Below are positions 1 through 64,000 of a stretch of 64,000 nucleotides of DNA, one piece after another. The position numbers and the translations under genes were made by a program. Source of the DNA: a bacterium (GTDB lineage Bacteria; UBP15; UBA6099; JBFMBQ01); NCBI GenBank assembly GCA_040752295.1, contig JBFMFE010000322.1, positions 1,682 to 65,681 of the forward strand, written 5' to 3'. The notes under the pieces are model-generated. The model ran no database searches. It saw only the letters and a program-made list of their open reading frames with translations, and was not told where the DNA came from. How positions within the stretch are numbered: the first letter of the stretch is position 1; each line of letters opens with the position of its first letter.

Positions 1-222
1 GAAGACGGGACGCGGCGGTCCCTTGAGCCTCCTGACCGAGTCGTCGCCGTTGATTCCCACCACGAGGAGGTCGCCTTCCCGGCGGGCGCTGTAGAGGCAG
101 TAGATGTGTCCCGGGTGGATGAGGTCGAAACAGCCGTTCGTGAAGGAGATCGTTCTGCCGCGTGCTTTTTCGCGCCTTGAGATTTCCCCTATCTCACCCC
201 GGGAAACGAGTTTCAGCTCCAA
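1..222 (-). CDS. hldC: D-beta-D-heptose 1-phosphate adenylyltransferase (RfaE domain II-like); 3' end truncated by the window edge
   Basis: Reverse-strand translation reads ...[50 protein letters not shown]. It carries the HxGH cytidylyl/adenylyltransferase motif. The probable TTG start at 220-222 overlaps the end of the upstream kinase gene by 10 nt. Confidence 0.6.
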
Positions 223-1211
223 GTTGACTCCATGAACGAGAGAATTTCGTCCGCGGCGGCGGTGGTGGTGCCGCGTTTGCGGACGACGACGCCGGCGGCG
301 AAGTTGGCGAACTCGACGGCGTCCTCGAGCGCCGCGCCGGAGCTGAGGGCGAGCGTGACGGCGGAGATCACCGTGTCGCCCGCGCCCGTCACGTCATACA
401 CCTGGGTCGCCACGGCGGGGAAGAGCACCATGTCCTTCCTGTTGCTGAACAGCGCCATGCCGTCCTCCCCGAGCGTGACCAGCACGCCCGCGGCGCTCAG
501 CTCTTTTCTTATGATTTCGCCGGCTTCCCTGAGGCTTTCCCGGTCTTTTATCTCGACGCCCGATATCAGGGACGCCTCGCTCTTGTTGGGCGTCGCGAGA
601 GTGATGCCCTTGAACAGGGGGGCGTTCTCGGGCTTCATGTCCACGACGATTATCCTGTCGTGCTCCTTGGCGAGGGTTATCAGTCCGTTGATAAGGAACG
701 GGTTGATGACGCCTTTGCGGTAATCGGAGACCGCGATGCCGTGTATCGAAGGCATAATCCCGGAAGCGATTTTGAGAATTTTCGCCGACACTTTTTCGTT
801 GAGGTTATCGGTAACCTCGTAATCGGCGCGCATGACCTGTTGTCCGTGGGCGATGATGCGCACCTTGCACGTGGTGGGGCGTGACGGATCGGTCACGAGC
901 GAATCCGGGCGTATCCCCGCGTCACGGAGAACGTTGCGGAGTATTTTCCCGTTCTCGTCTTTCCCCACGGCGCCCATCAGCGTCGCGGATGCCCCGAGCG
1001 CCGCTATGTTCGCCACGGTGTTCGCCGCCCCGCCGGGGTGGAAGGTGCGCCGTTCTATCTCCACCACGGGGACCGGCGCCTCCGGCGATATGCGGGTCGC
1101 CTTGCCCCATACGTATTCGTCGAGCATCACGTCGCCCACCACTAAAATGCGGCGCTTCCCGAACTTCTTCGCGAGCCTTCTGAACTTTTCTATCTTTTTT
1201 GCCTTCATCAT
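213..1211 (-). CDS. hldA: D-glycero-beta-D-manno-heptose-7-phosphate kinase (PfkB-family carbohydrate kinase, RfaE domain I-like)
   Basis: The six-frame ORF is 213..1256. The sequence [13 protein letters not shown]...[14 protein letters not shown]...DVTGAGDTV is typical of PfkB/RfaE kinases. The start is placed at the internal MMKAKK (1211), since the 15 codons upstream are not conserved-looking. Confidence 0.8.
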
Positions 1212-1371
1212 GACCCGGTGTCGCTCATTGCGCCCCGGAAGAGCGCGGACGTGCACCCCCCGCCGTTATGGATTCCGGACGATTCGAAATCAGAGATGTT
1301 TTACATCAAAAATCCGCCGGCGCGCAACACTCGCCTCCGCCGCCGGGCGCCGCGGAACAGCCGCCGCCGGG

Positions 1372-3498
1372 CTACCTGCGGTTCGAAAGGCGCGTGTCGA
1401 GGAGAAGAGCCAGCGTCGCGGCGAAGATCAGGAGGGGCAGTAGCGGAGTGTACTCTCTGGCGAAAACGACGTCCACCGCTTCGTCTTTACCCCATCGCCA
1501 CGGGACGAGAACGACGTTGAAACCCGGCATTTTCTTCCTCAAAGCGCTCTCCGACGCTCTTTCAAGGCTGCCCTCTTCGGGCGCGTGGTTGACCGCCGCG
1601 GCGTCGAGCCGCCTGCCGGTCGCGGACGCCGCGATTTCATAGATGCCGGGAGCGACGGCGGCTCTCTCATCCGAGAGTGTGAATTTTTTTCTTTCCCCGT
1701 CAACGGCCGCGAGAGGGACCCTCACGCCGCCGCCGGGCGCCCTGAGTTCGATTTCCTCCCCGATCCTTTTATCGAAGGCGACGGAAAAGTCCGCGCCGTA
1801 CTGAAAAGCGCCCCCGTGCCGCGTGCCCGTTCCGCCGACGTGTCTGCATGCGCCGATCAGCCAGGGGACGAAAACGGGCTGGAGCGCGAGACTCGTCTGG
1901 CGCGGGTTCATCCCGCGGGAGACGAGCAGCACCGTCCCCCGTCCAAGCCGGCTTTCCACGATAAGAGGCTCGCCGCCCTGGAGCGTCGCCAGTATCCTCG
2001 CGCCGGGTCCAGCGGCGCTCACGGAGCCGGCGCCGGAGAACCTCGCCGTCATCAGCTCGGCGAGTCCCTCCCCGAGGTGAGAGAAGATGGGATGGTCCCG
2101 GGCGAGCGTTTCCACGCGGATGAACCGGTCGCCCGCTCCCGGCGCCCCTTCGCCCTGCGCGGCGGGGCGGGTTCTTATCCCCGCGCCGGCGGGGAAAAGC
2201 GTCTCCGCGATTGACTTTGCGGAAGGGTCGCCGCCGCGGGTGAAAACCAGCGCCCCGCCGCCCCTCGTCACGAAGTCGCGCAGGCGTTTCAAGCCCTTCA
2301 GGTCAACGCCCGCGTCCGAAGGCAGCACGGCTGCGTCGTACTCGCGGAGCGGGACGTACGGCAGTTCCGCGGCGGAGCGCAGGCTCGCCCTCACCCATTG
2401 AAACCCCGGTCCCGCGGCGTTCGCCGCCCGGAAAGCCCTGACGATGTAGTAGGCGTCGGACGCCGGGTTCTCCGCGGCGTCGCGCCCCGCCGCCACGAGC
2501 GTTCTCAACGCTTCCCTCGCCTCGAGCCGGAAGTACCACCGGTTGTCCGCTTCGAGCGCGTCCGGGGCGAGGCGCGCCTCGCCGTGGTGAACTCCCGGCT
2601 TCGCGAGAGTCACGCTGAAACACACGCGCCCGCTCCCGCCGCTTCGCGGACCCGCCGTCCGCTCCCCCCGGTTTACCCCGTCCACGATCAGCGACAGCGT
2701 CGCCCGGGCGCCGCCGCTCCCTCTTACCTCGAAGCACAATGGGGCGGGCACGCCGAGTATAAGGCTGCCCGGAGACGGCGCGGGCGCGACGGTGAGATTC
2801 TCTCTCGGGGTTCCTCCAGATGCGTCCACGATCATCGCCGTCACCGGGAACCCGGGACGGGGCAGCGGCTTGAACCGGAACGCGTTTTTCTGGACGTCGC
2901 CGGCGATCACGATTTTCCTCTCGGTCGCCGTGGACGCCGACAGCTTTCGCACGGCGTCCTTCAGGGCGGTCGAGAGGTCGTTATCGCAGTAATCCGGCCC
3001 GCTCCCGCGCAGGACCTTCATCGCCGCGGCGTTCCCGCTTCCCGCGGTCGAATAGACCCTCCCTGCGTTTTTCCCGCAGAGGAAGGTTATAAAGATTTCC
3101 TCGCCGCCGGCGGCGTCGCCGATGATCCCGCCCGCGAATTCCTTCGCGCGGTCGTACGTGGTCGCCCCCCTCGAACGCCATCTCATGCTCATGGAGTTGT
3201 CCATGATGATGAACACGGCGGTTGAGGCGCGGCTCGCGCCCGCGCCCCACGGCTTTCCCCTCGCCAGCGGCATCGCGAAGGACAGCGTGATCAGCGCCAC
3301 GCCGGACACGCGGCACAGCAGCGCCAGCAGGTGGTGAAGCGTGACGGACCGCATGCTCCGCCGGCGCGCCGTCCGCAGGAACATCAGCGAGGAGAACGGC
3401 ACCTGCGCGTACCTCTGCCGCGTGAAAAGGTGGAGAACAACCGGTATGCCCGTCAGCAGCAATCCGGCGAGAAACACCGGCTGGAAGAAATGAAGCAC
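1372..3498 (-). CDS. BatA-like membrane protein with N-terminal double-TM segment and von Willebrand factor A domain
   Basis: The N-terminus MLHFFQPVFLAGLLLTGIPVVLHLF is the BatA-type double-TM domain. It is followed by a VWA domain with a MIDAS DxSxS motif (FIIMDNSMSM). The gene lies immediately downstream of a DUF58 gene, the canonical MoxR-DUF58-VWA order. Confidence 0.6.
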   Translation of the reverse strand: MLHFFQPVFLAGLLLTGIPVVLHLFTRQRYAQVPFSSLMFLRTARRRSMRSVTLHHLLALLCRVSGVALITLSFAMPLARGKPWGAGASRASTAVFIIMDNSMSMRWRSRGATTYDRAKEFAGGIIGDAAGGEEIFITFLCGKNAGRVYSTAGSGNAAAMKVLRGSGPDYCDNDLSTALKDAVRKLSASTATERKIVIAGDVQKNAFRFKPLPRPGFPVTAMIVDASGGTPRENLTVAPAPSPGSLILGVPAPLCFEVRGSGGARATLSLIVDGVNRGERTAGPRSGGSGRVCFSVTLAKPGVHHGEARLAPDALEADNRWYFRLEAREALRTLVAAGRDAAENPASDAYYIVRAFRAANAAGPGFQWVRASLRSAAELPYVPLREYDAAVLPSDAGVDLKGLKRLRDFVTRGGGALVFTRGGDPSAKSIAETLFPAGAGIRTRPAAQGEGAPGAGDRFIRVETLARDHPIFSHLGEGLAELMTARFSGAGSVSAAGPGARILATLQGGEPLIVESRLGRGTVLLVSRGMNPRQTSLALQPVFVPWLIGACRHVGGTGTRHGGAFQYGADFSVAFDKRIGEEIELRAPGGGVRVPLAAVDGERKKFTLSDERAAVAPGIYEIAASATGRRLDAAAVNHAPEEGSLERASESALRKKMPGFNVVLVPWRWGKDEAVDVVFAREYTPLLPLLIFAATLALLLDTRLSNRR

Positions 3499-3501
3499 CC
3501 T

Positions 3502-4407
3502 CTACCGCCTCTTTCTGAGTTCCCTTCTGGAAAGAAATTCCATCAGCGTTTTTTCCACCGGCGTGGACGTCGAGGTCGCGCTGAAATCTATTCCAGCCTG
3601 CCGGCAGAAATCCGTGTAACCGCCGATGAATTTCCTGAGGTTTCTGATGTACTGTCTTCGGACCGCGGCGGGTTCGACCGTCATCGCCCGCCGAGTTTCC
3701 ATGTCCGTGAACCGGGACGACCGGGAATAGGGGAAGGTCAGTTCCGCCTCGTCCATCACGTGGAAGACCGCAACGTCGTGCCCTGACCTCTTCATGAGCA
3801 TGAGGGTGCGGGTTACGGGCGCGGTTTCTTCGAGAAGGTCGCTTATGAGAACGACGAACGACCGGCGCTTGAGCTGGGAGGCGAGGTTTTCGAGCGAGCG
3901 GGCGACGGCGGTTTCCCCTCCCCCCGTTCCGCCCTCTATCGCGGCTAAAATGCGGTAGAGGTGCTCCCGGGCGTTGCGCGGCTCTATCGTGACGATTGGG
4001 GACGAGTCGAACGAGAGAAATCCCACCGCGTCCCCCTGTTTCAGGAACAGGTACGCGATCGCCACGGCGAGCACGCTGGCGTAGTCCAGCTTTGTCTCCC
4101 CCGCGGCGTTGCTCCCGAACCGCATCGAAGCGCTGGAATCCAGCAGAATCCTCGCCTGGAGCGAGGTCTCTTCCTCGTGCTGTTTCACGAAGTACCGGTC
4201 GGATTTCGCGTACAGCTTCCAGTCAACGTGACGCAGGTCGTCTCCAGGGGTGTATTCCCTGTGTTCGAGAAACTCGACGTTGAACCCCCGCCCGCGGCTC
4301 CTGTGCAGTCCCGTGAGAAGCCCTTCCACGACGGTGCGTGCGCGAAGCTCCATCCGCGATATCTTCTCGAGTATATCGGGCGAGAGGTAACGGGTTTTTT
4401 CGATCAT
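3502..4407 (-). CDS. DUF58 domain protein (MoxR-operon associated)
   Basis: RGRGFNVEFLEHREYTPGDDLRHVDWKLYAKSDRYFVK matches the DUF58 signature. A 4-nt gap separates it from the downstream VWA gene. Confidence 0.7.
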   Translation of the reverse strand: MIEKTRYLSPDILEKISRMELRARTVVEGLLTGLHRSRGRGFNVEFLEHREYTPGDDLRHVDWKLYAKSDRYFVKQHEEETSLQARILLDSSASMRFGSNAAGETKLDYASVLAVAIAYLFLKQGDAVGFLSFDSSPIVTIEPRNAREHLYRILAAIEGGTGGGETAVARSLENLASQLKRRSFVVLISDLLEETAPVTRTLMLMKRSGHDVAVFHVMDEAELTFPYSRSSRFTDMETRRAMTVEPAAVRRQYIRNLRKFIGGYTDFCRQAGIDFSATSTSTPVEKTLMEFLSRRELRKRR

Positions 4408-4533
4408 CTCTTCATCGCCCGCGGCGCCTGGTTTTTATCCCGCATGCCCCGCCTGCGGCGCCGCCGCGCGCCGCGTTTCTCCGGTGTGATTTTGAATCAG
4501 CCCTTTTAAAACAATATAATAAATAAAAAGGGC

Positions 4534-5322
4534 GTGAGCGGAAACAATCCGTGGGGAGTTGACCTGAAAATCGCAGAGACCGTCGGAATCGTGGGCGTTC
4601 CTCCGTGGGAAATGATGCGGGAACGCATCGAAAAGGGCGACGAAATCGTAGACCTGGATGAGCCGGTACCGGGTTTTCCCGTGCGCGACGGGTACCTTCC
4701 GACGAATTACTGCGCCATCCTCAAGCGGGTGGTCTCGAACATCTTTTCCCTCCGGGAAGCCGGAAGGCTCCACCGTGTGATCGCCTGCGTTGGCGACGAT
4801 AAGTGCGACGGCATGAGACACATAGCGCGGTGGCTCTCGACCGCCACGGATATACCCGTCGAACGGGTTCGAAACGACAGCGCCAGCGGGTACGGAACGC
4901 CGATCTGCGAGAGTCACCTTCCGCTGCGCGCCAAGTTCGAGCTGATCGTGGAGGGCGTTTTCAGGACGCCCCGCCCGCCGGAACCCCTCCGCAAGGCGGC
5001 GCCGCGATGCGGTTTCTGGGGCGTGCCCCCGGCGGATTTCGACGTCCTCGAGCTTTTTCCCGACGGCACTCACGTGTACGGCTGGACGAGATGCATGGAG
5101 AACAAGACGCCGGGCGATTTCGAACTCGAATGCCTCGTGGACCCCGGCGTCCCGACCGTTTTCTTCGTTCAATCCTTCTGCCAGAAATCGGCGCTCGCGT
5201 TCAACCTCGCAAAGAAACACGGCGGGTTGTTCGTGGAGGTGGATTCGCGCCTGTCCCGCTCGGCGAGGGCCAAGATAGAGGCATTCATCCGTTTCAACGC
5301 CGCGGCTGCCGACACGCGGTGA
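4534..5322 (+). CDS. cysteine-rich hypothetical protein, possibly related to the 2-hydroxyacyl-CoA dehydratase (HgdB/D) component family; partner of the activase ATPase
   Basis: The 262-aa ORF has protein-like composition and eight Cys residues (NYCAIL, IACVGDDKCDG, PICES, TRCME and others). It lies 35 nt upstream of an HgdC-type activase on the same strand. Assignment to the family is uncertain. Confidence 0.4.
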   Translation: MSGNNPWGVDLKIAETVGIVGVPPWEMMRERIEKGDEIVDLDEPVPGFPVRDGYLPTNYCAILKRVVSNIFSLREAGRLHRVIACVGDDKCDGMRHIARWLSTATDIPVERVRNDSASGYGTPICESHLPLRAKFELIVEGVFRTPRPPEPLRKAAPRCGFWGVPPADFDVLELFPDGTHVYGWTRCMENKTPGDFELECLVDPGVPTVFFVQSFCQKSALAFNLAKKHGGLFVEVDSRLSRSARAKIEAFIRFNAAAADTR

Positions 5323-5357
5323 AGAGAATCGGGGGCGGAGTTCAGGAGACCCGGACA

Positions 5358-6038
5358 ATGAAAAGGGTCGTGGTTGACGGCGGCACGTGTTACACGAAGC
5401 TGCACTATCTCGATTCCGGACGGCGCCGGATCGTTCCCACCCGGCGTTTTTTTCAAAGCCGGAACGATTACCGCGTGGCCGCCGCCACCGGACATAACGC
5501 GCACAGAACCGCCCGGAGGAGGGTGAACGAACTCGTCGCCCTCGCCGAGGGAACGATGCGGCTCGTGCCCGACGACGATTTCACCGTTCTGGACTGCGGC
5601 GCGCGCGACGTCAAGTACGTGACTATTAAAGGACGGCGCGTCGCCGCCATGGACTGGAACACCGAGTGCGGGGCGTTCGCGGGGCAGATGATCGATCTGC
5701 TTCAGCGATATTTCGGCATACAGCCCGACCGCCTGCCGCGGGACAGTAAGCGCATCCCGGTCGTGTGCGGCGTTTTAGGCATGACGTATCTTTTCGACCG
5801 CGTTTCCCAGGGCGCAACGCACGAGGAGGCTTTCGCCGAGTTCCTGCGCGGCGTCTCTCATAACTGCGAATCGCTCGTCGGGAAACCGGACAGGCTGTAC
5901 GTGTCCGGGGGATTGTGCATGAACAGGGCGTTCCTCGAGAGCTTCTCATGCGAGGTCGTACCGCTGGGCAGGTTCGTTCTCGTCGAGGGACTGCTTTCGG
6001 TTGTGGGGCGGCGCGGTCTCGGGTTTGATGGACCTTGA
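5358..6038 (+). CDS. BadF/BadG/BcrA/BcrD-type ATPase (CoA-substrate-specific enzyme activase, HgdC-like)
   Basis: MKRVVVDGGTCYTKL, TVLDCGARDVKYVTI and WNTECGAFAGQMIDLL align with the HgdC motifs (IDVGST, IDIGGQDxKVI, NDKCAAGTGRFLD), including the cluster-ligand Cys. The six-frame ORF 4803..6038 has an Arg-rich spurious N-extension. The real start is the ATG at 5358. Confidence 0.75.
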   Translation: MKRVVVDGGTCYTKLHYLDSGRRRIVPTRRFFQSRNDYRVAAATGHNAHRTARRRVNELVALAEGTMRLVPDDDFTVLDCGARDVKYVTIKGRRVAAMDWNTECGAFAGQMIDLLQRYFGIQPDRLPRDSKRIPVVCGVLGMTYLFDRVSQGATHEEAFAEFLRGVSHNCESLVGKPDRLYVSGGLCMNRAFLESFSCEVVPLGRFVLVEGLLSVVGRRGLGFDGP

Positions 6039-6088
6039 CGGCGGGTATTTAAAAGCAGCGGAAGGGTTGAGACGGGGGGGGTGAGGAG

Positions 6089-6331
6089 ATGCCGGTTCGA
6101 AAGCGGCGGATTTTCAAGCGGCGTTCGTACTCGAAGAGGGTGATTGCTTCGAGGGGGTTGGCGTGGGTCGCTCTTTTTGTCGCGGCGCTGCTTCTTCTTT
6201 TCATCTTCGCCGCGTACGTCTGGCCCCCGCTCGCGGGAGAAAAATTTCTCACGAGTCCCTCTTCAGGCAAGAAGTACACTCCCGGCGAGGCTGTAAAAAA
6301 GACGGTGGACAGAATCAGAGGGCTGGATTAG
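6089..6331 (+). CDS. small membrane protein (hypothetical)
   Basis: 80 aa with a basic N-terminus, one clear TM helix (LAWVALFVAALLLLFIFAAYVW) and a strong GGTGAGGAG Shine-Dalgarno 5 nt upstream. Confidence 0.4.
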   Translation: MPVRKRRIFKRRSYSKRVIASRGLAWVALFVAALLLLFIFAAYVWPPLAGEKFLTSPSSGKKYTPGEAVKKTVDRIRGLD

Positions 6332-6370
6332 GCTGGGTTCTTCAGCGTTCCGGGTTCGCGCGGTCGGGTA

Positions 6371-7141
6371 TCAGTCGTCCTCGAAGATCGCCACGGCGCG
6401 GCACCACCCGGCGCTGCCCCCGGCGACTTTTATGGGAAACGCCGCTACCCTGAATCCGTAGGGTCTGGGTATCGCGCCGAGGTTGGTCAGCTTTTCGATG
6501 TGGCAGTATTCCCGCTCCCGCCCCGCGAAGTGACCGGGCCACAGGGCGCCGGGCGCGCTGGCTTTGTGGTCCGCGAGCATGTGGAGGAACGGGCGGTCCC
6601 AGCCGTAGCCGTCGGTTCCCATGACGCGGACTCCCTGCTCTATGAGCCAGAGGGTCGCTTCCCGGCTCATTCCCGGATGCGCGCCCAGGTATTCGAGCGA
6701 GCCCCACTTCCGGTCGGCGCCCGTGCGGATGAGAACTATGTCCCCTGGCTGGATGGCATAGTCAATCTTTTCGAGAGCCTCCTGAAGGTCCCTGACCGTG
6801 ACGTATTCTCCCGGTTTTTTGGAGGTGAGGTCGAGGACGACGCCGTTCCCGAAGCACCATTCGAGCGGAACCTGATCAATCGTCTTTGAGGGTTCTCCTT
6901 CCGCGGTGGGACCGAAGTGGAAGGGAGCGTCCAGGTGCGTCCCGGCGTGCGTGATGCCCTGCACCTCTTCCCACGCAAGCCCCATTCCGTCCGGGAAATC
7001 GTCGGGAGGGACCTCCTGCGCGGCGCCGAGTTTTTCCGCCCCGTCGCGGTGTGAAAACCTTGTGATTTTAGCGGGGAACGGCTCCGACGGAGAATCGTGC
7101 TCGAGCGGCACCGAAAGGTCTATGATCCTTGTTCTACCCAT
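6371..7141 (-). CDS. cyclase-family protein (kynurenine formamidase-like metal-dependent hydrolase)
   Basis: The HAGTHLDAPFHF motif and overall length fit the putative-cyclase family (PF04199). The start is placed at the internal MGRTRIIDLS. The ORF can be extended to 7183. Confidence 0.75.
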   Translation of the reverse strand: MGRTRIIDLSVPLEHDSPSEPFPAKITRFSHRDGAEKLGAAQEVPPDDFPDGMGLAWEEVQGITHAGTHLDAPFHFGPTAEGEPSKTIDQVPLEWCFGNGVVLDLTSKKPGEYVTVRDLQEALEKIDYAIQPGDIVLIRTGADRKWGSLEYLGAHPGMSREATLWLIEQGVRVMGTDGYGWDRPFLHMLADHKASAPGALWPGHFAGREREYCHIEKLTNLGAIPRPYGFRVAAFPIKVAGGSAGWCRAVAIFEDD

Positions 7142-7210
7142 CGTCACGCATCCCTTCGTTTGAATTTCCGCTGCCGCCGCCACCGCGGTCCTGTTGTGTT
7201 GAATCGTTCC

Positions 7211-8170
7211 TTATTTACCCGGCTGGGCGGTCCGCGGCGGTTCCGGTTTCGCGCGTCCGGCGGTTTCAGGCTCCATCAGCCTCTTCGCTTCGTCCACCGC
7301 TTTCTCGTCCTCGAGGTAAAAATCCTCGCGGAGTGCGGCAGCCCGCAGGATGTATGCCCGTATCGCTTTCTGCCGCTCTTCGGAACAGCCGAACCTGCAG
7401 CCGCTCCTCATGCGGTCGAGCGACCGCACGAGGGGGACGTCGCTGTCGAAGTATCCCTTCATTTCCTCCATCCTGACGTCCTCGCCGGTTATTTTTTTCT
7501 CAACGTGGAGTTTCACCATGTTTTCCTCGAAGTCCGCTCCGCGCACGAGGATGGGCGCCTCTTCGATGTTTTCGTCGAGCCAATCGTGGAGTTGCCCGTT
7601 GAACCGGGGTGTGTATTCTCCCAGCAGCCAGTGAACGGGGAGGGGGAGTATCCCGAGCCGGGCGCCCGCCAGGTATACATAAGGATACTTTTTCTCCCAC
7701 TTGATCCCGACGTCAATTATGACGCTCAGATTGGTCGTCATTCTGCTCTTTTCGCCGAGTGCGCGTATGTTTTCATCGAGGGACTTCTGTTTCATCTTGT
7801 TGATGATGAACTTCCTCAGGTTTTCAAAGGATATCTCGCAGCGGAATCTTATGATGCCTTTCTTCAAATAAATGTACGGGTAAATGATGGGAAAGCCTTC
7901 GCGCACCGGAAAGTACTGGTCGAGAAGCGCGTTTGCTTCCAGTTCCGTCACGACGAAGTCCATTTCCAGTTCGCCGCCTTGAAAAAGGTTTCTCTGGATG
8001 TTCTCGAACTGTATTTTCAGGTTTTCCCTCGCGACGGGATATATGTACTGGCGCACGTCGCTCTTGACGCGAACCGCCGGGGGCGGGGAGGTGATAAAGA
8101 GGTAAACCGTGGCGACGGCGAAAAAAACCAGGACAGTGAGACATCCGAAGATTTTGAAGAGCGGCTTCAT
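7211..8170 (-). CDS. hypothetical membrane-anchored protein
   Basis: 319 aa with an N-terminal TM or signal anchor (LFKIFGCLTVLVFFAVATVYLFI) and a Lys/Glu-rich body. Local composition is more AT-rich than its neighbours. Confidence 0.5.
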   Translation of the reverse strand: MKPLFKIFGCLTVLVFFAVATVYLFITSPPPAVRVKSDVRQYIYPVARENLKIQFENIQRNLFQGGELEMDFVVTELEANALLDQYFPVREGFPIIYPYIYLKKGIIRFRCEISFENLRKFIINKMKQKSLDENIRALGEKSRMTTNLSVIIDVGIKWEKKYPYVYLAGARLGILPLPVHWLLGEYTPRFNGQLHDWLDENIEEAPILVRGADFEENMVKLHVEKKITGEDVRMEEMKGYFDSDVPLVRSLDRMRSGCRFGCSEERQKAIRAYILRAAALREDFYLEDEKAVDEAKRLMEPETAGRAKPEPPRTAQPGK

Positions 8171-8278
8171 TGCTTTGGTTCGTTTTTGCGAAATTCGGAT
8201 GCAAAAATCATTTTTGTTTCGGAAAGACGAAACAATAACTACGGAATCCCGAAATATTGTTTCGGATTTCCACCGCTG

Positions 8279-9640
8279 TCATCCCCCGGCGCCTGCGACG
8301 TTGAGCCTGCCGATAAGCAGCGACGGAAACACGTTGCCGGCGTCGTCCCTGTAGTCCTTCGATATCTCCTCTATTCCCGCTATGACGTCGAGCACGTTAC
8401 CGCCGATCATTGTGTTGGCGACCGGATAGGCAAGCTCGCCTTTTTCTATCTTCCAGCCGTAGTCAACCGTCGCCGAAAAGTCCCCGGTGGCGGGATTCGG
8501 GCTGAGAGACGATGATTCGATGTAGATCGCCTCGTTCAGGGGGGAGATGATCTCTTTTTCCGTCCTGGCGCCCGTGGACGCGCGGATGTTGGTGTGACCG
8601 ATTCCCACGCTTGAATGGTAGCCGCCCCGGGAGGCGTGGGCTGTGTTAGGCTCGCCCGATTTTCCCGACGTGTAGGAGTTGTGGAAGAACCCCGCCAGTG
8701 TTCCGCCGTCAACGAAGACGAAACGCCGGTGAGGCACGCCTTCCCCGTCGAACGGCGAGGAGCCGATCCCGCCCGGAACGGTTCCGTCGTCGGCGATTGA
8801 CAGTGTGTCCGCGGCGATTTTCTTACCCTTTTTCCCGACGAGATACGATCTTTTTCTCTGAACGTTCTCGGCGCTCGCCGCCCCGCACAGTTCTTCGAAC
8901 AGCTCCGCCGACGCGAGGGGACCGAGGACGACGGTGTATGCGCCCGACCTGATCTTTCTTGAGTCGAGATACGAGAGCGCCCGCCGTACCGTTCTTCGGG
9001 CGAGTTCCGCGCGGGATTCCACGCCGCCGAGTGAGCGCGCGCGGGAGAAATCGTAGAAGGACGCCGCGGAGCCGTTTCTGCGTATCACGGCGAAGACGTA
9101 GACGTGCGCCGAGGTGAAGCGTTCCTCCGCGGCGGCGCCCAGAGAGTTGACCACGCAGGCGGACCCTGCGGCGAGCCTCACGCCCGCGCGGATGATCGCG
9201 TCGGGTGCGGTCTCCTTCCCGGCTTCGATGATCTCCTCCGCCCATTGAATCGCCGTCCGGTGCTTCAGGTCCGCGATTTCACGGTCGTAAAGCCCCGCCA
9301 CCTCTACGTGTTTCATGGGAGGGGGGAGTGTGCGGAAATCGGGGTCGGGCTGCGCGTGCCTTGCCATCCCGGCGGCTTCCACGCCCGCTGCTTTGACCTC
9401 TTCTTCCGCGATGCGCGAGACACGCGAAAATCCGACGCCGCCCCCGCGGAACGCCCGCACACAAAGCCCCGGGTCCTCTTTCGCGTCGCAGCAGCGCAGA
9501 CTGCCGGCTTCAACTTCAACCTCTATCACCCTTGAATTTTGAACGAACGCCTCCGCCTGATCGGCGCCCGCGGAAAGCGAAGCCCTGCACCCAATCTCGC
9601 CGTATTCGATAAGACCCTGCAGGAACGGAGCGTCGTTCAT
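8279..9640 (-). CDS. TldD/PmbA-family metalloprotease (PmbA-like)
   Basis: 453 aa. The C-terminal region GGYHSSVGIGHTNI...ESSSLSPNPATGDFSATVDYGWKIEKGE...GNVLD is characteristic of the PmbA/TldD family. Confidence 0.75.
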   Translation of the reverse strand: MNDAPFLQGLIEYGEIGCRASLSAGADQAEAFVQNSRVIEVEVEAGSLRCCDAKEDPGLCVRAFRGGGVGFSRVSRIAEEEVKAAGVEAAGMARHAQPDPDFRTLPPPMKHVEVAGLYDREIADLKHRTAIQWAEEIIEAGKETAPDAIIRAGVRLAAGSACVVNSLGAAAEERFTSAHVYVFAVIRRNGSAASFYDFSRARSLGGVESRAELARRTVRRALSYLDSRKIRSGAYTVVLGPLASAELFEELCGAASAENVQRKRSYLVGKKGKKIAADTLSIADDGTVPGGIGSSPFDGEGVPHRRFVFVDGGTLAGFFHNSYTSGKSGEPNTAHASRGGYHSSVGIGHTNIRASTGARTEKEIISPLNEAIYIESSSLSPNPATGDFSATVDYGWKIEKGELAYPVANTMIGGNVLDVIAGIEEISKDYRDDAGNVFPSLLIGRLNVAGAGG

Positions 9641-9653
9641 TTCAAGCCCGGAT

Positions 9654-10853
9654 TCAGAGAACGTCGGAGAGCTTCACGCGGTAGAGTCTTCCTTCCGTGA
9701 CGATCCAGAGATTGCCGCTCCCCGCCGTAAAATCCCTGGATTTCATCAGGACGTCCGCCGCCTTTCCGCCTAATCTCTTTATTTCCCCTTTTTCGGGGTC
9801 GAGTACGATTGCCGTCGCGGACGACGCGGCTAAGAAATTCGTTCCCGCCGCAGCCGCCGCGTGAAAATCGCCCCGCAGACTGATGTCCTGTTTCGATGAA
9901 TAAGACTTCCACTTCCCGGTTCGTGTGTCGAGGACGCACACCCCCCCCTTCGTCTTCACCGTTTTCACGGGTATGAGTCCCGATTCGATGTCTTTCTGGA
10001 GCGGCGCCCTCGCTTTCTCGTCCGTCGCGTAGGTGAACCACCTGTTCTCCTTTTCCACGTAAACCTTGATCTCGTCCCTCGAAAGCTCCATTCTGTCGCC
10101 GAGGTATCCGGTCGTACCGCCGCTCGTCGCGATAAGGACGTGGGCGCCGGTCTTTTCGATCGCGTTGATTCTCACCCCGCACCCGTGGTCTCTGGGCAGG
10201 AAATACCGGTACTTCCCGCTCGCGGCGTCTATCTTCAGCAAGCCCGCGCTCACGCCGAGCCAGATGTTCCCGGCGTCCGCGAGCATCGCCGTTACGGGTT
10301 TTGTGTGGTTGTATCCGGTCCGTTTCAGCGTCGTGCGGTCGAACACGGAGACGCCCTCGCGGTCCGGTCCGCCTTCGCCGGTAACGTAAAGCCTTTTTCC
10401 CTCGACGGCGATCTTGTCGCCGCCTATGATGTTGAGGTCGTAGAGTTCTTTCCACTCCCCGGTGCGGGGCGTGAACCGGCACGTTCCTCCCTCGTCTCCG
10501 GTGCGGAACCATACGCCCTCCCCGTCCTCGGCAAGGGAGAGTACGTCGCCCGCGGGGCATCCCTCGAGGCTTGTGTCAGCCTCGAACGTGCGCCACCCGC
10601 CCGCGCCCCGCTCGAGCACGCTGACCGCGTCTCGGTGCCCCGCCCACACCGCTCCGGCGCCGGCGTATATCGCCGTCACCGGCTTCGGTATCCCCGCCGC
10701 GGGCAGTCTGACGTGTTCCACAACCGGTTCGGCTGCCCCGGGAGGCGCAGCCGCGGGAGAACCGGGTGAAGGCAGGGAGGCGGCGGCGACGGCGGCGAAC
10801 AGGAGTATGAGAGGGAGTCTTGCTCTCATCGGACCCATCGGGGATGCGCTCAT
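9654..10853 (-). CDS. secreted beta-propeller-like repeat protein (hypothetical)
   Basis: Signal peptide MRARLPLILLFAAVAAASLP. Repeated ~40-aa Gly/Trp-rich units (GVWFRTGDEGG, GNIWLGVSAG, GNLWIVTEG) resemble propeller blades. Possible starts at 10853, 10838 or 10829. Confidence 0.5.
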   Translation of the reverse strand: MSASPMGPMRARLPLILLFAAVAAASLPSPGSPAAAPPGAAEPVVEHVRLPAAGIPKPVTAIYAGAGAVWAGHRDAVSVLERGAGGWRTFEADTSLEGCPAGDVLSLAEDGEGVWFRTGDEGGTCRFTPRTGEWKELYDLNIIGGDKIAVEGKRLYVTGEGGPDREGVSVFDRTTLKRTGYNHTKPVTAMLADAGNIWLGVSAGLLKIDAASGKYRYFLPRDHGCGVRINAIEKTGAHVLIATSGGTTGYLGDRMELSRDEIKVYVEKENRWFTYATDEKARAPLQKDIESGLIPVKTVKTKGGVCVLDTRTGKWKSYSSKQDISLRGDFHAAAAAGTNFLAASSATAIVLDPEKGEIKRLGGKAADVLMKSRDFTAGSGNLWIVTEGRLYRVKLSDVL

Positions 10854-12311
10854 TCAGCTTTCTCCCGGTTCGGGGATGCCCGCCAGCTCGCGGGCGAACC
10901 GCTTTTTTTCCTCGATGTTTCCCCTGCGCAGGATCATAAGTCTCTGCGCCTGCGGCGAGCCGGCGCCGTGCATGGACTCGGTGAGCGTCGTGCCGCCTGT
11001 CATGCACTCGATCAGCCTCCCGATGCGGATACGGTGTTCCGCCGGAAAGCCGTTTTTCGATTTGAAGTACTTGTCAATGAATTTTCCGAGTTTCGGGTGA
11101 TTCATATCCCGCTCGGAGGGCGTCGTCGCGATGAAGCCGCCGGCTACGTCGTGCACGAGCCTCGCCACTTCGTAGACGAAGCGCGTGGTGTTCATTTTCA
11201 CGACGTTGGCGAGCAGCCTGTCCGCGACGTAGGCGCCCGATGGTGTCGGCGCGCCCTCGTACGAGCACGCGAGCGAGCATGAGTGAAGCGTTTCGGCGAG
11301 GTGGATCATCTCCGTGACCTTGTCGCGCACGTGGGATGCCCCGTCGGTTCCCTGGTACTCTGCGACGAGCGCGGCGGCGCCGATCATCACGTCGCAGATT
11401 CCCGCCTTGCAGCCGCCGTAGTTCTGGCGGTGGGCGGTCGCGAACCGGTCCACGAACGACCCGGAGAACCGGTGTTCGCCGCAGAGGAAGACCCTTTCCC
11501 ACGGGACGAAGACGTCCTCGAAGAATATCGCCGCCTCGCCGCCCACCGGTCCGTAGGCTGCGTTTCCCAGGTCGAGTGTCCCGTTCTCGGCGCGCCGCGC
11601 GTCGTTCGTCTGCCGCCCGAAGACCATCACCACGCCGGAGGTGTTCGCGGGTATCGAAAAAGAAACGGCGAAGTCCTTTTCCTCCTCCCCCATCCCGGTG
11701 GTGGGCATGACGAGCACGTCGTGCGAGTTCACCGCGCCGGTTATGTGCATCTTGCATCCGCGCACGATGACGCCGTCCGCGCGGCGTCCGGTCACACGGA
11801 CGAACATATCGGGGTCGGTCTGCTTCGAGGGGCGCAGCGAGCGGTCGCCCTTCGCGTCCGTCATCGCGCCGGCTATCATGATGTTCTCTTCCTGCACGTG
11901 TTCGAGATAGTTCCTGAGCCGCTGGTGATACTCGGTCCCGAGTTCGCCGTCTATTTCGTACGTGACGCTGTAGAGCGTGTTCAGTCCGTCGTGCCCGACG
12001 CACCGCTGGAAACAACTGCCGGTCTTCCGCCCCATCGCGCGCATCATCTTCACCTTGGCGACAAGGTCGTCAGTGCTCTGGTGGATATGGGTGAACCTGC
12101 TGATCTTTTTTCCGGTCAGGTGGGATTTTGCGGTCAGCAGGTCTCCGAGTCCGGGGTCCCCGGTGAGATCGTAAAGGAGCGCCGCGCAGTTCACGTGGGG
12201 TCTGGTGAAAGGATTCGTCGTCACGTCGTCCACCTTCTCGCCGAGCACGTAGACCTCGGTTCCGAGCGCTTTGAGGCTCTGCCTGTAATCGTCGCCCGTC
12301 TTTATCTTCAT
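10854..12311 (-). CDS. abfD: 4-hydroxybutyryl-CoA dehydratase / vinylacetyl-CoA delta-isomerase
   Basis: Near full-length collinear match to Clostridium aminobutyricum AbfD. Shared blocks include NCAALLYDL, FTHIHQSTDDL.AKVKM, GRKTGSCFQRCVG.D, AMTD.KGDR.L.PS.Q.DPD, HRQNYGGCK.G, and ESMHGAGSPQAQR.MI.R.GNI..KK. GGAGGG Shine-Dalgarno. Confidence 0.9.
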   Translation of the reverse strand: MKIKTGDDYRQSLKALGTEVYVLGEKVDDVTTNPFTRPHVNCAALLYDLTGDPGLGDLLTAKSHLTGKKISRFTHIHQSTDDLVAKVKMMRAMGRKTGSCFQRCVGHDGLNTLYSVTYEIDGELGTEYHQRLRNYLEHVQEENIMIAGAMTDAKGDRSLRPSKQTDPDMFVRVTGRRADGVIVRGCKMHITGAVNSHDVLVMPTTGMGEEEKDFAVSFSIPANTSGVVMVFGRQTNDARRAENGTLDLGNAAYGPVGGEAAIFFEDVFVPWERVFLCGEHRFSGSFVDRFATAHRQNYGGCKAGICDVMIGAAALVAEYQGTDGASHVRDKVTEMIHLAETLHSCSLACSYEGAPTPSGAYVADRLLANVVKMNTTRFVYEVARLVHDVAGGFIATTPSERDMNHPKLGKFIDKYFKSKNGFPAEHRIRIGRLIECMTGGTTLTESMHGAGSPQAQRLMILRRGNIEEKKRFARELAGIPEPGES

Positions 12312-12449
12312 GCCGCCCTCCCCGTCCGGAAACCTGTACCTGCGTGGTTTCGCCCGTTTTTTCCCCGCATTTCCGTGGGATTGTTCATTATTTAAAGTAT
12401 ATAACCCGGAAACGGGGCGGCAACACCGCAGTTTAACGCTCCGGCAACG

Positions 12450-13706
12450 TCAGCTGTCCGCGGTCAGGGCGTAGTCGGCGTATGGGGTGGGTCCCTTCGG
12501 CGCGTCTTTCCAGTAGTTCTTCCAGCCGGGATGTGTGACGTACCATATCGGCGGAAGCTGCCCGTTGCGCGCGTACCATTTCAACGTCGCGTACATTCCC
12601 GTCTCGGGGTCGGGGTACTTGAACTCGTAGCCGGTTGCTTTCAATTTTGAGTTGTCGAACCGGTTGTCGAAGAACATATAGGGTATTTCGTCCTTTTCCA
12701 CGTTGTACAGCGGGAGCCTCACCCCGTGGGGCATCAGCTTTCCGAATGCGAGGACCATGAGCATCGGCATTTTCAGGAAGGGAGGGCGGACGTGGAGGGC
12801 CCTGGCGACCCTTACCATTGAGTCCTTCGTCGTGCCGGGGCGGTCGTCCGCGACGTTGAACGATTCGCCGTTGATTCCGGACCTGGGCGATCTCATTCGT
12901 TCGGCGAGGTGGAGCGCGGCGCCGACGATGTCGTCCACGTGGACGTAATGGGCTATGTGCTCTCCGGAGCCGGGTATCGGGACCACGGGAAACGCGAAGC
13001 TCCACGACATGGGAACGAATCCCTTCGCCAGCCCGTAAGCGCTCCTCGGTCCGTAGACCGCCGCCGGGCGGAGTGCCGCGACACGAAGCCCCTTTTCAAC
13101 GTAGGAGAGCGCCATCAGTTCCTGTTCCCACTTCGAGCGCGCGTAGTGGTTCATCGGGTTCTTCGGGTGAGTCTCTGCGATAAGCCCTTTCACGCGCGGT
13201 CTGCCGTAGACCATCGCCGTGCTCCACACGATTGTGGCGTCGGGCGGCTCGCCGGCGTCCATCGCCACGTCGAGCAGGTTCTTCGTGCCCATCACGTTCA
13301 CGTTGTACAGGTGCTTCCACGGCGCGCTCAGATTGAACACCGCCGCCGGGTGGAAGAGATACCGCACCCTTTTTTTCTTGAAGAGCGCGCGGAGCGATTC
13401 TTTCTTCGCCAGGTCGGCGGGTATTATTTCGAGTTTTACGCCCCCGAACCTTTTGTGGTTTTCCTCGATGTACTTTTTTCTTTCCCGCACGTACCGGAAA
13501 TCCGAGTTTTCGAGGTCGGTGGCGATCACCGAACAGCCCTTTTCCGTGAGAAGGTCCACGGCTGTCGAGCCGTTGAATCCCGCCGCTCCAGTGACGAGAA
13601 CGGTGCCGTTTTCTTCCCCGCTCCGGGGCGTCCCCGCCCTTTTCGCCGCCTTCTTCCTTCCGGGCGCCGCCGGATGTCGCATCTTGTCTGAGGTTCCTTT
13701 CGCCAT
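12450..13706 (-). CDS. NAD-dependent epimerase/dehydratase family protein (extended SDR)
   Basis: VLVTGAAGFNGSTAV Rossmann motif and YARSKWEQE catalytic YxxxK. The start is placed at MAKGTS (ATG 13706). The six-frame ORF reaches 13859 but that N-extension runs through the divergent promoter region. Confidence 0.7.
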   Translation of the reverse strand: MAKGTSDKMRHPAAPGRKKAAKRAGTPRSGEENGTVLVTGAAGFNGSTAVDLLTEKGCSVIATDLENSDFRYVRERKKYIEENHKRFGGVKLEIIPADLAKKESLRALFKKKRVRYLFHPAAVFNLSAPWKHLYNVNVMGTKNLLDVAMDAGEPPDATIVWSTAMVYGRPRVKGLIAETHPKNPMNHYARSKWEQELMALSYVEKGLRVAALRPAAVYGPRSAYGLAKGFVPMSWSFAFPVVPIPGSGEHIAHYVHVDDIVGAALHLAERMRSPRSGINGESFNVADDRPGTTKDSMVRVARALHVRPPFLKMPMLMVLAFGKLMPHGVRLPLYNVEKDEIPYMFFDNRFDNSKLKATGYEFKYPDPETGMYATLKWYARNGQLPPIWYVTHPGWKNYWKDAPKGPTPYADYALTADS

Positions 13707-13746
13707 ATAACGCCGCCGCTTTCGAACCGGCTCGAGTGAGGGCTGA

Positions 13747-13762
13747 TGCAGTATTATACCAC
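13747..13762 (-). promoter_or_regulatory. extended -10 promoter element (TGGTATAAT on minus strand) for the SDR gene
   Basis: The reverse complement of 13747-13762 reads GTGGTATAATACTGCA, a TGnTATAAT extended -10, about 40 nt upstream of the ATG at 13706. Confidence 0.35.
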
Positions 13763-13793
13763 CGGATCGCGCGTGGAAGCCCGTTCCTGCTCT

Positions 13794-13807
13794 GGTATGA
13801 TATAATG
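13794..13807 (+). promoter_or_regulatory. extended -10 promoter element (TGATATAAT) for the FabK/NMO-like gene
   Basis: TGGTATGATATAAT with a perfect TGnTATAAT at 13798-13806. It is followed by a 40-nt leader with a GGAGGG Shine-Dalgarno before the ATG at 13847. Confidence 0.45.
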
Positions 13808-13846
13808 CGCTCCGGCTCGTAGAACCGGAGGAAACGGAGGGACGCC

Positions 13847-14824
13847 ATGATAAAGACAAGGATAACGGAGATGTTAGGGATAAAATACCCCATTCTTCAG
13901 GGCGGGATGCAGTGGCTCGCCAAAGCGGAACTGGTGTCCGCGGTGGCGAACGCGGGCGGTTTCGGGTTCATAACCGCCGTGTCTTTTGCCTCGGCGAAGG
14001 AATTGAGGAACGAGATCGGAAAGACGCGCGGTATGACGGACAAACCGTTCGGCGTGAACATATCCATGCTGCCCGTGATGATGCCCGGCGATATGACCGA
14101 ACAATACGTTGACGCGGCGTGCGAGGAGGGGATACCCGCCGTGGAGACCGCCGGCAGGAGTCCCGAACCATACGTGGCGAGGCTGAAGCAGGCGGGAGTC
14201 AAGCTGATCCACAAGGTCCCGGCGGTGCGGTTTGCGAAGAAGGCGGAGTCCGTGGGTGCGGACGCGGTGACGATAGTGGGGTTCGAGTGCGGCGGACATC
14301 CGGGGATGGATGACGTGCCGACGTCCATACTTGTGCCGAAAGCGGTTGACGAACTGAACGTTCCGGTCATAGCCGGTGGCGGTTTCTGCGACGGCAGGGG
14401 TCTTGTGGCGGCGCTTGCGTGGGGGGCGGAGGCGATCCTGATGGGGACGCGGTTCATGGCTTCGAGGGAAAGCCCGATGCACGAGAACTTCAAGAGGTGG
14501 ATGGTGGAGGCGAAGGAGACGGACACGATGATCGTGGAGCGTTCGATACGGAACGCGGCGCGCGTGATCGTCAACGACGCGGCGAAAACGGTGGCGAAAA
14601 TGGAAGGCGAGGGCGCCACGCTCGAGGAACTGCTGCCCGTCATCAGCGGCAGGGTGGGGCTTGAAGCCTATCTCGGCGGCGACGTCAACCGCGGAGTCAT
14701 CGCCTGCGGCGAGGTCGTCGGCAGGATAAGCGAAATCAAAACGGTAAAAGAGATCGTCGAGGGGATAGTCGCGGAGGCGGAGCAGGTGATGGAAAGGCTC
14801 GGAGGCGTCATACGCGCGAGGTGA
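13847..14824 (+). CDS. NAD(P)H-dependent flavin oxidoreductase, nitronate monooxygenase / enoyl-ACP reductase II (FabK) family
   Basis: ML.IKYPI.QGGM.W...ELV.AV.NAGG.G.I and ...AGGG..DGRG..AAL.WGA.A..MGTRF are NPD/FabK TIM-barrel signatures. Confidence 0.75.
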   Translation: MIKTRITEMLGIKYPILQGGMQWLAKAELVSAVANAGGFGFITAVSFASAKELRNEIGKTRGMTDKPFGVNISMLPVMMPGDMTEQYVDAACEEGIPAVETAGRSPEPYVARLKQAGVKLIHKVPAVRFAKKAESVGADAVTIVGFECGGHPGMDDVPTSILVPKAVDELNVPVIAGGGFCDGRGLVAALAWGAEAILMGTRFMASRESPMHENFKRWMVEAKETDTMIVERSIRNAARVIVNDAAKTVAKMEGEGATLEELLPVISGRVGLEAYLGGDVNRGVIACGEVVGRISEIKTVKEIVEGIVAEAEQVMERLGGVIRAR

Positions 14825-14859
14825 CCCGGACCGCGGCTGTCTCGACCGGGCGGTTTACC

Positions 14860-15720
14860 ATGGGCTTTGAAGTGAGAAAGACGGCGGTCGTCGGCGCGGG
14901 AGTTATGGGCGGCGAGATCGCGTACGTCCTCTCGGCGGGCGGTTTTCCCGTCATGCTGAAAGACGTGGACGCAGCCCGTCTCGAAGCGGGCGTGGAAAAG
15001 GCGCGCGCGATATATTCCTTCAGGGTGAAGCGCCGCCGCATCGCTCAGGATGAGATGGACAGCCGGATGTCGCTCATCAAGCCCCGTCTCGATTACGAAG
15101 GCTTCGAATCCGCAGACCTCGTGATCGAGGCGGTTCCCGAGGACCTGGAACTGAAGAAGAGGGTTTTTGCCGAACTGGACGGAATATGTCCGCCGCCCGC
15201 CGTCCTCGCCTCCAACACGTCCGCGCTTTCGATAACGGCGCTGGCGTCGGCGGCGGAACACCGTCAGAGGATCGCGGGATTCCACTTCTTCAGCCCCGCC
15301 TCCATGATGCGCCTCGTGGAAGTGATCGGCGGCGAAAGCACATCGGAGGAAACGGTCGGAAGACTGCGCGGCTTCGCCGCCGCCATCGGTAAAACGCCGG
15401 TTCGGGTGCGTGATTCCGCCGGGTTCATAGTCAACCGTCTCCTGTGCGCGGCGATGTTGGAAGCCCTCCGTTGTGAGGAAGAGGGGCTTGCCTCGCGCGC
15501 GGAGATTGACTCGTTCCTCGTGAAACCCGACGCTGGTCTGCCGACCGGGCTGTTCAGGATGGCGGACCAGCTCGGCGTGGACCTCGTGGTTCACGTGATG
15601 GAGACGATTGAGAAGGAGCACGGCGCAAGGTTCCGCCCACCGGAAATCCTGAAGCGTCTCGTGCGGGAAGGGAACCTGGGCGTCAAGACCGGGAAGGGTT
15701 TTTATGAATATGGACGATAG
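14860..15720 (+). CDS. hbd: 3-hydroxybutyryl-CoA dehydrogenase
   Basis: KTAVVGAGVMGGEIA NAD-binding motif, plus NTSALSIT and GFHFFSPASMMRLVEVI blocks of 3HCDH. A GTG at 14821 is an alternative start overlapping the upstream stop. Confidence 0.85.
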   Translation: MGFEVRKTAVVGAGVMGGEIAYVLSAGGFPVMLKDVDAARLEAGVEKARAIYSFRVKRRRIAQDEMDSRMSLIKPRLDYEGFESADLVIEAVPEDLELKKRVFAELDGICPPPAVLASNTSALSITALASAAEHRQRIAGFHFFSPASMMRLVEVIGGESTSEETVGRLRGFAAAIGKTPVRVRDSAGFIVNRLLCAAMLEALRCEEEGLASRAEIDSFLVKPDAGLPTGLFRMADQLGVDLVVHVMETIEKEHGARFRPPEILKRLVREGNLGVKTGKGFYEYGR

Positions 15721-15946
15721 AAGACGGGAGATCGTGGAGCGGATACTGACAGCCGCAGCCGCGGAGGCGAAGCGGCTGGCGGGGGAGGGCGTGGCGTCGG
15801 AGGAAGACGTTGACACCGCAATGCGGCTTGGCGCGCTTTTCAAAAAGCCACCGTTCGAATACATACGGGAAATCGGCGGCGAGGACGCCTTTGCCGAACG
15901 GCTGAAAGGGTACGCCGCAAAATACGGCGGGAGATTCAAAATCTGA
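15704..15946 (+). CDS. stand-alone 3-hydroxyacyl-CoA dehydrogenase C-terminal (3HCDH_C)-like domain protein
   Basis: The 80-aa sequence ...EDVDTAMRLGALFKKPPFEYIREIG... resembles the second C-terminal repeat of FadB-type enzymes. It overlaps the hbd 3' end by 17 nt in the +1 frame. Confidence 0.5.
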   Translation: MNMDDRRREIVERILTAAAAEAKRLAGEGVASEEDVDTAMRLGALFKKPPFEYIREIGGEDAFAERLKGYAAKYGGRFKI

Positions 15947-15996
15947 CCGTCCGCGGGGACGTCCGCGGACGTGGTTCCGAAGGGAGAGGTCGAGCA

Positions 15997-17181
15997 ATGG
16001 AGGACGTGGTAATCGTAAGCGTGGCGAGGACACCGATCGGTTCTTTCGGGGGAGTTTTCAAGGACGTGACGGCGAGCGAGCTTGGAGTCGCCGCGGCGAA
16101 GGAGGCGATAAGGCGCGCCGGGCTGGAAAACGACGCGGGCATCATCGGGGACGTGATCTTCGGCAACTGCCTTATGCGCACCGACGAGATCAACATAGGA
16201 CGGCACATCGGGTTGACGTCCGGCATTCCGTTCACGACCCCCGGCATGACCGTGCAGAGACAGTGCAGTTCGGGGATGCAGGCGATCGTTATCGGGTTCT
16301 ACGAGATAGCGTGCGGCGACGCCGAGGCGGTGCTGGCGGGCGGCGTGGAGTCAATGAGCAGCACGCCGTATTACCTCAAGACCGCCCGGTGGGGCGCGCG
16401 GCTGCGCGATTCCGCCATGACGTGCGGCGTCATGGAGGGGCTGACAGATCCCTACACCGGTCTCATCATGGGGCTGACGGCTGAAAACCTTGCGGAGAAG
16501 TACGGCATCACGCGCGAGGAGCAGGACGAGCTTGCCTTTACGAGCCATCGGCGGGCGTGCGCCGCGATCGAGTCGGGCAGGTTCAGAGACGAAATCGTCC
16601 CGGTCCCGGTCAAGCAGCGCAAGGGCGACCCGAAAATGGTTGACACCGACGAGCACCCGCGCCCCGACACCTCGCTCGAAAAACTCTCCAAACTCCCGCC
16701 GGCGTTCAAAAAGGACGGCACGGTCACCGCCGGCAACTCGTCCGGGATAAACGACGGCGCCGCCGCCGTCGTCCTCATGTCCGCCGGGCGCGCGTCGAGG
16801 ATGGGTGTAAAACCGCTCGCCCGCATCGTCTCGCACGCCGCCGCGGGCTGCGAGCCGGAACTGATGGGGTACGGTCCCGTCCCCGCCACGAAAAAAGCGC
16901 TCGAAAGGGCGAGTCTCTCACTCGACGATATTCAGCTCATCGAGCTTAACGAGGCTTTCGCCGCTCAGTACCTCACGTGCGAGAAACTGCTGGGGCTGGA
17001 CCGTGGGATCACCAACGTCAACGGGAGCGGCATCGCGCTCGGTCACCCGGTCGGGTGCACCGGGGCGCGCATCGTCGTCAGCCTGATTCACGAGATGATG
17101 AAAAGGAATCTCAAGACGGGGCTTGCGACGCTGTGCGTGGGAGGTGGGATGGGGAAGGCGATGGTGATCGAACGGGTCTGA
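15997..17181 (+). CDS. acetyl-CoA C-acetyltransferase (thiolase II)
   Basis: VIVSVARTPIGSFGG, catalytic Cys in QRQCSSGMQA, NVNGSGIALGHPVGCTGARI and CVGGGMGKAMVIE are the canonical thiolase blocks. Confidence 0.9.
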   Translation: MEDVVIVSVARTPIGSFGGVFKDVTASELGVAAAKEAIRRAGLENDAGIIGDVIFGNCLMRTDEINIGRHIGLTSGIPFTTPGMTVQRQCSSGMQAIVIGFYEIACGDAEAVLAGGVESMSSTPYYLKTARWGARLRDSAMTCGVMEGLTDPYTGLIMGLTAENLAEKYGITREEQDELAFTSHRRACAAIESGRFRDEIVPVPVKQRKGDPKMVDTDEHPRPDTSLEKLSKLPPAFKKDGTVTAGNSSGINDGAAAVVLMSAGRASRMGVKPLARIVSHAAAGCEPELMGYGPVPATKKALERASLSLDDIQLIELNEAFAAQYLTCEKLLGLDRGITNVNGSGIALGHPVGCTGARIVVSLIHEMMKRNLKTGLATLCVGGGMGKAMVIERV

Positions 17182-17245
17182 CGACCGAAGCTCCGGGAAC
17201 GGCGGCGCGTGATTCCACGAGACCGTCCCGCGGCGGTGTCGCGGT

Positions 17246-18664
17246 TCAGAAGTTTTTGTTCTTCCGGTTTGGGGAGGCGTCTTTTTCAGGACCGGCCTTA
17301 TTGGATTTTGAGTATTTCCGTGATTCGCCGCCGGGAGCGGAGGCGCCGTACATTTTTTTCCTGATGGATTCGAGCCTCTGGCGGATCGCCGACTCGCTTC
17401 CCATGTCCGTGGGGACGTAGTAGACGGCGCCCTCAAGCCCCGGGGGGAAATATTCCTGTTCGACGAAGTGTCCGGGGAAGTCGTGGGGATAGAGGTAGCT
17501 GTCGGCTGAGGTTTTTTCCTTTGTGAAATCGTAGTTACGCAGGTGCAGCGGCACCGCCTCGAGGGGTTTTTCGAGGACGTCCTTTTTCGCTGATTTCAGC
17601 GCGCGGTAGGCGGCGTTGCTCTTCGGGCACGACGCGAGGAACACGCAGCAGAACGCGAGCGGGATTTCCGCCTCGGGCATGCCGACGTACTCCACGGCCG
17701 CGGAGGCGGCGACCGCCACCGAAATCGCCTGCGGTGAGGCGCACCCGACGTCCTCGGCGGCGAAGATAACCATCCGCCTGGCGATGAACTCGGGCGCCTC
17801 GCCGCCTTCAAGCAGGCGGACCATCCAGTAGAGGGCGGCGTCGGGGTTGCTTCCCCTCATGCTCTTGATGAACGCGGACACCACGTCGTAGCGGTCGGTC
17901 CTGAGGCGGTCGTAGTCCATGGCGCGGTGCGCTGCGACCTCCCGCACGTGCGCGCTCGAGATTCGGTTTCCCCTGCCCGTGAGCATGACGGAGAGTTCGA
18001 GCAGGTTGAGGAGCACTCTCGCGTCGCCGTTGGCGAGAAGGAGGAGTTCTTCCGCGGCATCCGCGCCCAGCGCTCGCGGCGCGTACGCGCCTTCTTTCTC
18101 CAGTTGAGCGAGCGCCCTGTCGAGGAGCTTCTTCTGCGCCGGGTCGCCGAGCCTCTCGAAGTGGAAGAGGGAAATGCGGGACCTGATCGCCGGGTTGAGG
18201 ACGAAATAGGGGTTTTCGGTGGTCGCGCCTATCAGCGTGATCAGACCGCTTTCGAGGTGCGGCAGGAAGGCGTCCTGCTGCGCGCGGTTGAAGCGGTGAA
18301 ACTCGTCCACGAAGAGAATCGTGCGGCGCCCCGATTCGCCGAGCCTGTCGCCTGCTTCTTTCACGACGCGGCGGATATCGCTGAGCTGTGACGTCACGGC
18401 GCTGTACGCCTCGAAGTGCGCGTCGTTGCCTGCGGCGATGAGCCGTGCGAGGCTTGTCTTTCCGGTGCCGGGCGCCCCCCAGAAGACCATCGAGACGAGG
18501 AACCCCTTCTCGATGATGAGCCGCAGGGGTTTGCCTTCGTCGAGAAGGTGTTCCTGCCCCACGAAATCCTCAAGGGTTTTGGGGCGCATCCGCGTTGCGA
18601 GGGGGTTGGCGCGATTCAGTTCCTTCCTCATCGCCTCGTCGAAGATTCCGGGTTCCCTTTTCAC
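17246..18664 (-). CDS. rarA: replication-associated recombination protein A (AAA+ ATPase, MgsA/WRNIP family)
   Basis: RMRPKTLEDFVGQEHLL, Walker A GAPGTGKTSLARLIA and the Walker B/sensor LFVDEFHRFNRAQQD match RarA. The C-terminal MgsA domain is also present. Confidence 0.85.
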   Translation of the reverse strand: MKREPGIFDEAMRKELNRANPLATRMRPKTLEDFVGQEHLLDEGKPLRLIIEKGFLVSMVFWGAPGTGKTSLARLIAAGNDAHFEAYSAVTSQLSDIRRVVKEAGDRLGESGRRTILFVDEFHRFNRAQQDAFLPHLESGLITLIGATTENPYFVLNPAIRSRISLFHFERLGDPAQKKLLDRALAQLEKEGAYAPRALGADAAEELLLLANGDARVLLNLLELSVMLTGRGNRISSAHVREVAAHRAMDYDRLRTDRYDVVSAFIKSMRGSNPDAALYWMVRLLEGGEAPEFIARRMVIFAAEDVGCASPQAISVAVAASAAVEYVGMPEAEIPLAFCCVFLASCPKSNAAYRALKSAKKDVLEKPLEAVPLHLRNYDFTKEKTSADSYLYPHDFPGHFVEQEYFPPGLEGAVYYVPTDMGSESAIRQRLESIRKKMYGASAPGGESRKYSKSNKAGPEKDASPNRKNKNF

Positions 18665-18701
18665 GCGGACGTTCTCCGGTTCCCGTCCGGGCTTGAACGT
18701 T

Positions 18702-19709
18702 CTATTTTATTCCCGCGTTCGCGGTTCGTGCGTCCAGGCGGGATGAAATGTCCATGATGTATTCCGTCTGTTCGGGGACGCCGGATATGACAAGACGGCG
18801 GCGTTCTTCGCCGGTTTTTCTTGCGAAGAACGCCGCGAACCGGGCTTTCGCCGGCTGCGTTTTACCCTCGACGACCCTGTCGAGGGCGTAGTGGATGTGT
18901 GGGAACATCGAGATGCCCGAGTTCCCGACAAGCCCGATGGTCTGCCCGCGCTCCACGCGGTCGCCCTCGGTGATCTTGAGAGAGCCTTGCATGAGGTGAT
19001 AGATCTCGCTGACCTCGCCGTTTCCGTGGTCAATCCGGACGAAGTTCGCCTTTCCCATTTTCGTCGTCATGGGTCCGTGGTCCGGCATGTCGTTTTCGGC
19101 TCGCACGATGTCGCCGGGCGCGGGCGCGACGACCTCCCGTCCCCAGGCGAAATAGCTCTCGTTCCGGTTGCTGTTTCCCTTCGACATGGCGCCGTCAATC
19201 ATCACCACTAAGTCCCAGGCGAATTCGTTTCCCGTGCCCTCCTGGTGTGAGATCACGCCCCGGTTGCCCTGCACGACGAACATTTCGCCCCTGAAGGGAA
19301 AGGTCAGGATCGTTTTCTGACCGTCGCCAGCGTCGTTTTCGAGGATGGGGAGGAAGTCGGTTGAGGACAGTCTGCCGGACAGCGCGCATTCGAAGACGGT
19401 TCCGGCGTCGCCGGCGTCGAGCGCGTCGAGGAAATCTTTTATCCGGGGGTACCTGTTGGCGGAGAGCCAATCGGCAATCTTCGCCAGCGCGGACTCTTCT
19501 TTTTCCGTGAGCGCGCCGTCGGCGGCGGCGATGTTTTCGAGCGCGTCGGCGAACCCGCCCGAGGTCGAGCGGATCGGCTCGAAGAGCTTCAGCTTGCAGG
19601 GGCATATCGCCTGAAGATCAGCCGGCGAAGCGAGCAGGGAGCAGGCGCACAGCGCGAGGGCGAGCCTGAGGTGGAAGCCGTGTCCTCGTGGCGGGGCGCT
19701 TTTTTTCAT
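18702..19709 (-). CDS. M23-family peptidase (secreted or lipoprotein)
   Basis: N-terminal signal or lipobox-like segment (LALALCACSLLA). The C-terminal block HxGxD...GLVGNSGISMFPHIHYAL is the LytM/M23 zinc-peptidase signature. Confidence 0.75.
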   Translation of the reverse strand: MKKSAPPRGHGFHLRLALALCACSLLASPADLQAICPCKLKLFEPIRSTSGGFADALENIAAADGALTEKEESALAKIADWLSANRYPRIKDFLDALDAGDAGTVFECALSGRLSSTDFLPILENDAGDGQKTILTFPFRGEMFVVQGNRGVISHQEGTGNEFAWDLVVMIDGAMSKGNSNRNESYFAWGREVVAPAPGDIVRAENDMPDHGPMTTKMGKANFVRIDHGNGEVSEIYHLMQGSLKITEGDRVERGQTIGLVGNSGISMFPHIHYALDRVVEGKTQPAKARFAAFFARKTGEERRRLVISGVPEQTEYIMDISSRLDARTANAGIK

Positions 19710-20767
19710 TTATGTTTCTGGTCGCAGAGATCGAGGCAGATGTTTTTGTCTTCTTCTTTTTTCTCTTTATCGCAGTTCTTTCTGCATTTCTTGAGTTCGC
19801 CTCTTTTTTTTGCCAGCGCTTTAAGCTCCAGCATATAGGCTTCGTGTTCCCTTATCCATCCTCTTTTGAGCGATCTCTGGTAGGAGTCCTCGAGGGATTT
19901 CATAAGCTCGGGCGAGGCCTCGGCGAAACCCACCCCGGCTGTTTTCATGATGTTGAAGACCACTCCCATTTCGGGGTCGTTGTGCGCGTTGAACAGGATC
20001 GCCTTGAACTTGTTCATCACGTCTTGATCGAGGTTTTCTCTGTACACTGGGAACACGCCGTTCGTCATCGCCTCCGTGCAGACGAGCGGAACGACGTTGG
20101 GGTTGCTGCTCTTTATAACCTGGTAGAGCGTTTCCGACATGAGGAAGGTTTCGAAGCTTCCCATCACGACGCCCGTCGGGAGGGCGAAGAAGCTGTCCAC
20201 GGGAACGAGCAGCTTGAAGAACTGCGTAGGAGGCTCGTCTATTCCGTTTTCGTACATCAAAGCCCGCATGGTGGTCCAGTCGAGCTGCGTGCCGCCCGCT
20301 ATTCTCTTCCCCCGGAGGTCCTCAAGTTTTTTGATGCTGGTCCCTTTTTTGATGAAAAGACAGTTTTTCTGGGTTATCTTTCCTCCCACCGTGAGGAGGG
20401 CGACGGGTTTGATCGGGACGTTCTGCTGACGCGCCTCGCGGTAATGGTGGTAATCCATCCAGGAGAAATCCCCTCCCTCCTTGAGCCGTTCCACCGTCTT
20501 GTCCATCGCCTCGTCCTGGCTGTCCTTCGGTGAGCCTACCATCTCGTAGTCGAAGGAAAGCCCGGTCTGCTTCTCTATTTTTTTTATCAGTTCCTCCCCT
20601 ATCTGCTTTATCGTATCGAGCGAGAAGCCCACGCCCTCGATATTGAATGTGGGGGCTATGAAGAGAAGCTTTGTTTTTTCCTGGAGTAATGCCGGCGCGG
20701 AAAGTCCCAGCGCTGATGCTGTCATGAGAACCAGGAAGGATTTTATTCGCGTCATCATTTCCGACAC
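19706..20767 (-). CDS. periplasmic substrate-binding domain protein (PhnD/SsuA-like) with Cys/Lys-rich C-terminal tail
   Basis: Signal peptide MTRIKSFLVLMTASALGLSAPALL. The body resembles ABC-type phosphonate/sulfonate binding proteins. The tail is KKCRKNCDKEKKEEDKNICLDLCDQKHK, with two CxxxC pairs. Confidence 0.5.
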   Translation of the reverse strand: MSEMMTRIKSFLVLMTASALGLSAPALLQEKTKLLFIAPTFNIEGVGFSLDTIKQIGEELIKKIEKQTGLSFDYEMVGSPKDSQDEAMDKTVERLKEGGDFSWMDYHHYREARQQNVPIKPVALLTVGGKITQKNCLFIKKGTSIKKLEDLRGKRIAGGTQLDWTTMRALMYENGIDEPPTQFFKLLVPVDSFFALPTGVVMGSFETFLMSETLYQVIKSSNPNVVPLVCTEAMTNGVFPVYRENLDQDVMNKFKAILFNAHNDPEMGVVFNIMKTAGVGFAEASPELMKSLEDSYQRSLKRGWIREHEAYMLELKALAKKRGELKKCRKNCDKEKKEEDKNICLDLCDQKHK

Positions 20768-20921
20768 CCCCGGGGCGTTTGCGAGACCCGTCTGTTCAAA
20801 TGAGCAGGCTTTCCCTTTATTCGATCTGAAATGTCCTGATCCATGATAGCGACCCGTTTTTGCGGTGTCAAACGGCGGGGCGCGCCCCCCCCGCGGCGCG
20901 GTTGTTTTTCGCCGCGGCGGT

Positions 20922-20951
20922 TTCTCAAACCCTTCCCGCGCGTTGTATAAT
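20922..20951 (+). promoter_or_regulatory. sigma-70-like promoter (TTCTCA-N18-TATAAT) upstream of the FadL-like OMP gene
   Basis: TATAAT at 20946-20951 and TTCTCA at 20922-20927. An 80-nt leader with an AAAGGAGA Shine-Dalgarno precedes the ATG at 21031. Confidence 0.3.
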
Positions 20952-21030
20952 ACTCACTACCTTTTATGAGAAAAACCGCGCCTGTATTACACCCGTCGTT
21001 CCCGCGGACTGTTTGGGAAAGGAGACCGTC

Positions 21031-22101
21031 ATGAAGAAACTGTTTGCGCCGGTTTTACTGACGCTGGCGTTTTCCAGCGGCGTTTTCGCCGCGAAGGTAG
21101 CCATGGAAGAGTTGAACGGCTCGGACCTCGGCATGGGCGTCGGCGCGAGGGCGATAGGGATGGGGGGCGCGTTCGCCGCGCTTGCGGACGACGCCTCCGC
21201 TATGTACTGGAACCCCGCGGGGCTGACGCGGCTCGACACGAACGAGACGATGCTGATGGCGGACCAGGACCCCATTCGTTACACCTTCAAGGCGATGGTG
21301 TTCCGTCCGAAGGAGTGGAGGAGAAAGAAGTCCAGTCCCGCTTTCGGCGCGGCGCGCACCAACAGGCTCAAGTACAGGGGTGAGGGCGACTGGAGAAACG
21401 ACACCTTCGCGCAGCATCTCATAGACCTGAGCATGATTGACGTGGACCTCGACGAGCCGAAGTGGGCGGGGACCGGCGGCATTGACTCGCGGACGTGGGA
21501 CTCCAGATTTTCTTTCGCCTGGACCTTCCCGTCAATGGAGCGTCTTTCGATGGGCGTGAGCTACGTTGATTTCAAGTGCGTGACCACCTTTTACGCCGGA
21601 TGGCTCCAGAACGCGTGCCAGGTCGTGGCATACGACGCGTGGGACCTCGGGCTGCTGTACCGCGCCGGCGGGAAGATGCAGTATGGATTGACGCACCGTA
21701 ACCTCTTCGAACAGACCAAGCCGAAGTATCTCACGGTCGCCGCCGCTCTTTTCAAGAACGAGGACACCACTTTCACGCTCGACGTCGAGCGCATTTTCGG
21801 CAACTACAGCAGTAACCTGCGGAAGGTCCGGTTTCTGATGGTTCGGGCGGGGATGGAGCGCCGTCTCGACCAGCGCTGGGCGCTGCGCGCCGGGCTTATC
21901 TTTCCCCTTCAGGCGCATACGTCCACGCTCGGCGACCTCAAGGCGAACCTCCCCAGTCCCGGGTTCGGCGGCGCGTTCGGCGTCGGATACACGTACAAAA
22001 CCACCTCGCTGGACCTCGCCGTGTTCGGCGACCCCGGAAGGAGCTACGTCGAGCATGACGCAAGGATAAATTACTCGCTCACCCTGACGCAGAGGATGTG
22101 A
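21031..22101 (+). CDS. FadL/OmpP1/TodX-family outer-membrane beta-barrel transport protein (PorV-like)
   Basis: Signal peptide MKKLFAPVLLTLAFSSGVFA. The N-terminal motif LNGSDLGMGVGARAIGMGGAFAALADDASAMYWNPAGL matches the FadL hatch motif (LNE.S.SGLGRA..GE.A.ADDAS....NPA). Beta-strand-rich alternating pattern throughout. The true start is the ATG at 21031, not the ORF start at 20860. Confidence 0.65.
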   Translation: MKKLFAPVLLTLAFSSGVFAAKVAMEELNGSDLGMGVGARAIGMGGAFAALADDASAMYWNPAGLTRLDTNETMLMADQDPIRYTFKAMVFRPKEWRRKKSSPAFGAARTNRLKYRGEGDWRNDTFAQHLIDLSMIDVDLDEPKWAGTGGIDSRTWDSRFSFAWTFPSMERLSMGVSYVDFKCVTTFYAGWLQNACQVVAYDAWDLGLLYRAGGKMQYGLTHRNLFEQTKPKYLTVAAALFKNEDTTFTLDVERIFGNYSSNLRKVRFLMVRAGMERRLDQRWALRAGLIFPLQAHTSTLGDLKANLPSPGFGGAFGVGYTYKTTSLDLAVFGDPGRSYVEHDARINYSLTLTQRM

Positions 22102-22152
22102 ATTCCGCGCCCTTCTGCCCGGCGCGCCGGTCGCGGCGCCGGTTCGGCTTCC

Positions 22153-23529
22153 ATGTCCGGCTCATCATCAGCCCCCGAAGATCGTCTCCCCTTATGGCGC
22201 GGGCTTATGTACGCGTCGGGCAACCTGTCGAGCCAGTTCCTCCAGTGGGCTTTCGTGATGTACCTCGCTTTTTACTACTCTCCCGGCGGCGGCACGGGAT
22301 TCAGGGAACTTCTCCCCATAGGACTCACGACGGCGGTCCTCGCCGTCGGGCGCTTCCTCGACGGATTCCTCGAGCCGGTCGTGGGTTACTGGAGCGACCG
22401 CACCCGCACACGGTGGGGACGCCGCATCCCTTTCATAATGTTCGGGGGATTTCCGATGTGCCTTTTCTTCCTTCTCATGTGGTATCCGCCTTTCCCCGAC
22501 AGCCTCCCGCTCACCACCCTGCATCTCGTCGTCACCAACACCGCGTTCTGGTTCTGCATAACGCTCGTGTTCTGCCCGTACCTCGCCCTCCTTCCCGAGA
22601 TAGCGAGGTCAAGCCAGGACAGGGTCTTCATATCGCAGCTCATGCAGGTTTTTCTCATGCTGGGCACCGGCTTGGTGATGATACTGCCCTCCGTTTTCAA
22701 GAGGAACGATTATGGACACACGGGGATGTACGCCGTCGTCGCGCTTCTCGCGCTTGTCGCCATCTACATGCCCGTGGTCGGTGTGCCGGAAAAAAGGTTC
22801 ACGCGCGCCAGGGGGGACGAGGACGACTATACCATTCTCCAGGCGCTGAAATGGACCTTCACCAACAGGGCTTTCCTCGTTTACGTGATCAGTTCCCTCT
22901 TCATGCTCCTCGGGTTTCAGACGATACTGAACACGTTCATGTACGTCATCACCGTTTTTCTCGGGAAGCCCCAGTCGTTCACCGCCGTCGTGTTCGGCAT
23001 CATTGCCGTATCGGTTTTCGTGTCTTTCTTTTTCATCCACAGGTTCGCATCAAGATATTCCAAGAAACTGATGCTTTCGGTTTCCTACCTCGCGCTCTGC
23101 GCCGCGCTGCCGATGCTGTATCTGCTCGACGCCGAGACCGTTTTCGGAATGCCCACCATCACGGTCGCCTGCGTGTTTTTCTTCATCATGGGCGTGCCCG
23201 TGGCGGGCATCATATGCCTGGGGCTGCCCATCATCGCCGACATCGCCGATTACGATGAGAAGGTGACGGGGAAGCGCAGGGAAGCCATTTTCTTCGGCGC
23301 CCAGGGGATTCTCCAGAAATACACGATTTCGCTCACGTATCTGACGCAGGGTTTTCTGTTCGGGAGGTTCGGATATTCAGTTGACAACCCCTTCGGGATC
23401 AGGTTGATCGGACCCGTCACGGCGGTGTTCGTGCTTTTAGGGCTGGTAATTTTTCTGTGCTATCCCCTCGACGAAAAGACGCTCACACTCAAGCCGACGA
23501 TTCCGTTCCGCTGGAAAAAGACCCGGTGA
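22153..23529 (+). CDS. MFS transporter, glycoside-pentoside-hexuronide (GPH):cation symporter family
   Basis: GYWSDRTRTRWGRRIPF is the GPH/MelB signature loop. The 458-aa protein has about 12 predicted TM segments. Confidence 0.75.
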   Translation: MSGSSSAPEDRLPLWRGLMYASGNLSSQFLQWAFVMYLAFYYSPGGGTGFRELLPIGLTTAVLAVGRFLDGFLEPVVGYWSDRTRTRWGRRIPFIMFGGFPMCLFFLLMWYPPFPDSLPLTTLHLVVTNTAFWFCITLVFCPYLALLPEIARSSQDRVFISQLMQVFLMLGTGLVMILPSVFKRNDYGHTGMYAVVALLALVAIYMPVVGVPEKRFTRARGDEDDYTILQALKWTFTNRAFLVYVISSLFMLLGFQTILNTFMYVITVFLGKPQSFTAVVFGIIAVSVFVSFFFIHRFASRYSKKLMLSVSYLALCAALPMLYLLDAETVFGMPTITVACVFFFIMGVPVAGIICLGLPIIADIADYDEKVTGKRREAIFFGAQGILQKYTISLTYLTQGFLFGRFGYSVDNPFGIRLIGPVTAVFVLLGLVIFLCYPLDEKTLTLKPTIPFRWKKTR

Positions 23530-23579
23530 CGCGCGCTTGCCGCCCGCACGTACGGTACGGTTTATGTTCCCTGCGGGCG

Positions 23580-23599
23580 CCGGGGGCATGTGCCCCCGG
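23580..23599 (+). terminator. perfect 20-nt palindrome (CCGGGGGCA TG TGCCCCCGG), candidate terminator or operator after the MFS gene
   Basis: 9-bp GC-rich stem, 50 nt downstream of the MFS stop. It is followed by TACTGGATTTCGAAATTT, which is only moderately T-rich. Confidence 0.35.
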
Positions 23600-23635
23600 T
23601 ACTGGATTTCGAAATTTCCCTCGAGTTTAAAAAAT

Positions 23636-23663
23636 TTGCTTTTTCAGGAAAAAGGTTTAGAAT
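23636..23663 (+). promoter_or_regulatory. sigma-70-like promoter (TTGCTT-N16-TAGAAT) for the giant S8 protease gene
   Basis: AT-rich island TTTAAAAAATTTGCTTTTTCAGGAAAAAGGTTTAGAATTTG. A GGAGGG Shine-Dalgarno lies 12 nt before the GTG start at 23691. Confidence 0.4.
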
Positions 23664-23690
23664 TTGATACCGGAGGGAATATAACATTCA

Positions 23691-26600
23691 GTGATCTGTA
23701 GAAGATCAGTTTTTGCGTCTCTTATAGTTATTTTCTGCGCGACCGGCGTTTTCGCGGGCGAATTCACGCGTACGTTTTCACAGGGTTGGCAGCTTGTAAC
23801 CTTTCCTTTTACGTTCGAGAACGCGGGCGACGCCTGCAAGTTGCTCGGCGAACGTGATTTCGCCCTTTTCGGGGTCAGGGACGGCAGGTACATCCCCTGC
23901 ACGGAGGTCGCCGGGATAAACCCGGGGCAGGGTTACTGGGTCCATCTGCCGGCGGGCACGTCAGCGCTCTCCGGAACCCCGGTAAGCGCCGCCGGCGGTT
24001 TCACCATACCGGTATCACCCGGGTGGAACCTTATAGGGAACCCATTCCTTTCCGAAATTGACTTGGTACAGTCGGCGAGCGTCGGCGGCGTGAGCCTGGA
24101 GAACGCGGACGGCGTTTCAGCCGTGGTTTTCGGGTACGACGCCGCGGAAAAGAGATACGCGGCGACCACGGTGCTGAAGCCGTGGGAGGGATATTTTCTC
24201 TATTCCCGCGTCGCCGCGGTCCTCGAACTGTCGCCCCCGACCGATTCCGGCACGCCCGAACCCGCGGCGCCCCAGGTTGTGACGATCCGGATAGAAAGCG
24301 CCCCCGATGGAACCGGGCGGGAAGTCGGTCCGCTTGACCTTCTGCCCGGTGAGGAAGTTACCTTCTGGGCTGCCGGATACGATAAAGCCGGCGGATACCT
24401 GGGTGGCGTCGAAGCGCAATGGGCGGCGGAAGGGACGCTCGGAGCGCTGTCGGCGGCGAGCGGGGTTTCGGTGAGTTACCGCGCGGATTCCGGCGGGAGG
24501 GCGGGGACCGTCGCGGCGGCATACGGTCAGGCGGCGGACTCGACGGGAAGAGTCGTGGTGGTGGATGATTCACCTCTTTCCGCTTATCCCTTCGGCGAGG
24601 AAGACCCCGTGGCGCGCGATGACGCCGGCGTTCCGTACATTTCGGATCAGCTTCTGGTAGCCGTCGCGCCCGGCACTGCCGACGCGCGCGTGGAGGAACT
24701 GGCGGGCGGAATCGGCGCGAAGGTCGTGGGCAGGAACTCCGCTGCTGGCGTGTACCAGTTTAAACTCGAATCCACGACGCCGCAGGACGCCGCCGCCGCC
24801 CTCGACGGGCTTCCCGAAATCAGAACGGCATCGCCCAATTACCTTTTGGCTCCCAGCGCCGTTCCCGCCGACCCCGTCTTCGACGCCGCGGCGCCGTATA
24901 TCGAGAGATGGGGTTTTGAAAAAGTAGGAATGACATCGGTGTGGAAGGAGTACGCCCCCGTCGGCGACCCCGTCATCGCTGTTCTCGACACCGGCGTGGA
25001 CGCTTCTCACCCTGAGCTTGCCGGGAGGGTATCCGGCGGCGTCAATCTTATCTCGCCCGCTGCCGGCACGGGGGACGTTTACGGGCACGGCACGCCGATA
25101 GCGGGCGTGGCGGCAGCGAAGGGCGACAACGCGGCGGGCATCGCCGGGATGTGCTGGAACTGCCGGATAATGCCCGTCAAGGTGTGCACCGACGCCGGCA
25201 CGTGCCCGCTGTTCACCGTGCTCGACGGCATAACGTACGCGGTGAACAACGGGGCGAGGATTGTCAACATCAGCGTGGGCGCCGATTTCCCGTCGGGTTC
25301 TCCCGTGGAGCAAATAGTCCGAGCGATCACGCGCGACGCCTATTACCGCGGCGCTCTTGTCGTTGCCGCGGCGGGCAACGGCGGACACGACTCCGGCACT
25401 TTCCTGCCGGGCGCCGACAGGTATGTTATGTCCGCGGGGGCGTCGGACGAGGACGACCAGCGCGCCTCATTTTCGAACTACGGGACGAGAGTGGACGTCG
25501 CCGCGCCTGGAAAGCAGGTTTACACCACCGGCGCGGGCGGCGGCTATGTTTACCGGAGCGGGACATCGTTCTCCGCCGCGTTCGTATCGGGTCTCGCCGG
25601 GATAGTGCTTTCAATCCACCCGGACATGAGCGTTAACACTCTCAAAAGTTATATTTCATCCAACGTTGACGTGATATCCACGGACCGCCCCATCGGCGGA
25701 AGGATCAACGCCGGGAAGGTTCTTCAGTCGCTGATGAGTTCAAACCTGCCGCCGGTCATTTCGAGCCTTGTCGCGGAAAGGCTGCTGGTGAGGACGGGGG
25801 AGACCGTTCAACTGACGCTTGCGGCGGGCGATCCCGACGGCGACCCGCTGAACGTGGAGTGGAATCCTACCGCCGGGACCGTCGCGCCGGCAGGCGCATG
25901 GTCGCCGGCGTGGCAGGCGCCCGCCTCCCGTGGGGAGATTGTCATCGCCGTCACCGTCAGGGACACGCAGGGTGCGGTGGACGCGGCGGAGATACGCATC
26001 GCGGTGCTGGACGGCGCCGCCGCTGAGGTGAGGATCGAGCCGGATTCGCCGACGGTGGGGCAGGGCGGCACGGTCGCGCTTTCCGCATACGCATACGACG
26101 CGCCCGCACTGGGCGGTACGGCGTCTCCCGTGAGAGTCTATCCCGTATGGAGCGTGACCGGGGGAGTGGGGACTGTTTCGGCGGACGGCGTTTTTGCGGC
26201 GACGAACGCGGGGACGGGCATGGTGACGGCGGCGATTGACGGTCTGACCGGGACGACTTCGGTAACGGTCACGCCGGGTACTTCGCCGTCGCTCACGCCG
26301 GCGGCGACGAACGTTCCCTGCGGCAACGACTGGCCCATGATGGGCTGCAACCTCTCGCGCAACGACCAGTCGTCGCTCGAACTGCCCGGACCGATGACGG
26401 TACGCCAGGTATTCTCAACGGTCGCCAACATGATGGCTGGTCCGTTGATGGTCAACGGCAGGGCTTACGCCGTGGACCTTGGCGGGAACCTGTACTGCAT
26501 CGATCAGAATACCTGGACACAGATATGGACGGTTCCTCTGGCGGGTGGAATTCCCTACAGGTCGCCTGTGGCGGCGAACGGCGCGGTGTACGTACTCAAC

Positions 26601-29600
26601 AACGGAGGAATTCTATACAAACGCAACCTCGACGGCACACCCGTCTGGCAGTACAGCCCCGCTTCGGGGTACGGCGTGGGTTACTCGACGCTGGCAGCCA
26701 CCTCCGATTCAGTGTATTACGTATCGTACAACTTCAGCGGACTCGACGGAGAGGTCATAGCCCTGAACGACGCGGATGGGTCGGAGAAGTGGCCCCCCCT
26801 CAACATCTTGTACCCGTCGCAGTACGTAAGCATCGCGGTGGAGACCGTCGGCGCAACGGAGATGCTTTTTGTCGGGAAGAGGAGACACGACATTGACAAG
26901 CTCAGATACATGGCGGTGAACGCCTCGACCGGCGCGATCGTGTGGGAGCAGGAAGTTGTGATCATCGGGGGATCGTCTTTCAGGGGCTCGCCGGTTGTGG
27001 AGGGTAACGCCCTTTACGCCCTCGAGGAATCCGGGAACATCGTGAAATTCGATGCGACAACGGGGAGTGTAATTTGGGTTCATGATCTCGGGCAGTGGGT
27101 TTACGGTGACATGGCATACAGGGATTCGGTTCTTTACGTCGGCACCATAGACGGGTACGTGCACGCGATTCTTGACAGCGGCTTGACGTCGTCGGAGCTG
27201 TGGGTTTCGGAAAAGTTTGGAGGCGTTGCCGGCGCCGAGTTTTTCGGTGCGCCGGCGATAACCGGCAGTTACGTCATCGCGGGCGGAGTGGGAGCGGGCG
27301 CGCCCGGAACGTTCAAAATCCTCAACCGTGCGGACGGGAGCACGTACCAGACAATCCTGTTCAGCTGCAACTATTCCGACTCGCCCGCGGTCGGTTTTTA
27401 TCCCACAAGCGGCGAAACCGAAATCTACATGACGTGCGACGGTCCCAAGTACGTGATCGCGTTTGAAAGAAACTACCCTCCGAACATAATTTCCCTCAGC
27501 TACACCCCGCCGGGGCAGGTCGTCCCCGGCGGCAGTACGGACGTGTTCGTTCAGGTTGAAGACCCGAACCAATCGGGAGGCACTCCATGCTCCGACATTT
27601 TCGCGGTGGAGATTGACCTCGGGCTGGTGGGGGGGGCGACGGCGACGCTTCTTGACGACGGGTTCCCGCCCGACGCCGCGGCGGACGACTGCCTGTTCAC
27701 CGCGACGATAACCGTCGAGCCGGGCACGTCCGCGGGGCTTAAGCCACTGCTCGTCACCGCGTACGATTACGGAAACTTCACCGATGCCACCGACACTCCG
27801 AACCTGGAGGTGCTCCAATCCGCGCCGACCGTCGTGAGCGTCACGTTCACGCCGCCGGACGTCGTGAACAACGGCGCGGACACCACGCAGGTCTCCGTCG
27901 TTGTCGAAGACCTGAACGACTCGATAAACGCCGTCATGGTTGACCTCGACGAGATAAACGGCGCCTCCGGCACTGAGTGGCTCGACATCACCGCCGGCTG
28001 CGGCGCGTTCTCGACCACCACCCACCAGGTCACGTGCACCTTCGCCGGAATAACCGCCGACCCCAGCACGACGCTCGGTTTCAAGACCATCCCCGGCAGA
28101 GCGATTGACGATTTGTACGACGTCTCCGGCTCACCCACTCCCAACAACTTGGAGGTGATCGACCTCGGCTCGTTCAGGGTGACCGCAAGCCCGACGTCCC
28201 TTCCTGTGAACACCGACACGACCATAACCATCGAAGCCTACGATGACAACGGCAGCCTGATAGACACGTACGTCAACGCCGTCGCGATAGACCTCTCCCA
28301 GACCGGTGCCGCAACGGGGACGACGCTGACCTGGAGCGGGGCGGGAGTGACCAACAACGGGGACGGCACGGGCTTCATCGCCACGGGAACGTTCGTCGCG
28401 GGCGTTGCGACCGTCAAGTTGAAAAACATACGCGCCAACGAAACGATAACCGCCGCCGCCACCAACCCCTCGGACGGGTCAACGGGCAACACGTCCCTGA
28501 CCGGCACCAATGTAACGTGGACGCCGGGTCCGCTCGCTAAATTCGTGGTCACGGCCAATCCCACGACCCCGGTCATCGGAACGGCAGCCACCGTCTCCAT
28601 CAAGGCGTATGACGCGTACGACAACTTCATAGGCACGTACGAAAACGACGACGGCCCGATAGACCTCCAGGCGGAACTCGCGGGGTTTCCATGCCCGAGC
28701 GCGACGATGTGGTGGACGGCTGTTGCGCCGGCGACCATCACCGACCTCGGAGGCGGCTGCGCCACGCTCGAGATGAACAGCTTCGGCGGCGACGGGGAGG
28801 CGCTCGTCAATATCTATAACACCACCGCCGAGGGTCCCGCGAAGATAACCGCCGCGCACAGCCTCTCCGGAGCGACCGGCAACACCAATGAAACCGGAAC
28901 CGACGTCACCTGGGGCACCGGCGTGCTCGATCACTTCGACGTTTACGCGAACCCGTACGCGTCCGTGCCCGCCGGCGCGACGACCACGGTGTACGTCGAG
29001 GCGCACGACGCCTTCCACAACGTCATCACGACCTTCGACAAAGACATGAACATAACGCAGACCGGCGGCACCGCGTCGGCGATAACTTACTCCGGCGCGA
29101 ACATAGTGGACCTGGGGGGCGGCAACGGAAAAATCCTCGGCGCGGCTTTCGTGAGCGGCCTCGCCGAGTTCTACCCGGCGGACACAAAGGCGACCGAAAC
29201 GGTGCGCTTCACGGCGACCGAGCCGACGTCGGGCGCGTCGGGGAACACCGGCGCAGGCGAAAACCCGCCAACCAACACGGACGTCACCTGGGTGCCGGGC
29301 GCGCTCGCGAAATACATCATACGCGATTCTCCCAACGGCGGGGGAAGCGAGCAGGGCAACAAGATCATGGCGGCGGGCGCCTCTCTCACGCTTTATGCCG
29401 CCGGCTACGACCAGTACGACAACCTGCGAGGCGACGACCCCGCGTGCTGGAGCGTCACCGGAACGCTCGACCCGATAGCGACGGGTCCTTTCAGCGTCAA
29501 CACCTTCATCCCGGCACACGAGGGACCGGAAGGCACCATACACGTGGACGCGCCGGCGGCGCCGGGCGACTGCTCGGCGTTCGACCCCGGCGTCGTCACC

Positions 29601-30788
29601 GATGACACCGGCACCATCAAGGTCGGCAGCGACAAGCCCCTGCCCCCGACGCTCACCGCGGTGGGCGGAACGCTCGAAATAAGACTATCCTGGTCTGGTC
29701 CCTTCCAGTACGAGGACGGAACAAGCGTCACCCCGGGGGAACTCGCCACGTTCACGTTCAACGTGTACCGCTCCCTGAGCGCGTCCGGCGTCTGCGATCC
29801 GGGGAACCTTTACGTCACGGGAGTGGGACCCGCGACGAGCACGTACACCGACACCGCCGTCACGTCCTGGGTCACCTACTACTACGTCGTCACCGCAGTC
29901 AACCCCAATGCCCTGCCCACCCCGGAGGAGAGCGAGTGTTCCAACGTGGCGAGCGCCGTCGCGATGGAGCCTGCCTGGACGCTCCTGAGAAAATGCGGGG
30001 AAAACCCGACCGAATACCTGCCGCCGTGGCACACCGACAGGTTCAACCGACCGATGGACGCCGTCGTTGATCCCGCCGGTTTCATTTACGTGGCGGATAT
30101 GGACAACCACCGTATTAAGAAGATAGACATGAACTGCGTTTACATAACCCACTGGGGAACCCTTGGTCCCGAAGACGGGAATTTCCGCCAGCCCATGGGC
30201 ATCGCCTATTCCGGCGGCGAACTCTACGTGGTGGACAACTACAACCGTGTGCAGGTGTTCGACACTAACGGCGTATTCCTGCGCAAATGGGACGTTTCCG
30301 CGCCCGTAGCCATCGAGGCCGCCGCGGGGGCGCTGTTCGTGACGACGAGCAACTGGAAGATAAAAAAGTACGACAGCGTCGGGACGCTGCTGGACACATT
30401 CACCCTCAAAGACCCGAAGGGCATTGCCGCCGACGCCTCCGGGAACCTCTACGTTGCGACATGGGACGACAGCACCATAAGGAAGCTGGACTCGTCCGGC
30501 GCCGCCGTCGCGACGTACGGCGCCTTCGGCTCGGCGTACGGCCAAACAAGGTATCCTTTCGACGTGGACCTCGACTCCGCGGGAAACATGATCATAGCGG
30601 ACGGGACCTATAACAACAGAGTGCAGATATGGAAGCCGGACGGCTCTATTGACAACGTCATCCACCCGAAGTCGAACGATTACGCGACGCTGAACGGTCC
30701 GATGGGGGTGGCGGTCGCCTCCACCGGCGAACTGGTAGTGATGGACACGGACAACAGCCGAGTGCTCATATTTCAGCCGCCGCCGTGA
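23691..30788 (+). CDS. giant secreted multidomain subtilisin-like (S8) serine protease / adhesin-like protein (2365 aa)
   Basis: Signal peptide MICRRSVFASLIVIFCATGVFA, then an I9-like propeptide, then an S8 catalytic domain with the triad in AVLDTGVDASHPEL (Asp), YGHGTPIAGVAAA (His) and GTSFSAAFVSGLAGIV (Ser). Downstream are PKD/Ig-like and Big_2-like domains and a PQQ-type beta-propeller (residues ~880-1250, YCIDQNTWTQIW..., YALEESGNIVKFDATTGSVIW). About seven invasin/Big-like Ig repeats follow (VTASPTSLPVNTDTTITIEAYDDNG...), then an FN3 domain (LEIRLSWSGP...TYYYVVTAVN) and C-terminal NHL repeats (RPMDAVVDPAGFIYVADMDNHRIKKID...). Confidence 0.85.
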   Translation: MICRRSVFASLIVIFCATGVFAGEFTRTFSQGWQLVTFPFTFENAGDACKLLGERDFALFGVRDGRYIPCTEVAGINPGQGYWVHLPAGTSALSGTPVSAAGGFTIPVSPGWNLIGNPFLSEIDLVQSASVGGVSLENADGVSAVVFGYDAAEKRYAATTVLKPWEGYFLYSRVAAVLELSPPTDSGTPEPAAPQVVTIRIESAPDGTGREVGPLDLLPGEEVTFWAAGYDKAGGYLGGVEAQWAAEGTLGALSAASGVSVSYRADSGGRAGTVAAAYGQAADSTGRVVVVDDSPLSAYPFGEEDPVARDDAGVPYISDQLLVAVAPGTADARVEELAGGIGAKVVGRNSAAGVYQFKLESTTPQDAAAALDGLPEIRTASPNYLLAPSAVPADPVFDAAAPYIERWGFEKVGMTSVWKEYAPVGDPVIAVLDTGVDASHPELAGRVSGGVNLISPAAGTGDVYGHGTPIAGVAAAKGDNAAGIAGMCWNCRIMPVKVCTDAGTCPLFTVLDGITYAVNNGARIVNISVGADFPSGSPVEQIVRAITRDAYYRGALVVAAAGNGGHDSGTFLPGADRYVMSAGASDEDDQRASFSNYGTRVDVAAPGKQVYTTGAGGGYVYRSGTSFSAAFVSGLAGIVLSIHPDMSVNTLKSYISSNVDVISTDRPIGGRINAGKVLQSLMSSNLPPVISSLVAERLLVRTGETVQLTLAAGDPDGDPLNVEWNPTAGTVAPAGAWSPAWQAPASRGEIVIAVTVRDTQGAVDAAEIRIAVLDGAAAEVRIEPDSPTVGQGGTVALSAYAYDAPALGGTASPVRVYPVWSVTGGVGTVSADGVFAATNAGTGMVTAAIDGLTGTTSVTVTPGTSPSLTPAATNVPCGNDWPMMGCNLSRNDQSSLELPGPMTVRQVFSTVANMMAGPLMVNGRAYAVDLGGNLYCIDQNTWTQIWTVPLAGGIPYRSPVAANGAVYVLNNGGILYKRNLDGTPVWQYSPASGYGVGYSTLAATSDSVYYVSYNFSGLDGEVIALNDADGSEKWPPLNILYPSQYVSIAVETVGATEMLFVGKRRHDIDKLRYMAVNASTGAIVWEQEVVIIGGSSFRGSPVVEGNALYALEESGNIVKFDATTGSVIWVHDLGQWVYGDMAYRDSVLYVGTIDGYVHAILDSGLTSSELWVSEKFGGVAGAEFFGAPAITGSYVIAGGVGAGAPGTFKILNRADGSTYQTILFSCNYSDSPAVGFYPTSGETEIYMTCDGPKYVIAFERNYPPNIISLSYTPPGQVVPGGSTDVFVQVEDPNQSGGTPCSDIFAVEIDLGLVGGATATLLDDGFPPDAAADDCLFTATITVEPGTSAGLKPLLVTAYDYGNFTDATDTPNLEVLQSAPTVVSVTFTPPDVVNNGADTTQVSVVVEDLNDSINAVMVDLDEINGASGTEWLDITAGCGAFSTTTHQVTCTFAGITADPSTTLGFKTIPGRAIDDLYDVSGSPTPNNLEVIDLGSFRVTASPTSLPVNTDTTITIEAYDDNGSLIDTYVNAVAIDLSQTGAATGTTLTWSGAGVTNNGDGTGFIATGTFVAGVATVKLKNIRANETITAAATNPSDGSTGNTSLTGTNVTWTPGPLAKFVVTANPTTPVIGTAATVSIKAYDAYDNFIGTYENDDGPIDLQAELAGFPCPSATMWWTAVAPATITDLGGGCATLEMNSFGGDGEALVNIYNTTAEGPAKITAAHSLSGATGNTNETGTDVTWGTGVLDHFDVYANPYASVPAGATTTVYVEAHDAFHNVITTFDKDMNITQTGGTASAITYSGANIVDLGGGNGKILGAAFVSGLAEFYPADTKATETVRFTATEPTSGASGNTGAGENPPTNTDVTWVPGALAKYIIRDSPNGGGSEQGNKIMAAGASLTLYAAGYDQYDNLRGDDPACWSVTGTLDPIATGPFSVNTFIPAHEGPEGTIHVDAPAAPGDCSAFDPGVVTDDTGTIKVGSDKPLPPTLTAVGGTLEIRLSWSGPFQYEDGTSVTPGELATFTFNVYRSLSASGVCDPGNLYVTGVGPATSTYTDTAVTSWVTYYYVVTAVNPNALPTPEESECSNVASAVAMEPAWTLLRKCGENPTEYLPPWHTDRFNRPMDAVVDPAGFIYVADMDNHRIKKIDMNCVYITHWGTLGPEDGNFRQPMGIAYSGGELYVVDNYNRVQVFDTNGVFLRKWDVSAPVAIEAAAGALFVTTSNWKIKKYDSVGTLLDTFTLKDPKGIAADASGNLYVATWDDSTIRKLDSSGAAVATYGAFGSAYGQTRYPFDVDLDSAGNMIIADGTYNNRVQIWKPDGSIDNVIHPKSNDYATLNGPMGVAVASTGELVVMDTDNSRVLIFQPPP

Positions 30789-30910
30789 GGTTTCGCGGGG
30801 ACCCCCGCCCCTCGAGCGATTCCCGGGGACGTTCACGGCGACACTGTCGCCGCGTTCCCGAACCCTCCCGCTCCGAAAAAGTTGCAGGTAGTGGTTTTTT
30901 CTCCGGTCGC

Positions 30911-30937
30911 TCAAGTTTTCGCGCCTTATACCGATTA
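30911..30937 (+). promoter_or_regulatory. sigma-28 (FliA)-type promoter upstream of the flagellin gene
   Basis: TCAAGTTT-N11-ACCGATTA compared with the consensus TAAAGTTT-N11-GCCGATAA. The -10 ends 77 nt before the flagellin ATG. Confidence 0.5.
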
Positions 30938-30963
30938 AATAATAGAAGGCGGGATAGACGCCG

Positions 30964-30983
30964 AGGGCGAAAAGGATTTCGCC
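30964..30983 (+). promoter_or_regulatory. 5'-UTR hairpin presenting GGA in its loop (CsrA-binding-site-like) in the flagellin leader
   Basis: GGGCGAAA-AGGA-TTTCGCCC forms a perfect 8-bp stem with a 4-nt AGGA loop. A second GGA lies in the GGGAGG Shine-Dalgarno. This is the two-site arrangement known for CsrA control of flagellin mRNAs such as B. subtilis hag. Confidence 0.35.
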
Positions 30984-31013
30984 CCCATCCGTGACTACAG
31001 GGAGGTAGTTGAG

Positions 31014-32018
31014 ATGATCTCCATTAATACAAATACCACGGCGCAGTACGTATTTAATCAGACCCGGCTCAACAACCTTGTTTTCGGCGAGAAGACCGAG
31101 CGGCTGACGTCGGGCGCCAGGGTGAACAGGGGGGTGGACGACCCCTCCGGGCTTGCCATAAGCGTGGGGATGACGGCACAGATTCGCGGACTGCTCACCG
31201 ACATAGCCAACGTGCAGGACGGGATTTACATGCTCAACTTTCTCGACGGAGTTTTCGACGTTACCCAGGACATACTGATGCGGATGAAGGACATCGCGCT
31301 GCGGCTCGCGAACGAGGCGGTCGTGAGCACGGTCGTTGATCCCACGGAGGTTGTCCCCTCGCAGGCGCGGATGCTGTACGACGAATACTACGGACTTGCG
31401 CAATTAGTGGTGAAGTTCTTCAACACACAGGTGGGAGGACAGCGGTTCCTCCCCTATATCCAGTTTAACGGGAAGCCCATACTGATGAACGATTTTTACA
31501 TAGAGCCTGGCACGGGCAACCTCATACCGCATTATCATCTGCCTTCCGGGGAAGACCTTCAGGTCGGACCCGATAACGATTCGAGCCACAGGATAGAGGT
31601 CAAGACCATGTGGATGGAACAGGTTTTCGACGATTTCGAGGCGTTCTTCCAGCCCCCCCTTCCGAATTTCACCATGAGCTGGTTCAGCGGGTTCGGACGC
31701 ACGCAGGCGTCGAACATAGCCGATAAGATTGACAAGATCAGCGAGGCGCGCGTCGAGGTGGGCACGATAATAAACCGGCTGAGAAAAACGCTCAACGACA
31801 TCTCCGCGCAGTACATAAACGTCTCCGCCGGGAGGTCCCGGATACTGGACGCCGACATGGCGGTGGAGATAACCGAGCTTGCAAAGAATCAGATCAGGAC
31901 GCAGACCACCGTCGCGATGGCAAGCCAGGCGAACGCCGTGCCGCTGATAGCCATGCCACTTCTGGAAGCCATCTACGCGGGTCTCGCGCCGACGCCCGAA
32001 ACGGAAACCTCGCAGTAG
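31014..32018 (+). CDS. flagellin-family protein (divergent)
   Basis: The N-terminus MISINTNTTAQYVFNQTRLNN....ERLTSGARVNRGVDDPSGLAIS parallels flagellin MAQVINTN...LSSGLRINSAKDDAAGQAIA. The C-terminus RSRILDADMAVEITELAKNQIRTQTTVAMASQANAVPLIAMPLL parallels [50 protein letters not shown] Shine-Dalgarno and a sigma-28 promoter upstream. Confidence 0.8.
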   Translation: MISINTNTTAQYVFNQTRLNNLVFGEKTERLTSGARVNRGVDDPSGLAISVGMTAQIRGLLTDIANVQDGIYMLNFLDGVFDVTQDILMRMKDIALRLANEAVVSTVVDPTEVVPSQARMLYDEYYGLAQLVVKFFNTQVGGQRFLPYIQFNGKPILMNDFYIEPGTGNLIPHYHLPSGEDLQVGPDNDSSHRIEVKTMWMEQVFDDFEAFFQPPLPNFTMSWFSGFGRTQASNIADKIDKISEARVEVGTIINRLRKTLNDISAQYINVSAGRSRILDADMAVEITELAKNQIRTQTTVAMASQANAVPLIAMPLLEAIYAGLAPTPETETSQ

Positions 32019-32047
32019 TTTCGATAAATCCTCCTCCATGAGTTTGT

Positions 32048-32080
32048 GCGCCGGCGCCTCCTCGAGTGCCAGCTTTTTTT
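32048..32080 (+). terminator. possible terminator after flagellin (GCGCCGGCGC palindrome followed by a T7 run)
   Basis: 10-nt perfect palindrome at 32048-32057 and TTTTTTT at 32074-32080. The spacing is not canonical. It lies between the convergent flagellin and methyltransferase genes. Confidence 0.25.
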
Positions 32081-32142
32081 CGATTGAAGCGTTTGTGGCT
32101 TTCTTGCGTGATGGGCGATCCTTACGCCGCACGCCCGGTTTT

Positions 32143-33129
32143 TCAGCGGGCTGGTTTCCCGGAAGGCGGACCGGAACGGGTTTTCTTCTTGTCTTCCGTC
32201 CTTTTCTGGAACAACAGCACGTTGTAGTGCACGATGTTGGGGACGTAAGTGTGGGGGTAGCCATAGGGACGGAGTTTCTCCGCCGGGTTCTCCCATATTT
32301 TTTCCCCCCGGAGAACGAACCCCGCCGTTTCAGCCCGCTGCGCGAGCATCGGCGCCGTCTGTATGTATCCCCCGTCCATGAACAGGTTCCTGGTGAACAT
32401 TGCGAGGTGTTTTCCCGGCTTGAGCACCCTGCGGCACGGCGGCAGAATCTGCCCCGCTAAATCGGCGAAAGCCTCCACGGCGCGCCGTCCGTCGTCACCG
32501 GCGGCGGTGAACCACTCCCTCTCCTTCCCCGGGTGGGGAGGGTCGAGAATGACGAAATCAACGGAATCGTCGGGGATGTGCCGGATGAGATGCCGGCAGT
32601 CGCCGTGGACGATCTTGTGTTTTTCTATCCCTTCCGCGGTGCAGAGCGTGTTGTACAACTGGATCCATTCCTGGTTTATCTCGAATCCGATGGATTCCCT
32701 GCCGAGAATCGCCGCCGCCGCCAGCGCGGCGCCCGTGCCCGCAAAGGGGTCGAGGACGAGGTCGCCGGGCATGGTGAAGAAGGCTATGAGCTGCCCCATA
32801 AGGTAGGGACTCTTGTAATCGGGGTGTCTCCGGCGCAGGTTGTGCGCGAGATTCTTCGGCAGTCTGGAAGGGAAGACGGTGCGGGTGAAGCGCAGCCACT
32901 CGCCGCTCGTCAGGTCGTTGAACCTGTTGCGGGGATCGGGTTCTCGTCCCGGCTTGCGGCGGGCGAGGAAGGGAAAGTCGTCTTCCTCCTCCCTCCTGCG
33001 GGCGTCTTCGAGTCTGAACACCTCGAGCAGGTAGAGGAGGTCGCGGCAGGATTCCGCCCTCGCGCATTGCGGGCACATGAATATGGGGCTTCGGCAGTGG
33101 AAGACGTGTTCGCCTTTTTTTTCTTCCAT
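32143..33129 (-). CDS. DNA methyltransferase (PF01555-type N6-adenine/N4-cytosine MTase, permuted motif order, DPPH motif) with N-terminal zinc-ribbon-like Cys cluster
   Basis: VLDPFAGTGAALAAAAILGRESIGFEINQEW matches the FxGxG/AdoMet region. HGDCRHLIRHIPDDSVDFVILDPPHPG....RVLKPGKHLAMF matches the (D/N/S)PP(Y/F/H) catalytic region. The N-terminus has HCRSPIFMCPQCARAESC. No restriction endonuclease gene is adjacent. Confidence 0.7.
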   Translation of the reverse strand: MEEKKGEHVFHCRSPIFMCPQCARAESCRDLLYLLEVFRLEDARRREEEDDFPFLARRKPGREPDPRNRFNDLTSGEWLRFTRTVFPSRLPKNLAHNLRRRHPDYKSPYLMGQLIAFFTMPGDLVLDPFAGTGAALAAAAILGRESIGFEINQEWIQLYNTLCTAEGIEKHKIVHGDCRHLIRHIPDDSVDFVILDPPHPGKEREWFTAAGDDGRRAVEAFADLAGQILPPCRRVLKPGKHLAMFTRNLFMDGGYIQTAPMLAQRAETAGFVLRGEKIWENPAEKLRPYGYPHTYVPNIVHYNVLLFQKRTEDKKKTRSGPPSGKPAR

Positions 33130-33214
33130 GGGCGACCCGGCGGGTCTTTTCCGGTCCTGTCCGCTGCCGGAAATCCTGCGCGCCGCAGGGCGAAGATGAC
33201 TGCCCCCCGGCGCT

Positions 33215-34621
33215 TCAGGTGATCGCGCCCTTTTTGAAGTCGGTGGTCTCTCCCACGTAGAGGTCGTTGATGGAGAGCAGGTTGAGGACTTTTCCCGCGA
33301 CGTCGCGTTTGGGGTCGGCGTAGCAGTGAAGCAGTTCCACTATGGGGTTTTCGGGTCGTCCGGGATTGTTTTCCTTGACGCGCGCCCTGAAGACCGGTTC
33401 GGTGGTTTTCACGTGATAGAGGTCAACGGTTTCGCCGACTTCGTAAAGGTTGAGAATCCGCTCGAAACAGAGGAACAGTTCGCGGTCGAACGTGTTGTGC
33501 TGGATGTTGCCGGAGAGGTCGGATTTTTTTTCGGAGTTCTGGTAGAGGTATTCGAGTACCTTGCTCCTTGCGAACTTTTTTCGCCAGGGGCGGTCGTTCA
33601 CGAGGGAATCGAAGACGTCAATGACTCCGAGGATTCTTGAGAACGCGTGAAAGTTGTTTTTTCCCTTCGGGTACCCCGAGCCGTCCAGCCGCTCGTGGTG
33701 GTTTTCGATCACGCTTATGGCGAGCGGCCGGTTGCTGAAGAAGGTGTGGTAGCTCACCACGTTCATGGATACTTCGACGTGCTTTTTGAGGACGTCGTGG
33801 TCCTCTTTCGAGATGACCTCCTTCTTGGCGAGGATTTCCGGCATACCGTCGTGGAGGTAGCCGACGTCGTGCATGAAGGCGCCGAGCGCGCCGCTGAGCA
33901 TCTCGTCGTCCTCGAAGAAAAAAACGGCGTCCTTTTTCGCGCGGAAGTCCTTCGAGTATTTCAGCCTGGAGCTTACCGCGCCTTTTTTCTTCAGCTCGGC
34001 GTTGTGCTTCGCGACCGTCGCGAGAAAATAAAGCCCGCAGTTCGCCATGTGGTGATAGATGTAGCTCTCCTCCATCCGGGTGTCGTTGAGGTTGAGGCTC
34101 ACCGAGTCTATGCGACGGGGCGAGAACTCGTTCTCGAGCAGGTCCCTGCACATCTTCATGAATTCCTCGAGCCTCTGCACCGTTATGATGGATTCCGAGA
34201 ATTTTTTCAGGTCTTTGATTTCCCAGCTCGGTCGTTCCGGGTCCACCCTGGTCAGCGCGCCTTTCTTCATCAGGATGGTATTGCGGCTCACGTTTTTGAT
34301 CTTGAGTATTTCGCGCTGGGGGTCTTTTTCCGTCATGATGTCCGCGAGGACGTTTGCGACCTCGTTTTTTATCTTCAGGAACTTCTCGCGCTGGGTGATT
34401 TCTTCCGCTTCGCCCTCTTCCCCTTCTATTATCTGTTTCACCTCTTCGTCTTCGCCCGCGATCCAGATTTCCTCGAATCCGAGCTTTTTCAGCATCGCCA
34501 CGACGCGATCGTTCACCTCGACGCCCGCGTTGAAGCCCTTGACGCCGGTTCCGAGTATAACGGGGCGCGCGAGGACGATCCGTTCGTTCGTGCTGATCTC
34601 GTCAAGCGATATCTTCTGCAT
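33215..34621 (-). CDS. HD-GYP domain cyclic-di-GMP phosphodiesterase
   Basis: HDVGY...HHERLDGSGYPKG is a canonical HD-GYP signature. It has an N-terminal non-catalytic domain of about 230 aa. Confidence 0.85.
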   Translation of the reverse strand: MQKISLDEISTNERIVLARPVILGTGVKGFNAGVEVNDRVVAMLKKLGFEEIWIAGEDEEVKQIIEGEEGEAEEITQREKFLKIKNEVANVLADIMTEKDPQREILKIKNVSRNTILMKKGALTRVDPERPSWEIKDLKKFSESIITVQRLEEFMKMCRDLLENEFSPRRIDSVSLNLNDTRMEESYIYHHMANCGLYFLATVAKHNAELKKKGAVSSRLKYSKDFRAKKDAVFFFEDDEMLSGALGAFMHDVGYLHDGMPEILAKKEVISKEDHDVLKKHVEVSMNVVSYHTFFSNRPLAISVIENHHERLDGSGYPKGKNNFHAFSRILGVIDVFDSLVNDRPWRKKFARSKVLEYLYQNSEKKSDLSGNIQHNTFDRELFLCFERILNLYEVGETVDLYHVKTTEPVFRARVKENNPGRPENPIVELLHCYADPKRDVAGKVLNLLSINDLYVGETTDFKKGAIT

Positions 34622-34793
34622 CAGCTTTTCGCCCTTCTTAAAGGCGTGACGCGCTCTCAGCCGCGGCGCCGTTCATTATGAAAATTCTTATAAAAAAAGC
34701 CGCCGCTTTCAACACGCGGTTTTCTACCTTCCGCCCGGACGTTCCCCGGTCCACGTACCCCGTACGCCCCGGAGGATGATCTTTTCGTACGGT

Positions 34794-35723
34794 TCAACCC
34801 ATTTCGATGCGAATGTACTCGATGGTCCTCCTCAGCCCCTCCTCGAGCGGGACCGCCGGGCGCCAGCCGAGCGTCGCTCGCGCTTTCGAGACGTCCGGCT
34901 GCCTGCATTTGGGGTCGTCATCGGGAAGCGGCTGACGTTCAAGCCTGCTCCTTGAACCGGTCAGCCCGATTATCATTTCCGCAAGCTCAAGGATGGTGTG
35001 CTCGTCCGGGTTGCCGAGGTTTACCGGTTCCGCGAGATCGCTGTCGAGCAGTCTCATGATCCCGTCCACCATGTCGTCTATGTAGCAGAAGCTCCGTGTC
35101 TGCGCGCCGGAGCCGAATACGGGGATCGGTTCGCCGCGGATGGCTCTGGTGATGAAGGTTGGTATCGCCCTCCCGTCGTCGAGCCTCATGCGGGGACCGT
35201 ACGTGTTGAAAATCCGCGCGATCCGCGTGCTGACGCCGTGCACCTTGTGGTACGCCGTCGTCATCGCCTCCGCGAACCGCTTGGCCTCGTCGTAAACACC
35301 CCGCGGACCCACGGGATTCACGTTGCCCCGGTAACTCTCTCTCTGTGGATGCTCGAGGGGATCGCCGTACACCTCGGATGTGGAGGCGAGAAGGAACTTC
35401 GACCCTTTCGCCCTCGCAAGCCCGAGCGCCTTGTGCGTTCCCAGCGCTCCCACCTTCAACGTCTGAATGGGAAGTTTTATGTAATCTATCGGACTTGCGG
35501 GACTCGCGAAATGCAGGATCGCGTCAACCCCGCCTGCCACCGATATGAAATTGGTGATGTCGTACTGAATCATGGTGAACCGCGCGCCCAGCAGGTGCGC
35601 CACGTTATCCGCGCGCCCGGTGATGAGGTTGTCAAGGCACACCACCTCGTGCCCCTCCTTCAACAGCCGCTCGCAGAGGTGGGACCCGATGAACCCCGCT
35701 CCGCCGGTGACGACCACTCTCAT
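34794..35723 (-). CDS. UDP-glucuronate decarboxylase (UDP-xylose synthase)
   Basis: [36 protein letters not shown] and [14 protein letters not shown]...RQPDVSKA are UXS/ArnA-decarboxylase family blocks. Confidence 0.8.
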
Positions 35724-36367
35724 TGCCTTGCTCTCCGCGCGCCGGGCGGACGTGCTCTACCGCGCCCGCGCCTTGAGATGTACAGGCGGCCGAAATAGAC
35801 GGCGGCTATCGCCGCCACCACGGCGATCGTGCCCAGCTTGAACCCGGCGCTCTCGAAAAATTCCTCGACCGCCCTGAGTTCCATATCCTTCGAAAAATGG
35901 GAAACGAGACTGCCGATGATCGCGTACCTCGCGCCGCGCGCGAGAAGCGACACCGCCACGAACCGCCGGAAGTGTATGACGCACACGCCGCCGGCGATTG
36001 TGAAAACCTTGTAGGGAATCGGCGTGAACGCGGCGATCCCTATCGCCCACGCGTCGTACTTCTGAAGGAGCTGCTCCACGCGTTCCACCTTGCGCCTCTC
36101 GAACATCCTCAGGAGAAGTGGGCGCCCCCCCTTGACGCCTATGAAATAGCCGAACATGGCGCCGAGCACCGACGCCGCCGTCCCCACGCCGGCGTACGAC
36201 ATCGCCTCCGGGAATGTTCTTTTGAAGCACAGGGGTATCAGGAGCGTCTCGACGGGCAGGAGGAAGAACGACGCCTCCATGAACGAAAGCGCGAAGAGCG
36301 CGGCGAACCCCGCGCCGCCGCTGATCATCGCCAGGTTCAGCCAGAACTTTGCCGTGAGGATTTTCAT
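35720..36367 (-). CDS. DedA/SNARE-associated (VTT-domain) membrane protein
   Basis: [11 protein letters not shown]...[48 protein letters not shown] matches the DedA family core. It overlaps the UXS start by 4 nt. Confidence 0.75.
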
Positions 36368-36590
36368 ACGGAATCCGAGCCTTTAATACTATGTTGCGCG
36401 ATCCCGAATGTCAATTTCCCCGCCGCGCGGAAACGGGCGCGGTTCCCCCGCCGGCGCGGCTGTGAGGAACCCGAACATGCGGGTGTAATCTACTGTCGCG
36501 TCAACCATAAAGTGACGTATTCGAGCCTGTTATATAATTGTAGGGCGGGGTCGCCGTACCCCGCCGAACAGAACAGCAGGGCGTGATAAA

Positions 36591-36688
36591 TCGAATGTCG
36601 AATATCGAACAAGAAACCGCGGAATATCGAAGGAAAATGCAGGAAAAACTTCATCATTCGACATTCCTTGTTCGTTATTCGATATTCG
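36591..36688. repeat. palindromic repeat element copy A (TCGAATGTCGAATATCGAACAAG ... CTTGTTCGTTATTCGATATTCG arms)
   Basis: Imperfect inverted repeat of about 98 bp. The inner arm AAACCGCGGAATATCGAAGG pairs with CATTCGACATTCC. It is highly similar to the element at 55834..55928. It sits in the divergent dedA / GT-C promoter region. Confidence 0.5.
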
Positions 36689-36727
36689 TTTTTCAGCGCG
36701 ACATATGACCGTTGACATGACACTACG

Positions 36728-38941
36728 GTGAAACAGGGGTTTCACAGGGCGATGACGGACAGCCGGATTTACGCAGTGGTTGTTTTTGCGCTTGCGAACG
36801 CCTCGGCGGGATACGGAGCGCACAGGGTGGCGCGCCGCGTTTTTCCCGACTCGGCGGGCGCCGCCCCGCTTGCCGTTTTCGCCGTCGTGTACTGCGCGAC
36901 GATAGTAGTTCTCGAAGCGGCTCTCGGTTTCGCCGGCGCGCTCGCGCCGGAATCCGTTCTTGTCTGCGCCGCGCTCGCTGCCGTCGTCATCCATGCCGCG
37001 ACGGGGCGCGCCGGAAAGCGCACCCCGCCGCAAACGCCGGGACCGCCGCCCTCCGTCCGCGCGGGTGTTCCGGCTCAATCCACACTTCGAGGCATGATCC
37101 CGTTTCCGCCCTCGGGCGCCGCCCACTCGTGCGTCGCCGCCGCGCTGGCAGCCCTGTTCGCCCTCATCGCCGCGTGGGCGTTCGCCGCCCCGCCGCCCGC
37201 CGGCGGCGACGCCTTCATCTATCACCTCTTTTTCCCGGCGGCGTGGCTCCACAGCGGGAAAATCGAGATAGTGCCGCTGCCTTTCGGGGCGCAGGCTGCC
37301 TCGTACTATCCCCTCAATACGGAACTGCTCTTCCTCTGGCTGATGCTCCCGTTTCACGAGGACTTCCTCACCAACGCACTCCAGGTCCCGTTCCTGGTTC
37401 TCTGCGGCGCGCTGGTTTTCGAACTCGCCCGCAGCATGTGCGCGGAACGCCGGGATGCGCCGCTCATCGGCGCGTACGTCGCCGTTCTCATACCCGCCGC
37501 CGTGCAGCAGGCGGTCGTCGCCCGCGTGGACGTCGTGTTCTCAGCGTGGTTCCTCGCTGCTGTTCTCTTCCTTCTCGAATGGCGACGCTCCCGTGAATTG
37601 AGGCGCCTGTGCCTCGCAGGAATCGCCTTCGGACTCTTCCTCGGGACAAAGTCCGTCGCCGTGCTCTACGGGACGCTGCCCGCCGCGGTTTTCCTGTGGT
37701 CGCTCCGCGGGGCGGGTCTGAGAAGATCGCTTCAATACGTCCTGCTGTTCGGCGTTCTGTCCATCGCCTCGGGCGGTTTCTGGTACGTGCGCAACTGGGT
37801 CGTCACCGGCAATCCCTTCTACCCGCTCCGCGTCGGGGTCGCCGGGTTCACCGTATTCTCCGGCGCCTACGGGAGGGACGCGATGAAAATCTTTCACGTA
37901 ACCGACCCCGGCGAGATGCTCCGGATTCTCGATTTCTTTCTCGGGTACCCGCTCGCCGTTTTTCTTGCGGGGTGCGGCGCGATCTCCCTCGTCCTCGTGC
38001 TGCGGAGGGGACTTGAGGCGTCCCGCCGGGTCATTCCCGTTCTGCTGCTTCCCCCCGCGCTCGCCGCGCTCTTCTGGTACGTTAACCCTCACAACAATCT
38101 TACGAACGGCAGGTTCCTGTTCCCCGCGTTCTTTCTGTCCTGCGTTTATCCGTGCGTTGCGCTCGATGGTCTCGGAAGAAAGGGACGGGGCGTTCTGTGG
38201 GCGTTCGCCGCCGCAGCCGTTGCCGCGAGCACACTTCGCCATGATCACGCGCTGAGGATAGCGTGGGAGGTTATGACGACGGTCGCCGGGGCGAACCAGG
38301 GGTTGTTGGGTCCGGCGAGGGGAGCGGTGTCGCTCACGGCGGCGTCGGTCGCGGTTTTTTTCGTTTTTCTGTGGGCGAGGGCGGCATTCCCTCTCAAGTC
38401 CGCCTGCGCCGTTCTTGCCGGCGCTCTTCTTGTCCCTGCGCTTTTGCTTTCGTGGGATTATCACGCGCGGTACAAGTACCGGTGGTACACGGCGTTTCCC
38501 GTGGGCAGGGCGTGGGGGTTGATTGACGCGAACGCCGGCGCCGGCGCGCGAATCGCACACTGCGGGAACGAGCGCGCTTACGGCCTTTTCGGAACGGGAC
38601 TCCGCAACCGCGTCTTCTACGCGAACGTGGATGAACACGCCGACTGGAATTTTCACGATTATCACCTCAGGGTTCCCGGAAACCTCGAACCGGGCGCGGA
38701 CACGGAGCGTCCGCAGTTCCACAGGGAGCGCGCGGATTTCACTGCCTGGCTGAGAAACCTGCGCGCCGGAGGAGCGGACTACCTGTTCTGCACCACGCTC
38801 GATCCGATCGCGCGCCGGTTCATGAGCCATTCTCCCGAAGGGTTCACGATCGAGGCGCAATGGGCTTCGGCGCGTCCGGACGTGTTCAGGGAAGTCTTCA
38901 GAAGCGAGGAAGTCCGGATTTTCCGCGTTCTCGAGAAGTGA
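36728..38941 (+). CDS. polytopic membrane protein, putative GT-C-type glycosyltransferase (ArnT/PMT-like)
   Basis: 737 aa with more than 12 hydrophobic segments, an HEDF acidic loop motif after TM1-2, and a large C-terminal soluble domain. The family assignment is tentative. Confidence 0.45.
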   Translation: MKQGFHRAMTDSRIYAVVVFALANASAGYGAHRVARRVFPDSAGAAPLAVFAVVYCATIVVLEAALGFAGALAPESVLVCAALAAVVIHAATGRAGKRTPPQTPGPPPSVRAGVPAQSTLRGMIPFPPSGAAHSCVAAALAALFALIAAWAFAAPPPAGGDAFIYHLFFPAAWLHSGKIEIVPLPFGAQAASYYPLNTELLFLWLMLPFHEDFLTNALQVPFLVLCGALVFELARSMCAERRDAPLIGAYVAVLIPAAVQQAVVARVDVVFSAWFLAAVLFLLEWRRSRELRRLCLAGIAFGLFLGTKSVAVLYGTLPAAVFLWSLRGAGLRRSLQYVLLFGVLSIASGGFWYVRNWVVTGNPFYPLRVGVAGFTVFSGAYGRDAMKIFHVTDPGEMLRILDFFLGYPLAVFLAGCGAISLVLVLRRGLEASRRVIPVLLLPPALAALFWYVNPHNNLTNGRFLFPAFFLSCVYPCVALDGLGRKGRGVLWAFAAAAVAASTLRHDHALRIAWEVMTTVAGANQGLLGPARGAVSLTAASVAVFFVFLWARAAFPLKSACAVLAGALLVPALLLSWDYHARYKYRWYTAFPVGRAWGLIDANAGAGARIAHCGNERAYGLFGTGLRNRVFYANVDEHADWNFHDYHLRVPGNLEPGADTERPQFHRERADFTAWLRNLRAGGADYLFCTTLDPIARRFMSHSPEGFTIEAQWASARPDVFREVFRSEEVRIFRVLEK

Positions 38942-39044
38942 ATTTTCACGGCGGGCGCGGGCGGATGCAGGTGAAATACCCCGGATGTTGATAATCAGCG
39001 GATATCTCACATAATAAGAAACGGAAAGAGGCGGGTTCGCAGCG

Positions 39045-41090
39045 GTGGTGCTCCGGGTCATGCGCGTCGCGGGGAAATGGCTGTACGTTCCGTACCGCAG
39101 GTTCTGGTCGTCCGAGACGGCGGTGCTGACGGCCCTCGCGCTGGTTATTGGCGTCGGCTCCGGTTTCGGCGCCATCGTATTCCGGATGATGATCGAGTTT
39201 TTCCGTTCCCTGTCGTTCGACAGAGGGGGGACGCTGCTCGGTTTCATGGGGCGGCACTACGTGATTGTCGTGCCCGCCGCGGGCGGACTGATCGTGGGCG
39301 CTGTCATCCGGCTGGTCGGCAGGGAGATGAGGGGTCACGGCGTGCCCGAGGTGATGGAAGCGGTTGCCCTGCGCGGCGGACGCATCCGTCCCGTCGTGGT
39401 CATCGGCAAGACCCTGGCGTCGTCCGTCTGCATCGGCACGGGGGGTTCGGTGGGGCGGGAAGGACCGATCGTCCAGATCGGGTCGGCGCTGGGTTCGACG
39501 ATAGGGCAGGCGCTGCGGCTTTCCGAGAGGCGCATCAAGAACCTCGTCGCGTGCGGCGCGGCGGGTGGCATCGCCGCGACGTTCAACGCGCCGATCGCCG
39601 GGGTCGTGTTCGCGCTCGAGGTCATCCTGCGCGATTTCACCATCAGGACGTTCAGCACCATCGTGGTCGCCTCCGTGATCGCCACCGTCATCAGCAGGAT
39701 TTTCCTCGGAAACTTTCCCGCCTTTCAGATTCCCCACTATTCACTCGTCAGCCCCTGGGAACTGGCTCTGTATCTCGTTCTGGGTCTCCTCGCCGCGTTC
39801 ACCGCGCTGCTTTACGTGCGGTCGCTTTACGCCTGCGAGGACGTCTTCGGCGCCTTCAGGTTCCCGGAGCACCTCAAGCCCGCCGCGGGCGGGCTTATAG
39901 TCGGCGCCCTCGGGTTGTACCTGCCGCAGGTCTTCGGCGTGGGCTACGGCACAATCGAACTCGCCCTCGTCGGAAAGATGACTTTCGGCTTGCTCGTTGT
40001 TCTCGTGTTCGCGAAGATTCTGGCGGTGTCGGTCACCATCGGTTCGGGAGGTTCGGGAGGGGTGTTTGCGCCGGCGCTGTTCATAGGCGCGATGTTAGGC
40101 GGCGCGTTCGGCGCCGTCGCCAAAGCCTGGTTTCCCGGCGTTACGGCGGAGAGCGGCGCTTACGCGCTCGTCGGAATGGGGGCGCTGTTCGCGGGCGCCG
40201 CGCGTGCGCCCGTGACGTCAATTCTGATACTCTTCGAGATGACGCAGGACTACCGCATAATTCTCCCCCTGATGTTCGCCACGGTCGTCAGCACCGTCGT
40301 CGCCGACCTCGTTGACCCCGAAAGCATCTACACCCACAAGCTCAAGCGCCGGGGCGTGGACCTCTATTCGCGCAGAGACCTCGAACTCCTCGGCGCGATA
40401 CGCGTCGAGGAAGCCATGAAGCCGGTCTCGAAACTAACCACTGTGCCGCCGGACATGCCGCTCGACGAGATCGCGCGGCTGTTCCGCGAGACGTTCCATC
40501 ACGGCTTCGCGGTGGTGGACGCCGCGGGCAGGCTGTACGGCGTCATCACCCTTCACGACCTGGAGCAGGCGCTCAAATCGAAAAGGCGCTCGGGAACGGT
40601 CGCGGACATATGCGTCAGGCACGTCGTGACCGCCTACCCGGACGACACCCTCGAGGACGTAATGAGGCGTTTCGGCGCGATGGACATCGGCCGGATTCCG
40701 GTCGTGGACCGGGCGAACCCCGGACGCCTCGTGGGAATGCTCCGGTGGAGCGACATCGTGCGCGCCTACTCGCAGGTCATGCTCGACACCGGAGAACGCA
40801 GGGATCACATGGAACGGCTGCGCCTCGAGACCGCAACCAGCGCGCATCTCGTCGAGTTCGTTCTCGGAAGAAACGACGGGGCGGTCGGCAAAACTCTCAG
40901 GGAGCTTCACGTCCCCCCCGACTGCGTTATCGCTTCCATCCTCCGCGGCAGGCACGTCGTCGTCCCCAGGGGGGACACCGAGTTGAGGGAAGGCGACAAG
41001 GTCGTCGCCATGGCTGCGCCCGATGCCGAGAAAGCATTGAAAAAATGCCTCCGCGCGGGCGAGCACGGCCCCGGCGAACGCCGGAGCTGA
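39045..41090 (+). CDS. ClC-family chloride channel / H+-Cl- antiporter with C-terminal CBS pair and TrkA-C domain
   Basis: Selectivity-filter motifs GSGIP-like (VGSGFGA), GREGP and GSGGSGGVFAP (GxFxP). Two CBS domains (VVDAAGRLYGVITLHDL; IPVVDRANPGRLVGMLRWSDI) and a TrkA_C-like tail follow. Confidence 0.85.
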   Translation: MVLRVMRVAGKWLYVPYRRFWSSETAVLTALALVIGVGSGFGAIVFRMMIEFFRSLSFDRGGTLLGFMGRHYVIVVPAAGGLIVGAVIRLVGREMRGHGVPEVMEAVALRGGRIRPVVVIGKTLASSVCIGTGGSVGREGPIVQIGSALGSTIGQALRLSERRIKNLVACGAAGGIAATFNAPIAGVVFALEVILRDFTIRTFSTIVVASVIATVISRIFLGNFPAFQIPHYSLVSPWELALYLVLGLLAAFTALLYVRSLYACEDVFGAFRFPEHLKPAAGGLIVGALGLYLPQVFGVGYGTIELALVGKMTFGLLVVLVFAKILAVSVTIGSGGSGGVFAPALFIGAMLGGAFGAVAKAWFPGVTAESGAYALVGMGALFAGAARAPVTSILILFEMTQDYRIILPLMFATVVSTVVADLVDPESIYTHKLKRRGVDLYSRRDLELLGAIRVEEAMKPVSKLTTVPPDMPLDEIARLFRETFHHGFAVVDAAGRLYGVITLHDLEQALKSKRRSGTVADICVRHVVTAYPDDTLEDVMRRFGAMDIGRIPVVDRANPGRLVGMLRWSDIVRAYSQVMLDTGERRDHMERLRLETATSAHLVEFVLGRNDGAVGKTLRELHVPPDCVIASILRGRHVVVPRGDTELREGDKVVAMAAPDAEKALKKCLRAGEHGPGERRS

Positions 41091-41127
41091 CTGCGCCGGC
41101 GAGCGCCTCACCCCGCGCACGCGCGCC

Positions 41128-42120
41128 TCATCCGCGCGCCCCGCCCGGAATCCGTCTCGCAAATTCGAGGAGCGCCTCCCTCGAAGTGTACCTGAACGCG
41201 AAGTTGAAGTCCCTTTTTATTTTCCCGTTGCTGACTTCCCACGGATAAGAGATGAGGTCCACGAATCCCGCGATGGGCGGCGTCAGCCTCAGCCTCTCGA
41301 TGCGCCGCGCGGCGCCCGCGAGTATGCCCCTCGGCACTAAAACAGGCGTTCCACCGCAGATGTGTATCACGTCCCTGTACGGCACGCCGCCGTCGCCGGT
41401 CACGTTGTATATCCCCTCGCATTCCCGCTCCATGAGAAGGCGCGTCGCGCGAGCGAGGTCGTCCTCGTGCACGAATTGAAGGGGCGGGTTCTGAAAAACC
41501 GGCGCGGGGATGAGACGGACCACCCGCAGCAGGAACGAGAGTATGTTTCCCATCGAGGGTCCCGTGATCACCGAGGGGCGGATTATCACGAACCTGGTAT
41601 CTCCGTGGTTCCTCCGGTATTCTTCGACCATGTCCTCTATCTCCACCTTGTCCCTCGTGTAAAACAGCCCCTGCGTCATGCGTGCCGGCACGTCTTCCGT
41701 GAAGGGTTCATCGTTCTCGGGAAAAGCCCCGTAGACCGTTGTGCTGCTTGCGAGGACGAACTTCCTCACGCCCGCTTTCACGCAGCAGTCGAGCAGGTTC
41801 CGCGTCCCGACGATGTTCACGTCCCTTATCTTTCTGTCCGGTGAGAACACGTTCAGGGCGAACGCGAGGTGGACGACCGTGTCAATCCGCTCGCTTTCGA
41901 GCGTCTTCCGGAGACCGGGGTCGCGGACGTCCGCCCTGCGGAAATCGAGTAACGGGCGCCGCCGCGCGGGCTTTTTCACGTCAATCCCGACGAGCTTTTC
42001 CGGGGGTTTTTCCCCTGAGAAAGAACGGACGAGCGCCGCGCCCCAGTATCCGCTGACGCCGGTGATCAGGAAACGGCTGTGCTTTTTCTTTCTCACTTTT
42101 CCGCGGGGAACGGTTCTCAC
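41128..42120 (-). CDS. NAD-dependent epimerase/dehydratase family protein
   Basis: FLITGVSGYWGAALV Rossmann motif and a YxxxK-like YTRDK motif. SDR-extended fold length. Confidence 0.7.
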   Translation of the reverse strand: MRTVPRGKVRKKKHSRFLITGVSGYWGAALVRSFSGEKPPEKLVGIDVKKPARRRPLLDFRRADVRDPGLRKTLESERIDTVVHLAFALNVFSPDRKIRDVNIVGTRNLLDCCVKAGVRKFVLASSTTVYGAFPENDEPFTEDVPARMTQGLFYTRDKVEIEDMVEEYRRNHGDTRFVIIRPSVITGPSMGNILSFLLRVVRLIPAPVFQNPPLQFVHEDDLARATRLLMERECEGIYNVTGDGGVPYRDVIHICGGTPVLVPRGILAGAARRIERLRLTPPIAGFVDLISYPWEVSNGKIKRDFNFAFRYTSREALLEFARRIPGGARG

Positions 42121-42188
42121 CCCGTGTTATTCCCGTCTTCGGAACGGCTCGCGATGAATTCAGGTTCCGCCGGATTTACAAACCCGTT

Positions 42189-42689
42189 TCACGATTCGGC
42201 GCGCACCACCTTCAGGTGGCACTTCCCTGCGCCGTCGGCGATGGTCTCGCCGATGAGCAGCCTGCCCCCCAGCCGCCCGACCAGTTCCCTGTCCGCCGAC
42301 ATGCCCGCGAGGCAGACCTCCTTCCCGTTCTTTTCGCTCAATCCCGCCGGGCATTCGAGCATGAAAACCTCGACCCCGCCGCTCGTCACCTTCCCAACCT
42401 CGTACCGGCAGTTCAGAGCCTCGAGGACCTTCAGCCATTCGCCCGCCGCGGCGACGGGACCGTCGGCTGTTTTCATCCCGAACATTTCCATCTCCGCGAG
42501 CGCCGCGCCCGCGAGTCTCCCCGTCCGCTCCATGAGGAGCCGCCCGAGGGACGTTCTCCCCGCGAGGCGCACCATCGCGCCCACGGTCCGCCAGAGCAGG
42601 TCCGGGTTGCGCGAAAGCAATCTCTCCGCCGCGCCGAAGTCCTTCGCCATCTCCTCCCTGTCCGGGCGCTTCAACTTTCCCTTTCCCAT
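42189..42689 (-). CDS. hypothetical protein (small Cys-containing, ~166 aa)
   Basis: The start is placed at MGKGKLKRP, ATG 42689, preceded by a GGAGGGG Shine-Dalgarno. It contains CPAGLSEK...CLAGMSAD...GKCHLK. No confident family assignment. Confidence 0.4.
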   Translation of the reverse strand: MGKGKLKRPDREEMAKDFGAAERLLSRNPDLLWRTVGAMVRLAGRTSLGRLLMERTGRLAGAALAEMEMFGMKTADGPVAAAGEWLKVLEALNCRYEVGKVTSGGVEVFMLECPAGLSEKNGKEVCLAGMSADRELVGRLGGRLLIGETIADGAGKCHLKVVRAES

Positions 42690-42902
42690 GTTTTCCCCTC
42701 CTTCCGGCGTGTTTTTTCGAACGCCGGGGCGTCCGGTGTCAAGTGTATCATCCGCATTGTTATTCTGTAAACATCGGGAGGGGATCGAGAACTGCAAATA
42801 TCCGTTGCCGATGGTTTTTTGTCCGCGGATCGTGTATCATTCAATGAGCGTAAAATCAATAAAGACCGACGAAAAAGGAGCGGCGAACGAGGGAGAGGAA
42901 TC

Positions 42903-44231
42903 ATGAGGATTTTTCAGCAGGCATTGTTGTGGGCTGCATTTTTTTCGTTCTTCGGGGCACTGTCGCGCGCCGAGCTTATCCCTTCGTACATAGACAGGCT
43001 GAGGGGCGTCGTCATCGCCAGGGGCGAGGCTGAGGGGACGCCCGGCGCGTCGCACGCTCAGCTTCGCTCGCTCGCCATCGAGGACGCGCGCAGGAACGTC
43101 ACGATCGTTCTCGAGAGGGAGAGCCTGACCGACAGGGAAACCATAGGGGAGCACCTCTCGGCGTACCCCGAGAAGCGCCAGGTCCTGAGGCTGTTCGTCG
43201 AATCCGCGACGATAATCAACCAGAACGTCGCCGCGGACGGGAAGGTGGAGGTGACGATCAGCCTGCCCATCGGGGGCGAGGGGGGGCTTGACTCGGTGAA
43301 GGGGTGGCTCAGAGGGGAGCGGACCGGGCCGCCCGGGTTCCAGGCGTTCGCGGGCGGCACGGAAGGCGAGCCGTTCCGCACGGGCGCCCTCGCTCCGTCG
43401 AGGAAGGAGAAATTGAAGAAGACGAGGGAGCCGAAGCGCCTCGTTTTCATGACGCTCGAAAACAGGACGGGCTTTGAGGGAATTGACGCGGGCGAGGAGT
43501 TCACCCGGCGTCTCAAGGAACGTTTCAGGAGGGACCGGAGATTCGTCATCCTGCCGCCCGAAGAGTCGGCAAAAGCGCTCGAAGAGAGCGACATGACGGT
43601 TGAGGAACTGATGAACTCCGACGTGACGGACAGGGTGCGGGTGCGGGGCGCGGACGGCGTCATCGTCGGCGCCGTTTCTAAATACGAGTCGAAAGTCAAC
43701 AAGATCGGTCCCGGCGGACTGGGGTACCTCGAAGTCTGGTTCAACGCGGCGGTTGACATGCGCATACTCGACGCCGCCGCAAAGAGGTGGGTCTTCTACG
43801 AGGAAATACCCGTTTCGCTCAAGGACACCACGTTCACCCTGAAATCCGCTGACGACGCCGATAAGTTCATCCAGATGACCAGCCTGGACTCGGAGCGCGG
43901 GCTTGCCGCAAGGGCGTTCAACGAACTGATAGCAAAAGCCGAGAAGGTCGTCAGAACGTCTTTCCCGCTTGAAGGGTACGTGTTGAGAACGCTCGGCGAC
44001 AGGGTGTACATCAACCTCACCGTCGCCGACGGCGTCAGGGAGGACGACGTGCTCACGGTGTACCGCATCGGAGAGACGCTCGTGGACCCGGTCACGGGAG
44101 AGGAAATTGACGAAATAAGGGACATCATTGGAACGATCAGGGTGACGGCGGTCTGGGACACGTACTCGCAGGCGGCGGTCGAAGAGATCGGCAGGATGAT
44201 AGTCGAGGGCGACGTCGTGACGCTCAGGTGA
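42903..44231 (+). CDS. secreted hypothetical protein (possible CsgG/LpoB/LPP20-like periplasmic fold)
   Basis: Signal peptide MRIFQQALLWAAFFSFFGALSRA and a GAGGGAGAGGAA Shine-Dalgarno. The core KRLVFMTLENRTGFEGIDAGEEFTRRLKERF...RFVILPPEE is reminiscent of CsgG/LpoB-type periplasmic domains. Tentative. Confidence 0.5.
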   Translation: MRIFQQALLWAAFFSFFGALSRAELIPSYIDRLRGVVIARGEAEGTPGASHAQLRSLAIEDARRNVTIVLERESLTDRETIGEHLSAYPEKRQVLRLFVESATIINQNVAADGKVEVTISLPIGGEGGLDSVKGWLRGERTGPPGFQAFAGGTEGEPFRTGALAPSRKEKLKKTREPKRLVFMTLENRTGFEGIDAGEEFTRRLKERFRRDRRFVILPPEESAKALEESDMTVEELMNSDVTDRVRVRGADGVIVGAVSKYESKVNKIGPGGLGYLEVWFNAAVDMRILDAAAKRWVFYEEIPVSLKDTTFTLKSADDADKFIQMTSLDSERGLAARAFNELIAKAEKVVRTSFPLEGYVLRTLGDRVYINLTVADGVREDDVLTVYRIGETLVDPVTGEEIDEIRDIIGTIRVTAVWDTYSQAAVEEIGRMIVEGDVVTLR

Positions 44232-44279
44232 AGTCTTCCGGAGACGTGAAAATAACTCAGCCGGGCGGCGGTTTCTGAA

Positions 44280-45215
44280 ATGACCGATGCGAAAGCAACC
44301 CGAGCCGTACGCGCGACGGCGGCGGCGTTTTTCCTCGCGCTGTGCGTTTTTGCGGCGGCAGCGCCTCCGGGCGCCGCAGAGCGGATATTTCTCGAGAACC
44401 GCTATGAACGGGGCGACGTGTACGTCTATTCGCTTAAGATGACGGGCAGGGGCAGTTCCATGGTTCTGGGGGCTGCCGACCCGGCGTTGAGAAATCAGGA
44501 GTTCTTCATGGAAATCAGGAACGGGATGGAGATGAAGGTGCTGGAAGTCGCCGAGGACGGCGCCGCCGCCATCGAAGGGAGGGTGACGGACTGGTCGGTG
44601 AGTTTCAACGACGCGGTAATATCTTCGCCGGAGAAGGCGGAGAAGCTTCCCGCGGACTCTCCCATGAAAAAGCTCACCGAGCCGTTCCTCATGAAGGTCG
44701 CAAAGGACGGCAGGGTGCTCGAATTCAGCGGCTCCATCGTGGAGTCCGAGCTGTTTCCCATCAGGACAGGCGAGGCGCTGGGCGGGTGGTCGCACGCCGT
44801 GTTTCCGGACCATCCCGTCAGCGTCGGCGAGACATGGAAGGGGCAGATGCCTCTTTTTCCCGGGGGAGGGAAGGACGCGCCCGCCGTTAACGTGGAGTAT
44901 GTTCTGGAGGGGATCGAAAGCGTGAAGGGACTCGCGTGCGCCGTCATCGAGGCGAGGACGGACGCGGACGTGCCCGAAATCAATGAAAAATTCTTCTCGG
45001 CGCCCCCTTTCGCAGGCGCAGGCGTTGAAATGAAAAAACTCAAACAGAAACTGAACGGTAAAATCTACTTCGCCCACGCGGAGGGCATAATGGTCGCCTA
45101 CGAGTTCTCCATGCGGCAGGAAAGCGAAATGAGGGTCAGGAATCCCCTGTCGCGGAAGAAGCCCATCGAGATGAAAGTCGTGATGGACATGGAGGGGCTT
45201 TTGAACCTCGAGTGA
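44280..45215 (+). CDS. secreted hypothetical protein
   Basis: Signal peptide (AAFFLALCVFAAAAPPGAAE). 311 aa with no recognisable catalytic motif. Confidence 0.5.
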   Translation: MTDAKATRAVRATAAAFFLALCVFAAAAPPGAAERIFLENRYERGDVYVYSLKMTGRGSSMVLGAADPALRNQEFFMEIRNGMEMKVLEVAEDGAAAIEGRVTDWSVSFNDAVISSPEKAEKLPADSPMKKLTEPFLMKVAKDGRVLEFSGSIVESELFPIRTGEALGGWSHAVFPDHPVSVGETWKGQMPLFPGGGKDAPAVNVEYVLEGIESVKGLACAVIEARTDADVPEINEKFFSAPPFAGAGVEMKKLKQKLNGKIYFAHAEGIMVAYEFSMRQESEMRVRNPLSRKKPIEMKVVMDMEGLLNLE

Positions 45216-45296
45216 AACTCGGAGCTGAACCTGCCGCGTCGTGAACCCGCGGACCGGGGTTTTCGGACGCGCCGAAAAAAAACCGGAGCTGCGCCG

Positions 45297-46442
45297 ATGA
45301 AATCCATTCATGAATGGGAAGAAAGAACTCTGGCGGAGTACGCCGTGAAAAGCGCAGGGACGCGCGGCAGGGAGTACGCGGAGGAGGAGCACCCGTATCG
45401 CAGTCCCTTCCAGCGGGACCGCGACAGGGTGATACACTCGTCGGCTTTCCGCCGGCTCGAATTCAAGACGCAGGTGTTCGTGCCCTTCGAGAGCGACTAC
45501 TACCGGACGCGGTTGACGCACACCATCGAGGTCGCGCAGATATCGCGGACATGCGCCAAGCGCCTGCGCCTCAACGAGGAGCTTACCGAGGCGGTGGCGC
45601 TCGCCCACGACATCGGTCATCCGCCCTTCGGACACACCGGGGAGGAAGTGCTCCACCACTTGATGAGAAAGCACGGCGGCTTCGAGCACAACCGCCAGGG
45701 GCTGAGGATCGTGGAGAAGCTGGAGTCGCGCTACCCCGGGTTTCCGGGATTGAACCTGACCTGGGAGGTGCGCGAGGGCGTTTCGAAGCACCGCACATCC
45801 TTCGACGTGCCGGAACTGGGATTCGTCAGGGGCACGCTGCCCTCGCTGGAGGCGCAGGTCGTGAACAGGGCTGACGAGATCACCTACATATCTCACGACA
45901 CGGACGATGGACTCAAATCCGGAATCCTCGGGGAAGACGAACTGAGGGGGCTCGAAATATGCAAGCCGATTTTTAAGGTCATTGACGGCAACCCGGCGCT
46001 TGCCGGCAACGTCAAGATGAGACGCTACCAGCTCATTCGGATGCTCATAGACGCGATGGTGTCCGATCTCGTCGGGGAAACGGAGAGGAACGTCGGGCGG
46101 ATGGGCTTCCGGTCGGTGGACGACGTGAGACGGGCGGACGGGGAAGCGGTGTGTTTCAGCGGGGGAATGGAGCGGAAGGCGGGCGAACTGCGCGACTGCC
46201 TCTATGAGCGGTTTTACAAACATCGCCGGATCAGGCGGATGGCGGGGTTTGCGAAGAAGTACGTAACGGGACTTTTCGAGTATTACCTTAAAAACCTCCG
46301 GGAGGTTTCCGAGGATTTCAGAGGGGGGGCGGCGGACGAGCCGCCACACAGAATCGTCTGCGACTACGTCGCGGGCATGACCGACAGGTTCGCCGTCAGG
46401 GACTACAAGAGAATTGCGAAGCGCGGGAGAAAGAGGAGGTAA
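45297..46442 (+). CDS. dgt: dGTP triphosphohydrolase-like HD-domain protein (Dgt family, short form)
   Basis: RSPFQRDRDRVIHSSAFRRLEFKTQVF...RTRLTHTIEVAQISR...LAHDIGHPPFGHTGE is the HD-domain dGTPase signature. The C-terminus has DYVAGMTDRFA. Confidence 0.85.
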   Translation: MKSIHEWEERTLAEYAVKSAGTRGREYAEEEHPYRSPFQRDRDRVIHSSAFRRLEFKTQVFVPFESDYYRTRLTHTIEVAQISRTCAKRLRLNEELTEAVALAHDIGHPPFGHTGEEVLHHLMRKHGGFEHNRQGLRIVEKLESRYPGFPGLNLTWEVREGVSKHRTSFDVPELGFVRGTLPSLEAQVVNRADEITYISHDTDDGLKSGILGEDELRGLEICKPIFKVIDGNPALAGNVKMRRYQLIRMLIDAMVSDLVGETERNVGRMGFRSVDDVRRADGEAVCFSGGMERKAGELRDCLYERFYKHRRIRRMAGFAKKYVTGLFEYYLKNLREVSEDFRGGAADEPPHRIVCDYVAGMTDRFAVRDYKRIAKRGRKRR

Positions 46443-46505
46443 AAGGCGGGGAACTGTGTTCGGGCGCTGCGCGAAACCGGCTGATGTGCCGCCGCCGCGG
46501 CAGGC

Positions 46506-47420
46506 TCACAGTATCCCGAATTCCGAGAGCTCTTTTATTATTTCGCTCACAGCCGCGTCGTGGAGCGGCTCCAACGGCTGCGACATGATCGGAGAACAGA
46601 TGCCGATAAGCGACAGGGCGACCTTCAACCCCTTCACGTAGGAACTCCAGGGCTGCCGCCCGTGCGTGTAGATACGCCTCAGCCGGTTGAAAGCCGATTG
46701 CATCTTGTCGAGGGATTTCAGGTCTCTCTTCTTCGCCGCGTTATACAGCCCCGCGAGGAACGCCGGTATGAGGTTGGACGTGCCGAGGACGCACCCGTGT
46801 GCGCCCTTGACGAGGGCTTCCGCCGCGATGCCTTCGGCGCCGCAGAACACGCGGAAGTTCCCCCGGCGTTTGAACGTCCTGATCAGCTCGGTCATCTTCG
46901 AGGCTTCCGGGCGGCTGTCTTTGACTCCGATGATCGCCGGGTCGGCGCTTAACTTTTTCAGCGTCGCCGGCGTCACGGACGACCCGCCTGTGAAAGGCGG
47001 GTTGTTGTATATCATCACCGGGAGTTCGATTTCGTCGGCGATGCGGACGAAGAATTTTTCCATCTCGCCTTCTTCGAGCGGGAAGTAGTAGGGCGGAATG
47101 ACCACGGCGGCGTCGGCTCCTGCCTTCCGCGCGGCGGCGCCGTTTTTGATCACCTGCTGGAAGTCCGTGTCGGCGATGCCGGCGAGCACCGGGACTCTTC
47201 CCCCGGTTTCCTCGACGGTCACCTCGATTACGTTTCTCCTTGTCTCGCGCGTCAGGTGCGGGAACTCGCCCGTTGTTCCGAGGGGGAAGACGCCGTGGAC
47301 GCCGCCGTCGAGGACGTAGCGCACGAGCCTGCGGAGGGCTTTTGTGTCGAGCCGGTCGGGTTTCGACAGAGGCGTGACGAGCGGCGTTATGATTCCCTCG
47401 AGCCTCTGCAGTTTTGACAT
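46506..47420 (-). CDS. DapA/NanA-family class I aldolase (dihydrodipicolinate synthase / N-acetylneuraminate lyase family)
   Basis: GIITPLVTP......GVHGVFPLGTTGEFPHLT..E and the Schiff-base lysine context IIGVKDS match the family. The start is placed at MSKLQ (47420) to avoid a 40-nt overlap with tctA. Confidence 0.8.
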   Translation of the reverse strand: MSKLQRLEGIITPLVTPLSKPDRLDTKALRRLVRYVLDGGVHGVFPLGTTGEFPHLTRETRRNVIEVTVEETGGRVPVLAGIADTDFQQVIKNGAAARKAGADAAVVIPPYYFPLEEGEMEKFFVRIADEIELPVMIYNNPPFTGGSSVTPATLKKLSADPAIIGVKDSRPEASKMTELIRTFKRRGNFRVFCGAEGIAAEALVKGAHGCVLGTSNLIPAFLAGLYNAAKKRDLKSLDKMQSAFNRLRRIYTHGRQPWSSYVKGLKVALSLIGICSPIMSQPLEPLHDAAVSEIIKELSEFGIL

Positions 47421-47424
47421 GTAC

Positions 47425-48900
47425 CTATGATATACGCTTCCGTTTCTTTTGCCAATCCTGAACAAGGGGGAGGACGAGCGAAAGGACGGCGAGGGCGATG
47501 AAGACCGCGGCGATGGGGCTGGCGATCATTCCGGCGACGTCGCCGGGGTGCGCGCGGAGGGCGTTGCGGAGGTTTTCCTCGGCGATGGGACCGAGGATCA
47601 CGCCGAGGACGAGGGGTCCCATCGGGAAGCCCTGGAGTCTGAGCAGGTAGCCGGCGACCCCCGCGGCAAGCATGAGGGTGACGGAAAACATGGTGTTGGT
47701 CATGGAGAACGAGCCGACGACGCAGAGCACGACGACGAGCGGCCAGAGGAAATGGCGCGGGATGTTAACGGCTCGCGCGAAGAGCGGGGCGCCGATCAGG
47801 CGTATGGGCAGGACTAACAGGTTGGTGATCAGCAGACCGGCGAAGAGCGCGTTCACGAAACCGGCGTTCTCCTCGAAGAGGCGCGGCCCCGGACGCAGTC
47901 CGTGAACGATGAGCGCGCCCAGCAGGATCGCCGTCACCGAGTCGCCGGGGATGCCGAGCGTGAGCATCGGGATCATCGCGCCGCCGGTGACGGCGTTGTT
48001 CGCGGTCTCGGCGGCGGCGACTCCCTCGATTGAACCGCTTCCGAATTCCTCGGGCTTCTTCGAAATTTTCCTTGCCTGGTCGTACGCCATGAAGGAGGCG
48101 ATGTCGCCGCCCGCGCCGGGGATCGCCCCCACGAGCGTGCCGATGGCGCTGGAAAGCGAGATCGCAGGGACGAGGCGCTTGAGATCGGCAGGACCGGGGA
48201 AGACGTTTCTTATCCCTTCCGCGACCCCGGCATTGCCGCGCGGCGCGCCCGCCTGAATCAGCGCCTCGGACATCGCGAAAACCCCGATGAGCAATGGAAT
48301 GTACGAAATCCCCTCGTACAGGTCAGGTTCCCCGAAGGTGAATCTCGGGTAAGCGTCGATCGGGTCGAAACCGACGGTTGATATGAACATGCCGGCGGCG
48401 CCCATTATCAGTCCCTTCGTGAGTGAGCCTTCGGACACGCCTGCGATGATGCTCAGCCCGAAGAGGGCGAGGGCGAACATTTCGAAGTAGCCTATCCTGA
48501 GGGCGAAGCCGGCGATCTGCGCCGCGACGAGGGCGAGGACGATCGCGCTTGCGACGCCGCCGCACGTCGAGGCGATGGCGGATACGTTCAGGGCGAGCGA
48601 GGCTTTGCCCTGCTGCGCCAGAGGGTAGCCGTCGAAGCACGTCGCGGCGGCGGCGGGTGTGCCGGGCGTGTGGATCAGTATCGCCGAGATGGCGCCGCCG
48701 TGCATCGTCCCGATGTATACACCCACCAGCATCATGAGTCCGGGCATGGGATCGAGCGCGAAGGTGAACGGCACGAGGAGTGCGACGGACATTGTGGCGG
48801 TCAGCCCGGGGAGCGCGCCGGCGACGATGCCGCCGACAAGCCCCGCAAGCATGAGCGCCGTGGTCTGAAGCGTGAGTACCGATGAGAGGGCTTCGAGCAT
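47425..48900 (-). CDS. tctA: tripartite tricarboxylate transporter, large permease TctA
   Basis: 491 aa. LAGLVGGIVAGALPGLTATMSVALLVPFTF and the repeated GxxxG-rich TM pattern are typical of TctA (DUF112). Confidence 0.9.
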   Translation of the reverse strand: MLEALSSVLTLQTTALMLAGLVGGIVAGALPGLTATMSVALLVPFTFALDPMPGLMMLVGVYIGTMHGGAISAILIHTPGTPAAAATCFDGYPLAQQGKASLALNVSAIASTCGGVASAIVLALVAAQIAGFALRIGYFEMFALALFGLSIIAGVSEGSLTKGLIMGAAGMFISTVGFDPIDAYPRFTFGEPDLYEGISYIPLLIGVFAMSEALIQAGAPRGNAGVAEGIRNVFPGPADLKRLVPAISLSSAIGTLVGAIPGAGGDIASFMAYDQARKISKKPEEFGSGSIEGVAAAETANNAVTGGAMIPMLTLGIPGDSVTAILLGALIVHGLRPGPRLFEENAGFVNALFAGLLITNLLVLPIRLIGAPLFARAVNIPRHFLWPLVVVLCVVGSFSMTNTMFSVTLMLAAGVAGYLLRLQGFPMGPLVLGVILGPIAEENLRNALRAHPGDVAGMIASPIAAVFIALAVLSLVLPLVQDWQKKRKRIS

Positions 48901-48943
48901 GTTTCCGGTGAGTGCTCCGTGCAGTCTCCCGGCGAGCGCCTCC

Positions 48944-49402
48944 CTAATAGCCGAAAGGCAGCGGTTGAAGCGGCACTTTCAGGAGGGCGCCGAAGAACAG
49001 GTATACGCCAATCGCCCCGGCGGCGGAAAACGCTAAGTTCCCGATGGGCTTCTCCCCCCTCATCCATTGCGTGGAAACGAAGAGAAACAGGGTGGTTGAA
49101 GGCAGGAACCCGAGGGGGTTCATCGCCATGACGTACGCGATCGCGAGGAGGAGGAACAGGACGGGGGAGAACGGGGCGGCGGTTTTTTCACCGCCCCCTT
49201 CGTCGGGGCGTTTACGTGAGAGAATCGTCTGCAGCAGGAGCGCCGCGCCGAGCGCGCCGAGGAAAATGCCGATCAGGCGTGGAAAAAAGGAGGGACCCGG
49301 CGTCCCCTCAGTTCCCGCCGGCATGAGGGAAGCTTCCCGCAGCGCCCAGACCGATAAAGCGATGAAAAGCAGCGCCGTGGTTGATTGTGCCGCCTTTTTC
49401 AT
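48944..49402 (-). CDS. tctB: tripartite tricarboxylate transporter, small permease TctB
   Basis: 152 aa with 4 TM segments. The position between tctC and tctA is canonical. Confidence 0.7.
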   Translation of the reverse strand: MKKAAQSTTALLFIALSVWALREASLMPAGTEGTPGPSFFPRLIGIFLGALGAALLLQTILSRKRPDEGGGEKTAAPFSPVLFLLLAIAYVMAMNPLGFLPSTTLFLFVSTQWMRGEKPIGNLAFSAAGAIGVYLFFGALLKVPLQPLPFGY

Positions 49403-49446
49403 GCCGCCCGGGTGGTTCCGCCCTCTTTCCGGGGTCTGACGTAGCG

Positions 49447-50439
49447 CTATCTGATCTCAAGCTTTTCGATTGTTTTCCTGAAACCCTCGCTCTGCTCCCT
49501 GACGAAGGCGAGGAAATCCTCGCCATCGAGCCAGCCGAGCCGGACGCTCTGGTTTTTCATCTTTTTCTGGAATTCGGGGTTGTCGTATGCCTTTCTGAAA
49601 CCCTCTATCAGCGTTTTTTTCACCGTCTCGGGCGTTCCTTTCGGCGCCGCCATGCCGCCCCACGCGCCGACGCTCACGGCGCTGCCGGTTTCGGCGGCGG
49701 CGGGCACGTCGGGGAAGTTGGGGTCGCGTTCTTCGTCAAGGACGGCGAGCATACGGAGTTTTCCCGCCTCGACGTTGGTCTGGACCTCGGCGGGGGCGAC
49801 GGTCACGGCGTCTATGTGCCCTCCGAGGAGCGATTTGACCGCGGGCGCCGCGCCCTTGTGCGGGATGTGGAGAAAATCGGTCCCGAGGCTCTGCTCCAGC
49901 CGTGCGGCGGCAAGGTGCCATATTGAAAAGGCGCCCGAGTTGCCGACTCTTATCCTGCCGGGATTCGCAGCGGCGTAAGCGGCGAAGTCGCGGAAGCTTT
50001 TCCACGGCGCGCCGGAGTTCACCGTTAGGGCGGCGGGTGTGTGGTTGATGCGGAAGAGGAGGTCGAAGTCATCGTACGAGACGGGGGCGAGTCCGCGGTG
50101 GGGGAGGATGGCGATTTCGACGACCACGTACGTGACGGTGTAGCCGTCGGGCTTCGCTTTCGCCCCGGCGCTCATGCCCACCGCCCCCGCCCCGCCCGTC
50201 TTGTTGACCACGATTACGGGGACGCCGAGTTCCTTTTCGGCGTAGTACGATATGGTGCGCGTCACGAGGTCGGAGGTTCCCCCCGGCGCGGGAGGGCAGA
50301 TGACCGTGATGGGTTTCGACGGAAACTTTTTTTCCTTACGGGAACAGCCCGCGGGTAGGAGTAGTGCGGCGGCGGCGGCAACAGGGAGAAGCAGCGCTGC
50401 GGTTCGTCGTCGCGTGCGGATCACGTCCTTGGGCGTCAT
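49447..50439 (-). CDS. tctC: tripartite tricarboxylate transporter substrate-binding protein TctC (Bug family), lipoprotein
   Basis: Lipobox LLLPAGCS. PITVICPPAPGGTSDLVTR...NKTGGAGAVG...PDGYT are Bug/TctC family blocks. Confidence 0.85.
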   Translation of the reverse strand: MTPKDVIRTRRRTAALLLPVAAAAALLLPAGCSRKEKKFPSKPITVICPPAPGGTSDLVTRTISYYAEKELGVPVIVVNKTGGAGAVGMSAGAKAKPDGYTVTYVVVEIAILPHRGLAPVSYDDFDLLFRINHTPAALTVNSGAPWKSFRDFAAYAAANPGRIRVGNSGAFSIWHLAAARLEQSLGTDFLHIPHKGAAPAVKSLLGGHIDAVTVAPAEVQTNVEAGKLRMLAVLDEERDPNFPDVPAAAETGSAVSVGAWGGMAAPKGTPETVKKTLIEGFRKAYDNPEFQKKMKNQSVRLGWLDGEDFLAFVREQSEGFRKTIEKLEIR

Positions 50440-51548
50440 TTTTTATAGGGTTTTTGCATGATCCACTCTTTATTGAAAGCGGCGTGCTTGATGTTCGTCC
50501 GCTTGTAGGTGTAGGTGACGTGGATGACGCCGTCCCTCGATTGAATCAGCGAGGGATACGAGAACTCGCCGAACGTTTTTTCGAGGTCGCGCTTGAACGT
50601 CCAGGTTTTTCCCTCGTCGGTGGAAAGCGCGGCGGAGAGGGGCGTCCGGTCGTAGAACGAATCGTTGTAGATGAGGACGAGGCTCCCGTCGCGCAGGCGC
50701 GCGAGGTCTACCGCGGCGTTCGGGTTTGGGAAGGCGGTCGGCTCCGGGCTGCTCCATTTTTCGCCGCCGTCGGTGGAGACGGTTTTCATGATGAAGCCTT
50801 CTTTTGCGCCGGTCCTCATGTAGGCGAGAATGGCGCCGTCCGAGAGCTGGACGCTGGAAGGTTGAATTATGCCCCCGCCAGCCCTGAGGTTGATGCCGGT
50901 TTTCTTCCAGGTTTTTCCGCCGTCGGTCGTGAGGATGAAGCCGGGCGTGAACAGCACCTCGTTGTAGATGGGAAGTATGAACGTCCCGTCGTTGAGTATC
51001 AGCGGGTGGTTGCGTGTCATCCATCCCTTCTGCCCGATGAGCGTGTTTTCGCCGCTCCACGTTTTCCCCTCATCGTCGGACGTGCGGTAGTGCACCTTGC
51101 AGTCGTTCCATGTGCTGCCGTACATCACGACGTAGAAGAACCAGACCCTGCCGTCGCCGTCGGCGAAGAGAACGGGATTGCCCTCGGAAAGCCCCGGCGC
51201 GTCGTGCAGGATTTCGGGACTGGACCATTTCTCCGCGCCGGGCGCGAGGCGCGAGCAGAAGATGGCGACGTCGGTCGCCTTTTCCGCCGCCCCCGCGTAC
51301 CATGCGGCGAAAAGCGCGCCGCCGGGCAGCTCCGTTACCGTGGAGCCGTGACACGAGGGGTAGCCGGGGATCTCGTCGAATATCAACTGCTCTTTGAAAA
51401 ACGGCTTATCCATCGCGCCTTCCTCCCCGGCGAACGTCGGCGCGGCGGGCAGACGCCCCGTCAGAGCGGCGAGCAGGAAAAGAAAGCCTGCGAATCGTGC
51501 CGTCCACGTGTTCATCAGCGCCATCACGTCCGGTTCGATGCGGTTCAC
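50436..51548 (-). CDS. BNR-repeat (sialidase/neuraminidase-like, GH33-like) secreted protein
   Basis: Four Asp-box BNR motifs: TSDDEGKTW, TTDGGKTW, STDGGEKW and STDEGKTW. There is a signal peptide, and the start may be at 51515 (MNTWTARFAGFLFLLAALTG). It overlaps the tctC start by 4 nt. Confidence 0.7.
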   Translation of the reverse strand: MNRIEPDVMALMNTWTARFAGFLFLLAALTGRLPAAPTFAGEEGAMDKPFFKEQLIFDEIPGYPSCHGSTVTELPGGALFAAWYAGAAEKATDVAIFCSRLAPGAEKWSSPEILHDAPGLSEGNPVLFADGDGRVWFFYVVMYGSTWNDCKVHYRTSDDEGKTWSGENTLIGQKGWMTRNHPLILNDGTFILPIYNEVLFTPGFILTTDGGKTWKKTGINLRAGGGIIQPSSVQLSDGAILAYMRTGAKEGFIMKTVSTDGGEKWSSPEPTAFPNPNAAVDLARLRDGSLVLIYNDSFYDRTPLSAALSTDEGKTWTFKRDLEKTFGEFSYPSLIQSRDGVIHVTYTYKRTNIKHAAFNKEWIMQKPYKK

Positions 51549-51579
51549 AATTATATCAGAAAGCCGGTTTGAATCGCCG

Positions 51580-52731
51580 TCACTTTTTTTCTTCCGTTTC
51601 CGCGAGGAAAGCGGGTTCCAGCGGGAACAGGATGCGCACGTGGGTGACGTCCGCGAGGGCGTCGTCCACGCGCCCCTTCACCTCCGGCATACGCTGCCAT
51701 TTCCCCCCCTCGATGCGCACCTGGACGATGTACATGTCGAGCATCTCCTCGATGGTCCTCCCCGAGGTTCCCATCGGGAAGTAAACGGGGCGCAGGTACA
51801 GGGAAAAAAGCGGCGCCGCGCCCTCTGTCGAGGGGGCTTCCACCGACGTGGGACCCACGACCATCCACTGCGTCAGCAGACGGGCGTTTTTCATCTCGGG
51901 ACTCATGGCGTGATTCTCGGGGATGATCTGGAATCCGCCGACTTCGCCCGGTGGCGACGTGGACACGCAGATGACGCCCGTGTGGTTCGCGCGGATGCGC
52001 CCGACGTCGGCGTAAAGCGAACCCGCGAACCGCCCGACGCCGGCGACCGGCTTGAGCACCATCCCGATCACCCTCGCGCCGCCCCCGGCGTAGCGCACAA
52101 GTATGCGCCCGCCGAAGCGGTTCTCGAAGACGATTTCCGACGGGAGCCGGACCGGGCGCAGCACCTTTATCTGGATCGTGTCCCCCTCGCGCGGCTGGTA
52201 CAGCGCCGGGATCGGAACCCATTTGCCCCCGTCCTTTAAGAAGACGGGGTTTCCGACGAACGGCGATAACCCGCCGCCGAATATCCCGGTCCCGGCAGGA
52301 ATGTCGGTCATTATCGAGGACGAGGCGCTGTAGTAGGATTTGTAATCCGCGGGTTTTTCGTACATTTCCGCGGGCAGTATGCTGAGAACGGCGCCCCGGT
52401 CGCCGGACTGCCGAACCTTGACGTGGACCGCGTTGACGGCGACGGCAGCCACGGACCGCTGCCACGCCCACCCGCTCGCGGTGTAGCCGCTCTCGTTCAA
52501 CCGCCCCGCCGCGGCGAGGACTGTGCCCGCTCGCTTCGTTTCCCCGCTCCGCTTGACGTAAACCCCGCCTCCCGCCCGGTTTTCGATCACGATGCTGAAC
52601 AGTTCCTCCAGCGCGGGATAGTTCTCTTCCGCCGCAGCCTCCGGCGCGCCGCGCGCGTTTTCGAGAACGGCGAACGACGCGGCGGAACACAGGACGCAGA
52701 GGACGGCGACCGCGGCGCACGCTGTCTTCAT
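51580..52731 (-). CDS. secreted hypothetical protein
   Basis: The start is placed at MKTACAAVAVLCVLCSAASFA (ATG 52731). 383 aa with no recognised motif. It lies in an operon with the sialidase-like gene. Confidence 0.5.
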   Translation of the reverse strand: MKTACAAVAVLCVLCSAASFAVLENARGAPEAAAEENYPALEELFSIVIENRAGGGVYVKRSGETKRAGTVLAAAGRLNESGYTASGWAWQRSVAAVAVNAVHVKVRQSGDRGAVLSILPAEMYEKPADYKSYYSASSSIMTDIPAGTGIFGGGLSPFVGNPVFLKDGGKWVPIPALYQPREGDTIQIKVLRPVRLPSEIVFENRFGGRILVRYAGGGARVIGMVLKPVAGVGRFAGSLYADVGRIRANHTGVICVSTSPPGEVGGFQIIPENHAMSPEMKNARLLTQWMVVGPTSVEAPSTEGAAPLFSLYLRPVYFPMGTSGRTIEEMLDMYIVQVRIEGGKWQRMPEVKGRVDDALADVTHVRILFPLEPAFLAETEEKK

Positions 52732-52902
52732 TTCACGTCCTTTGCCGTTTCGCCGTCGTTCCGTCTCCGGTTTTTCCATTTCAGCGCGGATTTTCCGCGT
52801 TTCTTCAGGGTTGCGTGTGGTTTTCTTTCCGGCGTCGTCCATCCGACCCGAACCGCCGGTGATTATCCCGTGCGTGGTTTTCGCTTTCGGTCCGTCGGCG
52901 CT

Positions 52903-54246
52903 CTACAGAAACATGGCGCCCGCGACCAGCAGCCCCGCCGCCGCCAGTCCCCACATGTACGGGAGGGTTTTGCGCGTGAACACCATCACGTCCTTTCCGA
53001 GGTATCCCGCGAGCCAGGCGTTGTGCGTGTTCGTGGGGTCGCTCACGCCCTGGATCATTCCCACCGAGAGCAGGGCGCCCATGATCGCCGCCGGGGGTAG
53101 CGTGCCGGTGGCGAGCATGACCCCGGCAAGCCCCGCGCCCATACCGTATATGTTGAGCGGTCCCCGGTAGAGCGCGAGGGGAGCGAGAAGCGAGAACACG
53201 GCGACGTATCCCGGGAGGGTCTGCGGCATGGCGCGTTTCAGTATCGGTTCCATGAAGCCGCCGACGGCGGGGTGAGTCACGGCGTTCAGGATCATGCCGA
53301 TGCCGACGAGGAGGGCGATGGCGGGCGCCGACGCGGAGACGCCCTCGATGGCGCACCTCGTCAGCCGCTGCACGTTCCCGCCGTCGGTCCTGAACGTCGT
53401 GACGACCCCGAAGACTATCCCGGCGAAGAGCGCCGCGTTTATGGGAAAATAGTACGGGTTCGGGGGTTTTTCGAGGAGGTTGTAAACGTTGAACGGCACG
53501 AGGAGAAGGATCGGGACGACGGGGGTGAGAAGCGCGAGCGGGTTAAGGCGCGGCGGTTCCTCGACCGGTCCGGTCATCGCCCAGAACGATGACACCCCCC
53601 GGCGCAGGTTGACGATCAGGAACAGAGATGCGACGGCGGCGAAGACCGCCCCGAACACCGCCGCGAAACGGAACACCTCCGCCTGCGTCAGCCCGAGCAC
53701 GCCGATGTAGACCGCCCAGTTCGCCGGGTTGAAAGTCCCCCCCAGGCTGAGTCCGAGCAGAAACAGGCACCCCGCAGCCTCCGCGCCCACTCCCGCCGAA
53801 AGCATTATCGGCATCACGAGCGTCGCCACCATGATCACCGCGCCCAGCCCCCCCAGCGTCGTGAAAAGCACCGCTGTGGCGCCCGTGAGAAGGAAGCAGA
53901 CCGCGACCGGGCTGTCGCCGCCCAGCTCCGAAGCCCATCGTATCATCGCCTTCGATACGCCGGACGCCTTCAGCAGTTCCGCCAGGACGGCGCCGAGGAT
54001 TATCGTCACCATCACGTTCGCCAGACGCACCGTCCCTTCGGCGATCACGACGCCGAAGAAGTCCTTCGCGAGAACCACGGCGTGGGACCCCGGATAGACC
54101 GGTCGGACGCCGTAGTGGAATATTCCCCCGGCGATGAAGAGCGCCGCCGCCATGAGGGGCAGCGCGATGAGCGCCGGAAGTTTCCCGAGGTACATCAGCG
54201 CCGCGAACGCGAGGAACACGGCGACCAGAGCGAGTCCTATCATCAT
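52903..54246 (-). CDS. ion-transporter-superfamily permease (GntP/CitMHS/DctM-like, ~12-14 TM)
   Basis: The 447-aa ORF is hydrophobic and Gly-rich throughout. Assignment to a specific family is uncertain. Confidence 0.55.
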   Translation of the reverse strand: MMIGLALVAVFLAFAALMYLGKLPALIALPLMAAALFIAGGIFHYGVRPVYPGSHAVVLAKDFFGVVIAEGTVRLANVMVTIILGAVLAELLKASGVSKAMIRWASELGGDSPVAVCFLLTGATAVLFTTLGGLGAVIMVATLVMPIMLSAGVGAEAAGCLFLLGLSLGGTFNPANWAVYIGVLGLTQAEVFRFAAVFGAVFAAVASLFLIVNLRRGVSSFWAMTGPVEEPPRLNPLALLTPVVPILLLVPFNVYNLLEKPPNPYYFPINAALFAGIVFGVVTTFRTDGGNVQRLTRCAIEGVSASAPAIALLVGIGMILNAVTHPAVGGFMEPILKRAMPQTLPGYVAVFSLLAPLALYRGPLNIYGMGAGLAGVMLATGTLPPAAIMGALLSVGMIQGVSDPTNTHNAWLAGYLGKDVMVFTRKTLPYMWGLAAAGLLVAGAMFL

Positions 54247-54259
54247 GCGGGTGTGCCTT

Positions 54260-55657
54260 TCACCGGGCGCTTCCGCGGGTTTCCGGCGGGGCGTTTTTAA
54301 CGTGGGAATGCCACTGCGGCTTTCGGGGCGCGTCCGTCCCGGCGCCGGGGGCGCTCCCCGTCCGCTGCGGGTTTTTCCGCACGATCACCCTGTTTATCCT
54401 GCGCTTGTTCATGCTCTCGACGGTGAAAGTCATGTCTTTGAACACGACGCTTTCCCCCGGTTTGGGGACCTTTCCGAGCGTCGTGAATATGAAGCCGCCG
54501 AGGGTGTCGAAATCTTCGCTCTCGGGAAGGCGCGATTCGAGTACGTCGTTGAGTTCGGAGACGGGAATCCGTGCGTTGACGTGGAGCGTGTTTTCGTCAA
54601 TCCAGCGGTACAGGGGTTCCTCGGTGTCGTATTCGTCCCTGATTTCGCCCACGATTTCTTCGAGCAGGTCTTCGAGTGTGACAAGCCCGCTCGTGACACC
54701 GTGTTCGTCCACGACGATCGCCATGTGGACGCGCCTCTTCTGGAATTTCCTGAGAAGGTCGTCAATCTTTTTCGTTTCGGGCACGAAGTAAGGCTCGCGC
54801 ATGACGGCGTCCACCGACTCGTCCGCTCTGCCCTCGATCAGGGCGCGTATGAGGTCTTTGGAGTTGACGATCCCCACTATGTTCTCGAGCGTGCCGCTGT
54901 AGATGGGGACCCTCGAGTGCCCCACGTTTTCGACGAACGAAGCCATCTTCCCGATGGTGATTTCCCTGGGCGCGCACGCCATGTCGGGTCTGGGCACCAT
55001 GACCTCTTTCACGTAGGTGTCGCCGAACTCGAATATGCTGTGGATCATCTCCCGCTCGTCCTTCTCGATCACGCCCTCCTCTTCGCCGGTGGTTACCATG
55101 CCGAGGATTTCCGCCTCCGTGACGAACGGTCCCTCGCGCGCGGGCTTCCCGCCGAACAGCCTGATGATCCGGTTGCTGGCTGTCATCATGATCCACGTGA
55201 AGGGGGTTATCAGCCGGTCCACGAGCACGAGGGGTCTGATCGCCGCCATGGAGTACCGCTCCGGGTTGTGCACGGCGAGTATCTTCGGGATGATCTCCCC
55301 GAACGTGATGAACACCACCGCCACCGTCATGATGCTTATGGTCGGCTCCACCCACCCGGGAGGGCGCAGGTCGTGCGCGGAAACGACTGAATGGACGATC
55401 TTCGTCATGACCCACTCGGCGCTGATCGCGACGAAGTTGATGCCGATCAGCATCGTGGTGAGCAGCTTGTTGGGGTTGTCCAGCCAGAGCTTAATCGCGC
55501 CCTCGCGCCGGTGGTCCTTCCTCGCGATCTCCTTGAGCCTGTGGCGGCTCATCGCCACGAGCGCCGTCTCGACCGAGGAAAAGAACGCGCCGCTCAGAAA
55601 CAGGCACACCAGTATTACGACGAGGTAAAAAGGAATCGTTTCCAAACCTGTGATCAA
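54260..55657 (-). CDS. HlyC/CorC-family transporter (DUF21/CNNM membrane domain + CBS pair + CorC_HlyC domain)
   Basis: N-terminal four-TM DUF21 with SSVETALVAMSRHRL. CBS pair (VMVPRPDM...; VPIYSGTLENIVGIVNSKDL; MAIVVDEHGVTSGLVTLEDLLEEIVGEI). C-terminal transporter-associated domain. Confidence 0.85.
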   Translation of the reverse strand: MITGLETIPFYLVVILVCLFLSGAFFSSVETALVAMSRHRLKEIARKDHRREGAIKLWLDNPNKLLTTMLIGINFVAISAEWVMTKIVHSVVSAHDLRPPGWVEPTISIMTVAVVFITFGEIIPKILAVHNPERYSMAAIRPLVLVDRLITPFTWIMMTASNRIIRLFGGKPAREGPFVTEAEILGMVTTGEEEGVIEKDEREMIHSIFEFGDTYVKEVMVPRPDMACAPREITIGKMASFVENVGHSRVPIYSGTLENIVGIVNSKDLIRALIEGRADESVDAVMREPYFVPETKKIDDLLRKFQKRRVHMAIVVDEHGVTSGLVTLEDLLEEIVGEIRDEYDTEEPLYRWIDENTLHVNARIPVSELNDVLESRLPESEDFDTLGGFIFTTLGKVPKPGESVVFKDMTFTVESMNKRRINRVIVRKNPQRTGSAPGAGTDAPRKPQWHSHVKNAPPETRGSAR

Positions 55658-55833
55658 CAGTGAATATAACCCATCCCCCGCGGGAATGTCAAATCGGGGC
55701 GGTCCGGCGCGGCGGGCGGCGCGGAACCTGTCTCGCTGCTTCGGCGCTTTACCGGCAGCGGTCTTTCCCGCCGCCCTTCAGGTCAGTCCCCTGTAAGCGT
55801 TGACTTTAAGAGCCATACCGATATATTGCAAAA

Positions 55834-55928
55834 ACGAATGTCGAATAACGAATTTCGAATTATGAAGTCCTCCTTCGTCTCCGTTGTCCTTCGACATTCT
55901 GCGGTTCCTTGTTCGATATTCGATGTTC
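55834..55928. repeat. palindromic repeat element copy B (ACGAATGTCGAATAACGAA ... CTTCGACATTCTGCGGTTCC TTGTTCGATATTCGATGTTC)
   Basis: It shares the CGAATGTCGAATA(T/A)CGAA arm, the CCGCGGAAT(A/G)TCGAAGG inner arm (present here in inverted orientation) and the CTTGTTCG(A/T)TATTCGAT arm with copy A at 36591..36688. It sits upstream of the corC-to-dapA-like operon. Confidence 0.5.
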
Positions 55929-55949
55929 TGTTAAGTTAACGCTTATGGG

Positions 55950-57215
55950 TCAGTCCCCGAATTTCTCTTTGACCGCCCTGAACGACGCGTCCGCTGCTTC
56001 AAGTGTGATCTCCACGTCTTTTTCGGTGTGCGCCGTGGAGACGAACCAGTTGTGGTGCGGGTGGACGAAAATCCCGCGCCTGTTCATTTCCGCGCAGAAC
56101 GCCTGGTTGCGGAACAGGTCGTTGTCGTTCGTGAACCTCGCGTACGGCATGGTGGGGTTTCCCGAGAGGGCGAACGTCAGCCCGCGCTCCTTCGCCAGTC
56201 CTTCAAGCCCTTCCCACAGGAGCTTTCCGATGCGGTACATCGTCTCGACGCCGTCGTTCTCCTTCAGTTCCTTTATGGTCGCCATTGACGCCGCCATCGG
56301 GACGGAGCTGAACCAGTAGCTCCCGGTGGCGAACACCTTCGACGCCGCGTTTTTGAACTCTTTTCTCCCGAGGCAGGCGGAGAGCGGGTAGCCGTTGGCG
56401 AGCGCCTTGCAGTGCACCGAGAGGTCGGGGCGGAACCTGAAGAGTTCCTGCGAACCCTGCAGGTGGAGGCGGTAGCACGTGCGCACGTCGTCGAGTATCA
56501 GCACGATCCCCTTGCGGTTGCACACCGCCTGGACTTCCGTCCAGAACCCCGTCTGCGGCAGCACGCTGTCGCTCCAGTTGGGAAAATGGTACGGCGTCAT
56601 GATCGCGCCCGCGATCTGTCCTTCGTGTTCGTCCACCAGTTTTTTGAACGTCACGATGTCGTTCCACTTGAATGTGAGGATGTTCTCGCGGTCGCCGGGG
56701 ACGAGTCCGGCGTGTCCGGGCGTGCACCATGCGTGCGCGCCGTGGTACGTCCCCTCGACCATGATTATCTTCCGCCTGCCCGTGTGCGCCCGCGCGACCT
56801 GAAGCGCCCAGGTGGTCATGTCGGAACCGTTTTTCGCGAACAGCGCCCAGTCCGCGAACGGGATCAGCTCCACGAGGAACTCAGCAAGTTCCACCATGAT
56901 CCCGCCCGGGACGCTGGCGCAGTCGCCGAGCTTCCTCTGTTTTTCCGCCGCCTCCTCGACGCGCGGGTTGTTGTATCCCACCACCATGGGTCCGTACGCG
57001 CACAACCAGTCTATGAACTCGTTTCCGTCCACGTCGCGGAATCGCGCGCCCTGCGCGCTCGCTGCGTAGTACGGGGTCGCTCCCGGCGTCCTGATGATCG
57101 GCGACAGGTGCCCGTAGATTCCCCCGGGAATGACCCGCGCGGCTCTCTCGAAAAGAGCCATGGATTTATCGAACGCGCACTTTCCGCCGCCGCCTCTTTC
57201 TTCTCCGTCGCTCAT
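55950..57215 (-). CDS. class-III (PLP-dependent) aminotransferase, glutamate-1-semialdehyde aminomutase-like
   Basis: FERAARVIPGG..., GTYHGAHAW and the lysine context DLSVHCKALANGYPLSA parallel the HemL/AT-III active-site region. Confidence 0.8.
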   Translation of the reverse strand: MSDGEERGGGGKCAFDKSMALFERAARVIPGGIYGHLSPIIRTPGATPYYAASAQGARFRDVDGNEFIDWLCAYGPMVVGYNNPRVEEAAEKQRKLGDCASVPGGIMVELAEFLVELIPFADWALFAKNGSDMTTWALQVARAHTGRRKIIMVEGTYHGAHAWCTPGHAGLVPGDRENILTFKWNDIVTFKKLVDEHEGQIAGAIMTPYHFPNWSDSVLPQTGFWTEVQAVCNRKGIVLILDDVRTCYRLHLQGSQELFRFRPDLSVHCKALANGYPLSACLGRKEFKNAASKVFATGSYWFSSVPMAASMATIKELKENDGVETMYRIGKLLWEGLEGLAKERGLTFALSGNPTMPYARFTNDNDLFRNQAFCAEMNRRGIFVHPHHNWFVSTAHTEKDVEITLEAADASFRAVKEKFGD

Positions 57216-57218
57216 TGT

Positions 57219-57977
57219 TCACTCCATGTATTCGCCGAGCCTGTCGAGCGCCGCGTTCAGCGTGTCTATCAGCGGTATGTAACCCTCCAGGCGGATCGAG
57301 CCGTTACCGAGCGCGGCGTACGCGTCGAGTCCGCCGAGCGCGAGTTCGTGGAGAACCCCGGCGTCGGCGAACTTCATGTAACAGTTCGCCCTCTCGGCGC
57401 GCCCGGTCCGCGCCTCGAGCCGCCCGTCGCTCAGTACAACGTGCGTCGCCGGACCGTCGGGGAGCACCTCGAACTGGGCGACACCGTTCCGCGCCTTCAC
57501 GACGAGGGGGCTGACCTCCGGATCGTTTTCCCCCACCGCCTTTATCCCCCTCGTCATCGCGTAAAGGGTCATCCTGACGTGGAGCTTGAACGTTTTCGCG
57601 TCCTTCAGCATTTCCTCCGTCGGGCGCATCACCTGCTCGAGCCGTTTCGCAAGCCGGGAAAACCCCCTCAATGCCCCGACGTTCCAGAAGCCCGTCCACA
57701 GCACCGGGAGACCCTTTCCTCTGAACATCGCGTTCAGCTTGCCGTGCGAGGGAAACCAGAAACCGACGCTGGGAAAACGCCCCTTTCCGGCGACCGCCGT
57801 GGCTTTGCCGTCGCGGAACTGGATGAACGCGGCGGGTCCGCCCCGAACGGCGAACCGGAAGCTGCACCGCCACCCGCGCGCGATCGCGCCCGCCTCGGCG
57901 TCCCCGCTCACGAGTTCCCCGATGAGCGGAAGCACGGCGTGAAGATTGATGTGCGCCAGCGTCTTCTCGTCCTTCAT
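57219..57977 (-). CDS. hypothetical protein (possible SCP2-like fold)
   Basis: 252 aa, 4-nt overlap with the aminotransferase start. The C-terminal ...LGGLDAYAALGNGSIRLEGYIPLIDTLNAA faintly resembles sterol-carrier-type domains. Confidence 0.45.
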   Translation of the reverse strand: MKDEKTLAHINLHAVLPLIGELVSGDAEAGAIARGWRCSFRFAVRGGPAAFIQFRDGKATAVAGKGRFPSVGFWFPSHGKLNAMFRGKGLPVLWTGFWNVGALRGFSRLAKRLEQVMRPTEEMLKDAKTFKLHVRMTLYAMTRGIKAVGENDPEVSPLVVKARNGVAQFEVLPDGPATHVVLSDGRLEARTGRAERANCYMKFADAGVLHELALGGLDAYAALGNGSIRLEGYIPLIDTLNAALDRLGEYME

Positions 57978-58106
57978 GACGTTCAGGGCGCTATTATAGG
58001 CTGATGCAGGCTTTTTTGCACGCGTATGATACGCAGGACCGCCACGCGCGCGAAGTATCGCCCGGCTTCCCGAAACCCGAATCCGTTGCGTTTCGGAGCC
58101 GGGCGT

Positions 58107-58754
58107 TCATGCTTTCCCGACCCTTATGTCCACGTTCTGCGGGTTCTTGCAGCCCCTGAGAGTCGTCACCATCCCCCTGACGGTGTTCCCGATGAACGCC
58201 TTGACGAACGGCTTCAGGTTTATCGTCTTTCCGTTGACCCGGAGCCGGACCTCGTTTTTCATCTCCGGCACGGGGAACCTTTCGTTGATGAATCCGGCGA
58301 GCCTGGCGGTCTCCTTTCTTCCGAAGACGGGCGCGCCGGTTGCGACTTTCCCGTCGGATACCACGGCGATAAGCTCTCCTTCCCCCGCTTCCGGCGCCGC
58401 TCCCTTCGCGTCGCGTATGATCTCGATCTTGGGCGTGTCCGCGCTCCTGTACCCCTCGGTCAGTATGATGTCGGCGCCCGCGAAGTACCATGACGCTACC
58501 TCGCCGGGTGAGAGTTCCTTCCCGGTTTTCCTGAAAAAAGCGAGGTGTGTCGGCGAGGCGACACAGACCTCGTCGGCGCCCGCCTCGGCGTGTCGCCAGC
58601 TGTCTTTGCCTTCCACGTCGAAACCGCCCTCGTGCGCGTGGTGTTTGATTGTGCCCGCGGTCCTTCCGAGCTTTGCGAGTTCTTTGATCAGCGCCGTTAT
58701 GAGTTCGGTCTTGCCCGAACCGGGGGCGCCGATTATCGAAACAAGCGGAATCAT
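58107..58754 (-). CDS. MobB-like P-loop NTPase (molybdopterin-guanine dinucleotide biosynthesis adapter family) with C-terminal extension
   Basis: MIPLVSIIGAPGSGKTELITALIKEL compares with MobB MIPLLGFAGWSGSGKTTLL. The Walker A motif is intact. Confidence 0.65.
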   Translation of the reverse strand: MIPLVSIIGAPGSGKTELITALIKELAKLGRTAGTIKHHAHEGGFDVEGKDSWRHAEAGADEVCVASPTHLAFFRKTGKELSPGEVASWYFAGADIILTEGYRSADTPKIEIIRDAKGAAPEAGEGELIAVVSDGKVATGAPVFGRKETARLAGFINERFPVPEMKNEVRLRVNGKTINLKPFVKAFIGNTVRGMVTTLRGCKNPQNVDIRVGKA

Positions 58755-58857
58755 GCGCGATCACTCCTCAAGGGGCTATTTTAACCGGGGCGGGCGTCCA
58801 ATCAAACCGCCCGACGCCGCGGCGGCGGCTTCCAATCGCGGCGGGGTTCCCGATGGA

Positions 58858-59841
58858 TCATCGCGGCGCCCGGGCGTATTCGAACGGAAGTGAGCCTTTT
58901 ATCCCCCCGACCGCTTTGTCCACGATGATAACGACCCTGCATTCCTTAAGCTCCTTGCTGTGGTTCTCCTTCATCTTCCGCGCCGTTTCCTTGTTGACAA
59001 CGAGGTTGGTTTTCAGCTTCCCTTCCGCCCGGACGCCTCCGAGGAGGACCCGGGCGGCGAAGGCGGTTCGCGGTGCGATAAGCAGGCAGAGGGGGTCGAG
59101 CCGTTCCCGAGGGTTCAGTCCCGTGCTTTCTTCCACCGTGACGTACGTTGCCACGCCGTTTTTCACCGCCGCTTTAAGGTCCGCCGCCACGATGTCGTGC
59201 ACCGTTTCCCCCTCCTCGCTCACGATTCGCGGAAGGAGAGCCGGAATCAGCCCGGTTCCCCGCGCGTCGAGCAGCGCTCCGTCGTACGCCCCGCTCCACA
59301 ACTGCTCGACGAGAGTCCCTTTTTCGCCCGCGGGTTCCTCGCCGCCGCCCGTTTCTTCATTTTCAATCCCGTCCGCGCCGGGCGGCTTCCTTCCCGTTTC
59401 CTCCTCGATGAAGATGCTCCCCAGCCCCTTAACGCCTTTGAGCGGGACTTCCATTTCGACCCACGCGACCCGTCTTCCGTCCAGTTCTTCCTCGCCGGCG
59501 CCTGTTTCCCTCGCGCCCTGAATGAAGGCGCGTACCTTTCTCTTCAAACCCGCGTAGTCTTTCACCCTTCGCTCGTCGTTGACCGGGATTCCTTCCACCG
59601 CCGGGGGGATCGCGCCCATGGCTCGGACCCTTGCGGCGCGCGCGGTCGCGCCCGTGCCGTGCGCGCGCACGGCGCCGTCGGTCCAGTTCACCACCGCGTA
59701 GGTCCCCAGGTCGAAGCCTGTCCTTTCGACCCTCGCTTCGTATCGAAGCGCCTGCTGCGCGACGCTCGCGGCGAGTCCCGCGGCGGAGACCGCAATGAAA
59801 GCGAGCAGAAACCTTCTCATCGCGTGCGCAGCTTTTCCCAT
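58858..59841 (-). CDS. secreted hypothetical protein
   Basis: Signal peptide MRRFLLAFIAVSAAGLAASVAQQ, so the start is possibly at 59820. Acidic Gly/Glu-rich middle segment. Confidence 0.5.
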   Translation of the reverse strand: MGKAAHAMRRFLLAFIAVSAAGLAASVAQQALRYEARVERTGFDLGTYAVVNWTDGAVRAHGTGATARAARVRAMGAIPPAVEGIPVNDERRVKDYAGLKRKVRAFIQGARETGAGEEELDGRRVAWVEMEVPLKGVKGLGSIFIEEETGRKPPGADGIENEETGGGEEPAGEKGTLVEQLWSGAYDGALLDARGTGLIPALLPRIVSEEGETVHDIVAADLKAAVKNGVATYVTVEESTGLNPRERLDPLCLLIAPRTAFAARVLLGGVRAEGKLKTNLVVNKETARKMKENHSKELKECRVVIIVDKAVGGIKGSLPFEYARAPR

Positions 59842-59866
59842 GAGTTAAGGAGGGCGCCGCGGCGGT

Positions 59867-61051
59867 TCACTTCACCTGTGTCTCGACCAGGCTGCCCGAG
59901 AAACCCGTGATTTCGAGCTTGAACCTTCCGAGGTCGAGTTCGGAGAGCTTTTCCGCGAAAACCTCGGGGCTGAACTCGGATTCGGCTTCGAGCGTGGACA
60001 GTCCGCCCGACTCGAACCCGCGCTGCACGACGCCACGCGTTCCCCTCATTCCCGCAACGGCGTCCTTGATCTTTTTGAATTGAATGAAATCCGCGCCGGA
60101 GACTTTGATCAGTATGACGTTTCTTGCTTCGCCCCCTTCGCCCGCCATGATTCCGACGAGCGAGCGCACGAGCTTCTCGCCGGCGGACTGTATGGCGCGC
60201 TTGCTGCCGATGTCGTCCGAAATGCCGATCCCGGGTGCGATCGCCTGGTCGTCGGCGAGGATGACGCCCGTGGTGACGTTCACCACCCTCGCCGTGAGCG
60301 CGGCGGTGCACGAGGAAAGCCCTTCGTCTTCCTCCTCGTCGTAGGGGTTGATGTCGCTCGTGCACTCCTCGACCGCGGCTTCGCCGATTATGAGGAACTC
60401 CGAGTCGTAGCGCTGGGCGACGAGCTGCGCCGAGCGTTCGTTCCCCCGCACCGCCTCGCGCGCCATGTCGCGCTCCTGAATCCGCTCGATCGCCGTTGAA
60501 TCCAGCGGATTGGTAAAGCAGGATTCCTTGAGGCGCTTGACGATCTCGGATTCGGCGAACGGACGTTCGCTGCGCCTCCCGAGGACCGTCTCGCTCATCA
60601 GCACCATCACCCGCGGCTTGTGCCACCGCTCCTGCAGAAAGCAGAGACTCCCCATCTTCTTTATGATTTCCCTCACGGCGTCCACCGGCAGGGTCTCCGC
60701 CCTGATGACAGTTTTGTAAAGGGTTCCCGTCTGCTCCTCGCCGGTGATCTCGTAGCTTTTCACGAATCCCTCGGCGCGGGCGTACACCTCGTCCAGCGCT
60801 TCCTCCAGACCTTCCACCACGGTTGTGGATTCTATGTAGGTCCCCACGCCCTGCTCGACGGCTTTCCTCTTCGCGTCCTCGAGCGCCTCATCCCGCGCAG
60901 CGGCAGTGTCTCCGCCCCGTATCGTCGCGACGCCCTCCACTTCCACTGTGACCGCCTCCTCCGCCGCTGAAGTGGCGCCGCGGAGTGTTCCGGCGGCGAC
61001 GATCAGGACGAGAACGGCGGCGATGGTCAGCGCGTAATCGTGTCTTTTCAT
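59867..61051 (-). CDS. secreted hypothetical protein (N-terminal domain with LPP20/FlgP-like AxxAAxxDAxRKAVEQ pattern)
   Basis: Signal peptide ALTIAAVLVLIVAAGTLRG. VEGVATIRGGDTAAARDEALEDAKRKAVEQGVGTYIES resembles the LPP20/FlgP lipoprotein family motif. The rest is acidic. Confidence 0.5.
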   Translation of the reverse strand: MKRHDYALTIAAVLVLIVAAGTLRGATSAAEEAVTVEVEGVATIRGGDTAAARDEALEDAKRKAVEQGVGTYIESTTVVEGLEEALDEVYARAEGFVKSYEITGEEQTGTLYKTVIRAETLPVDAVREIIKKMGSLCFLQERWHKPRVMVLMSETVLGRRSERPFAESEIVKRLKESCFTNPLDSTAIERIQERDMAREAVRGNERSAQLVAQRYDSEFLIIGEAAVEECTSDINPYDEEEDEGLSSCTAALTARVVNVTTGVILADDQAIAPGIGISDDIGSKRAIQSAGEKLVRSLVGIMAGEGGEARNVILIKVSGADFIQFKKIKDAVAGMRGTRGVVQRGFESGGLSTLEAESEFSPEVFAEKLSELDLGRFKLEITGFSGSLVETQVK

Positions 61052-61307
61052 TCCATCCCCCCGCTTTTTCCGGGCAAACCCCTGCCCGGTCTTTTTACTT
61101 CCCGTAATATACTTTCGGTTCCGCCTCCGCCTTTTAACCCTTTCCCTGCCCCCAAACTCCCGGACGTTATCGAATGTTTTCAGGGCATTTTATACGCGGA
61201 ACGCCGTCCGTTCAAGGCGCAGCCGGGGCGTCGGCGGTTCAGCGAAGCGCGCGGAACGGCGTATGTTATTGCCGAGATTTGTGAGAACGGGTTAATATAA
61301 CCGCAGC

Positions 61308-63884
61308 ATGAGTCGCGAAACGGGCGCGCGGAGGCGAAAAGCGGTTTTTGAAGCAGATTCCATCCGCGTCGCGGCAGACGCGGGAGCGGAGGGATTGTTC
61401 GTCTTTCAGGTCAGGCGCCGCGGATGGCATGACGTCGTGATGTTTGACGCGGGCGCGCGCGGCGGTGAACGCGGCGCGCCGGGCGCGGTGTTGGAGGCAG
61501 GCTCGTCGTGTGGCGCGATCCCCTTGAAGCTTGAGAAAGTCCACAGGGAGGGCAAGGACGCGAGGATAGTCTTCACGGGTAACCGGAGGGGCATCGCCGT
61601 AACGCAGGAGTTGATGCTCAGAAGGGGCTGGAAGTGGATCGAGGTCAACTCCTCGTGCAGCTTCGAAAAGGACGCCCTGCTCAGGTCGTTTTTCTCCAAT
61701 TTTCTTTTCGTGCCGGGCGGCGGGGTTTACAGCGACTACGCGCCTCTCAAATACTGCTGGATTCCCAACATAAGAAAGACACGGCGGCACGTTTCTCCGG
61801 ACCAGGTGTTCCGCTCTCCTGCGGTGATACTGTGTACGGAAAAATTCTCCGTTTCGCTCGTCCCCGACCTGGATCATCTCGGGCGCCGCCGCCCGATGGA
61901 GACTTGTCTCGACCTGCGCCTCGCCGGACTCGGCGGGGACGACGAGGCGCCTGCGCTGGGGTTCGGTTTCAGGAGGTACCGCCCCGACGGTCACACCTAC
62001 TTCGCCCCCACGGGACAGGGTGCCCGTGTCGGCGCCGGAGAGGAGCGCAGGCTGCGGTTTTTCCTGTACGCTGCTGCGAGCGGTCCCGAGGACGCCCTGC
62101 GGGAGACGCTCGGGTTCACGTGGCGGAGATGGGGGAGGGCGCACATGGGCGGCGTCGAGCCTCAGACGGTTCCCTTCGAGCGCTGCGCGGAATACGGCGC
62201 GGACTTCGCGGTTCGTCGCGGCAGGATATGGCGCGACTTCGAGTTCGACGGGACGCCGTGCGGCGGCACCCTCGCGTTCCATTTCCCGGGAAAGCGTTAT
62301 CCGAAGACGATGGACGCGGCGCAGACGCGCCGGTTCTTCCGGTTGAGCGGGGCGCGGGACCGTGTGTTCCGGTTTTCGGTCGAAAGGTTGATGCCCCTGC
62401 CCGCGATGAACGACGTGCTGGAGGAGTTCATATACAACACGCGGATGAGCGTTCCGCCGGTGATACTGTTCCAGGCATGGTTCAACAACCTCAGGACCGC
62501 CTGCGGGCTTTACCGGTTCGGCAGGCGGTGGGGCGACGCGCGGCTTGTTGAGCGTGCGCGGCTGATTCGCAGCCTCGCGCTCGCCGCCCCGGCGTGGAAG
62601 GGCTTGTTCGCGACCGTCTGCTGCGCCGCGCGCGACGGCGTCTTCTGGTACGAGGGAACGAGGGGGTTCCGCCCAACGACAGAGTACCACCTCCCCGACA
62701 ACGCGTGGACCGGATGCTGGATGTTGAGGTGGCACCGCGAGCTTGAGCGCGACGCCCGCCTCGTGAGGCGCTGCGCGGACCTGGGCGACGCCCTCCTCGG
62801 GATGCAGAAGGATGATGGCTCCATCCCCTCGTGGGTTCGTGTGCGCGGCGGAAAGCTCACTCCTTCCCCCCTACTCGAGAGAAGCGCGCAGACCGCCGCG
62901 CCGGCGATGTTTCTGGCGCGCCTCTCCTCCGTCACCGGCGTTAAGAAGTACCTTCAAGCGGCGGTCCGCGCGGGGGACTTTCTCCGCCGCGAAGTCATAC
63001 CCGGCGACAGATGGTTCGACTTCGAGACGTTCTTTTCGTGCTCCAAGAAGTCTCTCGACATGACGGACGCATACTTTCCCATTCCGCCGCAGAACAACCT
63101 GTGTCTTTTCTGGGCGGCGGAACTCTTCCGTGAGCTGTACGGAGCGACGGGCGACGCCGGCTGTCTTCGCACCGGCAGGAACCTCCTCGACAGGCTCTGT
63201 CTCTACCAGCAGGTCTGGAACGCGCCCCACCTCGATATCAACACGTTCGGCGGCTTCGGGGTGATGAACACGGACGCCGAGTGGAACGACGCGCGCCAGA
63301 GCATGTTCGCGGAGACACTGATGGATTATTATGCGGCGACCGGCGTGAGGGAATATTTCGAGCGCGGGATCGCCGCGCTCCGCGCCTCGTTCACGCTGAT
63401 GCTGATTCCAGAGAACCGCGGCGCGGCACCGGGAAACCTGACGACTTTTCTGGCGAAGGACGCCGGGGCGACCTTCGAGAACTACGCGCACCACGGCTTC
63501 GACCGACGCGTCGTCGGCTACATAATGCACGACTGGGGGACCGGCGGCGCAATGACGTCGGCGGCGCGTACACTCGACCGCTTCGGCGATTTCCTCATTA
63601 ACGTCCGCAGAAAGCACGCCTTTGGCATCAATTTCTGCACCCTTGGCGGGCTTCGCGTCGCCAACGGCACGATCGGGTTCGAAATCGAATCTCCTTCGCT
63701 CCATGGAAGGGAGTGGAGGGGGAAACTGATCGGGGTTCCTCCGGGGAAGTGGGACGTGGTCGTGAACGGTCGCAGGGCGGCGCGGTTCGACGCCAGGACC
63801 GGTTCGAGATGGCTGAGATTCAGGATAGGCGGTGAGGGCGCCCCTGGACCGGCTCTCCGCGCCCCCGCCGCTCGGATGACCTGA
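61308..63884 (+). CDS. large hypothetical protein (858 aa), possibly (alpha/alpha)6-barrel glycoside-hydrolase-like
   Basis: Protein-like composition with many Trp/Tyr and conserved-looking acidic residues (WNDARQSMFAETLMDYY; HDWGTGGAM). No confident family assignment. Confidence 0.5.
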   Translation: MSRETGARRRKAVFEADSIRVAADAGAEGLFVFQVRRRGWHDVVMFDAGARGGERGAPGAVLEAGSSCGAIPLKLEKVHREGKDARIVFTGNRRGIAVTQELMLRRGWKWIEVNSSCSFEKDALLRSFFSNFLFVPGGGVYSDYAPLKYCWIPNIRKTRRHVSPDQVFRSPAVILCTEKFSVSLVPDLDHLGRRRPMETCLDLRLAGLGGDDEAPALGFGFRRYRPDGHTYFAPTGQGARVGAGEERRLRFFLYAAASGPEDALRETLGFTWRRWGRAHMGGVEPQTVPFERCAEYGADFAVRRGRIWRDFEFDGTPCGGTLAFHFPGKRYPKTMDAAQTRRFFRLSGARDRVFRFSVERLMPLPAMNDVLEEFIYNTRMSVPPVILFQAWFNNLRTACGLYRFGRRWGDARLVERARLIRSLALAAPAWKGLFATVCCAARDGVFWYEGTRGFRPTTEYHLPDNAWTGCWMLRWHRELERDARLVRRCADLGDALLGMQKDDGSIPSWVRVRGGKLTPSPLLERSAQTAAPAMFLARLSSVTGVKKYLQAAVRAGDFLRREVIPGDRWFDFETFFSCSKKSLDMTDAYFPIPPQNNLCLFWAAELFRELYGATGDAGCLRTGRNLLDRLCLYQQVWNAPHLDINTFGGFGVMNTDAEWNDARQSMFAETLMDYYAATGVREYFERGIAALRASFTLMLIPENRGAAPGNLTTFLAKDAGATFENYAHHGFDRRVVGYIMHDWGTGGAMTSAARTLDRFGDFLINVRRKHAFGINFCTLGGLRVANGTIGFEIESPSLHGREWRGKLIGVPPGKWDVVVNGRRAARFDARTGSRWLRFRIGGEGAPGPALRAPAARMT

Positions 63885-64000
63885 GTTCGACCTTACGCGC
63901 CGGAATCGGTTCTTTGTGAGGAATAAGGGACGAGGGCGTTGCAGCCGTTCGGGCGGGGATGTATGATACAGTGACTCTCGTTCCATGTCATTCATCGAAG

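Follow-up and report, generated by a model that had tools for sequence, protein, structure and literature searches.

The window, the whole 64-kb stretch of DNA analysed here, carries a run of eight genes on the minus strand between positions 46506 and 55657 (Table 1). Their coordinates and families, as listed in an earlier note on this DNA, are borne out: all eight open-reading frames are present, Pfam agrees with the families of all but the permease and the 383-aa protein, and codon-position GC (GC3 0.75-0.86) supports every one as a real gene. The same note had described a single operon, tightly packed with 4-nt overlaps, and this part of the description does not hold. The sole 4-nt overlap joins the stop of the BNR gene to the start of tctC (50436-50439), the remaining junctions being gaps of 4, 43, 44, about 55, about 171 and 13 nt, and by conservation the run is three blocks, not one conserved operon: corC, the permease with the 383-aa protein, and BNR-tctCBA-DHDPS. 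The functional unit is BNR-tctC-tctB-tctA-DHDPS (46506-51524), whose middle three genes encode a tripartite tricarboxylate transporter (TTT).

Table 1. Genes and promoter-like sites of the run, in window coordinates
Feature	Position	Strand	Evidence
DHDPS/NAL-family class I pyruvate aldolase, 4xky-like subfamily	46506..47420	-	Pfam DHDPS 6.8e-57
TctA, large membrane subunit	47425..48900	-	Pfam TctA 2.6e-149
TctB, small membrane subunit	48944..49402	-	Pfam TctB 1.5e-22
TctC, substrate-binding protein, probable lipoprotein	49447..50439	-	Pfam TctC 4.1e-58
Predicted exported sialidase-fold enzyme, BNR_2, COG4692-type	50436..51524	-	Pfam BNR_2 1.3e-68
Extended -10-like TGaTATAAT, 383-aa/BNR gap	51550..51558	-	Read from sequence; promoter scan did not flag it
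383-aa protein, predicted secreted, paired with upstream permease	51580..52731	-	N-terminal hydrophobic helix
447-aa polytopic membrane protein, distant GntP/IT-superfamily-like permease	52903..54246	-	Via homologue
CNNM/CorC-family protein (CNNM TM domain, CBS pair, CorC_HlyC)	54260..55657	-	Pfam, NCBIfam
Sigma-70-like promoter match TTGACA-18-TATATT, 11/12	55663..55692	-	Consensus match; directly upstream of corC

The three upstream genes are probably neighbours outside the BNR/TTT/aldolase pathway. No corC homologue lies beside the module in any related locus, and because this adjacency is not conserved we treat corC as an unrelated housekeeping gene. The permease and the 383-aa protein recur as a pair in other phyla without the remaining genes. 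The permease, assigned to the IT superfamily in the earlier note, has no significant Pfam match of its own; a 48%-identical Saganbacteria homologue (L088) matches GntP_permease (2.5e-7), and through it a GntP/IT-superfamily assignment is plausible but weak. The N-terminal helix of the 383-aa protein agrees with the export predicted for it, but the suggestion that it is an accessory to the sialidase falls away, its conserved partner being the upstream permease and not the sialidase-like gene.

The proposed grouping of sialidase-fold, TTT and DHDPS-family genes, on the other hand, proved to be a real and recurrent module. The same five genes stand in the same order in a divergent MAG (contig DAOSYA010000009.1, hereafter L008), at identities to the window of 55% for BNR, 51% for TctC, 63% for TctA and 49% for DHDPS, with TctB confirmed by Pfam, whilst the two loci differ in GC (52% vs 62%) and their flanks are unrelated. 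A search from the aldolase side returned the L008 copy (P0243) and a further homologue (P0244, 46% identity) directly after a BNR_2 gene. Among the real neighbours of BNR-family genes outside Poribacteria, DHDPS-family genes rank first (6 of 53 loci), these pairs being accompanied by CUT1-type ABC, MFS or TTT transporters, and BNR-DHDPS-transporter clusters recur in at least four phyla. Several observations count against a five-gene pathway. The aldolase is not adjacent to most close BNR homologues (L002, L003, L005, L007 and about 30 Poribacteria loci), and the DHDPS partners of BNR across lineages are not one clade. The searches turned up a TTT link to BNR in only two independent cases, the window and L008/L097, and there is no BNR or DHDPS gene near one TTT system of similar identity (L096, 50/64%). 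The 64-kb window also contains no gene that would dispose of an aldose product.

The BNR gene opens at GTG 51548, with ATG 51524 the likelier start, and its product begins with a signal-like helix, carries four Asp-box-like motifs and matches both BNR and BNR_2 in Pfam. Relatives of this type are named COG4692 in PMC12928451. The AF2 model (pLDDT 92.6) is a confident sialidase-type six-bladed propeller, which Foldseek superposes on the M. viridifaciens sialidase 1eur (1eur/1eus) at TM 0.79, so that AF2, Foldseek and Pfam together place the GH33 propeller and Asp-boxes in this protein. In GH33 an Asp about 25 residues past the first Arg is the general acid/base, and a Glu activates the Tyr nucleophile. 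We mapped the BNR residues onto NanC, NanI and the B. thetaiotaomicron sialidase (HMMER alignments to NanC, 4x47 and 4bbw); in the family alignment H57, E79, R235, R291 and Y321 are invariant and Q219 is near-invariant. Arg2 (R235) and Arg3 (R291) of the sialidase triad are kept, but the RIP-motif Arg is the invariant His57, which falls on NanI R266 when the HMMER alignment is extended without gaps. The nucleophile Tyr321 is likewise invariant, but the position of its partner Glu is Gln219 here; a single BNR relative has Glu there, and all the others have Gln or His. The invariant Glu79 is offset by one alignment column from NanI D291, the GH33 Asp acid/base, a shift within alignment uncertainty. 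With His57 for Arg and Gln219 for Glu, glycosidase chemistry is therefore not assured. The sialidase-like label thus stands for the fold, the Tyr nucleophile and two Arg, whilst by the Arg triad and Tyr/Glu pair, which the earlier note had itself named as the mark of a sialidase, this is not a canonical one, both sets being incomplete family-wide. In the window, L008 and L089 the BNR proteins have predicted signal peptides, whereas none of those beside oligosaccharide-type importers has one, a split which fits a glycosidase acting either before or after uptake.

The transporter is complete, with PF03401, PF07331 and PF01970 far above cut-offs in the order tctC-tctB-tctA, the full set known from characterised TTT/Bug systems (citrate TctCBA; BugD/BugE, Bug27, terephthalate TBP). 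TctC can be aligned along its whole length with solved TctC/Bug proteins, none of which, among the matches listed, is named for a sugar acid, and its top PDB match (4x9t) is an uncharacterised TctC. Unlike the characterised TctC/Bug systems it is a predicted lipoprotein (signal …LLLPAGC, the Cys and preceding AG being conserved in the L008 orthologue), and we know of no characterised TTT/Bug system whose genes have a glycosidase-like gene on one side and an aldolase gene on the other.

The aldolase falls below every NCBIfam cut-off, and of its description as a NanA/DapA-family lyase it is membership of the DHDPS/NAL superfamily that survives. NanA identity was rejected: the models score 101 vs 382 bits (TIGR00683) and 119 vs 281 bits (NF003164), and in the alignment with E. 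coli NanA the Asp191-Glu192 pair reads Glu-Gly and Ser208 is Gly, positions which we take to be the sugar-binding residues that define NanA. DapA Arg138 binds the distal carboxylate, that of aspartate-semialdehyde. A bona fide DapA was rejected too, Arg138 being Phe and TIGR00674 scoring 163.8 bits against a cut-off of 206.15. On this placement, which the earlier note had proposed as a check, the enzyme is by sequence neither DapA nor NanA. Schiff-base Lys165 and Tyr137 (NanA numbering) are both conserved, and the Arg138 position is hydrophobic, as in NanA (Leu142) and YagE, which suggests an uncharged aldehyde partner. The closest solved relative is 4xky (3.5e-60; next match 7e-38), deposited as a B. 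thetaiotaomicron dihydrodipicolinate synthase, with which the window aldolase shares an SSY(L/V)KGLK insertion and a G-x-E motif. 4xky has His where the window has Phe, and because DapA Arg138 is thereby replaced its DapA label is doubtful.

BNR relatives also adjoin DHDPS-family genes in E. coli, Pantoea, Ralstonia, Rhizobiaceae, Streptomyces, Anaerolineae and Acidobacteriota. The pairing occurs with SLC13 in 1048 of 5426 E. coli genomes, with an SSS transporter in Pantoea and Ralstonia, and with an Opp-type ABC in R. binae, S. meliloti, A. fabrum and Streptomyces. The E. coli and Pantoea clusters include a YhcH-family gene, YhcH being an anomerase that supplies open-chain Neu5Ac to NanA (PMC8141875). 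Fe-ADH, DUF1537 kinase and PdxA2 are always present in the proteobacterial clusters (the last two fused in Ralstonia), where the aldolase residue that corresponds to DapA Arg138 is Arg or Lys. Such COG4692-DapA-like-FeADH-DtnK-PdxA2 clusters are found in the E. coli glnS-nagE island/GR6 of BEN2908, on S. meliloti pSymB and A. fabrum pAtC58, and in Pantoea and Ralstonia. The window shares with the COG4692-DHDPS clusters the BNR signature His/Glu/Gln(His)/Arg/Arg/Tyr, an adjacent DHDPS-family gene and a dedicated transporter. It differs in its TTT importer, in a BNR protein predicted to be exported rather than cytoplasmic, in an aldolase from a different subfamily (with Phe, not Arg, at DapA-138) and in its lack of Fe-ADH, DUF1537 kinase, PdxA2 and YhcH; no homologue of Fe-ADH, DUF1537 (DtnK) or PdxA2 is present in the 64-kb window, and identity between the window proteins and their proteobacterial counterparts is only about 30%.

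From the gene identities, the propeller fold and its active-site residue pattern, the BNR/tctC overlap and the conservation of both the module and the wider BNR-DHDPS-transporter clusters, we infer a substrate class and an order of steps for the five genes: a non-sialic ulosonic acid would be released outside the cell, taken up by the TTT system and split by the aldolase. We give this reading a little less than an even chance. The sialidase-fold enzyme would be exported and would attack a carboxylated 2-keto-3-deoxy sugar, a Kdo- or KDN-like ulosonic acid and not Neu5Ac, at its anomeric centre, freeing it from an extracellular glycan or oligosaccharide. Lipoprotein TctC would capture the free acid, which TctB with TctA would bring into the cell at the expense of an ion gradient. 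In the cytoplasm the class I aldolase, forming a Schiff base through its conserved Lys, would then split the sugar acid into pyruvate and a neutral aldose, which would pass to central metabolism through genes outside the 64-kb window. A non-sialic, acidic keto-deoxy sugar would be a new cargo for the poorly understood TTT family.

The earlier note had pointed to catabolism of sialic or other keto-deoxy sugar acids, of which the broader wording survives and sialic acid probably does not. The module may share its logic with nan clusters (GH33 sialidase; NanT, SiaPQM, SatABCD or SiaT; NanA; NanQ/YhcH), namely, as we propose, a propeller that works on the anomeric centre of an ulosonic acid, an importer reserved for the sugar acid, and cleavage by a class I pyruvate aldolase from one and the same superfamily, and nan YhcH has a paralogue in the related E. 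coli and Pantoea clusters. A true Neu5Ac locus, with release by an exo-alpha-sialidase, TTT import and cleavage by a NanA lyase, would also suit the fold and its match to 1eur, the four Asp-boxes, the retained Tyr and two Arg, and a NAL/DHDPS-family aldolase that is hydrophobic where NanA has Leu142. We nevertheless regard such a locus as highly improbable and canonical Neu5Ac catabolism as unlikely: in the propeller active site His replaces Arg1 and Gln replaces Glu, the latter position being Gln or His in nearly all its relatives, and the aldolase fails both nanA models and has Gly at Glu192 and Ser208. The transporter differs from those of nan clusters, TTT taking the place of NanT, SiaPQM, SatABCD or SiaT. 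The suggested check for nanE and nanK likewise came back negative, tblastn with E. coli NanK, NanE, NanQ and NanT finding nothing in the 64-kb window, and neither a ROK kinase nor a ManNAc-6-P epimerase was seen in the related clusters inspected. The remark that TTT is undescribed as a sialic-acid importer is upheld by two sialic-acid transporter reviews, which name it only within a cited review title (PMC8461474, PMC9558349).

Loss of the Tyr-activating Glu and of one Arg would also be expected of a BNR protein that is no glycosidase and instead binds or processes the acid sugar, already free, in the extracellular space, ahead of its import by TTT and its cleavage by the aldolase. Such a protein might be an anomerase, a lactonase-like enzyme or a hydratase acting on an anhydro or unsaturated form; taken together we think these roles unlikely. 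NanM, a beta-propeller that works as a sialate mutarotase, is a precedent, and in E. coli, Pantoea and Ralstonia a cytoplasmic homologue stands with SLC13 or SSS carriers, which as a rule take small solutes and not glycosides. However, a YhcH-type anomerase already adjoins the BNR gene in the E. coli and Pantoea clusters, and in many clusters the BNR protein is cytoplasmic and the importer an oligosaccharide/peptide-type ABC system, a combination that fits an enzyme cleaving a glycoside after its import. It is distinctly unlikely that tctCBA and the DHDPS-family enzyme handle some unrelated carboxylate (e.g. a KDG-type acid or a hydroxyproline-derived intermediate), with BNR merely upstream: TTT systems and DHDPS-family enzymes are both very broad in substrate range, the orthologous TTT of L096 does without BNR and DHDPS, and most BNR homologues are without TTT, but the BNR/tctC overlap, the five-gene order kept in L008 despite unrelated flanks and the recurrence of BNR-DHDPS adjacency without TTT in many phyla all argue for a link. 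The dicarboxylic ulosaric acid Dha (3-deoxy-D-lyxo-heptulosaric acid), as proposed for the proteobacterial clusters, is very unlikely to be the substrate here. There the aldolase would give pyruvate and a C4 acid semialdehyde, Fe-ADH would form D-threonate, lyxo presumably giving D-threo, and DtnK with PdxA2 would lead to DHAP. The invariable Fe-ADH, DUF1537 kinase and PdxA2 of those clusters, the Arg or Lys in their aldolases at the distal-carboxylate position of DapA, and the nature of SLC13 and TTT as di/tricarboxylate-type carriers all suit Dha, but the Phe of the window aldolase, the lack of the three accessory homologues and the low identity to the proteobacterial proteins speak against it here.

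Extending the ulosonic-acid route, TctCBA might be the first TTT for a glycan-derived ulosonic acid (Kdo-/KDN-like), and the His/Gln COG4692-type proteins might be a distinct, mechanistically modified glycoside-hydrolase family which, with 4xky-like aldolases, would make up a widespread and undescribed non-sialic keto-deoxy sugar-acid route; we put this forward as possible but doubtful. If true, the route would reach from candidate phyla to one in five E. coli genomes.

The TGaTATAAT site in the gap between the 383-aa and BNR genes is a tentative internal promoter candidate for BNR-tctCBA-aldolase, a role that would be compatible only with the BNR start at ATG 51524.

The eight minus-strand ORFs described in the earlier note do run head-to-tail, from 55657 down to 46506 in the window (G+C 62%), and in all eight third-position GC is high (0.75-0.86), as in real genes. 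That observation was right in substance, but its packing and one of its labels were overstated: 4-nt overlaps, claimed for the run as a whole, occur at the BNR/tctC junction only, with the remaining gaps spanning 4 to ~171 nt, and the membrane protein called an 'IT-superfamily' permease had no significant match, its 48%-identical homologue matching GntP_permease (2.5e-7). The run is bordered downstream by a convergent HD-domain dGTPase-like gene and upstream, beyond a 292-nt gap, by a class III aminotransferase. Within the gap a near-consensus promoter match (TTGACA-18-TATATT) precedes corC; its -10 ends only 5 nt ahead of the annotated TTG start, so the transcript would lack a leader unless the start was mis-called. 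Also in the gap is an AT-rich segment in which motifs containing TTCGA recur. An Rfam search of 46000-56300 returned nothing credible, and no riboswitch ahead of corC.

Features in the window, with positions in window coordinates
Feature	Position	Strand	Basis or remark
Gap between corC and class III aminotransferase	55658-55949		
CNNM + CBS + CorC_HlyC (corC)	54260-55657	minus	Pfam/NCBIfam
447-aa membrane protein (permease)	52903-54246	minus	without Pfam family
383-aa protein, N-terminal hydrophobic helix	51580-52731	minus	without Pfam family
BNR_2 (1.3e-68) + Asp-boxes (BNR)	50436-51548	minus	Pfam
TctC	49447-50439	minus	Pfam
TctB	48944-49402	minus	Pfam
TctA	47425-48900	minus	Pfam
DHDPS family (aldolase)	46506-47420	minus	Pfam
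1170-aa ORF	42837-46349	minus	antisense artefact
Three ORFs overlapped by the 1170-aa ORF	42819-44231, 44280-45215, 45297-46442	plus	two of three without Pfam family
413-aa protein, MFS_2 transporter, 2365-aa ORF	20860-30788	plus	in succession

The run comprises three modules: corC, the permease with the 383-aa protein, and BNR-tctCBA-DHDPS. The eight window proteins were searched by tblastn against 83 loci carrying BNR relatives, drawn from assemblies and a set of 185,579 species-representative genomes, and in none of these was corC linked to the other seven genes. The permease and 383-aa pair adjoins BNR solely in the closest relative (L006, at a contig end) and recurs in two loci that lack BNR, a Saganbacteria MAG (L088; identities 48% and 51%, genes 1 nt apart) and L115 (47% and 49%), and is therefore a separate two-gene module; no permease was found paired with the 383-aa homologue in two further loci (L086, L114). 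The unconserved corC adjacency and the pair recurring alone rule out a single eight-gene operon, and the suggestion that the 383-aa protein is an accessory esterase or mutarotase for the sialidase-like gene found no support. In L003 BNR is preceded by a 384-aa gene that was considered as a homologue of the 383-aa protein; it proved to encode an unrelated PD40-like propeller and was rejected.

The third module, whose BNR and tctC genes overlap translationally, is conserved in unchanged order (BNR_2-TctC-TctB-TctA-DHDPS) on a second contig of 52% GC (DAOSYA010000009.1; L008 = L097), with identities of 55% for BNR, 51% for TctC, 63% for TctA and 49% for DHDPS, the TctB there being confirmed by Pfam. 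The flanks are entirely unlike those of the window (GH31, LytB, epimerase, Sua5). A metagenome scan for TctC orthologues gave 11 loci only, mostly short, and one tripartite tricarboxylate transporter (TTT) of comparable identity to the window's (L096) had no BNR or DHDPS gene at its locus; the BNR-TTT linkage is therefore attested twice only, in the window and in L008. Close homologues of the window aldolase are few, among them the L008 copy and P0244 (46%), whose gene directly follows a BNR_2 gene, and another, P0245, lies within a LacI-SSF-DHDPS-FGGY kinase cluster.

The AF2 model of the window BNR protein is confident (pLDDT 92.6) and superposes on GH33 sialidases (TM 0.79, 23% identity to Micromonospora viridifaciens 1eur). 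His57, Glu79, Arg235, Arg291 and Tyr321, among others, are invariant in alignments of 37 and 11 members. In HMMER alignments to NanC, R. gnavus IT-sialidase and the B. thetaiotaomicron sialidase, Arg235 aligns with the second triad Arg, Arg291 with the third, and Tyr321 takes the nucleophile position, whilst Gln219 stands at the catalytic Glu position, which is His in proteobacterial members. An N-terminal profile alignment places His57 on Arg266 of the NanI RIP motif and Glu79 one column off the NanI acid/base Asp291, an offset within the uncertainty of the alignment. The family thus keeps the core for carboxylate binding and the nucleophile, with two family-wide substitutions; judged by the criterion that the earlier note itself set, the window protein, with His57 for the first Arg and Gln219 for the Glu, is not a canonical sialidase. 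Signal peptides are predicted on the BNR proteins of the window, L008 and L089, and none was found in the proteobacterial, Streptomyces, Anaerolineae or Poribacteria proteins compared. Members of this subfamily, those of E. coli, Pantoea, Ralstonia and rhizobia among them, carry 'exo-alpha-sialidase' as their routine annotation; judged by its active-site residues the subfamily is widely mis-annotated, and metagenomic 'sialidase' counts probably overstate sialic-acid use.

The aldolase had been proposed as a NanA-type lyase, and neither NanA nor DapA fits on profile scores or residues. It fell under every curated NCBIfam cut-off, scoring 164 bits for dapA (TIGR00674; cut-off 206), 101 for nanA (TIGR00683; 382) and 119 for N-acetylneuraminate lyase (NF003164; 281). 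Aligned with authentic DapA, NanA and YagE from E. coli MG1655, it keeps the Schiff-base Lys and catalytic Tyr, but has Phe at DapA Arg138, which with the sub-cut-off score rules out DapA, and Gly at both Glu192 and Ser208 of NanA, which with the sub-cut-off nanA scores rules out NanA. Its nearest companions in a neighbour-joining tree are L091, L008 and L089, followed by PDB 4xky, L084c and L090 and, further out, YagE. Aldolases linked to BNR in E. coli, Pantoea, S. meliloti and Agrobacterium fall together in a separate clade with Arg at DapA-138, the position being Lys in Ralstonia; the BNR-aldolase pairing has therefore drawn on more than one DHDPS subfamily, presumably to handle distinct sugars. 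The B. thetaiotaomicron entry 4xky, deposited as a dihydrodipicolinate synthase, has His at the Arg138 position and clusters with BNR-linked aldolases, not with E. coli DapA, and its deposited name is thus probably wrong.

When every ORF lying up to 7 kb from BNR was clustered across the 83 loci, the DHDPS family proved the most frequent real neighbour outside the synteny-dominated Poribacteria (6 of 53 loci). In Anaerolineae the order is IclR-BNR-DHDPS-SBP-permease-permease, and a low-GC metagenomic contig has ABC genes, an FGGY kinase and glycosidases. An Acidobacteriota contig (CAWIVH010000015.1, 2735-15303; L084) shows the pairing expanded to an uncommon density: 13 kb hold three paralogues each of BNR and DHDPS, together with an SDR gene and an MFS gene that is either split or frameshifted. 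Around 30 Poribacteria genomes (L010-L038, L041, L055, L060) encode a cytoplasmic BNR-subfamily member in another conserved context, where a Zn-dependent dehydrogenase gene lies upstream, BNR is directly followed by a B12-binding radical-SAM (DUF4070) gene, and DHDPS genes are absent from the vicinity. A tblastn search of annotated plasmids gave 335 records with BNR homologues at roughly 30% identity, and in six of the seven inspected, Paraburkholderia being the exception, BNR has a transporter and a member of the DHDPS family as neighbours: Pantoea ananatis (Fe-ADH, DHDPS, SSS, 'exo-alpha-sialidase', YhcH, SDR, with PdxA2 adjoining), Ralstonia (DHDPS, ADH, DUF1537-PdxA fusion, SSS, BNR), Rhizobium binae, S. 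meliloti pSymB and A. fabrum pAtC58 (Opp-type ABC, DHDPS, BNR, PdxA, Fe-ADH, four-carbon acid-sugar kinase) and Streptomyces (DHDPS, ABC, BNR). The Ralstonia fusion, a 766-aa 'hypothetical protein' on R. solanacearum pM311693 (L109:4040-6340), joins a DUF1537-type kinase (SBD_N + NBD_C) to PdxA, which supports the kinase and dehydrogenase acting consecutively. Of 5426 complete E. coli genomes, 1048 (~19%) have the cluster as an island flanked by glnS and nagE, for example NZ_CP051700.1 1623648-1638803 (L113: DeoR, PdxA2, DtnK, Fe-ADH, DHDPS family, TerC, 'sialidase family', YhcH, SLC13), and the same gene set is found on plasmids and chromids of Pantoea, Ralstonia, Rhizobium, Sinorhizobium and Agrobacterium (L106, L107, L109-L111). 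The region was listed, without function, as GR6 of strain BEN2908, and the S. meliloti parallel pointed out (PMC12928451); we found no published function for this gene set. The transporter slot thus varies between clusters, being taken by SSS, SLC13, ABC of two kinds, MFS or TTT, as would be expected if it served uptake specific to the pathway.

The analysis shows gene identities, gene order, the BNR/tctC overlap and the conservation of the module; beyond this, we propose that the exported propeller enzyme would free a carboxylated 2-keto-3-deoxy sugar from a glycan, that TctC, a predicted lipoprotein, would bind the freed sugar acid for import by TctBA, and that the aldolase would yield pyruvate and an uncharged aldose. 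The working logic is that of a nan cluster, but the window proteins fall outside GH33 sialidases, NanA and DapA, and the locus belongs with the COG4692-DHDPS clusters as a reduced, TTT-using, exported-enzyme variant. YhcH hands the open-chain form to NanA (PMC8141875), so YhcH paralogues in the sister clusters fit a cyclic ulosonic-acid substrate. Kdo cleaves to pyruvate and D-arabinose and so would require a FucI-like isomerase and an FGGY kinase; five loci, L002 (64% identical) among them, have a FucI-like isomerase gene next to BNR, and in four loci an FGGY kinase adjoins BNR or a 4xky-like aldolase gene. These neighbours make Kdo a possible substrate, as a lead only, and neither gene was found within the 64-kb window. 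For the proteobacterial clusters, gene content suggests a route from the C7 ulosaric acid 3-deoxy-D-lyxo-heptulosaric acid (Dha) to pyruvate and a C4 acid semialdehyde, then D-threonate and DHAP, in which, going by RefSeq product names, DtnK and PdxA2 would convert D-threonate to DHAP. The residue pattern of the window aldolase and the local gene content argue against the Dha route reaching the window system.

The earlier note held that a TTT system would be an undescribed transporter class for sialic and related sugar acids; two reviews of sialic-acid transporters name TTT only in the title of a cited review. Literature searches on TTT with sialic acid, Kdo hydrolase or aldolase, COG4692 and 4XKY found no functional characterisation, and none described a bacterial catabolic pathway for Kdo, KDN or Dha. 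Were the substrate one of these common cell-wall and LPS sugars, BNR-DHDPS clusters would fill a catabolic gap. Ligands are known for only a minority of TTT binding proteins, and a tctC gene coupled translationally to a glycosidase-like gene, with an aldolase gene after it, offers a concrete, testable ligand class, the substrate being putative and the TTT linkage coming from two genomes. Elsewhere in the window, the 1170-aa minus-strand ORF beside the core is an antisense artefact (GC1 0.79, GC3 0.60), and the MFS_2 transporter, of glycoside-pentoside-hexuronide type, lies between a 413-aa protein without Pfam family and a giant ORF of 2365 aa.
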